47,480 bases of DNA from Lentisphaeria bacterium (GCA_041690595.1 JAWLHB010000055.1:1-47480); one strand, 5' to 3'. Counted from the first letter of the stretch, positions 1 to 47,480 are shown. Program-made: numbers and translations. Notes: a model not told the origin generated them from the sequence alone.

Positions 1-100
1 TGTACCTGTCCCCGGGCTGAGGGAATGTACCTGTCCCCGGGCTGAGGGAATGTACCTGTCCCCGGGCTGAGGGAATGTACCTGTCCCCGGGCTGAGGGAT
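1..100. repeat. Tandem array of a 25-bp unit (TGTACCTGTCCCCGGGCTGAGGGAA) x4, probably continuing beyond the window edge
   Basis: Units at 1-25, 26-50 and 51-75 are identical; 76-100 differs only at the last base. There are no spacers. A degenerate inverted copy (CGGGGACAACACATT) lies at 105-119. Confidence 0.95.
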
Positions 101-163
101 CATGCGGGGACAACACATTGGCGCAGAACTGCCGTAGGCGGAAAAAGCTTCCGCTGGGGAGGG

Positions 164-907
164 CTAGATCTGGTCGTGCTCGCGAAAGCTGTAATAGTCG
201 TGGTCCTGATTATCCATCTTCGCGCCGATGATCAGGTGGTCGATGACTTCGATGCCGATCAATTTACCGGCTTCCACGAGGGACTTCGTGCACATGGTAT
301 CGGCGGCTGAGGGGGTGGGATCGCCGCTGGGATGGTTGTGGGCCAGCAGCATCTTGGCGGCATTGTACTGGATGGCGGCGCGAAAGACCTCGCGCGCGTG
401 TGAATGGCTACGGTCAACCAGACCCTTGGTGATCAGTTCATCGCGAATGAAGCGGTTCTTGGTGTCGAGGAGGATGGCGTGCAGCTCCTCCTGGTTCTTG
501 TCGCGCATGATTTCGCGGAGGTAGGCGGCCGCGCGCTGAGGATTCTCCAGGCGGGCGCGTTCCGGCAGGCTGCTCTCGGCCAGGCGCGTGGCCAGAGCGA
601 AGGTCGCTTTGAGTTCCGCCGCCTTGGCCTTGCCGATGCCCTTGATCTTTGCCAAGTCCGCCGGCGATGCGGCCGCCAACATCCCCAGATTGTTCTGATA
701 CCGATGCAGCAGCCGCTGCGCAAGCTCCAGGACGGAGGTGCCGCCATGTCCGACCCGCATGATGATCGCCAACAACTCCTCGTCCTTCAAGGATTCGGCG
801 CCGAGACGCCACAGGCGCTCGCGAGGGCGGTCCTGCTCGGCCATCTCGCCAATCATGATGCCACGTGACGCGCTACCAGGGTACTCGGTACTGACTGTGC
901 TCTTCAT
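164..907 (-). CDS. radC: RadC / UPF0758 family JAB (MPN) domain protein, full-length type
   Basis: N-terminal RPRERL...GAESL..EELLAI, HhH motif IKGIGKAKA, JAB motif HNHPSGDPTPSAAD and DHLII. The true start may be a slightly downstream Met. Confidence 0.93.
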   Translation of the reverse strand: MKSTVSTEYPGSASRGIMIGEMAEQDRPRERLWRLGAESLKDEELLAIIMRVGHGGTSVLELAQRLLHRYQNNLGMLAAASPADLAKIKGIGKAKAAELKATFALATRLAESSLPERARLENPQRAAAYLREIMRDKNQEELHAILLDTKNRFIRDELITKGLVDRSHSHAREVFRAAIQYNAAKMLLAHNHPSGDPTPSAADTMCTKSLVEAGKLIGIEVIDHLIIGAKMDNQDHDYYSFREHDQI

Positions 908-1258
908 ACGCGGGTGCTTATCCTTGAAAGATGGAGAAATGGCGCTAAAGCTGCGCAGTTCTGGTCAAACTGGCAGGCTGAGATAATTAACTGCCGCACA
1001 TATCGCCGGTCAAGCGCCCAATTCGCCTTTCTCCAGGATGGGAAAATGCAGGCTTTTCCCGTGATTGTCGATCAGGGAGGTTTTGGTGCCATCGCCAGAT
1101 GTTGGGAATTCAGGTGAAGGTGCGTCTATCGAGATATGGAATTCGTTTTGCTGTCAACTTTGACTGATGGATCCTATGTTGATGGCTGGGGATTGGCCTT
1201 AAAAAGTCTATTTGTTTGTCTGGTATCGATTTGAACAAGAAATAGTTTTTGTCGCGTC

Positions 1259-1286
1259 TTGCATTATGAAGGAAAAGTCGTATTAT
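1259..1286 (+). promoter_or_regulatory. Possible sigma70 promoter for ilvBN
   Basis: TTGCAT (1259-1264) - 16 bp - TATTAT (1281-1286) in an AT-rich intergenic stretch about 100 bp upstream of ilvB. Confidence 0.4.
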
Positions 1287-1382
1287 GTAGCTCTTATTGA
1301 CTCTGAGAGGGGATTTCTGGGTTCTGCAATCGGGATCGCTTCTCACAACCTTCGATTCATCGCTTCCTAACAGGGTGACAAC

Positions 1383-3098
1383 ATGGCTGCTTTACGCAGA
1401 ACTGGAGCCCAGGCCGTCATAGATGGTCTCCAGAAACACGGCGTGGAATATATATTCGGTTATCCTGGCGGTGCCAATATACCGATTTTCGACGCCCTCC
1501 TGGATTCGCCGATCAAGCTCATACTGGTACGTCACGAACAGGGCGCAACGCACATGGCCGATGGCTATGCGCGTGCCACCGGCAAAGCCGGCGTCGTCCT
1601 TGTGACCTCCGGTCCCGGCGCTACCAACGCGATCACCGGCATCATGACTGCCCACATGGATTCCGTACCGATGGTCATCCTGTGCGGTCAGACCATCAGC
1701 CCGAACCTGGGCCTCGACGCTTTCCAGGAAGCGGATGTCTCCGGCATCTCGTTCCCGGTGGTCAAGCATTCTTATCTGGTGAAGAATCCGAACGACCTGC
1801 CTCGCATGGTCAATGAGGCCTTCCACCTGGCGGAGACAGGTCGTCCCGGGCCGGTGCTGCTGGATATTCCCAAGGATGTCTCCAGCGCCATCCTCTCGGC
1901 CGATGTCAAGGACGAGATGGACCTGCCCGGTTACCGTATTCCGGCCAAAGGGGCCGGTGAACGGCTTGCCGAGGCGGCGGAGCTTCTGCATGAGGCGAAG
2001 AAGCCGATCCTCCTGGTGGGCCATGGCGTCCTGATCTCCGGCGCGGAGCGGGCGCTCAAGGTGTTTGTGGATAAGCTCAAGGTGCCGGTCACGACGACGC
2101 TGCTCGGCAAAGGGGCTTTTCCGGAGAACCATGAGCTCTCCCTCGGCATGCTCGGCATGCACGGCACGCCTTACGCCAACTATGCGATCGATGACTGCGA
2201 TCTGATCATGTCGATCGGGTCGCGGTGGGATGACCGGATCATCGGCGATCCGGCGCAGTTCTGTACCGGTGCCAAGAAGATCCATGTCGATATCGATTTG
2301 GCTGAACGCAACAAGATGATCAAGGTCGACTGCTTCATCCATGGCGATGCGAAGGCGGTTCTGGAGGAGCTGAATACGCTGGTGCGCCCGGGCAAGACGA
2401 AGGCGTGGCTGGAGCAGGTGGCGAAGTGGAAGAAGAAGACGCCGCTCAAGTACGCCAAGCGTGGGGGCCTCAAGGCGGAATACGTCATCGAGCGCGCCTA
2501 TGAGTTGTGCAAGGGCGATGCTATCGTGACGACCGATGTGGGACAGCACCAGATGTGGGCGGCGCAGTACTTCAAGACGCATGAGCCCAATACCTGGATC
2601 TCCTCGGGCGGTGCCGGTACCATGGGCTTCGGCTTGCCGTCGGCCATTGGCGCCCAGTTGGCGAAGCCGGACAAGCTGGTTATCACGATTGTCGGCGACG
2701 GCGGCTTCCAGATGACGTCGTGCGAAATGGCTACCGCCTTCATCAACAAGCTGCCGATCAAGGTGTTGATCATCAACAACGCCTACCTGGGCATGGTACG
2801 CCAGTGGCAGAATCTCTTCTTCGACAACCGCCTTTCGGGTGTCGATCTGGAAGGGAACCCGGACTTCGTCAAGCTGGCCGAAGCGTACGGTGGCAAAGGC
2901 TTCCGAGTCAGGCGCAAGGCGGATGTGGACAAGGTTCTCGCGAAGGCTTTTGCCTATAACGATGGCCCGTGCATCATTGATGCCGTAGTCGAGAAGGAAG
3001 ACAACGTCTTCCCGATGATTCCCAGCGGACAGCCGTACTCGCAGATGCTCCTGGAACGGCCGAAGCACAAACTTGAGAAACCCAAGGGAAGCACCTAG
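1383..3098 (+). CDS. ilvB: Acetolactate synthase large (catalytic) subunit, biosynthetic type
   Basis: FGYPGGA, VRHEQGA.HMADGYAR.TG, TSGPGATN, DVGQHQMWAAQ, GTMGFGLP, ThDP motif GDGGFQM...NN.YLGMVRQWQ. Confidence 0.97.
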   Translation: MAALRRTGAQAVIDGLQKHGVEYIFGYPGGANIPIFDALLDSPIKLILVRHEQGATHMADGYARATGKAGVVLVTSGPGATNAITGIMTAHMDSVPMVILCGQTISPNLGLDAFQEADVSGISFPVVKHSYLVKNPNDLPRMVNEAFHLAETGRPGPVLLDIPKDVSSAILSADVKDEMDLPGYRIPAKGAGERLAEAAELLHEAKKPILLVGHGVLISGAERALKVFVDKLKVPVTTTLLGKGAFPENHELSLGMLGMHGTPYANYAIDDCDLIMSIGSRWDDRIIGDPAQFCTGAKKIHVDIDLAERNKMIKVDCFIHGDAKAVLEELNTLVRPGKTKAWLEQVAKWKKKTPLKYAKRGGLKAEYVIERAYELCKGDAIVTTDVGQHQMWAAQYFKTHEPNTWISSGGAGTMGFGLPSAIGAQLAKPDKLVITIVGDGGFQMTSCEMATAFINKLPIKVLIINNAYLGMVRQWQNLFFDNRLSGVDLEGNPDFVKLAEAYGGKGFRVRRKADVDKVLAKAFAYNDGPCIIDAVVEKEDNVFPMIPSGQPYSQMLLERPKHKLEKPKGST

Positions 3099-3100
3099 TC

Positions 3101-3604
3101 ATGAAGGCGTTACCGACCCCTTCCCATACCATCAGTCTCCTGGTGAATAACAAGCCGGGTGTGCTGATCCGCATTGCTCTGGTCTTTGCCCGGCGCGGCT
3201 ACAACATCGACAGCCTCGTCGTCTCACCGGGAGCCGATACCCGATTCGCCAGAATGACGATTACGGCTTCCGGAGATCCGAAGACGCTCGAACAGATCAT
3301 GCACCAGCTCAACAAGCTGGTCGACGTGATTCATGCGACGGATCACACGGGTGATGTCGTTGTCGAGCGCGAGCTTGCTCTCATCAAGGTGAGCTGCACG
3401 GCCGAGGTGCGCACGGAAGTCCTGCAGGTTGCCGAACACTTCAAGTGTAAGAGCGTGGACATCTCGAATACGACGCTCATGCTGGAAGTGACCGGTACCT
3501 CGGAGAAGATCGAGGCGCTGCTCATCATGCTGGGCCAATACGGCATCGCCGAGCTGGTCCGGACGGGCAAGATCGTCATGTCCCGTGGCGCTGAAGAGAC
3601 CTGA
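3101..3604 (+). CDS. ilvN: Acetolactate synthase small (regulatory, ACT domain) subunit
   Basis: HTISLLVNNKPGVL.RI..VFARRGYNIDSL, QLNKLVDVI, RELALIKV, ELVRTG; starts 2 bp after ilvB. Confidence 0.96.
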   Translation: MKALPTPSHTISLLVNNKPGVLIRIALVFARRGYNIDSLVVSPGADTRFARMTITASGDPKTLEQIMHQLNKLVDVIHATDHTGDVVVERELALIKVSCTAEVRTEVLQVAEHFKCKSVDISNTTLMLEVTGTSEKIEALLIMLGQYGIAELVRTGKIVMSRGAEET

Positions 3605-3636
3605 TTCGGCCATTGCCGATCCATAGATCCCATAAT

Positions 3637-3685
3637 GGCCGGGTATCGCATCCCTCCACCTCCCGCGATACCCGGCCTCTTTTTT
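3637..3685 (+). terminator. Rho-independent terminator after ilvN
   Basis: Perfect 13-bp stem GGCCGGGTATCGC (3637-3649) / GCGATACCCGGCC (3665-3677) followed by a T-rich tail. Confidence 0.85.
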
Positions 3686-3877
3686 GCCCGCGAACGGCGG
3701 TGCCCGGAGAGCCGGATACGTTAGTGTATGGTGTGATAATTGGAGGTGCTATTGAGCCTGTGGGCACTCCTGCTCCACGTTATTGGCGCTATGCGAAGGG
3801 CATCCTGGCAAGCGGCGGTGTCAGCTGCATGCGGGCGGCCACTACAGGTATCTTACAATCACCCTCGGAGAACGTCT

Positions 3878-4894
3878 GTGAAAGCATTACATGTTACTGG
3901 TTTGATCATGGTGGCCGGCATTCTTTGTTCCTGTCAAGCCGTCCAGAAGAAGGAGGGTGGCACGGCGCCCGCGGTACAAACCGGTTTTCTGGGGAAGGAG
4001 AAACCGAAGGTCGACTATGTGACACCCGCCGCGTTTACCGGGACCAGCAAGGTGGCTATTGCGTCGTTCAAGATCGGCTTCATGGAGGAAGGGAAGGCCA
4101 TTGCCAAGGCGGGAACCGGCTTCGGCGGCAAGTCCACCGCTGGGCTGAAGCTGCTCGGTATCGATGATGCATTGCGGCAGCAGGTGACGGATGTGATGTA
4201 CGACGACTTCGTCCAGCAGCTGCGAAACGGCGGCTATGAGGTGGTGGATCGGCAGGAGCTGGTGGAGAGCGAGCCGTTCAGAAAGGTGAAGGATTACGAG
4301 GCGCCATACCGCAAGAAGAGTTCGATGTTTGGTTCGGGCAACGAGATGACCTACTTCACGCCGTCGTCCTTTGGCGGCAGGATGTACATCATGCCGAGCG
4401 ACAATCTGGGCATGGGCGGACTTGGCTTCAGCAACCCGCTGATGGCTTCGTGCGAGTTTGCCGAGAAGAACGGCGAGATTCGCGTCCTGTACGTGACGTA
4501 TGTGGTTGACTTTGCCAACGCGGAGATGCGCGGGGGGCGTTGGTCAACCTATTCCGGGGTGAAGATCGGTCAGGGTCTGTCGGTTCGCACGGGCAGCCAG
4601 TTGGGCATCGCCGGTGGCCATGGCGGAACCTTCAGCAAGAAGAACGGTTCTGCCGCGCTGGGGCAGCCATGCTTCACCACCGAAGAGTTCGGTGAAGTCG
4701 TGGACGTGACTTCCGGCGCCTACAAGACGGTGCAGGTGGCAACCAACCTTCTCTCCGCGGTGACGGGCGGGGGGACCAACCAGACGCGCGAGTTCGAGAT
4801 CAAGGCGGATCCGGAAAAGTACCGTAGACTCTGCCAGCAGGTGATCGCCGAGGCCAACCAGCAGCTGGTCGATGCCGCGGTAGCCAAGCGGTAA
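3878..4894 (+). CDS. Hypothetical lipoprotein
   Basis: GTG start at 3878 with GGAG at 3867-3870; short hydrophobic leader ending in a lipobox-like ILCS|C; long open frame. No family recognised. Confidence 0.75.
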   Translation: MKALHVTGLIMVAGILCSCQAVQKKEGGTAPAVQTGFLGKEKPKVDYVTPAAFTGTSKVAIASFKIGFMEEGKAIAKAGTGFGGKSTAGLKLLGIDDALRQQVTDVMYDDFVQQLRNGGYEVVDRQELVESEPFRKVKDYEAPYRKKSSMFGSGNEMTYFTPSSFGGRMYIMPSDNLGMGGLGFSNPLMASCEFAEKNGEIRVLYVTYVVDFANAEMRGGRWSTYSGVKIGQGLSVRTGSQLGIAGGHGGTFSKKNGSAALGQPCFTTEEFGEVVDVTSGAYKTVQVATNLLSAVTGGGTNQTREFEIKADPEKYRRLCQQVIAEANQQLVDAAVAKR

Positions 4895-4911
4895 GCAGTT
4901 GCGGTGTCATG

Positions 4912-4942
4912 GGGGCGATGCGCCGCAGACGGCGGTCGCCCC
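4912..4942. terminator. GC-rich hairpin between convergent genes (possible bidirectional terminator)
   Basis: Outer stem GGGGCGA/TCGCCCC plus inner stem CGCCG/CGGCG with a CAGA loop, between the lipoprotein stop (4894) and the oppB stop (4951). No clear U-tract. Confidence 0.45.
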
Positions 4943-4950
4943 TTGTCACG

Positions 4951-5877
4951 TCATCCGTAGGAGACGCGGGGGTCCAGCCAGCCGTAGAGGAGATCGGAGG
5001 CGAGATTGCAGAGTATGAGCAGGACACCATAGACGATGACGGTGCCGAGGACCAGGGTGTAGTCGCGATTGGTGGCGCTGGCAATGAACTCGCGGCCGAG
5101 GCCGGGAATCTGGAAGATCTGCTCGACGACCAGCGAGCCGGTCATGATGGTGGCGATCGCCGGCCCGAGGAAGCTCACCACGGGGAGGATGCCACCGCGT
5201 AAGGAGTGCCGGAAGATGACGGTGCTTTCCCGAAGCCCTTTGGCGCGAGCCGTGCGCACGAAATCCTGGTTGAGCACGTCGAGCATGCCGGCGCGCATCA
5301 GCCGGGCGACGCGGGCGGCGAAGGGCAGCGAGAGGGTCAGGGCGGGCAGCACCAGGTATTCGGGGCGGGCCAGCCCAGCGTAGCCGGCCACCGGCAGCCA
5401 TTGCCAGTACATGGCGAAGAGCAATTGCAGGATTGGGCCGATGACGAAGGTGGGCAGGCTGATGCCGATCACGGTGGCGGCCATGCCGCCGTAGTCGAGC
5501 ACTTCGTTATGATGCAGAGCGGAGACAATGCCGGCTCCCAGGCCGAGCGCCAAGGCGAAGAGGAGCGCCAGCGTCCCCAGGAAGAGACTGGTCGGCAAGG
5601 TGTGGCCGATGATCTCGTTGACGGTGTGGACCGGGTGCTTCATGGAGGGGCCCAGATCGCCCTTGGCCAGACCGCCGACATAGAGGGCGTACTGCTTCCA
5701 GAGCGGCTTGTCCAGACCATACTTCGCCTCCAGCGCCGCCTGCACCTGTGGATCCAGCCGCCCCTCGAAAGAGAAGGGGCCGCCGGGCGCGAAGCGGATG
5801 AGGAAGAATGAAATGGTGATGAGGACCAGCAGCACGATGGGGGTCTGCAGCAGCCGGCGCAGTAAATAATCCTTCAC
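4951..5877 (-). CDS. oppB: Oligopeptide ABC transporter permease
   Basis: YLLRRLL...APGGPF, YGLDKPL..QY..Y, GDLGPS, EAA-loop region DFVRTARAKGL, VVEQIF.IPGLGR, RDY, C-terminal DPRV. Confidence 0.93.
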   Translation of the reverse strand: MKDYLLRRLLQTPIVLLVLITISFFLIRFAPGGPFSFEGRLDPQVQAALEAKYGLDKPLWKQYALYVGGLAKGDLGPSMKHPVHTVNEIIGHTLPTSLFLGTLALLFALALGLGAGIVSALHHNEVLDYGGMAATVIGISLPTFVIGPILQLLFAMYWQWLPVAGYAGLARPEYLVLPALTLSLPFAARVARLMRAGMLDVLNQDFVRTARAKGLRESTVIFRHSLRGGILPVVSFLGPAIATIMTGSLVVEQIFQIPGLGREFIASATNRDYTLVLGTVIVYGVLLILCNLASDLLYGWLDPRVSYG

Positions 5878-5883
5878 CGGCGG

Positions 5884-7512
5884 TTACTCCTCCAGCCACA
5901 CGTAATGGAGCGGATGACGGTCGCGGATGTTCGGATACCAGCCACAGAGCCGCTCACTTACCATCGACTGACAGACGTACAGGTAGATCGGCATGATCGG
6001 GCACTCCTCCTCCACCAGCAGCGTCTCCATCTGGCGGAAAATCCGCATGCGGCTTTGGTGGTCGCTTTCGGTTTGGGTCGCCTGCAGCCAGGCATCATAC
6101 TGGGGGTTGGACCAGCCGGTACGATTGTTGCCGCTCTCCTTGGCGAAGAGATCGAAGAAGGTGTTGGGGTCGAGGTAGTCGCCAATCCATGAGGCGCGAC
6201 AGATCTGGTAATTGAGGCTTTCCTGGTCGGCGAGGTAGACCTTCCACTCGGAATTGCGCAGACTGACTTCGACATCGAGGTTGCGTTTCCACTGCTGGGC
6301 GATCGCTTCCGCGACCTTCTTATGGGCCTCGAGGGTGTTGTAGAGGATCTCGATGGTGGGGAAGGGCTTGCCGCCTTCGCCGTAGCCGGCCTCCCTGAGC
6401 AGGCGGCGGGCCTCGTCGCGATCGTACCGCAGACCATCCACCGGCTGATAACCGGCGACCGGTGGGCAGAGGTAGGCTGCCGGCTGCTGACCCGCCTTCA
6501 GCACCTGATCGGTGATGATGCCGCGGTCGAAGCCCATGCTCAGCGCCCGGCGCACCCGCGCATCGTCAAAGGGCGGCTTGGTTGTGTTGAAGCGGTAGAA
6601 GTAGATGCCGAGATAGGGAGAGACCACATAGTCGGGGTGGCGCCGCACTTCCTCGATCTTGCCGACCGGTACACCATCCATGTAGTGGATCTTACCTTGC
6701 AGGAAGAGGCGGTAAGCGGTGTCGAGATCATCGTACGGATAGGCGGTCACCATGTCAAGCTTGACGAAATCGCGATCCCAGTAGTGGGGATTCCGGCTCA
6801 TGGTCACCTGCTGGCGCGGATCCCAGCGGTCGAGCTTGAAGGGACCGTTGGAGACGATGTTCTCCGCCCGCACCCAGCGGTCACCATGCTCCTTCACTAT
6901 TGCCATCGGCACCGGAAAGAGGGTGTGAAAACCCACCAGATCCAGGAAGTAGGGGCACGGAGCTTCCAGAGTCACCTTCAGGGTTCGTGCATCCAGCACC
7001 TCGATGCCCACCTCGCTGAAGGTGGCGATCTTTCCCTCATTGAACGGCTGGGCATTGCGGATCGGGAACAACTGATACGAATAGGAGGAGGCGGTGGCGG
7101 GCGCCAGCGCCCGTTCCCAGGAGAGCAGGAAGTCCGTGGCGGTCAGCGGCTTGCCGTCGCTCCAGCGAGCCGTTTCCCGCAGGAAGAAGGTGTAGACCAG
7201 GCGGTCGTCACTGATCTCCCAGCGTTCGGCGACGGCGGGGCGTGGTTCGAGGGTCACCGGGTCCGGGCTCACCAGCCCTTCGAAGAGTGCCTCCACCAGG
7301 CGCGCCTCGGGGACCCCGGTGACGATCGCGGGATCCAGCGTCTCCGGCTCCGCGCCGTTGTTGAAGAAGAAATGTTGCCTGGTCTGCTTCCAGCCATCGT
7401 CCGGCGGGGACAACGCCTTTTTCCACTCGGGCATTTCCGCGGCAAAGGCGAGACCAACAGCGAAGAGAAAGAAGGAAAAGAGGAGGCGGTGGGGACGATG
7501 AAAGTGGCTCAC
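5884..7512 (-). CDS. oppA: Oligopeptide ABC transporter substrate-binding protein (family 5)
   Basis: Signal peptide; EPETLDP, LFEGLV, WSDGKPLTA.DF, SNGPFKL, PPFDD.RVRRALS, WIGDYLDP.TF. Confidence 0.92.
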   Translation of the reverse strand: MSHFHRPHRLLFSFFLFAVGLAFAAEMPEWKKALSPPDDGWKQTRQHFFFNNGAEPETLDPAIVTGVPEARLVEALFEGLVSPDPVTLEPRPAVAERWEISDDRLVYTFFLRETARWSDGKPLTATDFLLSWERALAPATASSYSYQLFPIRNAQPFNEGKIATFSEVGIEVLDARTLKVTLEAPCPYFLDLVGFHTLFPVPMAIVKEHGDRWVRAENIVSNGPFKLDRWDPRQQVTMSRNPHYWDRDFVKLDMVTAYPYDDLDTAYRLFLQGKIHYMDGVPVGKIEEVRRHPDYVVSPYLGIYFYRFNTTKPPFDDARVRRALSMGFDRGIITDQVLKAGQQPAAYLCPPVAGYQPVDGLRYDRDEARRLLREAGYGEGGKPFPTIEILYNTLEAHKKVAEAIAQQWKRNLDVEVSLRNSEWKVYLADQESLNYQICRASWIGDYLDPNTFFDLFAKESGNNRTGWSNPQYDAWLQATQTESDHQSRMRIFRQMETLLVEEECPIMPIYLYVCQSMVSERLCGWYPNIRDRHPLHYVWLEE

Positions 7513-7597
7513 GACGGATACCTCGGGGATGATAAAAGGGTTGCCCTGTCACAATACAAACCCCCTGCCCATCGCGCAACTCCCCGCCGTAATTTGG

Positions 7598-7633
7598 TCA
7601 GAGATACCAGACGGCAACCCCGTCGGGGGCCAG
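7598..7633 (-). repeat. Direct-repeat copy (33/36 nt) of the 3' end of the gene at 8646-10742
   Basis: 7598-7633 TCAGAGATACCAGACGGCAACCCCGTCGGGGGCCAG vs 8646-8681 TCATAGATACCAGACGGCAACCTCGTTGGGGGCCAG; the minus strand reads LAPDGVAVWYL* vs LAPNEVAVWYL*. Confidence 0.9.
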
Positions 7634-7848
7634 GCGGTGACAGTGACCCTGCCGGAACCCCGCCGGGGTGGCTTGCCCGCCGTGGGGTAATCGATGAGAC
7701 CAGCGTGCGTAAGTTTCGGCGTGACCGCCGCAGGATGTGGTGGAATCGGCCTGCGTATCTGTTACATTGGGATCGCTTTGGGATGCGTAACGATTAACCT
7801 CGATGTGGAACCCTTTCGGATGCCAGCGAAACTGAAGAATAGCCGAAG

Positions 7849-8607
7849 ATGATGGAGTTGTTGTTGTCGTTGGCGGCGTTGCTGCTGGCGGGCATTGTGC
7901 AGGCGAGCAGTGGCTTTGGCTTCAGCCTTGTGGCGGTGGGCCTGGTCGGCATTGCGCTGGCGGACGCGAAGGCGGGCGCGATTGTGCCGGTGTTTGCCAA
8001 CACCGTGCTGACTGGAGCCATTGTCTGGCGCTACTACCGCCATGTACAGGTGCGCTCGGTGCTCCCTTTTCTGACGGCGAGCCTGACGAGCGTGCCATTG
8101 GGGGTGCTGCTGCTGGCGAAGATGTCGCCTCTCTGGGTGAGCCTGGGAATCGGGATTATCCTGCTGGTCAGTGGGACTTACGCGTTGCTGCCGCGGGAGA
8201 ACCGGCGAGACTGGCATCCGTTCTGGCTTGGTGTTCCCTGCGGGCTGCTCTCCGGCAGTCTGGCCGGCGCCTTCAACACCGGCGGTCCACCAGCGGTTGC
8301 CTATATGAGCAACCGCTCCATGACCCGGTTCGAGTTTGTGGCGACGCTGCAGTTCGTCTTCTTGATGGCAGGCATCGTGCGCATCGGCTTTTTGGGGAGC
8401 TGGGGCATGTTCGACCGGCGCATCCTGCTGGTGGGCCTGCTGGGGATTGGTGCCGCGCTGATCGGAGGGGTCATCGGAACCCGTATCCTGAACCGGCTGT
8501 CCGATCGCCTGCTACGCGTGTACGTTTGCGTCTTTCAGCTCGTGCTTGGAGGGGTGTATGTCCTGCGGGCATGCTCGCTCCTCCTTCATCCGGAGGTTGT
8601 CTTTTGA
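7849..8607 (+). CDS. TauE/SafE (TSUP) family membrane protein
   Basis: About 250 aa with ~8 hydrophobic segments; AGIVQ..SGFGF and G.LSG.LAGAFNTGGPP motifs. Confidence 0.88.
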   Translation: MMELLLSLAALLLAGIVQASSGFGFSLVAVGLVGIALADAKAGAIVPVFANTVLTGAIVWRYYRHVQVRSVLPFLTASLTSVPLGVLLLAKMSPLWVSLGIGIILLVSGTYALLPRENRRDWHPFWLGVPCGLLSGSLAGAFNTGGPPAVAYMSNRSMTRFEFVATLQFVFLMAGIVRIGFLGSWGMFDRRILLVGLLGIGAALIGGVIGTRILNRLSDRLLRVYVCVFQLVLGGVYVLRACSLLLHPEVVF

Positions 8608-8645
8608 CCATGCTCCGCACTTCCGTCCCCGAGGTGAGCCGTAGC

Positions 8646-10742
8646 TCATAGATACCAGACGGCAACCTCGTTGGGGGCCAGATCGTGGGTGAGGCGGGTG
8701 GATTTGCCGAGCTCGCGGGTATTGCCGTTGAGCAAATGGAGCTGGCCAGCTGGCTGACTGGATGGTTGAAAGCGGCTGGGATCGAGGGTGACCGCGGCCT
8801 GACCACCTGCCGCACCGGCGGCGATGACGACCGCGGGGCCGTGGGAGGAATCGTAGGCATAGGCGACGACGCCAGGCGCGTTGGCGCAGCTCAGCCCGTC
8901 CGTGTGGCGGAAGCGGCCAAAGGCGATGCGATCGGCGCAGCGCTGACGCAAGGCGGCAAGTTTGGCGATGTGGGCTGCCAGGGCAGGGCGTTTGTCAAGG
9001 TTGGACTCGCCACCATCGATGGTGATGCAGAGCAGGAGGCCGGCCGCAAAGGCATGGCTGGCGTGGCTCTCGCCCGCCGTGAGGTAATCGATGACATAGC
9101 TGAGCAGGGCGTGGGGAGAGGCGTAGTGGACGCGGGCGAGGGCATCGATGCCGGTATTGGTGAAGTTCCACTCCATGTGCAGATCGATGGCGCGCGAGGC
9201 GCTGAAGATGTCGAACTGCTCGCCGATGATGTAGGCTCCGGCATCCCTGGCTTGCAGGCGGGCGCGGATCTGGGCGATGGTGGTGTAGCAGGCCCAGGCT
9301 GCATCGTCGGGTCGATCCTCATCGCCCATGTGGTTGTAGTCGGGGCAGTAGAGGAAGGGCTGATCGTAGAAGCAGGCGGTATAGCCGAGCTCCAGGTACT
9401 TGTCGAGCTGCCTGTCGATCCGTTGGCGGGCCTTGGGGGAGCGTGGGCTGAGGAGGATGCAGTTCATGCCCAAGTGTGGGGTGAAGATGGCAGAGGTTCG
9501 CGTGCCGCCACCCCAGTTTTCACGGCGTTCCGAACCATCCAGGCAAAGCACCGCTTCCGACTTGAACTCCTCGTACAGCTTGGATTGGACATTGATGTGG
9601 CGGCAGTTGATCAGGGCCGAGACCGTGGCCCCGGCTTCCTGGGCTTGCCGAATCGCCTGCATGAGCTGCTCGCGCTCCCCGGCCGGATAGGTAAGTGCGT
9701 CGACATCGGGCTCATAGATCGCGTAGTTGCCCAGCGAAAGGGAATCCCACACCACCAGATCCCGGACGCCGTGACGGATACCCGCGGCGGCATGTTCGGC
9801 CAGAGAGTCCAGTGGATTCTCGGGCGTTCCGTCGAAGTTGCGCAGGAGGATGTTCTGAAAGCCGATCGAGGTGCGCAAGGCTTCCGGCTGCCGCAGTTCG
9901 ACTCCCACGGCCTGCTTGAACCAGGCGTAATAGCGATCGGCGGTGAGATGCCAGTCGCCGTCATGAACGCGAATGCCGAGCGGCGGCGAACTCCAGCTTC
10001 CGCCTTTGCGGATCAAGGGGTAATGGCGCCACCAGTAGCATTCGGATGTGCCTTTTTCGTGGCCGGCCAGATTCTTGCCGCCGATGCCGCCCCAGTAAGG
10101 CCGCTCCATGTAGTTGACCATGGCCAGCGAGCCATTGGGGCCGGCGATGTCCAGCCAGGGCATGTACATGGCGCTGCCCGGATAGTCGACCACCACCTGC
10201 TGATACCATTCGCAGTAGGCAGGATAGCCGAAGTTGGGCAGTTTGCCTACCTTTGACTGCCATTTTGCCCCGGCGATCAGCTCGGTTGGCGGGTGATCAT
10301 CCTGTTGCTGCCAGCCCGGCAGCATGGGGAACTGGATCTCGTGAATGGGATCGCTGGACAGGTTCTCGACGGTCATGGAAAAGGAAAGTTCGTCGTCCGC
10401 GCCGGGTTCAATGCGAACGGTTGCCGAGCAGGCGGATGCTTCGCCTTCGAAAGCCAGGGTGGGGTAGGTGATGGTCACGCCGTCGGTCTCGCAGCGCCAC
10501 TGGATCTCCCGCTGGGCGTGGGCATCGCCGGCGCGTCCCCGCTGCAGCCGCCGCATGGCGACCAGCCGGAAGAGGCGGCCATGGTGTGGGCGCTCCACCA
10601 CCGAACACAGCGCCTTGCCGGTCGCGCCGTCGGTGATCTCCAGCAGGCATCCGGTGGCTTTGGAAAGGGAGATGATTGTCCTGCCGTGATGGATAACCAC
10701 GCACTCCTGATCGCCGCTGACGGAAAAGGTCGGGGTACTCAT
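8646..10742 (-). CDS. Putative glycoside hydrolase-like protein (DUF6259-like; N-terminal beta-sandwich plus TIM barrel)
   Basis: Start chosen at MSTPTF (10742). Motifs IHEIQFP, GGSWSSPP....HDGDWH..ADRY..W, G....FYDQ and IIGE resemble DUF6259 / clan GH-D-like proteins. No signal peptide. Confidence 0.6.
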   Translation of the reverse strand: MSTPTFSVSGDQECVVIHHGRTIISLSKATGCLLEITDGATGKALCSVVERPHHGRLFRLVAMRRLQRGRAGDAHAQREIQWRCETDGVTITYPTLAFEGEASACSATVRIEPGADDELSFSMTVENLSSDPIHEIQFPMLPGWQQQDDHPPTELIAGAKWQSKVGKLPNFGYPAYCEWYQQVVVDYPGSAMYMPWLDIAGPNGSLAMVNYMERPYWGGIGGKNLAGHEKGTSECYWWRHYPLIRKGGSWSSPPLGIRVHDGDWHLTADRYYAWFKQAVGVELRQPEALRTSIGFQNILLRNFDGTPENPLDSLAEHAAAGIRHGVRDLVVWDSLSLGNYAIYEPDVDALTYPAGEREQLMQAIRQAQEAGATVSALINCRHINVQSKLYEEFKSEAVLCLDGSERRENWGGGTRTSAIFTPHLGMNCILLSPRSPKARQRIDRQLDKYLELGYTACFYDQPFLYCPDYNHMGDEDRPDDAAWACYTTIAQIRARLQARDAGAYIIGEQFDIFSASRAIDLHMEWNFTNTGIDALARVHYASPHALLSYVIDYLTAGESHASHAFAAGLLLCITIDGGESNLDKRPALAAHIAKLAALRQRCADRIAFGRFRHTDGLSCANAPGVVAYAYDSSHGPAVVIAAGAAGGQAAVTLDPSRFQPSSQPAGQLHLLNGNTRELGKSTRLTHDLAPNEVAVWYL

Positions 10743-10790
10743 GAGAAAGTCCAAAGCTGAAGGTGTACGCAAGGATGTTGATGCTGTACC

Positions 10791-10855
10791 AGTATAGCGC
10801 CGTCCACGACTGTCGACCATGGACAGCCGTCCGAACCCCGTGGATAATCGTCCGA
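10791..10855 (-). promoter_or_regulatory. Putative AraC-activated promoter of the DUF6259-like gene
   Basis: Minus-strand -10 TATACT (10791-10796); direct repeats TGGACAGCCGTCCGA (10820-10834) and TGGATAATCGTCCGA (10841-10855) with a 21-bp period, abutting the -35 position. Confidence 0.6.
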
Positions 10856-10865
10856 TTTCTTTCCC

Positions 10866-11675
10866 GTGGAGCCTGTGGTGAATGAGCCAATCGTAGAGGT
10901 GGGCATGGTGCGCGTGAAAGCCGGCTTCCAGGCGAGCGGCGTGCATGCCGCTTGGTCACTCTCGCTGGTGCTCGACGGCTGCATCGAGCGGCTGCAACCG
11001 ACGGATTGCCGACTGGTGGAGGAGGAGACGCTCACCCTCCTGCGCCCCGGATGCCGCAGCCAGTGGCGAGTCCCCGACGATTGCGACGAAGCTCGCATCA
11101 TCTGGTTTGTCTTCCGCCCCCCTTTGCACTGGAGCGACCTGCTCGCGTGGACGGCGACGCCCTTTTGCCTGGCAGGCTCCCCGCTGAGTCGCGAGGTGAA
11201 GGCGGCGCTGCTCCGCGCCCATCGTCATTCCCGCTCCCCCCATCCCAATCGCGCCGCCCTCGTGATGAATGCCATCGAAGGGGCGCTCCTGCTCTGCCAA
11301 TCCGCCGTTGCCGTACAGCGGCAAGCGCGGGATCCGCGTATTGACGCCGTAATCGCCCATCTGACCCGCCACCTCGACCTCCCCCTGACCCTGGAAGAGG
11401 CCATGCGCGTAGCCTGCCTTTCCCGCTCCCGACTCGCTGAGCTGTTCAAGCGGCAAACTGGCTGCTCCGTGATGACCTACCTGGAACGCGAGCGCATGGC
11501 GCGCGCCCGGAACCTGCTCACCCTCACGCAGATGCCGATCAAACAGATTGCCGGGACGTTGGGCTTCGACGATCCCGCCTACTTCTCTCGTCGCTTCTCC
11601 ATGACCCAAGGCGCTTCCCCGCAGAGGTATCGGGAACGAGCTGGCGAGGGCGTGGCTCTCACAAGGTCCATGTAA
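10866..11675 (+). CDS. AraC family transcriptional regulator
   Basis: C-terminal double HTH: LSRSRLAELFKRQTG, RM.RARNLL..T.MPIKQIA..LGFDDPAYFSRRF....G.SP..YR. Cupin-like N-terminus. Start is uncertain. Confidence 0.92.
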   Translation: MEPVVNEPIVEVGMVRVKAGFQASGVHAAWSLSLVLDGCIERLQPTDCRLVEEETLTLLRPGCRSQWRVPDDCDEARIIWFVFRPPLHWSDLLAWTATPFCLAGSPLSREVKAALLRAHRHSRSPHPNRAALVMNAIEGALLLCQSAVAVQRQARDPRIDAVIAHLTRHLDLPLTLEEAMRVACLSRSRLAELFKRQTGCSVMTYLERERMARARNLLTLTQMPIKQIAGTLGFDDPAYFSRRFSMTQGASPQRYRERAGEGVALTRSM

Positions 11676-11823
11676 TGCGCTGAAAGTGATAGTGTCGGTG
11701 TGACCCCGCATGTCGCCTTACCTGTCGCCGGTACCGTTCAATTCGATTGGGGCGATCGCGATCACCTCAACAGCCTCCTGAGACTGGCGCAGCAGTTGGG
11801 GCCGTCAATTCCCGCAAGCTTTC

Positions 11824-12891
11824 CTACTCATGAATCGATGTGGCGTGCTCGTGAACCCACTGGGCGTCAAGGTCGGCGATCAAGTCATCGATAAAGCTGA
11901 AGGAATAGAAGTTCGTTGCGATAATCGGGGCGTCATGGTTTGCTTGGTCTTTCACCAGATAAACGAACTCTGGCAGTGACGACGATAGGGGGCTTCGCTT
12001 GAAACGACATAGGTATATGGGGTTGGCATGAATGACATACTCAAGATGTCGTCGGCCATCCAGATACGTATTTCTGTAGGACAAAAGCCGATCCGGGCTC
12101 ATGCCTTGAAGCCATTTGCGATACTTGTCGGCGCTCTCCTCTGTGTAATAATCGACAATGCGCTCAGCTGGCTTGCCTTTCATGGTTTCGTACATCTTGT
12201 GTAAGAACAGCATAGCAGGGTCTTGTCCAGCGGCATCCACTTCCGACAGGTCGACATTCACGGAGGTTGCTTTGAATCTGAGCGCCAAGCCGCCATCTCC
12301 AACCGGGTATGCCGCATAGCCCTCCCCAAGCGTGTTCGCCGGCTTGGGATCCCCATGGTCGAGACTGACAGAGATCAAGGAGGCGGCCGGATCTTGCCTC
12401 GGCGGCAGGATTACCAGCACTTGTCCACGATATCTGTACTTCATCGATGGCGTCCTCTTAACACCGTCGTGCGCGACCTGGAAGAACAGCAGCTTGCTTC
12501 CCTCCGTATCCAACTCACAGATGGGGATCGCATCGTCAATGAGATGGCTCCATGCATTATGAAGCATGGCAAGGTACTCAGACTCAACATCGACAGAGCC
12601 ATCCGCACTGTTGCCCTCTCGTATGAGGGTCTTCATCTGGGTGAAGGCTGCTTTAGCGGCTTTCGCGGATTCCGAAGTCGCCTGAGGATCATTCAAGCGC
12701 CTGCCCTTGCCCTCGAGGTACATATCCACTGGCACCTGGCATCGCTCAATCGGCAAGCTCAACTGAAAAAACAAGCCCCCATCCTGGGGTTCAGCCGCGA
12801 GCGATACCAGGGAGAGAGCTGCGGTCATCGCAAGAAGGAGGGTGCGCAAACGGATCGTCAGAATAGAAGGACAGAGTGTAGCAGGTTTCAT
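11824..12891 (-). CDS. Hypothetical secreted protein
   Basis: Start chosen at MKPATL (12891); signal-peptide-like LLLAMTAALSLVSLA|AE; visibly more AT-rich than its neighbours. No family recognised. Confidence 0.65.
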   Translation of the reverse strand: MKPATLCPSILTIRLRTLLLAMTAALSLVSLAAEPQDGGLFFQLSLPIERCQVPVDMYLEGKGRRLNDPQATSESAKAAKAAFTQMKTLIREGNSADGSVDVESEYLAMLHNAWSHLIDDAIPICELDTEGSKLLFFQVAHDGVKRTPSMKYRYRGQVLVILPPRQDPAASLISVSLDHGDPKPANTLGEGYAAYPVGDGGLALRFKATSVNVDLSEVDAAGQDPAMLFLHKMYETMKGKPAERIVDYYTEESADKYRKWLQGMSPDRLLSYRNTYLDGRRHLEYVIHANPIYLCRFKRSPLSSSLPEFVYLVKDQANHDAPIIATNFYSFSFIDDLIADLDAQWVHEHATSIHE

Positions 12892-13297
12892 GCTTCCGCC
12901 ATATCTGATTATCAATGTTGCTGTATGCTGGTCACTATAGCGGCATACTGACACCTTACGAATGTCTTTCGAGTAGTTCGCGAAAGGCTCTTTGGCGGGG
13001 CGGACCCAAACCAGGATGGAGGCTGAAGCCAGTGGCATTGAGCTCACGTAAGGAAGCGGCAATGGCCAAGTCGCGGTTCGGAGAACTCTTCCCACACCCG
13101 CAAGCCGTAGAAACGGCGGCCTCGTCAACCAAAGCTCCAAAATCTCTGCGTTGGGGCAAGGGCACGAAAGGAGACGGTCTGGACTTATGGAGAAGAATGT
13201 TCGGACAACGGCCGGATGTGGACACCCACTTTGGCGGGCCTGTCGAGAGTCAAGGCGTAAGAGTGCGCGTGGGCGGATGACAAGGGGTACGCTGCGG

Positions 13298-13363
13298 GAA
13301 AAACTATAATAAGGTTAGTTTTTCGACAGTTGTTTGACATAACACGCAATCTGAATTTATAAT
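13298..13363 (+). promoter_or_regulatory. Consensus sigma70 promoter with upstream inverted repeat for the large surface protein gene
   Basis: TTGACA (13334-13339) - 18 bp - TATAAT (13358-13363); perfect inverted repeat GAAAAACTA (13298-13306) / TAGTTTTTC (13316-13324). Confidence 0.75.
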
Positions 13364-13400
13364 GGCACTTAATTTGGAAAGAAGCTAATAGCAAAAAGGG

Positions 13401-16400
13401 ATGACGCATATGAGTTGGTGGAAAGGGATTATACGGATCGCGGTCGCGTTGATGGGGGTGGCAGGTGCAATGGGTGCTCCCGGCGATCTGGATGCCACTT
13501 TTGATGGAGACGGAGTGGTCATAAATAACCTTGGCGGCATCGAGACAGGAGGCGCGGTCGCACAGCTGGCGTCGGGCAAGTTGCTGATGACCGGATCGGG
13601 CAACGGCAGCACGTCGGTTCACACATTTGTGCGCTACAACTTGGACGGGAGCGTGGACACGACCTTCGGCACCAGCGGTGCGGCCAGCGGCATGCCAGGC
13701 GGCTTCTGGGGGTTCTCCCTCCTTGACAATGGCGGCTGGTTTGTGTGCAGCGACTACGACACGGGCTCTTTCAGCGAGTTGAATGACGCTGCGCTGGTCA
13801 AGTATACCAGCAGCGGCACCGTGGACACCAGCTTCGGCACCAACGGCCGCGTCATCTTCAACTATACCTCGAGCCCGGCCAGTGAAGTGGCGACGGCGGC
13901 ACTGGAACTGGATGATGGCAAGATCCTTGTCGGGGGATGGTTTCTGAAGGCTACGCTGGATACGGATGCGGCGATTGTTCGCCTGACAGCCACTGGTGCC
14001 CTGGACACGTCTTTCGGCACGGACGGCGTCGTCACCTTCGACCGCAGTGGAGGTGTGGACAAAGTGACCGGTCTGATCCCGCAGAGTGGCGGCAAATTCA
14101 TTGTCTATGGTGAGGCTGTGGACACCGCGGTCTTTGGCAAACCCTCCGAGATCTTCTTCCGCCGGTACAGCGCGGAGGGCGTGCTGGACACGACCTTCGG
14201 CACCGGGGGCACCACCTACGTGCGCACCGACGTCAACTCCGACCTTCCCGGCGGCTACGTGGTGCTCGATAACGGCAAGATTCTTTTTGCGATAAACGGC
14301 ACGGCGAAGTACTCGGTGGGACGCCTCACCGTGGATGGGGTACTGGACACCAGCTTCAGCGGCGACGGTGTGGCCGATCTCACCGCGACACTGCCTGGAG
14401 TTTCCTTTCCGGCCATGCAATCGGTCGGCGTGGCCGTCCAGCCGAATGGGCGCATCGTGGTGGGCGGCTGGATCAGTGGGTTCAACACCCAGCTTGTCTA
14501 CCGGCTCGGCTTTGCGCGCTTCGACCCGGACGGCACCGTTGACACGACGTTCGGCGTCAACGGGAGCATTACGCACAATGTTTCGGATGCTGCTCCCGAA
14601 TCCGCCATCAACGTGATCGCCCAGAGCGATGGAAAGATCGTTCTTGGGGGCTATCTGCCGACGGGTAGCGACGACCGCTTTCTGGTGCGGATCGACGGGG
14701 GTGACGCGGCGACGACGATAGCGCCCGTGGCCGCGGACGATGCCTATGTGGCCGGCATCAATACTGCCCTGTCCGTTCTTGCCCCCGGCGTCCTTGCCAA
14801 CGACACCGACGCCAATGACGATGCGCTCACCGCCGTCATCGGCACCCAACCGGCCAATGGCTCCGTCACCCTCAATGCGGATGGCTCCTTCACCTACACG
14901 CCCAACACCGACTACAGCGGCACCGATACCTTCACCTACACCGCATTCGATGGGCAGCTAAATTCCAATGCGGCTACCGTTGGGATAATCGTTGGCGCCG
15001 GCCAGAATCTGCTGGTAAGTATCATGGCCGACGGTACGCAGGGAAATAATGCCTCGACGGACCCCCACTGGGATCTGAACGGGACGAAGGTTGTCTTCCA
15101 GTCGGTATCCACCAGTTTTCCGCCGGCGTCCACCTCCGGCTGGGGCGTCTACATGGTGGATATTGCCGCGAGCACGCCCGAGGTGGTGCCGGTGAGCGTG
15201 GATGCCGACGGCACGCCCGCGAACAACAGCGCCGAGAGCCCGAGAATCAGTGCCGACGGATCCTGCGTCGTCTTCTCCAGCTACGCTACCAATCTGACCG
15301 GCGTCACCTTTGGCTCCGTCCTCTCTCGCGTCTTCCTTAAAGATCTGGGCACCGACGCCGTTGAGTTGATCAGCCAATCGACCGCGGGGGCGGTCAGCGA
15401 CGGCTTCTCCAGCAGTCCGCGAGTGAGCGCGGATGGCCGCTACGTCCTTTTCCGTTCCACCGCCAGCAACCTCACCGCCACCTCTACCAACAGCGTTGCC
15501 CAGTGGTACCTTCGCGATCGGACCAATCAGACCACGACGCTGGTGACGGTGGACGGCAATGGCAATGCGGCCAATAATCATATCCAGAATGCGTATCTCG
15601 GCAGCGGCCCGGTCGTCGTCTTCCAGGCCGGCGATGCGGTCATCGGCCCGGGTATCTGGATGCGGGACGTTGACGCGGGGACCACTACGCTTGTCAGCAG
15701 AAGACACGATGACTCTGCGCTGACAAGCGCGGATCTGATGGACGCTTCGGCGGACGGAACCCAAGTCCTCTTTGGCAGCAACGATCGCGACGTGATGGCC
15801 AGCGATACGGTCAGCGGGTACGATCTGTACGTCCGCGATATCGGCACGGGTGGTCTCGTGCGGGTGAATGAGAAGGCCGATGGCAGCGAAGTGGACGAGG
15901 CGCCGTCGCAGGCTTCGTTCTCTTATAATGGCGACTACGTGACGTTCGTTTCCCTGAATGGTCTGGTCGATTTCGACACCAACTTCTTGTCGGATGTCTA
16001 TCTTTACGACCTGACGGGTGACGAGCTTCGCCTGGTGAGCATCGCCAATGACGGCAGCCTTCCGGGCAGCAACGTGCGAACGTATCCCTCGCAGAATGGG
16101 CGCACCGTGCTCTTTGCCGCCTTCAGCGCCATGATCGAGAGCGATGTTAACGACATTACCGATGTTTACATCCATGACTTTGACCTTGCGCCGGCGCCTC
16201 CTGCCAACGATCCGCCTGAGGGCGCGGCCGATGCCTACAGCGTCATCCGCAACGGCATCCTTACCGTGCCCGCTCCAGGTGTGCTGAGCAACGATACAGA
16301 TGCGGAAGGGCATTCGTTGAGCGCCGTCACGACGCTTGCTGCGGAGCCCGCCCACGGAACCGCAGTGCTGGCAGCCGACGGCTCCTTCACCTATACGCCC

Positions 16401-18929
16401 ACCGCCGGCTTCAGCGGTATCGACTCGTTCAGCTACGTCGTCACCGATCCCTACGATCAGGCCGACTCCAGCACCACCGTTACTATCACCGTGGAGGATA
16501 CCGACCCGCAACTCAGCATCGGCGATGCGAATCCGACAGAAGGCGACACCGGTGTCAGCAACACCATATTCGCGGTGACGCTTTCCCCGTCGGTCACCGT
16601 CACCGTTACCGTCCAGTGGACCACGTTCAGCGTGACTGCCAGCGCCGGCACCGATTACCAGAGCGATGATGGCGTGCTCACCTTCTACCCTGGCGAGAGC
16701 AGCAAGACGATATCGGTCGGCATTGTGGGGGATCAACTCGACGAGGAGGACGAGGGCTTTGAGGTGAGCTTGTCCTCTCCCACCAATGCGACGATTCTCG
16801 ATGGCACGGGCACGGGAACGATTCTCGACGACGATACGGCTGAGTTTGAGGTGGCCGATGTCGAGGTAGCGGAGACGGAAGAGAGCGTGGAGGTAACCTT
16901 CACCCTCTCCACGCCCAGCAGCCGCACCGTCTCCTTCGACTACACAACCATTGACGGAACCGCGTTGGCCGCGCAGGACTACACGGCCGCCAGCGGTAGT
17001 CTCTCTTTCGACGTTGGCGAAACCGAGGCCACGGTCACTATCGGGATAATCGGCGACTCGGTGCAGGAGGGGAATCACGCCTTCAGCGTCATCGCCACCG
17101 CGATCACCAACGCCACCGTCACGGACGCCACCGGCATTGTCACCATCCTGGATGACGACGTCCCACTGATCAGCCTCTCCGTGGACGCAAGTTTGGAAGA
17201 GGGTGACAGCGGCACCAATCTGCTTGGTGCCGGGGTGACGCTCAGCGAAGCCGGCATCGAGGTTATCACGGTCGACTACGAGGTCGTGGGAGGCACCGCC
17301 ACGGCGGGTCAGGATTTCATCGCTGCCTCCGGGACACTCACCTTCGCCGTTGGGGCGCAACACCAGCAGATCAACGTCACCTGGTATGGCGATACTCTGG
17401 TGGAAGAGGATGAGACCTTCTTCATTCATCTCAGCAACCCGACCAATGCCACTATCGACCGCGGCACTTCCATCTATACGGTCGAAAATGACGACACCCC
17501 CTCCTTCAGCCTCACTGTCACGCCCACCACCTTCTCGGAAGGAGCAGGCACCCATGCCGCCACTGGCACGATCAGCCGCAACTTCATGACGGAGCTGGTG
17601 GTCTCCTTGTCCAGCAGTGACACCAGCGAAGCCACGGTGCCGACGGCCGTAACCCTCCCGACCAACGTCCTCAGCGCCACCTTCGCTATCGATGCTGTCG
17701 ACGATGAGTTGCATGATGGCAGTCAGCAGGTGACGATCACCGCAACGGCCAATGACCTTGATTCGCAGGCCTTCGTGGTGACGGTGCAGAGCGACGACCA
17801 GACCGCCAACGTGGTCTACGACCTGGTTGCGCGCAAGACGCTCTACTCCGCCAATGGCGGGGGCGCCGGTACGTTAACCGGAAGCGGCTATCTGGTGGTC
17901 GATCTAACCAACCACCAAGCGGCGCGTTTCGTGAAGTGGAGCAACGGGGATCAACTCTTCCATACCTACGAAGATCTGGGCAGCTGGTATACCGCCAGGG
18001 TAGGCACCAGCGACTACTGGTTCTTCACCAACGGCGGCAGTGTGGTGGGGAGTACGAACAGGACGTATAACTATCGCCATATGTACGGTCCATTCCACGG
18101 CGCGCCACTGCCGCTCGGCGGCGACGTCAACGAGCGCATTCCCATCAATCTGTCGGGTCTCCTGCGAGCAGGCGGCAGCACGGAAACCGACAGCTATTAT
18201 TCGCCCGGCACCCAGCAGGCCCGGATCAATCTGACCGCGTCCCAGAGGTCCAACAATAACCTGCAGTCCTTCACCGACCTGGTAATCGAGTTGAGCGAGG
18301 CGATCGGTGTGACGCCATTCGCGGTGGAAACGGTTGCCGAGGTCGTGGCCGAGCCACCCATCTTCGTGAGCCAATCGGAAGGTCCGATCATGGTTTATCT
18401 GCTCACGCGCAGCGCCCTGAATGCAGGCAACGGAAGCGTAACCACCGCTGCAAGTGTCGGGTACTTGGTCATCGACTTCTTCAGCCAGGAGGCCATCTTC
18501 ATGAAGGTGTTTCGCGAGGGCGGCACGCTCTACTATGAGCACGAGCCTTTCCGCATCGATAATCAATTCTGGTATAACCTGCAGTTGGGCAGCGCCACTT
18601 ACCGGTTCCTGGGCAACGCGTCCGAGGAGCCGACCGGAGATGTCGTTAGCCCGACCGCCACCGGCACCTTCCGTTTCTACCAGATGTTCGGCGCCAGCCG
18701 TACACTGGCCATCGGCGGTGTCTCCGCCGATACGGTGCCGCTTTCGCTGACCGGCGAGTTCTGGGAGCATCAGGTGCAAGGTGACGCGACCGGTCTCTAT
18801 ACGCAGGGCACACTCGTCGCCAATGTGCGGGGCGAGACCGTGATCGCCAATCAGAATGAGTGGGACATCAGTCAGACCCTCACTTACTTGTCCAGTCTGT
18901 TTCCGGGTATTCAGCCTTATGTGCAGTAA
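13401..18929 (+). CDS. Large secreted/surface protein: delta-60 repeats, cadherin-like Ig (Big_9/tandem-95) x2, TolB/PD40-like beta-propeller, Calx-beta x3, Ig-like domain, duplicated C-terminal domain
   Basis: Signal peptide; repeats such as GDLDATFDGDG, LDTSFGTDG, DGKILVGG (delta-60); APVAADDAY..GVLANDTD..NADGSFTYTP (x2); SPRISADG and PRVSADGRYVLF (PD40-like); EGD..V.FAVTLS..TA.AG.DY...G.LTF..GE..TILDDD (Calx-beta). Confidence 0.88.
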   Translation: MTHMSWWKGIIRIAVALMGVAGAMGAPGDLDATFDGDGVVINNLGGIETGGAVAQLASGKLLMTGSGNGSTSVHTFVRYNLDGSVDTTFGTSGAASGMPGGFWGFSLLDNGGWFVCSDYDTGSFSELNDAALVKYTSSGTVDTSFGTNGRVIFNYTSSPASEVATAALELDDGKILVGGWFLKATLDTDAAIVRLTATGALDTSFGTDGVVTFDRSGGVDKVTGLIPQSGGKFIVYGEAVDTAVFGKPSEIFFRRYSAEGVLDTTFGTGGTTYVRTDVNSDLPGGYVVLDNGKILFAINGTAKYSVGRLTVDGVLDTSFSGDGVADLTATLPGVSFPAMQSVGVAVQPNGRIVVGGWISGFNTQLVYRLGFARFDPDGTVDTTFGVNGSITHNVSDAAPESAINVIAQSDGKIVLGGYLPTGSDDRFLVRIDGGDAATTIAPVAADDAYVAGINTALSVLAPGVLANDTDANDDALTAVIGTQPANGSVTLNADGSFTYTPNTDYSGTDTFTYTAFDGQLNSNAATVGIIVGAGQNLLVSIMADGTQGNNASTDPHWDLNGTKVVFQSVSTSFPPASTSGWGVYMVDIAASTPEVVPVSVDADGTPANNSAESPRISADGSCVVFSSYATNLTGVTFGSVLSRVFLKDLGTDAVELISQSTAGAVSDGFSSSPRVSADGRYVLFRSTASNLTATSTNSVAQWYLRDRTNQTTTLVTVDGNGNAANNHIQNAYLGSGPVVVFQAGDAVIGPGIWMRDVDAGTTTLVSRRHDDSALTSADLMDASADGTQVLFGSNDRDVMASDTVSGYDLYVRDIGTGGLVRVNEKADGSEVDEAPSQASFSYNGDYVTFVSLNGLVDFDTNFLSDVYLYDLTGDELRLVSIANDGSLPGSNVRTYPSQNGRTVLFAAFSAMIESDVNDITDVYIHDFDLAPAPPANDPPEGAADAYSVIRNGILTVPAPGVLSNDTDAEGHSLSAVTTLAAEPAHGTAVLAADGSFTYTPTAGFSGIDSFSYVVTDPYDQADSSTTVTITVEDTDPQLSIGDANPTEGDTGVSNTIFAVTLSPSVTVTVTVQWTTFSVTASAGTDYQSDDGVLTFYPGESSKTISVGIVGDQLDEEDEGFEVSLSSPTNATILDGTGTGTILDDDTAEFEVADVEVAETEESVEVTFTLSTPSSRTVSFDYTTIDGTALAAQDYTAASGSLSFDVGETEATVTIGIIGDSVQEGNHAFSVIATAITNATVTDATGIVTILDDDVPLISLSVDASLEEGDSGTNLLGAGVTLSEAGIEVITVDYEVVGGTATAGQDFIAASGTLTFAVGAQHQQINVTWYGDTLVEEDETFFIHLSNPTNATIDRGTSIYTVENDDTPSFSLTVTPTTFSEGAGTHAATGTISRNFMTELVVSLSSSDTSEATVPTAVTLPTNVLSATFAIDAVDDELHDGSQQVTITATANDLDSQAFVVTVQSDDQTANVVYDLVARKTLYSANGGGAGTLTGSGYLVVDLTNHQAARFVKWSNGDQLFHTYEDLGSWYTARVGTSDYWFFTNGGSVVGSTNRTYNYRHMYGPFHGAPLPLGGDVNERIPINLSGLLRAGGSTETDSYYSPGTQQARINLTASQRSNNNLQSFTDLVIELSEAIGVTPFAVETVAEVVAEPPIFVSQSEGPIMVYLLTRSALNAGNGSVTTAASVGYLVIDFFSQEAIFMKVFREGGTLYYEHEPFRIDNQFWYNLQLGSATYRFLGNASEEPTGDVVSPTATGTFRFYQMFGASRTLAIGGVSADTVPLSLTGEFWEHQVQGDATGLYTQGTLVANVRGETVIANQNEWDISQTLTYLSSLFPGIQPYVQ

Positions 18930-18979
18930 TGGGGACTCCCAGGTTGTCGAGGCTGTCGAGGGTAAGGGCCGGGGAATTG

Positions 18980-20068
18980 TCAGTGGGTGAGGGCGTGGAT
19001 CTGAGGGCAGAAGGTGGCATCGCCGTCGGGGGGGACCTGATCGGCGACGCCGAGGACGAAGGGGCGATGGCCCCAAACGTCCAGCACGTGCTCGATGTGG
19101 CTGCTCATGTCCGGCCATGTGTAAGGGGAGGCGAACATGGCGCCGGGGACGCCGCCCCAGAGAATGACGGGCGAATCGCCCGCCACGGCCGCCATTTCGT
19201 CCACGGTCATGTCCCCGGCGGGACGGGGGGTGAGTGCTTCAATGGCATCAAAACCGGCGGCGATCAGCTTCGGCAAGAGGCCGCGAACGGCGCCATCGAG
19301 ATGGACGGCGACCTTGACACCCGCTGCGTGGAGGCGCTCCAGGCGGTGCTCGTGGCGCCGGCGCATGTGTGGCTCATAGAGACTGGTGAGGTTATCGCTG
19401 GAGAGATTGTCGCAAAAGTGTACCAGTGGGGGCGCCAACTCGCAGACGGCCTCAAGGATGGGGGCTTCCTGCTCCTCCATCATGGCGAGCGCCTGGCAGA
19501 CTTTTTCCTCGCAATCGACCATCAGCATGACCATCGACTGCAAGCCCGCCCACTCATAGGCGAGCGCAGGCAGGGGCGACCGGGGCAAGCCCAGGCCGGG
19601 GAGCCCGTCATGGCGGGCCCACATCTTCAGACGTTCGGGATAGTCGTCCAGGTTGCGAGGTTCCAAGCGGCGATGTTCCAGCGCGTAGAGCATGACGTCC
19701 AGATCCGCTTCGGTCTGCACCATGTGCCGGGTAATGCCGTGGCAGCAGCTTTCGGGCAGGAAGACGGTCTCCTCCCTCAGCGAGCCAATCGGCGTCTCCA
19801 GTATGCGGAGCAGGAGGTCGCCGTTGCTCTCCTGGCGTAAGGTGACGCTGCTGTCGTAGAGCGCTTCGGCAGCCCCGAACTTGGCGTAGTAGTAATAGGG
19901 CATCACCCCCAGTTCGCGGTGGAGTTGGAGAAAGCCCTCTTCGCTATTCCAGGCAGGATCGGCGGTTCCATCGTGCTCGCGGCCGTTGATCCAGTACGAG
20001 AGGTCGGCCGTCCAGACCGTGCCGTCGGGTCGCTCACCCGCGAGGAGTTTGAGGAAGTCGTTCAACAT
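18980..20068 (-). CDS. Uroporphyrinogen decarboxylase-like / MtaA-CmuA superfamily protein
   Basis: ETPIGSL.E, G..GLGLPRSP, F.DNL, H.AG...AVHLDG...GLL..L..AG.D.IE..TP.P.GD, ILWGGVP, FVLGVADQVP: the divergent URO-D-fold pattern. Confidence 0.8.
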   Translation of the reverse strand: MLNDFLKLLAGERPDGTVWTADLSYWINGREHDGTADPAWNSEEGFLQLHRELGVMPYYYYAKFGAAEALYDSSVTLRQESNGDLLLRILETPIGSLREETVFLPESCCHGITRHMVQTEADLDVMLYALEHRRLEPRNLDDYPERLKMWARHDGLPGLGLPRSPLPALAYEWAGLQSMVMLMVDCEEKVCQALAMMEEQEAPILEAVCELAPPLVHFCDNLSSDNLTSLYEPHMRRRHEHRLERLHAAGVKVAVHLDGAVRGLLPKLIAAGFDAIEALTPRPAGDMTVDEMAAVAGDSPVILWGGVPGAMFASPYTWPDMSSHIEHVLDVWGHRPFVLGVADQVPPDGDATFCPQIHALTH

Positions 20069-20071
20069 GGT

Positions 20072-21541
20072 TCAACTCCATTTGCCGGGGACCATGCCCG
20101 GCGCGTTTGTGGTGGGGCGGAAGGCGTTGATCAGGGCACGCACGGCATGACGCGGGCGGGGATCCACGTGCTCCCCAAGCAGGTCGTAGATCCCGTAGAC
20201 CCGTTGCCAGTAACGTTCCGCGAGCGCATCGAAATCCGGCGTGCTGGCCGATAGATCGGCGAAGAGTTGGGCGAAGAAGAGCAGCTCCCGCCGGTGGCTT
20301 TCCGGCGAGGGATGCAGGCAGAGGCTGGGTGTCGCGACGGGGTTGAGGTTTTGCAGCAGGTCGCACAGCTCGACCATCCGGCGGTGATAGGCCGGGTCGG
20401 CCGGATCGATCTTCAGGTAGTTGCCCCAGTCCCGCACGACCTCGAAGAGCGGCAGGTAGGGCACGATCTTCCGTCCCTCGGCACCATAGAGTCGCTCATG
20501 GAAATCGCCGGCCAGGGTGTCTGGGTCGCCGCCTGGATCGATGAAGGATTGCGCGGCCTCGAAGAGGGAGAGCTGGTTGAGCAGGGGCGACATCGTGTAG
20601 CAGATGCCGCCGCTGTATGGCGCTGCTTCGCGTTCGCGGCGGCGCTGCTCGAAGAGGCGGGCGAAGCGGTAGTGGGGCACCACGTTGTTCTCTCCCTCGG
20701 TGAGGCTGAAATCCCAGGTGAGGATGCGGTGGGAGCGAGCAATCTCGCGGGCCCATGGCCGCGCATCCTGATCGCCAGTGGGGTTGCCGTCGGAATTGAA
20801 ACCGAGGTTGATGGCGACCGAGGTCTGCGGGGGGAAGTCGGGCAAGCGCTTGAGGAGGTGGGCCATGGCCTCGTCGGCGCGGGGCTTGCTGAAGTTCCAG
20901 GCGGTATGCTGCCAACCCTGGATGAATTCGCCCTGCCAATCCGGCGGTCCCTCGATATTGCCCCAGCCGAAGATGGGGGGCCCCCATGTGTGAAGCTCGA
21001 CCTCGGCGTGGGGCAGGTTGCGCTTGATCAGCGCGGCGATCTCGCACGACTTGTCGATGTAGGTGACGGCGGTGCAGCCATGACGGGAGCAGGCGCCGGG
21101 ATCGCCCGGGAAGATGCCGACGATGTCGACGCCGCTGAGCCGTCGCGTCCAGCCATCCCAGAGGTAGCGCAGCTCCTCCCATTCGGCGGGGAGGTTCGGG
21201 CAGTTGGTGTGCCAGTGATCGCCGACTGTCGCGAGGCCGCAGATGAACTCTACCTTCACCCCCCGGCTGTGGGCATGGTCGCAGACGACGCTCATCTGCC
21301 GTGCGAACTCCCGGCCAAAGTCGCTCTCCAGCGCCTCGCGGCAGAAGAGGCGGGGCACCAGCCAGAACTCGAAGACGTTGTACCCGAAGCCGGCGATCAT
21401 GTCGATGCAGCCGCACCATTGTGCATCGCTCCACTGATGCGGCAGCCCCGGATAGGTGGTGTTCGGGTTGTAGGCGTTGAGCAGGTGCTCCGCGAAGTTG
21501 TTGTAGTAGATCCGTCGCGACCCGAAAGTGTTACTGTCCAC
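20072..21541 (-). CDS. Hypothetical TIM-barrel protein, possibly glycoside-hydrolase-like
   Basis: GTG start at 21541 with GGAGG RBS. WSDAQW...IDMIA.FGYN..EFW, HAHSRGVKV and FPGDPG resemble the N-terminal barrels of GH89/GH67/GH20-like proteins. 3 bp from the URO-D-like gene. Confidence 0.6.
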   Translation of the reverse strand: MDSNTFGSRRIYYNNFAEHLLNAYNPNTTYPGLPHQWSDAQWCGCIDMIAGFGYNVFEFWLVPRLFCREALESDFGREFARQMSVVCDHAHSRGVKVEFICGLATVGDHWHTNCPNLPAEWEELRYLWDGWTRRLSGVDIVGIFPGDPGACSRHGCTAVTYIDKSCEIAALIKRNLPHAEVELHTWGPPIFGWGNIEGPPDWQGEFIQGWQHTAWNFSKPRADEAMAHLLKRLPDFPPQTSVAINLGFNSDGNPTGDQDARPWAREIARSHRILTWDFSLTEGENNVVPHYRFARLFEQRRREREAAPYSGGICYTMSPLLNQLSLFEAAQSFIDPGGDPDTLAGDFHERLYGAEGRKIVPYLPLFEVVRDWGNYLKIDPADPAYHRRMVELCDLLQNLNPVATPSLCLHPSPESHRRELLFFAQLFADLSASTPDFDALAERYWQRVYGIYDLLGEHVDPRPRHAVRALINAFRPTTNAPGMVPGKWS

Positions 21542-21656
21542 GGCTATCCTCCGACGCGAGTTGCTTACCAACTTGTGTTCCGCCGATACATGTACGGAGG
21601 ATTTGTGGGGAGTGCAATCGCAATATCGGAATCCTTGCGGAGTTTCAGGGAGCCGC

Positions 21657-22394
21657 TCAGAGGATCAGGCGGATGAGGGTGACCAAGCCGGCGAGGATGA
21701 GGAGGAGGCTGACGAGGGAGGCGAAGCGCGCCTGGTCCATGCGCACGGCGATCCGGTTGGCGTGCCAGCTGGCGAAGATGACGACGGGAATGGCGGCGGC
21801 CAACAGGGGAAAGGTGGCTTCCTGCCAGGCCTTGCCGAAGACGATCTCGACCACCAGGACGCTGTTGACGGCCACCCAGAAGAGGGAGAGCGTGGCGCGG
21901 AAGCCCGGTTTGGCGGGAAGTTCCTGCTGGGCATAGACGACGACGGTAGCGCCGCCGGCGGCGAAGGCCCCGTGGATGATGCCACCCACAAAGAGGAGCA
22001 GCCGCAGCAGGAGCGGGGGGCAGCGGCGCAACTGGCCGTCCTGCCGCGGGAGGAGCCGGCTGACTCCGGCGACGACGAGTACCAGGCCAAGTGCGAAGAG
22101 CAGGGGAGTTTCAGGCAGCCACTGCAGGGCAAGCATGCCGATCGGCAAGCCGCATCCGGCCCACAACACCATGCGCCCGAACTGTGGCCAGTCGATGTCG
22201 CGCCAGGTGAAAGCGAGCACCTGAACGGCCTGGATGGAGCCGACCAGAATGAGGACGGTGCGGGCGGTCTCGAGATCGACGAGCCAGACCAGCAGGGGAA
22301 GGGCCAGGAGGGTGGAGCCGTAGACCGCGATCGCTCCCACCCAGTGAGTGAGCAGGATGGCGAGAATCGCGAGAATGAAGTGAAGGGTAGTCAT
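21657..22394 (-). CDS. TauE/SafE (TSUP) family membrane protein
   Basis: About 245 aa, hydrophobic; GA...YGST.LALP, GGIIHGAFAAGG...V.Y, FRATL..FW. Confidence 0.85.
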   Translation of the reverse strand: MTTLHFILAILAILLTHWVGAIAVYGSTLLALPLLVWLVDLETARTVLILVGSIQAVQVLAFTWRDIDWPQFGRMVLWAGCGLPIGMLALQWLPETPLLFALGLVLVVAGVSRLLPRQDGQLRRCPPLLLRLLLFVGGIIHGAFAAGGATVVVYAQQELPAKPGFRATLSLFWVAVNSVLVVEIVFGKAWQEATFPLLAAAIPVVIFASWHANRIAVRMDQARFASLVSLLLILAGLVTLIRLIL

Positions 22395-22478
22395 CGGCGC
22401 ATACCATGGCACTGCTCAGCGCCCGGTGCCATGACTCCTGGCAGGCAATCTTGCAACCAATTATCAGAGGCGTTTTCA

Positions 22479-22506
22479 TTGACAGAGCCAGGCAGGGGGC
22501 TATAAT
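22479..22506 (+). promoter_or_regulatory. Consensus sigma70 promoter of the regulator-pilin-hydrolase operon
   Basis: TTGACA (22479-22484) - 16 bp - TATAAT (22501-22506), 31 bp upstream of the ATG at 22538, with a GAGG RBS. Confidence 0.75.
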
Positions 22507-22537
22507 ATACTAATTATTCACATGGCGAGGTTTTTGA

Positions 22538-23665
22538 ATGAAGAAATCTCTAATAGACTTTGCGCCGCTGGAACCGGTAAGCAAGCGCCGGCAGATCACG
22601 GAGCACGTTCGGAAGCTGGTGCTTTCCGGGGAGTTGGCGGCGGGGACGAAGCTGCCGCCGACGCATGCGCTGGCGGAGGAATGGAAGGCGCCGATGGCGA
22701 CGGTGCAGGCGGCGCTGGCGCCGCTGGTGAAGGAAGGCCTGCTCTATCGTCGGCCGCGGGTGGGCACCATCGTCTGTGAGCGCGAACGAAGCCTGACGCG
22801 GGTGGGGCTTTACCTGACGGGGCATCGGGATATCGACCGCATGGACACGTACATCAGCGCCCTGGTGACGCTGCTGCGCAAGCGGCTGGCGGAGCGGGGG
22901 ATCGCGTGCTCTTTCTGGGTGGATCCGCGTCCGCCGGAGGAGCAGGAGAGCCCGTGGGAGAGCCTGCTGACGGCGGCGGAGGCCAATCAGGTGCAGGCGA
23001 TCATCGTCCCATCGACGGACAAGTATCACGATGCGTGGTTGCGCAAGCTGCCGATTCCGGTAGCGTTCAACGGCACACCGGATCTACCGAGCCGCGTAAC
23101 GCAGGATCATGGGCAGCTGGCGGAGGCGGGGATACGCGAGCTGGCAGCGCTGGGCTGCCGATCGGTGGGCCTGATTTCGGTGACCAAGCGGGCCGTCAAG
23201 GGGCAGCCGCGGGAGCAGGGCGATTACGAACAGCTCTGCAGCCAGGCGGAGCGCACGGCGGCGGAGCTGGGGCTGGAGATGCGGGAGGAGTGGATACGGA
23301 CACCGCCGCCGGAAGGCTACGTGAGCGAGGCCATGGCGGAGCGCTTCGGCTACGAGAGCATCGCCGCGCTCTGGCAGGAGCCGGTGCGCCCGGAAGGGTT
23401 GCTGGTGTTCACGGATGTGGCGGCCCGAGGGGTGGTGGTCGGCTTGCTCGAACGGGGCGTATCGGTTCCGGAGGAGCTGAAGCTGGTGCTGCACCGCAAT
23501 GTGGAAGTGGGGATGCTCTGCCCCTTTCCCGTCAGTTATCTGGATACGAGCATCATCCTGGTCGTCGACAGCCTGATCAAGCAGATCGAGCATCAATACG
23601 ATGGCAAGAAGGTGCGTCCCATACAACTGCCCGTCAGCCTGTCCCGGCCGGAACAGGTGGGCTGA
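22538..23665 (+). CDS. GntR-HTH + LacI-type sugar-binding domain transcriptional regulator (AraR-like architecture)
   Basis: N-terminal QITE.VR....SG....GTKLP....LAEEW....TVQ.AL..L..EGL..RRPRVGT.V; C-terminal periplasmic-binding fold RPEGL.V..D..ARG....L.ERG.SVPEEL.LV. Confidence 0.9.
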
Positions 23666-23682
23666 ACAAGAAGGTGCAACAG

Positions 23683-24534
23683 ATGAATCAGCAACGCAAT
23701 GCGACGGCGACCTTCACGTTGATCGAGCTTCTGGTGGTGGTGGCGATAATCGGCGTTCTGGCCAGCATGCTTCTGCCGGCCTTGTCCCGCGCCCGGGAGA
23801 AGGGGAGGCGGACGGTCTGCATGAGCAATCTGCGGCAGCAGGGGCTGGCATTCGCGATGTATGCCGGCGACTATGACAGCCGGATGCCCGGCACAACCCG
23901 CACGCCCTACTCCTCCAGTCGCCTGTCGCACTATCAGCCAGTGGAACGGAGCTATCTGACCTATGCCAACGAGTTCATCGGCATCGCGACGACACCGAGC
24001 GGCGACAACGATCTGCGCACCGGATCGCTGACGGACGCGTTGGTCTGCCCGTCGAACAGCCTCGCGCGGATGGCCGAGTGGGATCCCAGCCACTGGAAGT
24101 CGCAGGTGCTCTATACGCCCCTGTATGGTGGGATGACCTCTGGTGCCGTCACCGACCGCAACAGGTATGCCTTCCCGCGGCTTGACCGGATGGGGGAGAA
24201 CGGTCCCAACGGCCCCAAGATGGTGGTGAGTGATTCCATGGCCAACACCGGCAATACCAGCGGCGCCTGGGGCAACTGGGTGCTCCGCAACAATCACCGG
24301 ATGGAAGGGGGGAACGTGCTGGTGGGCGACGGCAGCGCCCAATGGGCGGCATTCCGCGCTTGGGCGCAGTCCGGTTTCTCGGGCGAAGGGACGATGCTTC
24401 CGATTCGCGATTTCTACGTTTTTCGGGGCAGCACGGGCTGGAACGCGAACTACTACTGGTCCGGCCCCAATGGAAGCGGCGGATTTGCCAACTATGAAGC
24501 CACGCCCACGGTTTATCCCACCCTCTGGTACTGA
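23683..24534 (+). CDS. Prepilin-type N-terminal cleavage/methylation domain protein (DUF1559 / H-X9-DG-CTERM-like) 1
   Basis: ATG at 23683; [49 protein letters not shown]-terminal [14 protein letters not shown] (H-X10-DG). Confidence 0.92.
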
Positions 24535-24577
24535 TAACGTTACGCTATAACAACATCCTGTTGAAGGAGACTCACCC

Positions 24578-25348
24578 ATGCAAGTGCGTAGAACGCAATT
24601 CCGCCGTCCGTCAGCTTTCACCTTGATCGAGTTGCTGGTGGTGGTGGCGATAATCGCCATTCTGGCCAGCATGCTGCTGCCGGCGCTGAGCGCCGCGCGA
24701 GGCCGGGCTCGTCAGGCTTCCTGCCAGAACAACCTGAAGCAGTTGGGGCTGGCATTTCAGCTCTATGCGGATGAGTTCGATTCCAACCTCCCCTTCTGCT
24801 ACGACAAGGCGGGCATCACCTGGGGCTACAAGATTGCCAGCTATACTGGTGAGAGCTATCCGGTCGGGGCTTTCGCCGGCGCCGGCAAAGCGGGCCTCTT
24901 CAACTGCCCGGAGAACGGCAAGCAACGCTATGTTGTGGGCGGAGGGGCCGATGAAGACAGTACCAGCTATACAGCCAACGGCTGGTATACCCAGGGTCAT
25001 TTCGAGAGTACGCCACCCCTGATCGACAACCAGCCGCTCAGCCGAAAGACGTCGCGATTCAACTGGCCGAGCGAACTGCAGACGATGTGGGACGGCGTCT
25101 ACTACCGGGCCGAGTTCGGACAGCTCAATGGCCTCGGCGACGGGGCTGGCTCGATCCCGGTCAACTACGGAAGGGGACCGCGCAACATACGGTACGTCCA
25201 CCGCGGAGGCGTCAACCTGTCCTACGCCGATGGTCATGTGGCTGGTGCGCCGGGTCCAATACTCGACCGCGGCAGCTTTCAGGGCACAATCGGCGGCATC
25301 AACAAGTTCGTGAACGGGCGCTCCTGGTATGCCTATTATCCGTTCTGA
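24578..25348 (+). CDS. Prepilin-type N-terminal cleavage/methylation domain protein (DUF1559 / H-X9-DG-CTERM) 2
   Basis: [74 protein letters not shown] (H-X9-DG); GAAGGAG RBS. Confidence 0.94.
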
Positions 25349-25390
25349 GAGCGGCAGTCACGGCAGGTGGGATAGGATCAAGGGGGGATC

Positions 25391-28300
25391 ATGAAGCGAA
25401 GGTGGCTGACGATGGCGGCGCTGGCGTGGCTCTGGACCCTGGGGGCGGCCGCGGAGCGGGTCGATGTCCTGGTCCTGAGCAACAAGCTGCGGGTCGACGA
25501 TCGGCTGGCGGAAGAGCTGGCGGCGGGGGATATTCATCTCACGCGCCGCGATCTGGCGGAGCCGCTCACCATGGAGATGCTGCGCCTCTTTCACGTGGTC
25601 TTTATCGGTGATGGCGCGGAGGGATACAGCACCTACATCCTGCCTGACTTCATGGTGAAGAGCCGTACGCAGGAGCGCAATCTGGCGCTGATCGACAGCT
25701 ACATTCGCGCCGGTGGAGGCTTTCTCTTCACCCCCGACCTGGGCGGGCAGATCGGTGCCGAGGCGCAGTCGCGCCTGCTGAAACCGTATGGCGCGACGGT
25801 ACTTCCGCTGCAGGTGCGGGACGATGCTCACCGTTACGTTCCGCAACCACCGCCCAAGCGTGACGCCGGTTACGCCTGGACGACCGCGATCACCGAGCAT
25901 CCCGCCACCCGCGGTGTCTCCCGCATCTTCTATCCGACTCCGCAGCACCGCTGGGACGATTTCTACTCCACCGCCGCCATGCGGCTTGAGGATCCTGCGT
26001 GGACGACGCTCGTGCGTGGCATGGAGAGCAGCACTGCCTCCCGCTGCATTCTGTACGAGGACTGGTCGGTGGTCGATGCCACGCCGCCTCCGATCGCCGC
26101 CGTTCGTCAACTCGATGGTGGCCGCATCGGCCTTCTCGCCATCATGTCGTACTATACGCTCTGGCATCCCTACTGGACGCCGGCGGATCATGACAAGTAC
26201 CAGAGCAAATGGGGGCGCGGTCAGATCGGCGAACGGACGACCGGCGACATCGACGGGATCTTCATGGAGAAGGGCGACGGCGTCCAATCCAGCCAGGGAC
26301 GCGAGCTGCTCGCGGGTATGTTCCGCTGGCTGGCCGAAGACGCACGGGCAGCCGGCATGGGCGGCTACACCCAGGCAACCTTCGCCGCCCTCGAGGCGCC
26401 CGAAGCTATCGTCGCTCCGGAGTGGCCCTTCAAGTGGAAGAGCGATCCGCCTCAGCGGAACTTCCGCCTGCTGGTGGGAGCGCGCAGCAGCTACAGCGAC
26501 GGCGAGGGCAGCCTGGAGGCGTATGCCGCGGCCGCCCGAGAAGCGGGCATCGACATCCTGATGATGACCGAGAGCTTCGCCTCCTTCGATCCGGCACGCT
26601 GGCAGGAGTACCATGCGGCCTGCCAGGCGGTGAGCGACGAGCGGCTGACCGTGATGCCGGGGCTCGATATCGAGGACAGCTATGGCGCGCGCTACCTGCT
26701 GCTCAACTCGCCCGTCTTTCCGCAGTCCTTCATGCTGTCGGCCGATGGCAAGGCACTTGAACAGGTGCACTACCTCTGCTTGTGCTTTCCGAAGGCGATC
26801 ACGGTGGCACATCGGGTCACCAGCAGCCCCATTCCTCACCAGTTGATCAAGCATTTTCAGGGGATATCCGTCTACACCTACAATGGAGAGCACGAGCTGG
26901 TGGACAACAGCCTGCCTGCCTGGGAATGGGAGATGTTCCGCTTCTCCAACCCCATGCTTTTCACCGTCCACGAGATAGCGTCGCCCGCTGCGGTGGCGGA
27001 AGCCGCGAGCAGCGGTCACCAGCTCTACGCCGCGGCTCCCACGCGGGAGGATCTGCTCTGGTATCTGGGGCAGCATGGCACGGCCCACTTCTGGCAGTCG
27101 CCCGTTCACCTGCAGGTGTCGTCGGGACCGCTGTTGAGCGCTTTCGGGAATCAGCCTTTCCTGCAACTGGAGAGCGAGCGCCCCCTTCGCGAGGTACGGC
27201 TTTACCAGAACTACGAACTGTATCGCCGCTGGCTTCCCGGGGGAGAGAATCGGTTCACGGTGGAGCGGGTGCGATTACCGGAGTCGCATGTCAACTGGGC
27301 TTATCTGACGGCGGTCGATGCCGAAGGTGGAACGCTGCTTTCGCCTGGGGTTCGTTTCGGGCGGCAGGTTGGCCACACGTGGCGCTGCGGTGATCGGCAG
27401 AACTGGTGGGTCTTTCCCAACATCTACACCGGCACCACCATTGCGGAGTTCGACATTCGGGTTCCGGTACCGGGCAGCGCGGAAGGCTCCGGCGGCACTC
27501 TGGGCTTCCCCAACTATCACGGCCCCCAGCGCGGCGACAACCTGGCGCCGCTGCTCGACTTCGTCTTCGCCTCGCCCGCGGTGTACATCCAGGACGTTCT
27601 GATGGATCAGCGGTATTACCATGCAATTGCTCAGGAAATCGTCTTCGACGCCAAGCCGGCCCACGCCACCACGCGGGGGCGCGTCTACCAGGCGCGCGTC
27701 CGCTATCACCAGTTCTTCGAGCCCGAGCTGCCGGCGTTGCCCATGCTCAAGGAGATCGAGCTGTCGTTGCGCCGTCCGATCGTGGTGGAGGATGCGATCT
27801 TTCCAGTGATCACGTCGCTGGACATGAAGAACCACCGCCTGCGCGGGGACATGAGCTATGCGTACACGGATCCGGCAAGCGGCGAGGCCGTCTCCGGCCA
27901 GTTGACCAAGGGCGTTGTCGATATTCCCGCTGGCGGCAGGATCGGGGGGGTGATCGTGGTCTCGGGCACCTTGCGGGTGGGAGCGAACAACCGCGTGGGC
28001 TTTCCGGCGCCAGCCGACCCCTTCACGACGTTGCCGGCGGGCGCCAGTTGGCGCGCCTCCGTGGTGACGGTGCCACCGGAGCAGGCGGAGAGGTGGCGAC
28101 ACTTGCTGGGGTACGCGGGAGCGGCACCCTACCGCCTAAGTGCCAGCCAGGGAGAGTTGCTCTCGTCGGGGCTGGTGGCCACCTGCAAGGCGGTGGATCA
28201 TGGGCTGGCCGGTTCGGTCGAAGAGGCGCTTCCCGCTTCGGCACTCGAGGGGCTGATCGCGGGCCATTCCGACGAAAAGGGCAGCCCCAACCTGCCGCTG

Positions 28301-28672
28301 CGGACGTATCGCCTGCCGCTCAAGATCTCGGGCATCAACAGCCACTGGCCGGCGGCGCTGTGGCGTCCGGAAGGGCTCTTCGAGGAGATCTCGGTTTTCG
28401 AGAATCACGGATGGGCACGGCTCGACATCGCTCGCCCCGGTGCCTTCTACGCCGGCAACACGTTGCTCGCCTCGGTACCTCATCTGCGCCTCGCCATCCT
28501 TTCCTGGACGGCCGATCGCCTGGTCTTTGAGGTCAACAATGCCAGCAGCGAGAGCGTAAACGCGGAGATCTGGACGGCGGCCGCGATTGCCGATCGCCTT
28601 CAGCTTCACCGGTCCCTTCAGCTGCCTGCCGGTACGTCCCGCATCGTGACCTGGACCGAGGCGACCGAGTAG
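25391..28672 (+). CDS. Large secreted hypothetical protein with a degenerate PHP-like (CehA/McbA-like) domain
   Basis: Signal peptide MKRRWLTMAALAWLWTLGAAA; N-terminal GATase-like segment (YIRAGGGFL, EHPATRGV); GARSSYSDG.GS...Y..AA.EAG.DIL..TE matches the PHP pattern but lacks its histidines. Confidence 0.7.
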   Translation: MKRRWLTMAALAWLWTLGAAAERVDVLVLSNKLRVDDRLAEELAAGDIHLTRRDLAEPLTMEMLRLFHVVFIGDGAEGYSTYILPDFMVKSRTQERNLALIDSYIRAGGGFLFTPDLGGQIGAEAQSRLLKPYGATVLPLQVRDDAHRYVPQPPPKRDAGYAWTTAITEHPATRGVSRIFYPTPQHRWDDFYSTAAMRLEDPAWTTLVRGMESSTASRCILYEDWSVVDATPPPIAAVRQLDGGRIGLLAIMSYYTLWHPYWTPADHDKYQSKWGRGQIGERTTGDIDGIFMEKGDGVQSSQGRELLAGMFRWLAEDARAAGMGGYTQATFAALEAPEAIVAPEWPFKWKSDPPQRNFRLLVGARSSYSDGEGSLEAYAAAAREAGIDILMMTESFASFDPARWQEYHAACQAVSDERLTVMPGLDIEDSYGARYLLLNSPVFPQSFMLSADGKALEQVHYLCLCFPKAITVAHRVTSSPIPHQLIKHFQGISVYTYNGEHELVDNSLPAWEWEMFRFSNPMLFTVHEIASPAAVAEAASSGHQLYAAAPTREDLLWYLGQHGTAHFWQSPVHLQVSSGPLLSAFGNQPFLQLESERPLREVRLYQNYELYRRWLPGGENRFTVERVRLPESHVNWAYLTAVDAEGGTLLSPGVRFGRQVGHTWRCGDRQNWWVFPNIYTGTTIAEFDIRVPVPGSAEGSGGTLGFPNYHGPQRGDNLAPLLDFVFASPAVYIQDVLMDQRYYHAIAQEIVFDAKPAHATTRGRVYQARVRYHQFFEPELPALPMLKEIELSLRRPIVVEDAIFPVITSLDMKNHRLRGDMSYAYTDPASGEAVSGQLTKGVVDIPAGGRIGGVIVVSGTLRVGANNRVGFPAPADPFTTLPAGASWRASVVTVPPEQAERWRHLLGYAGAAPYRLSASQGELLSSGLVATCKAVDHGLAGSVEEALPASALEGLIAGHSDEKGSPNLPLRTYRLPLKISGINSHWPAALWRPEGLFEEISVFENHGWARLDIARPGAFYAGNTLLASVPHLRLAILSWTADRLVFEVNNASSESVNAEIWTAAAIADRLQLHRSLQLPAGTSRIVTWTEATE

Positions 28673-28699
28673 AGACGAGATCCCTTTCAAGGAGCGACG

Positions 28700-31159
28700 A
28701 TGGCACGCAAGAACGATATCCCCAAGGATCTGGAGATCTGGGCTGGTGGCCCGCAAGGGCTGCGACTGCGCCGGCACCCCAGGCTGGACGAAGCCCTGAA
28801 GTATCTGGATGAGTTCCCCATGGTCATCCGCAAGCCGGTCGTCATCGACACTACCAGGTTGCCTTCAGGCGCGCGCCCGACGCTGGAGCTTGGTTCGGCG
28901 CCAGTTTTCGTGCGCAGTACCGTCGGGGAAGCCGCCTTTGTGCGGTTGGAGATCGACATCCCGCGCCTGGCCACGCGCCGCGTCGTGCAGTTCGCTCGTC
29001 TCTTCATTGCCGCCGGTGAGACGCTGCTGGAGGAGCATCTGGTGGTGAGGCCGGGGAAGCGCCAGGTCCTGATGCTGCCCTTTCCCGCATGGGAAACGGC
29101 GACGCTCTTCACGGTGAGCATGGAGCTGCGGGAGTGGGGGGAGGCGGGAAAGGTGAAAGCGGCCTTTCTGCTCAAGCCGGAGAAGCGGCTGACCTTTTAC
29201 TATGCCTTCCAGACGCACCTGGACCTGGGATGGACCGATCGGGTCGAGAAGGTGGTGGCATCGCTGAGAGAGATGACCCGCAAGACGGCGATCGACGTGT
29301 GCCGCCAGTTCATGGATCGGCCGGAGGGGGGGCGCTTTGTCTGGACGTGCGAGTGCAGTGATGCGCTGCGGCTGGCTTGGGAAGGGGCGGACGCAGGGGA
29401 GCGTGAATCCCTGCGCGAGATGGTGCGGCGGGGGTTGATTCAATCCTGTGCGCTGCCGTACAGCTTCCATACGGGGTTGATGAGCCGTGATCTGCTGGGC
29501 CGGGCTATCGCCCGCAGCTTCGCCCTGCGGCGGGAGATGGGGGTGGAGGACGAGCTGGATCTGAGCGTCGCGCAGAACAACGACGTGCCGGGCCACAGCT
29601 GGATTCTTCCGGATGTTCTGGGCGAAGCGGGCATTCATCGCGCCGTCATCGGGCACAACCACATGGTTCGCGGGTGCGCGTTGCCGCCTCTTTTTATCAT
29701 GCGTGGTCCGGGTGGGCATGAGGTGCTGACGCTTGCCTCCACCTGCGTCGACTATGGAACGGATCAGCGGATTCCCCAGCGACCGGAGGATCTGGCGGGC
29801 TTGTCGGCAAACAATGCCGAGGCATGGAGTCTGCCGGGGAGCGCCTGTCTGCACCGGATCGGGCATGGGGAAAACTGCGGCCCGGACGAGGCGCTGCGCG
29901 AGCTGGAGGCGATCGACTCCTGGAATCGCCTCCATGCGTGGCCGCGCCTCGTGATCGGCTCGCCGAAAGACTACTTCGACCATATCGAGGCGGAGATCGA
30001 CCGGTCGGCGCTGCCGGTTGTCGAGCGCGAGCTCAGCGACTGGTGGATCGACGGCCCGGCCAGTACGCCGCGCGCCATGGCGGCATATCGGAAGGCGATG
30101 ATCCTCCTGCCCGAGTTGGAGCGGCTGGTGCCGCCGGATGCCGCGGCGGATCGCGCCATGCTGGCGAGCATCGAGGAGAACCTCATCCTGCACGCGGAGC
30201 ACACCTTCGGCATGAATGCGCAACTGGTAAAGGTGAAGTCGGCGGAGCAGGAGTGGGCGTTGCGGGGACTGGAGAATTATGCCGGCTCCTGGGAGGACAA
30301 GGAGTCCTACGCCACGCGCGCCAGCCAGGCAGTCGACGCGCTCAGGACGACGTATGCGCTGCCGGCGAGTGCGGCCAACGGGGGACGCGACTGGAGCATT
30401 CAGTGGGACAATCTCGGGCTTTGCCTCCTGCGGGATCCGGATGGCGCCTGCTGGTACGATCGGGCGAAGGCCCCGGATTCGCTGCCTTTCGGATCGCTGG
30501 TGCAGCGGCTGTTGCCGACGGAGTTGGACGAATGGTTTCATCATGATCCGCCGGCCGCTCCGGCTCCGGGCGAGTACCCGATGTCGCTGGAGAGCGTGCG
30601 CGGCAATGCCAACGGGGTCACCTTCAGCGGCAAGCTGGCCTCACCGGCTGGTGCGATTGAGGCGGTCGAGGTCGAGATCGTCAACGATCCGGGGAGCGAG
30701 GATCTGCTGATTCACCTGAAGGTGAGCGGCAAAGAGGCGACGGCGCAGGCGGAGCTGCTGGCGCTGGCGTTGCCCTTCACCGTCGATCACCCCAGCTATG
30801 TCACCGACGTGGGCGGCGCGTTGCTGCGGGTCGACGATGATCAGCTGCCCGACGCCAATCGCGATGCGCATCCCACAATCGCGGGTTGGGTCATGACCGA
30901 TCGCGAGACAGGTTTCAGCCTTGCGGTCAGTTCGGCGGAGGTATCCCTCTGGCATTTTGGAAACTTGCGCTATTGTGACTGGAATCGCACGGCCGCGCCG
31001 CGCGGGGGAAGCGTCTATGGCCATCTGTTCAACAATGTGTGGAACACCAACTTTCGCTGCTGGCTGGCAGGCGATCTTGCCTGCACACTGCGGCTTCGCC
31101 GTACCAGCACGCCGCTGCAGAGCCTTCACGACATGACCATGTACTGGAGCCTTCGATGA
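28700..31159 (+). CDS. Glycoside hydrolase family 38-like (alpha-mannosidase fold) protein
   Basis: QTHLDLGW (GH38-type HxD), NDVPGHSW, EHTFG, D.W.DG..S and C-terminal NNVWNTNF. No signal peptide. Confidence 0.75.
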   Translation: MARKNDIPKDLEIWAGGPQGLRLRRHPRLDEALKYLDEFPMVIRKPVVIDTTRLPSGARPTLELGSAPVFVRSTVGEAAFVRLEIDIPRLATRRVVQFARLFIAAGETLLEEHLVVRPGKRQVLMLPFPAWETATLFTVSMELREWGEAGKVKAAFLLKPEKRLTFYYAFQTHLDLGWTDRVEKVVASLREMTRKTAIDVCRQFMDRPEGGRFVWTCECSDALRLAWEGADAGERESLREMVRRGLIQSCALPYSFHTGLMSRDLLGRAIARSFALRREMGVEDELDLSVAQNNDVPGHSWILPDVLGEAGIHRAVIGHNHMVRGCALPPLFIMRGPGGHEVLTLASTCVDYGTDQRIPQRPEDLAGLSANNAEAWSLPGSACLHRIGHGENCGPDEALRELEAIDSWNRLHAWPRLVIGSPKDYFDHIEAEIDRSALPVVERELSDWWIDGPASTPRAMAAYRKAMILLPELERLVPPDAAADRAMLASIEENLILHAEHTFGMNAQLVKVKSAEQEWALRGLENYAGSWEDKESYATRASQAVDALRTTYALPASAANGGRDWSIQWDNLGLCLLRDPDGACWYDRAKAPDSLPFGSLVQRLLPTELDEWFHHDPPAAPAPGEYPMSLESVRGNANGVTFSGKLASPAGAIEAVEVEIVNDPGSEDLLIHLKVSGKEATAQAELLALALPFTVDHPSYVTDVGGALLRVDDDQLPDANRDAHPTIAGWVMTDRETGFSLAVSSAEVSLWHFGNLRYCDWNRTAAPRGGSVYGHLFNNVWNTNFRCWLAGDLACTLRLRRTSTPLQSLHDMTMYWSLR

Positions 31160-33345
31160 ACGACGCGACACAGGTGCGACGACTGGATGTATCGGACGAG
31201 GTGAGCGTGGAACTGGTTGTCGATGGGGAGCGCTTGCTGGGGCTGGGAAGCGTCTGGGTGGGCGGGTTGGCGATACGCTCGAACGCCGCGCCGCTGCGGC
31301 CCGACTTCTCCACCCCGGATGCGATTCACTATCAGGATTTCCTGCTGCGTGAAACCGAGATGACCGAGGCGGGGATCGTCCTGCGCACGGTGGCGCTGGG
31401 GCGGCCGGAAGTGTACGGCGAAATGATGGATGAATACAGCTACAATCTGGCCGTGCCGCGTTTGCGGACGGAGCAGCGCGACCGGCTCGACTGGATCCTG
31501 AAGGCCGCGGAGCTGACCTTGGACGGGGAGCGCTATGTGGGGCTTTCGCTTAGCTTCCGCTTTCACAGCGAAGCGAACGAGATCCATCGCTTCACGACGG
31601 TGGCAACCTGGGAGATCGGCGGCAGCGCGGAAGGCAACACCATCTACCACCAGTCGTACACCTGTCCGCCCGTCTTCGAGGTGACGACGGCGAACCATTT
31701 CTCGACGACATGCCTGAAGCGGCTGGACCTGTGGGACAGCTGGCTGGGTCATTCCTACCAGATGCTGCCGCGCTGGGGGGCGATACAGCCCTTCGATTTT
31801 CTCGCCTCGGAGGATGGTGTGCTGCTGGGCTACTGGCCGACGCCTCATTCGGTGAAGAGCCTCGTCCAGACGAATGCCGGCGAACCCGTCATCTTCGTGC
31901 TGGACGAGTACAATTTCGCCCTGTCCAAGGAGGTGGAGATACCCGCCAAGCACCTGCTCTTCAGCCGTGGCGGGCGGGCAAGGCACGAGGTCGTCAACAT
32001 GTGGACCCGCGCCTGCGACCATACGTCGGCCGTGATCCGCGGTTTCTTCGGCATCGAGCCCAGTCTGCCGACGCCGGGTGGTGGGCCGGTTTACGCTGGC
32101 CGGAACAGCGTGCCACGCCACGAGCTGGCGAAGGGGCGGCAGGAGGATTGGCTTTGGAAGGTCGACAACGGCTCCTTCTACTTCAAGCTGGATGGGGAAT
32201 GGGTAGCGAGCCGCGACAAGCTCTACTGGCTGGCGGACCACAAGCTCCCGGAGTTGGCGGCGCGGGGCATCGAGCGGGTATGGTTCGAGCCGGTCCATGA
32301 AAGCGACTTCACGGAGGATGCCTTTGCGCATCATGCGGAGACCGGGTGGCATGGCGACCTGACCGTCTGCAGCATCTGCGGCAGTCGGCGCTATGTGCCG
32401 GCGGAGTTCTACGACGGCTGGCGTGGCTGGAACTACCTGGCGGATGCGGCACGCCGGCTGGGCCTGAAGCTCGGCCACTGGGTCGGGCTGCACCTGACGC
32501 CGCGTGCCCCGATCCTGCGCGATCACCCCGAGTACATCCTGCAACACGTCAACACCCTCGGCCACAGCGGCGGCTACAGCCACCTCTCGATCTGCTCGAT
32601 CAACTGGTGTTCGGGCGCCAAGCAATGGTTCCTGGATGACATGCGGCGCTGGCATGACGAAGGGGGGCTGGAGTGGCTCTTCTTCGACTCCTGGCCCAAC
32701 CTCGGCTGCAGCCCGCTCAACTATGGCGGGCGCATGGAGCCGATGCAGTGGGAGATGGGCGACTTGCTGGCGCGATTGCAGGAGATCGGTTACAACTGGT
32801 TCAGCTTTGAGGGAACCAGCCCCTTCGGCGTCCACCAATATGGCCTCTGGGATCCGATGCAGGAGTATGAGCGGCACACCTCCGGCGGCGTCATGGGACA
32901 GAACGACTTCGGCTGGTGGCTTGGCCATGAATACATGGGGTACAACCAGTGCCTGGGCCCGAAGGTCAACCGCGGTCGGGATCGGGCCCTCTTGCCGGAG
33001 ATCTCCTTCCGCTATGCGGCGAACCGTTCGCTCACCATGGTGCAGGAGAATCATGAAAGGCATTACCCGTACGTCAAGGGGCTCGATCGCACTTGCGCGC
33101 GGCTGCAGCCGCTGATGCAGAAGCGCTACCTGCTGCCCGATGACCAAGGCGTGCGCTGGGAGAGTCCGCGGGGACAGGCGCTCTTCGCTTACAAGCCGTT
33201 CGACTTCCCGGTGCCTGCCGGTTCCCGGGTTTATCGCGTGGAGGGCGGCGAGGAGACCGCCGTCAGTTGCGCCAATGAGAGTGTACATGCCACGCCGTTT
33301 TCGGCGTATCGAATCAACCCCCCAACGGAGAAAGAGACGGAATGA
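31156..33345 (+). CDS. Hypothetical protein, putative TIM-barrel glycosidase
   Basis: ATGA overlap with the upstream stop; Trp/Tyr-rich; LAD.A..LGLKLG.W and G..WLFFDSW resemble clan GH-D-type barrels. No family recognised with confidence. Confidence 0.65.
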   Translation: MNDATQVRRLDVSDEVSVELVVDGERLLGLGSVWVGGLAIRSNAAPLRPDFSTPDAIHYQDFLLRETEMTEAGIVLRTVALGRPEVYGEMMDEYSYNLAVPRLRTEQRDRLDWILKAAELTLDGERYVGLSLSFRFHSEANEIHRFTTVATWEIGGSAEGNTIYHQSYTCPPVFEVTTANHFSTTCLKRLDLWDSWLGHSYQMLPRWGAIQPFDFLASEDGVLLGYWPTPHSVKSLVQTNAGEPVIFVLDEYNFALSKEVEIPAKHLLFSRGGRARHEVVNMWTRACDHTSAVIRGFFGIEPSLPTPGGGPVYAGRNSVPRHELAKGRQEDWLWKVDNGSFYFKLDGEWVASRDKLYWLADHKLPELAARGIERVWFEPVHESDFTEDAFAHHAETGWHGDLTVCSICGSRRYVPAEFYDGWRGWNYLADAARRLGLKLGHWVGLHLTPRAPILRDHPEYILQHVNTLGHSGGYSHLSICSINWCSGAKQWFLDDMRRWHDEGGLEWLFFDSWPNLGCSPLNYGGRMEPMQWEMGDLLARLQEIGYNWFSFEGTSPFGVHQYGLWDPMQEYERHTSGGVMGQNDFGWWLGHEYMGYNQCLGPKVNRGRDRALLPEISFRYAANRSLTMVQENHERHYPYVKGLDRTCARLQPLMQKRYLLPDDQGVRWESPRGQALFAYKPFDFPVPAGSRVYRVEGGEETAVSCANESVHATPFSAYRINPPTEKETE

Positions 33346-34823
33346 AGGACAGCAGACTCAATTATGCGGGATTCGCCCTTGCGGTGAGCCTGTTGCTGGT
33401 GCTTCCGTCAGTTGCCATGAATCACAATCTCGCGGCCCCCTGGGGCGATGGGTGCTCGCCACCACAGACCCCGTATCTTGCCTTTCACAGTCCCCAGTCC
33501 GATAACCTCCTCTTCGTTGACGGCGAGAGCATCGAGGTGCGCTGCCAGGCCGGCCTGCGATCGGTGGCGTTGACCTGGACACTGCACCGCAACATGCTGC
33601 GCAAGTCTTTCCGCGAAGGCGTTGCCGAAGCGCTGCCCGGGAATCGTTTCATCATCCGTCTCGATACCGCTGGCCTCCATCCCGGGTTCTACGATCTGCG
33701 CGTGCAACTCGACACCGGGATCGTGAACTCGGAGCGGGACCGTCTCGCCAAACGTCCGGTAACCGGGGTCTGCACCTTCGGCTGGAAAGCCGATCAGTTG
33801 CCGATTGCCGATACGCGTCCCGCCGACTTCAGCGACTTCTGGGCGGAGGCGCGGGCGAAGCTGGCCCGGATTCCGCTCGATGCGAAGGAGGGAGAGCTGG
33901 AGAGCTTCGGGCCGGAAGAGATCGGCGAGTACAACCTGAAGTCGGCTTGCCTGCCGGCGGACTACGATCCACAGGGTCACAAGGTCGAGCGGGTGCTTTC
34001 GGGCAAGGTCGATTTTGCCGGTCCGGATGGTGGGCGGGTCTACGGCTGGCTGGCGAAGCCGGAGGGCGAGGGGCGCTTTCCGGCGATGCTGGTCTTGCCG
34101 GGGGCCGGATTTGCGGCGCGGCCGCGACCACTGGAGCATGCACGCCACGGCTACGTTGCGCTGGACATCCAGGTACACGGGCAGGAGGTGGATCTGGCGG
34201 AATATCCCAGGCTACCGGGGTACTATGACGAGCCGCAATATGAGCCTGCGTCGGCCTATTACTTCCACAACGTTCACCTGCGCTGCCTACAGGCAATCGA
34301 GTACCTGCTGTCGCGTCCCGACGTGGATCCGGAGCGCCTGGTGGTGGTGGGCGGCAGCCAGGGAGGGCGGCTCGGGATTGTGGTCGCGGGGCTGGATCCG
34401 CGGGTCAGGGCGGTGGTATCCTGCATCGCCAATTCGCCGAACCAGCCGCACCTGCGCTGGGTCTCCCGCTGCAACGGCTATGCGGAGTACGGAGATAAAA
34501 AGCCGGATCCCACCATTCCCCTGGATGACGGCATGGCGAGGAGCGGCGCTCCCGAGGTGAGCGAGGATGTCTCCAGTCGCTGCTTTGCCTACTACGACCC
34601 CATGAACTACGCGCCGGATATTGAGGGCGCGGTGCTGATGAACGCGGGCCTCACCGATTATGTCTCGCCTCCCTTCAGCATCTGGGCGGTTTACAACCGG
34701 TTGACGACGCCGAACCGGCAAATGGTCGCCATTGCCGGGCATGCGCACGACTGGTCGGCGGAGTTCGATCGCCTCGCCTGGCGCTGGCTGGATGAGCTTT
34801 TTGGCGAAGGGAAGGCACGATGA
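33342..34823 (+). CDS. Acetylxylan esterase / cephalosporin-C deacetylase family (CE7), secreted
   Basis: Signal peptide; PADFSDFW, YGWL.KP...G.FPA.L..PG.G, YL.SRP.VD.ERL.V.GGSQGG, YYD..N.A..I, GLTD..SPP, C-terminal His; ATGA overlap. Confidence 0.88.
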   Translation: MKDSRLNYAGFALAVSLLLVLPSVAMNHNLAAPWGDGCSPPQTPYLAFHSPQSDNLLFVDGESIEVRCQAGLRSVALTWTLHRNMLRKSFREGVAEALPGNRFIIRLDTAGLHPGFYDLRVQLDTGIVNSERDRLAKRPVTGVCTFGWKADQLPIADTRPADFSDFWAEARAKLARIPLDAKEGELESFGPEEIGEYNLKSACLPADYDPQGHKVERVLSGKVDFAGPDGGRVYGWLAKPEGEGRFPAMLVLPGAGFAARPRPLEHARHGYVALDIQVHGQEVDLAEYPRLPGYYDEPQYEPASAYYFHNVHLRCLQAIEYLLSRPDVDPERLVVVGGSQGGRLGIVVAGLDPRVRAVVSCIANSPNQPHLRWVSRCNGYAEYGDKKPDPTIPLDDGMARSGAPEVSEDVSSRCFAYYDPMNYAPDIEGAVLMNAGLTDYVSPPFSIWAVYNRLTTPNRQMVAIAGHAHDWSAEFDRLAWRWLDELFGEGKAR

Positions 34824-37474
34824 AGCCGGCCATGCAGGGGCAGTGGATCTGGAGCGGCCGGGCGGACGGGCATAATGACTGGCGACAGGTGCGCCACGCG
34901 TTCGAGGTAGCCGGGCGTCCATCGCGGGGCGAGCTGTCGATCACGGCGGATGCGCTCTATCAGGTGTGGCTCAACGGCCGGATGATCGGCCATGGGCCGG
35001 CGAAGTCGGCGAAGGGGAGTCGCGGCATCGACCGGTACGACATCTCTGGATTGCTGACGCCCGGAAACAACCTGCTCGAAGCGCTGGTGCTCAACATCGG
35101 CACGGGCACCATGTGTTACTGCCCGGGCGAACCCGGTCTGTGCTTCGATGTGGTTGTAGATGGTCATCTGGTGGCCACCAGCGGCAGAGAGACGCTGATG
35201 CGACCCGATCCCGCTCGCCGTTCGGATACGGTGCGCCGCTGGATGCTGCCCTGCCTGGAGGATGTGGATGCCGCGGTGGAAGCGGAGGCGTGGCAGGCGG
35301 CGGAGATCGTCGAGCGGAAGCTGGCGCTGTATGCGCGGCGGGTGCCTCCGGCCAGCCGCCAGCCTCTGGTTCCCGAGCGTCTGGTGCAGGCGGATCGGGT
35401 ACGATTTCCGACCTTCAGCATCAGCTTTCGGCACAAGCCGTACCTGGTGACGCCGCATGAGGTTACCCGTCAGAACTGCTATGCCACGCCGGCATGGTTT
35501 GTCACCGATATCCTCTCGCCGATCGACCAAAGGCTCCATCTCACGCCGACCCGCGGCAGCGTGACCTGGCACCATGAGGGGCTACAGATCGCTGCCGGCT
35601 CAGGTTGGGGGCCCTGGACGCCGGGCGACGCGAATCCTGGTATCATTGACCTGAAGGCGGGCGCCAATCGTCTGATCGGCGTACACTCGCACGATCATTT
35701 CGCGGAGTTCAATCTGGCCGGCTACAGCGAGGCGCCCGTGCGCTTCGTCAACCCCTTCGGTGAAGGCAGCTTTCAGGTGGTGCTGACGGAGCAGAAGGTG
35801 CCCGGCGAGGTCGATTGGGAGGCGTTGCGCCCCTCGATGCCGGAGATGGATCCCTGTCATACGATGCTGGAGGCGAACGCGCAGGATCTGGTGCTCGGCG
35901 CGCAGGTGATCGGCGAAGAACCGTTGCTGGTGTGCATTCCCGCCTCGGAGCCGCTGGAGCTTCCCTCGGCCCCCGAAGGCGAAGCCGTGCGTCTCATCGT
36001 CGATCTGGGCATGGTGCACAATGGCTGGCTGGCCTTCGACGTCAATGGCAATGCCGGCAGCCGCCTCATCTTCTCCTTCTTCGAGGGGATCGATGCGGGA
36101 CCGCCCCTGCGACTGCACTGGGCCTACGGCTGTGAGAATGCGCTGACGTACCGCCTGGGCGAAGGTCCACAAAGCTTCGAGAGCTTTCACCCCTACGGCG
36201 TGCGTTACATCGCCATTCATCATACCGGGAACACGCCCGTTCGACTGGGCAATCTGCGTGTACTCACCGCCAACTGCGGCAGCCGACCGCGGGGATACCT
36301 GCAGTGCAGCGATCCACTGCTCAATGAGATCTACGCGATCGCCGTGCAGTCGGTCATTTCCAGCGTCGACGATACCTTTACCGACTGCCCGACCTTCGAG
36401 CAGGTCAACTGGAACTTCGACAATCGCACTGCCTTCATGGGCGAGGTGCTCAGCTGCGCCAACCTGGCCGTCAGTCGGCACAGCATCGAGCTCTTCGCGG
36501 AAGATCCGGAGTTCACCGGGCTGGTGCGCAGCCAGTATCCGAGCGTCTGGGACAACTTCATCCCCCTCTGGTCGCTGCACTGGATCATGTGGTGTCGTGA
36601 CTACTGGTGGGCCACCGGCGACATCGCCTTTGTGAAGAGGCTCTTTCACCGAATCGCGGCGGGCGTCGAAGAGGCGCTGGGCCGCATCGACGCGCGGGGG
36701 CTGCTGGCGTGGGAAGGAGTCTGGCACTTTGTCGAATGGGGTCATGGACGGGATGACGGCCATGCGGTCAACGGGTGTGAGCAGGCGGGACTGGCCGGCG
36801 CCCTGGCCGCGGCCGTGGAGTTGGCGGAGCAGCTTGGCGATCCGCGGGCGGGAGAATGGGAAGGTGCCCGCCGGCAGTTGATCGAGGCCGTCAATCGCGA
36901 GCTGTGGGTCCCCGAACGCGGTGCGTACGCGGACAGCCTGCACGCCGACGGAAGCCTTTCCAGCGTCTCCAGCCAGACGACGAACGCGATGATGGCCGTC
37001 TATGGCATTGCCTCGGAGGATGTGGCCCGCGACCTGGCGCGGCGCATCAGCGAAAAGGAGGCGGGGCTCCTGCCATACGGCAGTCCGTACGGCCTCTTCT
37101 ATATCCTGGAGCTTTACGATCGCTTCGAGATGGTCGAGCCGATCTTTGCGGCGATTCGCCATCGCTGGGGGGACATGGTCCTTGCCGGCGATCGCACGAC
37201 GTGGGAGCATTTCGCGGAATTCGGCGGCCACATGGGCTTCCCGACGCGCAGCCGCTGCCACCCCTTTGCCGCCTACGTCATCAAATACCTGGTCAAGTAC
37301 CTGATGGGCATCCGTGCGGAGGGGCCGGCTTTCGCGAGCCCGCTAATACTGCCGGCTCCACCACGTGGCATCACCTTCTGTCGCGGTGCCATTCCCACGC
37401 CAGGTGGCCTCCTGCGCACGGGCTGGCGACGGCAGGCGGATGGCGAGGCAATCGAGGTGGCTGAGGCGACCTGA
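34820..37474 (+). CDS. Alpha-L-rhamnosidase family protein (GH78)
   Basis: WIW, ITAD..YQVWLNG..IG.GP, YDI..LL.PG.N.L, SD.LLN.IY, TDCPTFEQ..W..D, SQ.TNA, TTWEHF, SRCH, G.IPTP.G. Confidence 0.87.
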   Translation: MKPAMQGQWIWSGRADGHNDWRQVRHAFEVAGRPSRGELSITADALYQVWLNGRMIGHGPAKSAKGSRGIDRYDISGLLTPGNNLLEALVLNIGTGTMCYCPGEPGLCFDVVVDGHLVATSGRETLMRPDPARRSDTVRRWMLPCLEDVDAAVEAEAWQAAEIVERKLALYARRVPPASRQPLVPERLVQADRVRFPTFSISFRHKPYLVTPHEVTRQNCYATPAWFVTDILSPIDQRLHLTPTRGSVTWHHEGLQIAAGSGWGPWTPGDANPGIIDLKAGANRLIGVHSHDHFAEFNLAGYSEAPVRFVNPFGEGSFQVVLTEQKVPGEVDWEALRPSMPEMDPCHTMLEANAQDLVLGAQVIGEEPLLVCIPASEPLELPSAPEGEAVRLIVDLGMVHNGWLAFDVNGNAGSRLIFSFFEGIDAGPPLRLHWAYGCENALTYRLGEGPQSFESFHPYGVRYIAIHHTGNTPVRLGNLRVLTANCGSRPRGYLQCSDPLLNEIYAIAVQSVISSVDDTFTDCPTFEQVNWNFDNRTAFMGEVLSCANLAVSRHSIELFAEDPEFTGLVRSQYPSVWDNFIPLWSLHWIMWCRDYWWATGDIAFVKRLFHRIAAGVEEALGRIDARGLLAWEGVWHFVEWGHGRDDGHAVNGCEQAGLAGALAAAVELAEQLGDPRAGEWEGARRQLIEAVNRELWVPERGAYADSLHADGSLSSVSSQTTNAMMAVYGIASEDVARDLARRISEKEAGLLPYGSPYGLFYILELYDRFEMVEPIFAAIRHRWGDMVLAGDRTTWEHFAEFGGHMGFPTRSRCHPFAAYVIKYLVKYLMGIRAEGPAFASPLILPAPPRGITFCRGAIPTPGGLLRTGWRRQADGEAIEVAEAT

Positions 37475-37486
37475 CGTTGATGGCGA

Positions 37487-39406
37487 TCAGGTCAGACCGG
37501 TGCGCAGGACATCGACAATGCAGCCGTGGCTGGCGGGAGACATCAGGTAGAGCCCTGCCCAGCCTTCCCGTTTGACCCAGGCGATCTGTTCCGCGGCAAA
37601 CGCTTCCGCCACTTTGGCCTGGTCTGACGGCTTGTCGTAGCGCCCGAGCCGTTCCAGGACGCTGTCGGGAATGATGACGCCGGGTACGTCACCCACCCGC
37701 CTGGCATGCTCGAGGCTGCGCAGGATCATGACGCCGATGAGGATGCGCGACTTGTCGCGGAAGGGCTCCAGGCTATCGAGCATGTCGAAGCGGAAGGCGG
37801 GCTGCGTCAGGATGTAGTCGGCGCCATGGTCGATCTTGCGCCGCAACTTCTCCATTTCGCGCTCCATGTTGAGCGCTTCGGGTTCGAAGCCCGTGCCGAT
37901 GGTGAAATGCATGCGCGGATCCGCGTGCTTGCCGAGCGATTGCCCCCCGAAATCGACCCCCGCGTTGAGGTAAGCCTGGGTGAACTCGATCATCGCGGGG
38001 GAATCGGTGTCGAAGACCGCGGTTGAGCGTGGATAGGTGGGCGACATCTTGGGTGGGTCGCCGGTGATGAAGATGACGTTGTGGATGCCGGCGAGATAGT
38101 AGCCGGTCAGGCGGCTCTGGATCCCCATCATGTTCAGGTCGCGGGCCGCGAAATGGGGGATGAATTCCAGCGGATCGTCACTGCCCCCGTTCCAGCCCAG
38201 GCGGCAGCGCGACACCTGAACGAAGTCGCCGGGAGGCATCAGGGGAATGCCGCGCGATCCGTCGGTGACGTCGACGGCATCCGCCAGGCCGCACGCCGCC
38301 AACTCGCGGACGAAGTCGATCTTGCGGGCGAGAGTGTCGGCGCTGGTGCCCCGGGGCGGGAGCATCTCGACGCTGACGCAGAATTCGCCGTCGAAGAGCT
38401 TGCGGGAGAAACGGCCGTTGCCCCGCTTTTCCTCCGGACCTGCCGGCGTCATGGTGGCCGCGGAGCCGATCGGCTCGCGCACCTCGATATGCCGATCGAG
38501 AAGACGCGAGCGCAGGTAGTTGCGCATTTCACGCAGATGGGGAGGATGGACTTCGCAGCAGCCGCCGATGAGCCGTACGCCCATGTCCGCCAGGATGCGG
38601 GTCTGCTTGCCCATATATTCTGGATTGACGTTGCTCATGTAGCGGTTGTCGATGCGCTGCAGGCCACCCGCGTTGGGCATGGCGCTGAGCATGATGCCGT
38701 TGTCGCGCACCTGCGGCAGGCGCAGCAGCTCCTCGATGTAGCTCAACGCATCCCAGGGCGCGCAGCAGTTGACGCCCATCACGTTGGCACCGGCTTTCAG
38801 CAGGGCGTCGGCGCATGCCGCCGGGGAAATCTCCCACTCGTTCTCCTTCTCCAACGGCCGAGGGCTGATGAGGGCGACGACGGCCATGTGCGAATCGATA
38901 GACCTAACGGCCTCGATGGCGGCAACCAGTTGGGGCAGGCAGGTGAAGGTCTCCAGCAGGATCGCATCGACACCTTCGTCCAGTTGCGCGTAGGCCTGCT
39001 CGTGAAAGAGCTCGCGAGCGGGCTGATCGGCGATATGTTCGTCGCGCAGCGGACCGATGGAGCCAATCACCATGGGAGCATCGCTGCCTGTGCCCTGCAC
39101 GAAGTCTCTGGCAGCGGCGCGGGCTACGCGGACGCCGGCGCGATTGTAGTCGGCGACGCGATCGCCGAGGCCGAAGCGGTCGAGCTTCGAGCGGTTGGCG
39201 CCGAAAGTGTCGGTTTTCAGGCACTGCGCGCCGGCCTGCAGGTACTGGAAATAGATCTCGGTGATCAGCTCCGGGCGTTCGGCGGGAAAGGCTTCATAGA
39301 CGTGATTGGGCTCCGAGAGGCGCCCCGTCAGTTCGAAGAGGTAGGAGCCCATGGCGCCATCGGTGATCAGGATCTGGTCGCGTAAAGTCTGCAGGAATCG
39401 GCTCAT
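37487..39406 (-). CDS. yitJ: Bifunctional homocysteine S-methyltransferase / 5,10-methylenetetrahydrofolate reductase
   Basis: DGAMGS, Y..AGA....T.TFGAN, GVD.ILLET, GVNC, MPNAG, IGGCC; MTHFR half SVEMLPP, ITGDPP, K...GADYI.TQP. Start at MSRFLQ (39406). Confidence 0.9.
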   Translation of the reverse strand: MSRFLQTLRDQILITDGAMGSYLFELTGRLSEPNHVYEAFPAERPELITEIYFQYLQAGAQCLKTDTFGANRSKLDRFGLGDRVADYNRAGVRVARAAARDFVQGTGSDAPMVIGSIGPLRDEHIADQPARELFHEQAYAQLDEGVDAILLETFTCLPQLVAAIEAVRSIDSHMAVVALISPRPLEKENEWEISPAACADALLKAGANVMGVNCCAPWDALSYIEELLRLPQVRDNGIMLSAMPNAGGLQRIDNRYMSNVNPEYMGKQTRILADMGVRLIGGCCEVHPPHLREMRNYLRSRLLDRHIEVREPIGSAATMTPAGPEEKRGNGRFSRKLFDGEFCVSVEMLPPRGTSADTLARKIDFVRELAACGLADAVDVTDGSRGIPLMPPGDFVQVSRCRLGWNGGSDDPLEFIPHFAARDLNMMGIQSRLTGYYLAGIHNVIFITGDPPKMSPTYPRSTAVFDTDSPAMIEFTQAYLNAGVDFGGQSLGKHADPRMHFTIGTGFEPEALNMEREMEKLRRKIDHGADYILTQPAFRFDMLDSLEPFRDKSRILIGVMILRSLEHARRVGDVPGVIIPDSVLERLGRYDKPSDQAKVAEAFAAEQIAWVKREGWAGLYLMSPASHGCIVDVLRTGLT

Positions 39407-39772
39407 TGACAGCTCTTTGTCACTCTCGGTTGAAGGATTTGGCTCCACGCCGGCAGGTGGTGAGGTACTCACCAATATAGATGCCCCGGCGCCAGCGGCA
39501 AACCGCGAAATCTGAGGAACGCCACTCGCTCGCGTGGCACGGCATGCGCGTTGCCCCTCTCCAACGCTGGGCACTCTCATTCACCCTGTCTTTCTCGTCG
39601 TCCGCCACGGACGTTCGAATGGCCCTCTGGAATGCAGGGAACGTGTAGAAGCGAGAAACCTCATCGGCGCCGCCTTGAACCCATCTGATTACCGCGCTAA
39701 CCTCTCCACCACTCGGCAACACCATTGCCTCCGGGAACCGTGATATTACTGGAAAACAGTCGGAGTCTGACA

Positions 39773-40303
39773 ATGACATTGCTGGCAAACATCGGCATCC
39801 CAATGCTCCCCGTGCAGTGGATGTTCATGGTCGTGGCCCTTATTCCGATCGTTCTTATCGAGGCTGTCATCGTCTGGAAGAGGAAATCCGTCAGCTTCAA
39901 GCGCAGCCTTGGCAGCAGCGCCGCCGCCAACGCCGTCACGACTCTTGCTGGGGTCCCTCTCTCCTGGGGGCTGATGCTTCTCGTCATGATGACGGCTGGG
40001 TACCTGACTGAAGATACGTTCTCGCTCATGTGGGATTCCCCAGCCGTCATGATCGCATACGTTGTGCTCAACGCCGCATGGCTTGCTCCATATGAAGAGC
40101 ACCTGAACTGGATGGTGCCTATGGCGCTTGCCGTCCTGATGATCCCTTCTTACTTCCTGTCCGTCTGGATCGAGTACCATGTGTGCAAGCGTATCTGGAA
40201 GGGAATCGATCAGAAGTCGGTCTGGAACACCATGCGAATGGCCAACGGAGTCACGTACGGAATCCTGATTCTGATCTGCATGGGCCTGATGCTGGCAGCC
40301 TGA
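39773..40303 (+). CDS. Hypothetical integral membrane protein
   Basis: ATG at 39773 with GGAG RBS; 4-5 hydrophobic helices; ANIGIPML, AN.VTTL.GVPL, AAWL.PY, SVWIEY, AN.VTY. Confidence 0.75.
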   Translation: MTLLANIGIPMLPVQWMFMVVALIPIVLIEAVIVWKRKSVSFKRSLGSSAAANAVTTLAGVPLSWGLMLLVMMTAGYLTEDTFSLMWDSPAVMIAYVVLNAAWLAPYEEHLNWMVPMALAVLMIPSYFLSVWIEYHVCKRIWKGIDQKSVWNTMRMANGVTYGILILICMGLMLAA

Positions 40304-40390
40304 AATCTGGCCGGCATTGCGGGCGGCTGGGTGGGCTCCCTTGCTTTCGCCCCGCCTCCCGTCATGAGTGCGACCCGCGGCCAAACGCCA

Positions 40391-43300
40391 TCAGCGAGAG
40401 AGGACGAAGCGTTGTGGGCCGGCGGGAAGCGCGAGGGTCAGGCGATTGCCGTCGCGGACGGTGGCGAGCGGTTTACCGTCGAGAGTGACATGGACCGGTG
40501 CGACATCCGGGGGCAGCAGCAGAACCACCTCCCGAGCGTCGCCGTCGCTCTCGCCGTGGATGCCGGTACCATCGACCGTAAGCGAGAGCGGACCGGCTCC
40601 CTCGATGCGCCAGGTGCCGATGGAGGCGTAACCACTGCCGCTGACGATGGCAAGGCGCAGGTTGTCTTCGGCGCTGTAGCGGGCAAAGGCGATCTCGCCT
40701 TGCAGCGAGAACTCGCCATCGGCGACGGTGGCGGCCTTGCCGGGGGAAAAGATGACCAGATCCCGGCCCTCCATGTGGGCGACGCGGGCCGCTGCATTCC
40801 CGGCAAGAGCCGCGATCTCCGCGGCTGCCTGACCTTGTGTGCGCGGATAGAGGATGGCCAGGAAATCCTCGCTGGAGCCCTGCTTGCGGACGCGGATGGC
40901 CGTTTGGTCTTCGCGGAACTTGCCCCAGGGATTGACCCATTGCTCATAGCCGTAGCTGTCCGGGATCAACACCGCGTTGGCGGGCGAAAGCAGGTGGGCA
41001 TCGAGGTCGACGCCGAACTGGCCGGGGAAGTGGGCGATGCTGCCGGTGATCTCGGGCGGACCGGCCATGCACCAGAGATTCCAGGTGAAGGACTGATTCG
41101 GCTGGCCGTCGACCGTTGCGTCGCGGATGACCAGATAGGTCGCGCCGAGGGGGTCGGAGGACTTGACGAGGAGCATGTGGCGCTGGTGGCGCTGGCCGCC
41201 GCCACCAAAGGAGATGCCCGTGGAGTAGTCGATGACCGTCGGGAGGCTGATGGAGCCCTGGCCGGCGACATTCTGTTCGCGGGAGCCGCTGCTGGGGGGC
41301 CAATACTCATGCGGCTCGGCCCTGTCGAAGGAGACGGTGTTGTGATACATGGGCTTCCACATGGTGTGCACCTCATCGGCGGTGGCGCCGCGATGACCGA
41401 AGTCGACGCAGAGAGGGACCCCCTTGGCGTAGTACATGAAGCTGTTGTGGTCGCCGGGATCGTAGTGGTGGGTGTAGTAGCCGCAGCGATGGGAGACATA
41501 GCTGGCATTGCCGTCGTTCCATGAGGTGCGCATGACGTTGCCGAAGCCCGGAAAGGCGCGGGCGGTGTCAGCAGGCAGGGCCGCGGGAAGATCGGGATCG
41601 CAGATGGCGGCGATGAAGCCGGCGCGGCCGCCGTTCAGGCAACTGTAGGCCTGTCCCTGCCAGTAGCTCTGCTGGCGGGCACTGTAGGCGGGATCGCTAT
41701 CGGCAGTCTGGCGCGCCATCCAGCCGTTAAAGGGATGGGTGAAGCAGGGGAAGGCATCGCCAATGCTCGGTACGGTCATCGGCGCGGGGATTTCCGCTGT
41801 CTTGAGGGCCGGGAAGCGCAAGTCCGGAGCGGTCTGGATGAAGCCGTAGTACTCCATGGTCGCCTTGAACTGGGGGTCGATGAAGTAGTTCCTGCCCTTG
41901 ACGTTCTTCAGCGCCTGGGCGAGGAGGAACATCCCGTCGAGGGAGGGGGCCTGATACATGGGACATTCGAGCCAGGCGCCGCCGGGAGCGATCCAGTCGC
42001 GCAGCTCGCGCTGAAATTCAGCTTCGGCAAAGGCAAGCCAGTGATCCGACCGCGGATGGCCGTCGAGGAAGAGACCCACCAGGCCGAGGGGAAGCTTGAG
42101 CAGGCTGGTCATGTTGGGGTTGGCGCTGCACAGACCCACATCCGTATTCCAGTAGTCGGGATGATCGAAGACGTAGCCACCGAAGACCAGAGCCGCCTCG
42201 ATCTCGTCCTTCTCCTCCTGGCTCAGGAGGCCGGTATCGGCGACGGCATCGTAGGCGAGGAGGAGGCGGAGCATGGTGGTGCCGGCCATGTGCGCGTTGC
42301 CGCCGAGGGTCGGCCGCCCTGGAGAGGTCAGGAAGAGGTCGACATGCTGCCGCGCCAGCCCCTTCACGCCGGCCGCCAGTATGATCGCGTACTTCGGATC
42401 GGCCGAACCAAGGTATGCCTGCGGCGCGACATCGTAGAGGCCGTTGCCGACGTAGTTCTCTTTGAAGAAGCGCTGCCAGCCGTCCGGTCCCGACTGGATC
42501 TTGGCGACCAGATCCGAGCCAAGGCGGCCAAGGTAGGTGATCGCCTTCTCGACATCCGCCTTCATCATCGGCACGCTCCGGGCCTGGAGGCGGGCGCGAT
42601 CGACATCCGCCTGCGTGAAGAGGAGGAAGGGCTGCTTGCGCTCGGAATTGGCACGCGGAAAGTCGAAGTGAAACTCCTTCACCTCGTCCAGTGGAAACTC
42701 GCTGTGCTTGAGGAGCTGGGCACGGAGTTTGACGCCATGGGGATCGTTCGTGACGTGGTCTTCGACGGTGCCGACGGTGAAGGCCAGCTCGCGGTGGGCG
42801 GGGACGATCGGCGCATCCGGCGTCGCGCCGGGCAGGGCGCGCAAGGCGAGGGTGAGGTCGAGCTGACCACCGGGACGGGCCGTGATCGGGATGGTGGTGC
42901 GGGCAAAGCCGGCCCATTCGGTGGGAGTCCAGCGGGAAGGACGCATGGCGATCACCCCGACAAATGGCGCCTTTCCCTCCTGATAGAAGCCGCCCCAGGT
43001 TGCCTGATCCTTCAGCCACCAGTAGCTCCAGGGACAAAGCTTGGCGAGTAGCGTCTCCTCCGTGAAATCTATGGGGGCCGGCTCCATCCCCTTGTTCAAC
43101 TCCGCGTAATAGTTGCTGCGCCAGTAGAAACGGTCGGCGCCCAGCCCCTTCTGAAAGGAGAGGCGGATAGCGGTATCGGGGGCGTCGACGTCGGTGTCGT
43201 CGGTAAAGAGTACCACCTCCTGCTGGGCTCCGAGGCTGATGTCGGCCTGGTAATAGCGATTGTCGGCGAAGGTGAGGCGATACCGCAGAGAAATCCGCAG

Positions 43301-43870
43301 CGGCCCCTGCTCGATGGTCGTCATCGTGGCGCTGACGACTTGCGGCGCCGCTCCGCCGGTGACCCACTCGCCGGCTCCCAGCCAGCCATCACTATCGGCG
43401 TGACGCAGGGCCAGGAGAGGGGCCGGAAGGGAGGTGAGGGCGACGGGCGCGGCAAGCTCTCCAGACAGGCGGGGCAGCTTGAGAGCCAGGCGATCGTTCG
43501 CCAGAATCAGGTGATCGCCCGCCTCGGTCAGGCTCAGGTTGGTCGGCGGCGGCGTGCCGGCGCGCAGGTGCAGATCGATGCGGCTCTTCGGGTCGAGGGT
43601 GACCAGTGCCCACACCGTGCCGGTCGTGCGACCGTCGGCAAAGGTCAGGTCGGCGAACTGGCACGGGAGCGGTTTACCGTTGGCGCCGGTGAGGGTCATG
43701 GCGGGTGGCGCGGCGCCCGCGAAGTCGACGGCGAAGTGGACGAGTTCATCGTTCCACTGGTGCCGCAGCGCTTCCCGGATCGAAAAGCTTTGCAGCGGTT
43801 GCGGCGCTTCCTGGGCGCGGGCTGCCAAGAGGCAGGTGAGCAGGAGAAAAGCAGAGAGGGTCTTGGTCAT
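40391..43870 (-). CDS. Secreted heparinase II/III-like polysaccharide lyase (alpha/alpha toroid + beta-sandwich), paralog B
   Basis: Start MTKTLSAFLLL (GGAG RBS); signal peptide; ANPNMTS, GGAWLE.PMY, IGDA, FPGFG.VMR, HHYD..D.NSF.YY.KG, YHNTV. Confidence 0.7.
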   Translation of the reverse strand: MTKTLSAFLLLTCLLAARAQEAPQPLQSFSIREALRHQWNDELVHFAVDFAGAAPPAMTLTGANGKPLPCQFADLTFADGRTTGTVWALVTLDPKSRIDLHLRAGTPPPTNLSLTEAGDHLILANDRLALKLPRLSGELAAPVALTSLPAPLLALRHADSDGWLGAGEWVTGGAAPQVVSATMTTIEQGPLRISLRYRLTFADNRYYQADISLGAQQEVVLFTDDTDVDAPDTAIRLSFQKGLGADRFYWRSNYYAELNKGMEPAPIDFTEETLLAKLCPWSYWWLKDQATWGGFYQEGKAPFVGVIAMRPSRWTPTEWAGFARTTIPITARPGGQLDLTLALRALPGATPDAPIVPAHRELAFTVGTVEDHVTNDPHGVKLRAQLLKHSEFPLDEVKEFHFDFPRANSERKQPFLLFTQADVDRARLQARSVPMMKADVEKAITYLGRLGSDLVAKIQSGPDGWQRFFKENYVGNGLYDVAPQAYLGSADPKYAIILAAGVKGLARQHVDLFLTSPGRPTLGGNAHMAGTTMLRLLLAYDAVADTGLLSQEEKDEIEAALVFGGYVFDHPDYWNTDVGLCSANPNMTSLLKLPLGLVGLFLDGHPRSDHWLAFAEAEFQRELRDWIAPGGAWLECPMYQAPSLDGMFLLAQALKNVKGRNYFIDPQFKATMEYYGFIQTAPDLRFPALKTAEIPAPMTVPSIGDAFPCFTHPFNGWMARQTADSDPAYSARQQSYWQGQAYSCLNGGRAGFIAAICDPDLPAALPADTARAFPGFGNVMRTSWNDGNASYVSHRCGYYTHHYDPGDHNSFMYYAKGVPLCVDFGHRGATADEVHTMWKPMYHNTVSFDRAEPHEYWPPSSGSREQNVAGQGSISLPTVIDYSTGISFGGGGQRHQRHMLLVKSSDPLGATYLVIRDATVDGQPNQSFTWNLWCMAGPPEITGSIAHFPGQFGVDLDAHLLSPANAVLIPDSYGYEQWVNPWGKFREDQTAIRVRKQGSSEDFLAILYPRTQGQAAAEIAALAGNAAARVAHMEGRDLVIFSPGKAATVADGEFSLQGEIAFARYSAEDNLRLAIVSGSGYASIGTWRIEGAGPLSLTVDGTGIHGESDGDAREVVLLLPPDVAPVHVTLDGKPLATVRDGNRLTLALPAGPQRFVLSR

Positions 43871-43905
43871 GATAGCTCCAGGCATTGCCGGTTGTCGATA
43901 GCCGA

Positions 43906-46900
43906 TCACCATTCCTGGTGAGCGGGCCCGGTGGATTCGAGAAGATGGCCGGCGGCGGCGATGCGCCCCTTGGCGCCCAGTGCGAGAATAACCCGTTCGC
44001 CGCGCAGTTGAACGGATCCGCAGGTGCCACTGAAGTGCAGGTCGCCATCGGCAAAGGTGAAGGGCTTGGCGCTGATGAAAAGGTAATCCGTCCCCGCCGG
44101 CGTGACAATCTTCACCCCCTTGCCGTCCGCCAGCGTGGTGCAGACGGGCGGACTCTCCTCCTTCAGGCGCGGATAGACGACGGTCAGGAAGCCGAGTCCC
44201 GGATCGACATCGGCGAGGAGTCCGATCTGCGTCCAATCCCAGCGGCCATACTTGTTCTCGGGGTTGTAGCCCGAGGTGGCGCGGGTCTTGCTTTCGGTAG
44301 CCAGCTTGGCATCGATAGGCCAGGCGAAGAAGACATCCGTGTCGACATCTTCACTGCCGATGACCGTGGCGCCCTGAGGACGCAGCTCGATGGAGTCACA
44401 GGTGAACCACATGCGCCAGGTCGCCGGGACGGGCGTGCGCATGCTGTCGCTGATGACGAAGTAGTTGGGGCCGAGCGGGTCGTCATCCTTGATAAAGGCG
44501 ATCTGGCGAATCCAGTCGTTGTAGACGCTGTGCTGGTAGTCCAGGTGGGTAAAGGGGGTGAGGCGGGTGCCATCGCCGGGCGGCTGCTTGGCCATCGAGG
44601 CGTGAACGTAATCGAGGGCCGCCGTGGTGGCGAACTCCCGCACCTGCATGATGGCGTTGTTGAGCACGGGAATCTCCACCATGCTCTGGTCTTCGATGGG
44701 GGCTCGGCCGGTGTAGCCGAACTCGTCGGCGACAATGCGCCCTTTGCCCCAGAGGGTAATGCTGCCGGAGTCGTAGTCGTAGTGGTGGCAGTTCTCGCCC
44801 GCGATCATGTAGAGCATCGTTTCGCGCGTGGAGGGGAAATGGTGGCGGAGGACGACGCCGGAGCGCGGGAAGAGTTCGCTGCCGTAGGTTGGCGGCTGGG
44901 GCGTGATGGCCTCCGATGGGGCGATCAGCCACTGCCGGTAACCGGCCATGATCGCGGGAAAACCACCCACCTTCGCGGTGTAGGAATTGTGCTCGCGATG
45001 CATCCAGGCCATTTCGGCGGCAAAAGCGGGATCGGCATCCCTCCACATGGCGGCAGCCATACCGAATTCACCGCACCAGGCCATCTTCCAGGTATTGCCC
45101 AGCGGCATGATGGTGCGGGTGCCAAGCAGGCGCGCATCGGGAGGAGTCGAGATCCTGGCCAGCCAGCCGAAGACCAGCTTCATCTTCGGGTCGGTGACAT
45201 GATCGGGATAGCCGCTGTTGCGGGCCGCGATGAAGGCGCCCAGTATGTAGTTGAGGGAGACCATGGCGTAACCGGGCGCTTCGATCCAACCGCCGTTGTC
45301 GTCGGACCAGGTGTCCAGCTCCACATCCTTGAGTTCTCGCAGCCCCTCCCGCACCCAGGCGGCGGCTTCGGGATGACTCGGGAGGAAGCAGCCGAGGAGG
45401 ACCTGGTAGGCGGCGACATGGCTGGTCATATTGGGGTTGGCGCCGAAGCCGCGCAGGGGGGACCAGTAATCCTGCCGCATGACCGTATAACCGAGGAAGG
45501 CTGCCTGCGCGCGAAGGCGGGCCCGCTCCTCGACAGTCAGCACGTCACCGGCAAGCACCGCGTCGGCGAGGCTGAGGGCGGTGAGGATGTCCGTCTGGCT
45601 GTGCGGCATCCAGCCGAAGCTGGCGACGCGTTCCTGGCGGGTCTGAATATCCACTGCTTGCTGCAGCCACTGGATCGCCGTATCGGCCAGGTGTCGGCCC
45701 AGTGTCGGATCGCCGCTGGCGAGGTACGGTGTGATCCAACTGTCCAGCATGTATGGGCTCACCGGCGCGGCGGCAAGCCGTGCAAGCTCCGCCGCCTCAA
45801 CCGTGACGCTCCGGCGCAGCTCGGCCACGTCGGCCGTAGTCATGTAAAGTCGCGGATGCGGGCTCTCCTGATCCGGCCAGGTGAGGAGGTACTCCTTGAT
45901 CCGATCCAGCGGAAATTCCCCCTTGATGAGCGAGAGCTGGGGGAGGGGCGTGGGCGATTCCTCGGCGGCGGGGAAGGAGTCGGCGAGCGGAAAGGCGCCG
46001 ATCATCCAGCGGCGCTGACCGTGATCGAGGCGCAACAGCGCGGTTGCCTCGTCCTGGAGCATGACCACGGGGACGGTGGTGTCGATTGGCCGGCGCAACT
46101 CCACCCAGGCATCGCCATCCCGCGCACCGACCATGAGCAGATTGGCCCCCCCGTCGCGATAGAGCCCGAACCACTTGCCCTGATGACGGGGTCCCCAGAG
46201 CGACCATGGCCGCCACGAGAAGATGGTCCGCTCCTCTTCCGTCGTTTCAATGGGATCGCCCACGGCGCGACCGTTGCTGCCACGCCACTGAAGGTGATCC
46301 GGCGACCAGCCCCGCCCCAGCGCCAGCCCAATGCGCGAGCCATCCCCCAGGTTGAACGCTTCGTCCACATGCACCACCGGCTCCCCGGCCTGGAGCCGAA
46401 AGAGACCGGTCCAGGAGCGGTTGTCGCTGAAGACCGTTCGGCAGGTCACCTCCACCAGAACCGGGCCTTCGATCGTGACCTCCACCGAATGACTGACCAC
46501 AGCTCCCTTCGATTCGAGCCAGGAGCCGCCGATCCAGCCATCGTCACCGAGCAGAATGCCGGCGATGGGGCCCCGGGAGCGACTGATGGGGCCGGTATTC
46601 AGCGCAATGCCGACTATCCCATTGGTGACGCGAAGGGTCTCGCCATCGCGTTCGACCCGCAAGTCGGTCCGGGCGGTCGCCCGCGCCGTGGAAAAGCGGT
46701 AGCTCTGGGTGGAGAGCGGGTCAAGATTGGCGGCAAAGAGAAGCTTGTCGTTGACGATCTGCCAGGGCAACTCCTGCCCTGCGCCATCCACCAGCGCCAG
46801 CGCCGAAGCGACCGACTGCCGGTCTGCCTCGCGAACAGGAAAGGTGACGATCTCATTGCTCCACTGCCGCTTGAGCCACTCCTTGACAGTATACTCTGCC

Positions 46901-46953
46901 CGCGCCAGGCATGTCGTCAGGAGGGTGATCGCCAGATAACCGCAAAACCTCAT
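43906..46953 (-). CDS. Secreted heparinase II/III-like polysaccharide lyase, paralog A
   Basis: Signal peptide; HPRLY, ANPNMTS, GGWIEAPGY, PLGNT, FPRSGVVLR, HHYD.DSGSI.LWGKG, W.RQI.F, YFVISD. Confidence 0.72.
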   Translation of the reverse strand: MRFCGYLAITLLTTCLARAEYTVKEWLKRQWSNEIVTFPVREADRQSVASALALVDGAGQELPWQIVNDKLLFAANLDPLSTQSYRFSTARATARTDLRVERDGETLRVTNGIVGIALNTGPISRSRGPIAGILLGDDGWIGGSWLESKGAVVSHSVEVTIEGPVLVEVTCRTVFSDNRSWTGLFRLQAGEPVVHVDEAFNLGDGSRIGLALGRGWSPDHLQWRGSNGRAVGDPIETTEEERTIFSWRPWSLWGPRHQGKWFGLYRDGGANLLMVGARDGDAWVELRRPIDTTVPVVMLQDEATALLRLDHGQRRWMIGAFPLADSFPAAEESPTPLPQLSLIKGEFPLDRIKEYLLTWPDQESPHPRLYMTTADVAELRRSVTVEAAELARLAAAPVSPYMLDSWITPYLASGDPTLGRHLADTAIQWLQQAVDIQTRQERVASFGWMPHSQTDILTALSLADAVLAGDVLTVEERARLRAQAAFLGYTVMRQDYWSPLRGFGANPNMTSHVAAYQVLLGCFLPSHPEAAAWVREGLRELKDVELDTWSDDNGGWIEAPGYAMVSLNYILGAFIAARNSGYPDHVTDPKMKLVFGWLARISTPPDARLLGTRTIMPLGNTWKMAWCGEFGMAAAMWRDADPAFAAEMAWMHREHNSYTAKVGGFPAIMAGYRQWLIAPSEAITPQPPTYGSELFPRSGVVLRHHFPSTRETMLYMIAGENCHHYDYDSGSITLWGKGRIVADEFGYTGRAPIEDQSMVEIPVLNNAIMQVREFATTAALDYVHASMAKQPPGDGTRLTPFTHLDYQHSVYNDWIRQIAFIKDDDPLGPNYFVISDSMRTPVPATWRMWFTCDSIELRPQGATVIGSEDVDTDVFFAWPIDAKLATESKTRATSGYNPENKYGRWDWTQIGLLADVDPGLGFLTVVYPRLKEESPPVCTTLADGKGVKIVTPAGTDYLFISAKPFTFADGDLHFSGTCGSVQLRGERVILALGAKGRIAAAGHLLESTGPAHQEW

Positions 46954-47001
46954 GGATGGCTCTCCGCTGGGGGGTGTTCGATAGGTATCGACCAGACGAA
47001 G

Positions 47002-47045
47002 GATAGCTTACCGCTATCATAATGCTATTACCAGAACGAGTTCAA
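47002..47045 (-). promoter_or_regulatory. Possible promoter and overlapping operator for the lyase pair
   Basis: Minus strand TTGAAC (47045-47040) - 18 bp - TATGAT (47021-47016); palindrome GATAGC-N5-GCTATC at 47002-47018. Confidence 0.45.
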
Positions 47046-47130
47046 CTATTTCCTCTTGCTATCGGCCACGGCACCCCATTGCACCCATCTCCGCGTAAGA
47101 GCCTCAAAGGCAGCCAGTGCGATAGTGACG

Positions 47131-47238
47131 ATGGACGATATGGACGATATGGACGATATGGACGATATGGACGATATGGACGATATGGACGATATGGACG
47201 ATATGGACGATATGGACGATATGGACGATATGGACGAT
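47131..47238. repeat. 9-bp microsatellite (ATGGACGAT) x12, running into an assembly gap
   Basis: Twelve exact units at 47131-47238; ATGGACG resumes at 47339 after the Ns. Confidence 0.95.
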
Positions 47239-47338
47239 NNNNNNNNNNNNNNNNNNNNNNNNNNNNNNNNNNNNNNNNNNNNNNNNNNNNNNNNNNNNNN
47301 NNNNNNNNNNNNNNNNNNNNNNNNNNNNNNNNNNNNNN
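47239..47338. other. Scaffold gap (100 N)
   Basis: Run of exactly 100 Ns, a typical placeholder length. Confidence 0.98.
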
Positions 47339-47480
47339 ATGGACGGTGGAATCTTGTGCCCGGGGCACTGGTGGTACACGTGGTGGACGCAACCCCTTAT
47401 GGTATTTGATTATTTATTTGGACGGATAGCCTCAAGTTCATCGCGAATGCCCGCGGCGGTCTGGTTGGAGCCGCTGGCGA

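Follow-up and report, generated by a model that had tools for sequence, protein, structure and literature searches.

How does a bacterium acquire a polysaccharide when the operon for breaking it down encodes pilins and no transporter? The question is raised by an eight-gene same-strand run (22538..37474, +) in the window, a 47,480-nt stretch of DNA from a Lentisphaeria-type genome (8.1 Mb, 97% complete). In Bacteroidota, a polysaccharide-utilization locus (PUL) gathers a regulator, a specificity module and glycan enzymes, both exported and cytoplasmic, into a single regulated unit. The run is similar to a PUL in that regulator and glycan-active enzymes are co-located; however, it has no TonB-dependent transporter or SusD, and while a PUL brings its own pore, any pore used here would be shared. 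The gene order is GntR-LacI regulator, two prepilins, a 1093-aa exported protein, GH38-like, DUF6259-like, CE7 and GH78. As the original prediction held, no TonB-receptor, SusD, ABC or MFS family was found by Pfam on any of the eight genes, and a susC/susD pair sought with Pfam and NCBIfam was absent from the run. The route of polysaccharide uptake in Planctomycetes and Verrucomicrobiota has been described as still uncharacterised (PMC5394234).

A predicted sigma-70 promoter (TTGACA-N16-TATAAT; 22479..22506, +) matches the consensus at 12 of 12 positions and lies 32 bp before the regulator start; it is one of only two perfect matches in the whole 8.1-Mb genome. Gaps within the run are 17, 43, 42 and 27 bp, followed by three ATGA overlaps (31156-9, 33342-5 and 34820-3), so the single consensus promoter and tight packing (gaps < 45 bp) originally predicted are upheld. 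Gene identities and order also agree with Pfam, with small corrections only. The regulator (375 aa; 22538..23665, +) combines a GntR winged helix (PF00392, E = 2e-13) with a periplasmic-binding-protein-like, LacI-type effector domain (Peripla_BP_3, PF13377, E = 2e-14). No convincing operator palindrome was found in the intergenic region upstream of the operon.

Prepilin 1 (283 aa; 23683..24534, +) and prepilin 2 (256 aa; 24578..25348, +) both belong to the PVC prepilin family with DUF1559/SBP_bac_10 (PF07596), N_methyl (PF07963) and H-X9-DG (TIGR04294). Each carries N_methyl and DUF1559 in Pfam, scoring 24.3 and 41.7 bits, respectively, for PF07596 (cut-off 23.3) and 22.8 and 27.6 bits for TIGR02532 (cut-off 16.3). 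The H-X9-DG motif had been ascribed to both; it is exact in prepilin 2 (TIGR04294 18.4 bits, below the cut-off of 19), but prepilin 1 has H-x10-DG and no TIGR04294 match. Spacing is exactly H-x9-DG in 73 of 174 pilin paralogues in the genome and 8 to 13 in 134. The hydrophobic alpha-1 helix of the window pilins carries Phe1 and Glu5, and F1, E5 and C36 occur in all 174 genome pilins (P22 in 173). Their leaders end in Thr (prepilin 1) and Ala (prepilin 2), each followed by F1-T-L-I-E5. Gly or Ala at -1 is described as invariable in type 4 pilins (excerpt of PMC10191384); in this genome it ends 30 of 175 leaders, and Arg ends 53. Since most of the genome's own T2SS pseudopilins also lack Gly(-1), the rule for prepilin cleavage is probably looser in this lineage.

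The predicted model of prepilin 2 (pLDDT 70) adopts the type IV pilin fold and has long, variable loops. Its best structural match is PilA4 (Z 5.7, rmsd 2.8, 111 aligned) and the top 11 rows of the search are all pilins or pseudopilins, with ComP among the top rows (Z 4.7), although these Z scores are moderate and no Foldseek match reached E < 0.001. The model has no lectin-like domain, and its loops are below pLDDT 50. A metagenome scan with the prepilin-2 alignment returned generic pilins only.

Signal-peptide-like N-termini were seen by inspection in only two proteins of the run, the 1093-aa protein and CE7. The former (family F14; 25391..28672, +) has no Pfam or NCBIfam match. It comprises a signal peptide, a GATase-like domain, a metal-less PHP barrel and a beta-rich C-terminal half; structural matches to its AlphaFold model (pLDDT 88) are OST48 (Z 17.4), IFT52-N (Z 16.1) and PHP (Z 15.9, rmsd 2.8, 192 aligned to 2anu). 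The usual metal-binding motif of PHP proteins is His-x-His after strand 1. Here that position reads A-R-S, the consensus across 37 F14 homologues is GARSxFSDG, and His-x-His is absent from all ten of the 22 F14 paralogues in the genome in which the motif could be located. The description of this protein as a secreted pseudo-PHP therefore stands, because the barrel is present while its His-x-His is replaced. F14 homologues are found in Lentisphaeria, Armatimonadota and Phycisphaerae; at E 1e-20 the protein was not found in 40 sampled relatives, though other genomes have homologues. It has a putative role in glycan binding or processing. The second exported protein is a CE7 acetyl esterase (493 aa; 33342..34823, +; AXE1, PF05448, E = 7e-33) with nucleophile motif GGSQGG and a match to acetyl xylan esterase 6agq (E = 1e-26).

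The remaining three proteins lack signal peptides. For the GH38-N-like protein (819 aa; 28700..31159, +), Glyco_hydro_38N (PF01074, E = 1.8e-11) is the sole domain match, and a PDB sequence search at E 0.1 gave nothing. The barrel first listed as unknown (729 aa; 31156..33345, +) is DUF6259-like, a putative glycoside hydrolase barrel (Atlas PF19773 clusters, score 0.98), with no Pfam family or PDB sequence match of its own and a genome paralogue matching Melibiase (PF02065, E = 4e-4). The last gene encodes a GH78 alpha-L-rhamnosidase-like protein (884 aa; 34820..37474, +; Bac_rhamnosid6H, PF17389, E = 1e-27) that matches Rhamnosidase B (2okx, E = 3e-74). The target is likely an acetylated, rhamnose-containing polysaccharide. 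Mannose, also predicted as a constituent, is weakened, its sole basis being the distant GH38 N-terminal domain match.

The layout of regulator, pilin and exported glycan protein is a genome-wide rule. There are 175 DUF1559-type pilins versus four TonB-dependent receptors, together with 146 GntR-LacI-type regulators. In 70 of 174 cases (background 2.5%), the first non-pilin gene upstream of a pilin is a same-strand GntR-LacI regulator, an enrichment that had been predicted, and 64 of the 146 regulators have a pilin next downstream. The first genes downstream of pilins (n = 116) include 72 of ≥ 700 aa and 59 with a crude signal peptide. Pilins were also expected to stand ahead of CAZymes. In raw counts they do (glycan-related Pfam matches in 25 of 58 downstream genes versus 13 of 119 controls, P = 3e-6), but length matching removes the difference (22/45 versus 11/31, P = 0.35); CAZyme enrichment independent of protein length was thus rejected, and the enrichment is due to length and export. 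Among the glycan-related matches, a signal peptide is found in 20 of 29 downstream of pilins and 1 of 13 controls. No Pfam match was obtained for 20 of the 58 downstream genes sampled. In the genomes of family f6, a regulator precedes the pilin in 0 of 12 regions and pilins form tandem arrays without regulators. In the present genome, 57 pilins are the first gene of their own run.

Transporters are scarce throughout the genome (29 ABC permease genes, 16 MFS and 2 SSS), so a transporterless run is not special. One of 305 genes downstream of pilins encodes a transporter where about 2.5 are expected, and local absence was rejected as evidence by itself. Nor are transporters depleted around the pilins, 9 of 47 lying within three genes of one (background 15.5%). 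None of the four TonB receptors lies within five genes of any pilin, as predicted. Across 41 genomes, pilin and TonB-receptor counts anti-correlate (rho -0.49), while the means of 12 families show no significant correlation (rho -0.37, P = 0.23). Two genomes (G031 and G040) are rich in both.

A shared machine had been predicted to be encoded elsewhere, and the genes for PilD, PilB, PilC and secretins, as well as PilT, are all located in the genome outside the operon. The operon itself contains no PilM or assembly gene; PilM genes are on other contigs. A single PilD has both domains (A24_N and Peptidase_A24), and there are two to three T2SS gene sets. On contig C7, an operon begins with a pilin followed by secretin-PilM-PilO-PilB. 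Of the genomes of the same order, 9 of the 10 that lie outside family f5 have C7-type secretin and PilM, and 0 of 5 within f5, a family in which pilins are few and TonB receptors number as many as 25; the pilin comes first in all six same-order relatives whose upstream sequence was available. Two queries for a C7-type machine found none in seven genomes of family f7 and eight of family f9, both pilin-rich, and the C7 operon was therefore rejected as a universal machine.

Similar pilin heads go with a common neighbour family in 21 of 61 pairs (permutation mean 3.0, maximum 11). Among the top 20 similarity pairs, a neighbour family is shared by eight for pilins and two for regulators. The clade of prepilin 2 (SH-aLRT 90) has F14, F36 or F190 no more than two genes away in all 15 fetched regions containing it and stays with these three exported families even in other bacterial families and phyla; relatives of prepilin 1 lie near F36-family exported proteins. 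These pairings support pathway-specific pilin heads. As the prepilin 2 clade goes with three families rather than one partner, a shared substrate fits better than a one-to-one adaptor. The 81 first-downstream proteins, in 30 groups, have no single domain that all of them share, and a docking domain or PEP-CTERM/lipoprotein anchor universal to the partners was rejected, none being found.

It is evenly balanced, in our judgement, whether the window pilins are substrate-matched pilus subunits for glycan capture on a shared machine. A shared, likely retractable type IV pilus would display the operon's pilins and bring glycan to the exported proteins. The regulator would free the promoter once a breakdown sugar appears, and the pilins, to judge from invariant F1 and E5 and the single intact PilD, would be processed and assembled. 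The variable head may bind glycan, and PilT-driven retraction may draw chains to or through a secretin, for which the C7 operon is the best candidate. The 1093-aa protein and CE7 would then bind, trim and de-acetylate the glycan, one of the few permeases, shared between operons, could carry oligosaccharides over the inner membrane, and the three signal-less hydrolases would presumably finish them. Capture subunits were at the centre of the original prediction. They are favoured by the observed layout, which recurs throughout the genome, by the predicted pilin fold, by the exported families that go with particular pilin clades, and by the few TonB receptors, the machine genes elsewhere and a relative's proteome (below); local transporter absence and CAZyme enrichment do not favour them. 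Against them count the rarity of Gly or Ala at -1, the model without a lectin-like domain, the genomes rich in both pilins and TonB receptors, the pilin-rich families f7 and f9 in which no C7-type machine was found with the two queries, the f6 pilins without a preceding regulator, and the presence of a pilin in only 13 of 53 F14-homologue loci.

In a stronger form, which we hold tentatively and think somewhat doubtful, about 175 interchangeable pilins replace SusC/SusD in PVC bacteria of this type: each glycan operon would switch on a pilin of its own, which would take over the shared retractable pilus, hold the polysaccharide and pull it through the secretin into the periplasm, with the C7 operon as the order's dedicated machine. 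This would resemble DNA uptake, a 'competence for glycans'. If capture is true, pilin clades mark substrate range, as SusD families do in Bacteroidota, and the exported proteins without a Pfam match behind pilins are candidate new glycan-active families.

Excerpts of PMC13274419 describe a comparable cluster for alginate in Verruconatronum alginivorum (pgaptmp_000046-60), in which a substrate-induced, pilin-like 251-aa protein (000050, labelled a 'PulG-like pseudopilin' and one of 67 homologues) precedes exported proteins. In Table S3, 000050 stands at 0.513% with alginate and at 0 with either mannose or sucrose (one replicate), is the most abundant protein of the cluster at 5 to 24 times the lyases, and 0 of 9 TonB-annotated rows are induced. 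This cluster differs in having an SSS symporter; its authors read the pilin as part of T2SS export and, in those excerpts, do not present the paralogues as a library matched to substrates.

Pilins could be cargo-specific adaptors of T2SS or type IV pilus export, binding their own operon's exported proteins in the periplasm and pushing out or displaying them, as TcpB does with TcpF. Much of the same data fits this as fits capture: the gene behind a pilin is selectively exported, the link to neighbours is tighter for pilins than for regulators, T2SS gene sets are at hand, and large carriers of a CBM9-like domain stand first behind a pilin in 23 of 66 cases versus 29 of 279 large exported non-carriers. 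Excerpts of the literature add TcpB/CofB exoprotein export (PMC10120004), proposed T2SS export of alginases (PMC13274419) and signal-peptide genes flanking the pilin family (PMC8567305). However, a single pilin clade is paired with three families whose predicted folds differ, the partners share no docking domain or terminal motif, the window proteins lack a CBM9-like domain, and only 13 of 53 F14-homologue loci have a pilin, the other 40 having none nearby. The excess of 000050 over the lyases also counts against adaptors, and export by itself leaves import unexplained in a genome that has four TonB receptors. We regard export adaptors as rather unlikely.

It is improbable that the pilins are uncleaved and unassembled, acting as inner-membrane-anchored periplasmic domains that bind or sense oligosaccharides and hold them for shared permeases or signalling. 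The atypical leaders and few permeases would suit such anchors, as would family members in Tuwongella that fractionate unlike ordinary pilins (excerpt of PMC8567305), but a plain anchor would presumably not need invariant F1 and E5, T2SS pseudopilins mostly lack Gly(-1) as well, a family member leads the secretin-PilM-PilB operon in relatives, and the pilin fold spans the whole domain in the predicted model. Pilins serving only particle adhesion (or antigenic or phage-evasion variation), merely co-regulated, with sugars entering as small products through porins, would fit the f6 arrays, the pilins that lead their own runs and the reading of Akkermansia MUL2 as an attachment device (PMC13174399), but are very improbable, given that pilin clades keep to particular exported glycan families across phyla and that three signal-less glycosidases suggest oligosaccharide import.

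MUL2 also links type IV-like pilus genes to glycan attachment and uptake in Verrucomicrobiota, but is a single conserved locus of four genes, among them those for PilM (MUL2B) and an archaeal-type pilin (MUL2A) (PMC13174399), whereas 175 variable pilins are spread over regulated operons here. ComP (excerpt of PMC10191384) and TcpB/CofB (excerpt of PMC10120004) show a pilin subunit giving a filament its specificity, for DNA capture and exoprotein export, respectively; unlike here, they are one or a few subunits per genome, handling DNA or a single protein, with no glycan library. Planctomycete fibres bind dextran (PMC5394234). DUF1559 is among the most expanded function-less families of Planctomycetes and Verrucomicrobiota; its expansion and flanking signal-peptide genes are reported for Planctomycetales in excerpts of PMC8567305, which contain no regulator-pilin-glycan cassette and give no function. 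In the literature found, which included the supplements of PMC13274419 alone, this cassette is undescribed as a system; PMC11685898, PMC13526803 and bioRxiv 10.64898/2026.09.21.753266 do not mention 'pili' or 'pilin', and PMC11131199 mentions type IV pili once. The present data link DUF1559 with sugar regulators, specific exported families and a candidate machine. The cassette supplies named, testable parts (pilin, regulator, exported partners and candidate machine), and a cultured relative adds proteomic support.

A TauE/SafE-family permease gene (21657..22412, -; PF01925, E = 2e-21) is divergent from the operon and shares its intergenic region. It is the first gene of a run that also holds genes for a 489-aa unknown and a URO-D-like protein, and two of the three TauE genes in the genome lie within the window.

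The operon at window 22479..37474 (+) was borne out in its eight genes, their order and their spacing (gaps of 17, 43, 42 and 27 bp, then three ATGA overlaps), and profile and PDB sequence comparisons agreed with the families first assigned. Its promoter is a perfect sigma-70 consensus match (12/12), of which there are only two occurrences genome-wide; the total count in the promoter scan was at chance level (3 found, 2.6 expected). Within the operon, inspection showed signal peptides on two products only, the 1093-aa protein and the CE7. The 729-aa protein resembles DUF6259 clusters. As CE7 and GH78 are encoded, an acetylated, rhamnose-containing substrate is plausible; for mannose, also proposed at first, support goes no further than a distant GH38-N match. 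The names of the nearest homologues point to a Lentisphaeria-type organism.

The 1093-aa protein has a confident predicted fold (pLDDT 88). Its GATase-like domain is nearest to OST48 (Z 17.4) and IFT52-N (Z 16.1), and its PHP barrel (Z 15.9) lacks His-x-His, in agreement with its description as pseudo-PHP. The model also has beta-rich domains, barely covered by the structure search.

The order regulator, DUF1559 pilin, large exported glycan protein proved to be a genuine gene system, general and with good support, for which we infer a mechanism. With our own gene calls (5803 genes), the 8.1-Mb genome has 175 DUF1559-type pilins at 167 loci. The expected enrichment behind regulators was found: the first non-pilin gene upstream is a same-strand GntR/LacI-type regulator for 70 of 174 pilins (background 2.5% of genes), and 64/146 such regulators have a pilin next. 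The first downstream gene encodes at least 700 aa in 72/116 cases (background 14%) and passes a crude signal-peptide rule in 59/116 (background 20%). DUF4838 proteins (26/54) and GH123-like proteins (19/34) were the most strongly enriched behind pilins.

From 109 pilin runs, 60 were drawn randomly and the first 40 taken; 58 of their 64 downstream proteins were scanned. A GH, PL, CE or CBM match was present in 25/58 (table read by eye) and no match of any kind in 20/58; none of the 58 was a transporter. Among control genes more than three genes from any pilin (119 scanned out of 177), 13/119 had such a match (P = 3e-6). The predicted CAZyme enrichment holds for the raw counts but is gone among proteins of at least 500 aa (22/45 versus 11/31, P = 0.35). 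It is export that sets the downstream glycan proteins apart, since glycan matches (DUF4838 included) carry a signal peptide in 20/29 downstream and 1/13 control cases. A CBM9-like domain of ~190 aa occurs in 74 proteins of this genome (for example, L033:3133-7164 and L026:3109-6534) and in none from the window; of 66 large carriers, 23 are encoded directly behind a pilin.

The genome encodes 4 TonB-dependent receptors, 29 ABC permease genes, 16 MFS and 2 SSS transporters, and an MFS_2 search added no further MFS gene. Of 47 inner-membrane transporter genes, 9 are no more than three genes away from a pilin, as the background of 15.5% predicts; what is striking is therefore how few transporters the whole genome has, and not their absence from the locus. 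Across 41 genomes, kin among them not being independent, PF07596 (DUF1559) candidates per Mb fell with TonB receptors per Mb (rho -0.49); over family means the correlation was not significant (rho -0.37, P = 0.23). These first-look candidates are a loose proxy (218 in this genome versus 175 counted pilins). In family f7 a TonB receptor was found in 0/7 genomes, with up to 272 candidates, and f5 had up to 25 receptors and 3 to 19 candidates. Genomes G031 and G040 were rich in both.

The cassette is common yet lineage-dependent. In 40 regions taken from top PF07596 matches, not at random, a regulator lay directly upstream of the pilin in 8/14 regions of f7, as predicted for relatives, but in only 1/10 of f9, 0/12 of f6 and 0/4 of f3/f4. 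In f9 (L273, L274, L276, L277 and L280) pilin genes repeatedly adjoin homologues of one 625- to 690-aa gene (best match g2137).

Pilin residues F1, E5 and C36 are invariant (174/174, one mis-parsed gene left out) and P22 nearly so. The model of pilin 2 (pLDDT 70, loops poor) best matched type IV pilins and pseudopilins with middling Z. Gly or Ala at -1 has been called invariable for type 4 pilins (PMC10191384); here it occurs in 30/175 pilins, and Arg in 53/175. Because T2SS pseudopilins on contigs C53 and C28 mostly lack Gly/Ala(-1) too, a PilD of relaxed specificity is suggested. We infer that the pilins are processed. The single PilD has both domains; this only prepilin peptidase (L001:511-1767, contig C11, 418 aa), which may be of relaxed specificity as most prepilin-like leaders in the genome lack Gly/Ala(-1), has an apparent ~100-residue insertion ahead of its Peptidase_A24 match. 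Conserved DUF1559 pilins of ~160 aa with Gly(-1) lie beside O-antigen-ligase/TPR genes at L210:2340-3545 (C28) and C32:1-2282; all look like housekeeping major pilins, a likely role for the two C28 members. The end of C32 holds four degenerate copies of short DUF1559 pilins.

Besides PilD, the other assembly genes sought were located: 20 PF00437 matches, some of them PilB/GspE-like or PilT-like ATPases (judged by match length and context), and six secretin matches. An operon on C7 has a DUF1559 pilin first, then a secretin, PilM, a gene in the PilO position, an unknown and PilB. Secretin and PilM of this type were found in 9/10 same-order genomes outside f5 and 0/5 in f5; a pilin heads the operon in 6/6 same-order relatives with upstream sequence and 0/6 f6 loci. 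They were not found in f7 and f9 with these queries, where 3 to 16 other secretins occur. Possible alternative machines in these pilin-rich families are operons in which PilM is accompanied by two or three secretin genes in tandem (L258, L259 and L260 in G025, G020 and G027). A 1500-aa frame at L211:3717-8216 (-) on C3 joins an ABC exporter (membrane and ATPase) to a secretin C-domain, by fusion or assembly artefact.

Pilin heads are highly divergent (median best match 32%), yet 21 of 61 similar pairs share a neighbour family (permutation mean 3.0, maximum 11, 5000 permutations). Regulators track neighbours less well (2 of the top 20 pairs versus 8 for pilins). Whole-cassette duplication would also yield part of this pairing. 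Pilins were present in 13/53 loci with homologues of the 1093-aa protein; where that protein was the best match (at least 37% identity, n = 16), 7 had a pilin within two genes, 5 had none despite at least 3 kb upstream and 4 had too little flank. Pilins at L073 and L083 (Victivallales) and L076 and L077 (Phycisphaerae), for which pilin 2 ranks second or third of 175, cluster with it (SH-aLRT 90, in a quick tree with many long branches). In a reverse test of 20 regions picked around best matches (several sharing a genome, L354 duplicating L083), pilin-2-clade genes had F14 (the family of the 1093-aa protein) or the exported-protein families F36 or F190 within two genes in 15/15 regions, and pilin-1 relatives had F36 within three genes in 6/6.

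Capture of glycan by substrate-matched pilus subunits stands at about an even chance. Pilins could instead serve as export adaptors, a more tentative reading, against whose one-to-one form speaks the pilin-2 clade: its three partner families differ in predicted fold, which favours a shared substrate, with a complex still compatible. That pilins are unassembled anchors is unlikely, and a role in adhesion only is more doubtful still.

No publication describing the cassette as a system turned up in the literature search; its known kin are type 4 filaments with specificity subunits and pilus-linked glycan use in PVC bacteria. For Planctomycetales, family expansion, expression and signal-peptide neighbours have been reported (PMC8567305). 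Dextran on pili-like fibres of a planctomycete, with energy-dependent periplasmic uptake, has also been shown (PMC5394234), and the Akkermansia mucin utilisation locus MUL2 has been described (PMC13174399). An alginate-induced cluster of Verruconatronum alginivorum includes a 251-aa 'pseudopilin' with 67 homologues, T2SS export being suggested by its authors (PMC13274419). In that proteome, which carries limited weight because it has one replicate and a shallow mannose column and the cluster, unlike the cassette, has an SSS symporter, the pseudopilin accounted for 0.513% with alginate as substrate and for 0 with either mannose or sucrose, and the lyases for 0.021 to 0.111%. Most similar-sized pilins there were undetected or below 0.04%, one was constitutive (0.9 to 1.8%), a 129-aa pilin adjoining a PilT gene rose from 0.006 to 0.222%, and 0/9 TonB-annotated rows were induced. 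New here are the cross-phylum clade pairing, a candidate machine and its distribution, negative controls and the proteome stoichiometry.

Elsewhere in the window, 40391-46953 (-) encodes two large exported proteins with weak Heparinase II/III and DUF4861 matches, whose families sit behind pilins at other loci; their upstream region is off the contig end. A TauE permease gene (21657-22412, -) is divergent from the operon, and behind it come a gene for a 489-aa unknown and a URO-D-like one; of the three TauE/SafE permease genes in the genome, the window holds two, this one and 7849-8607 (+). An 1842-aa surface adhesin-like protein (13401-18929, +) has Calx-beta, cadherin-like, Ig and DUF5122 propeller domains.
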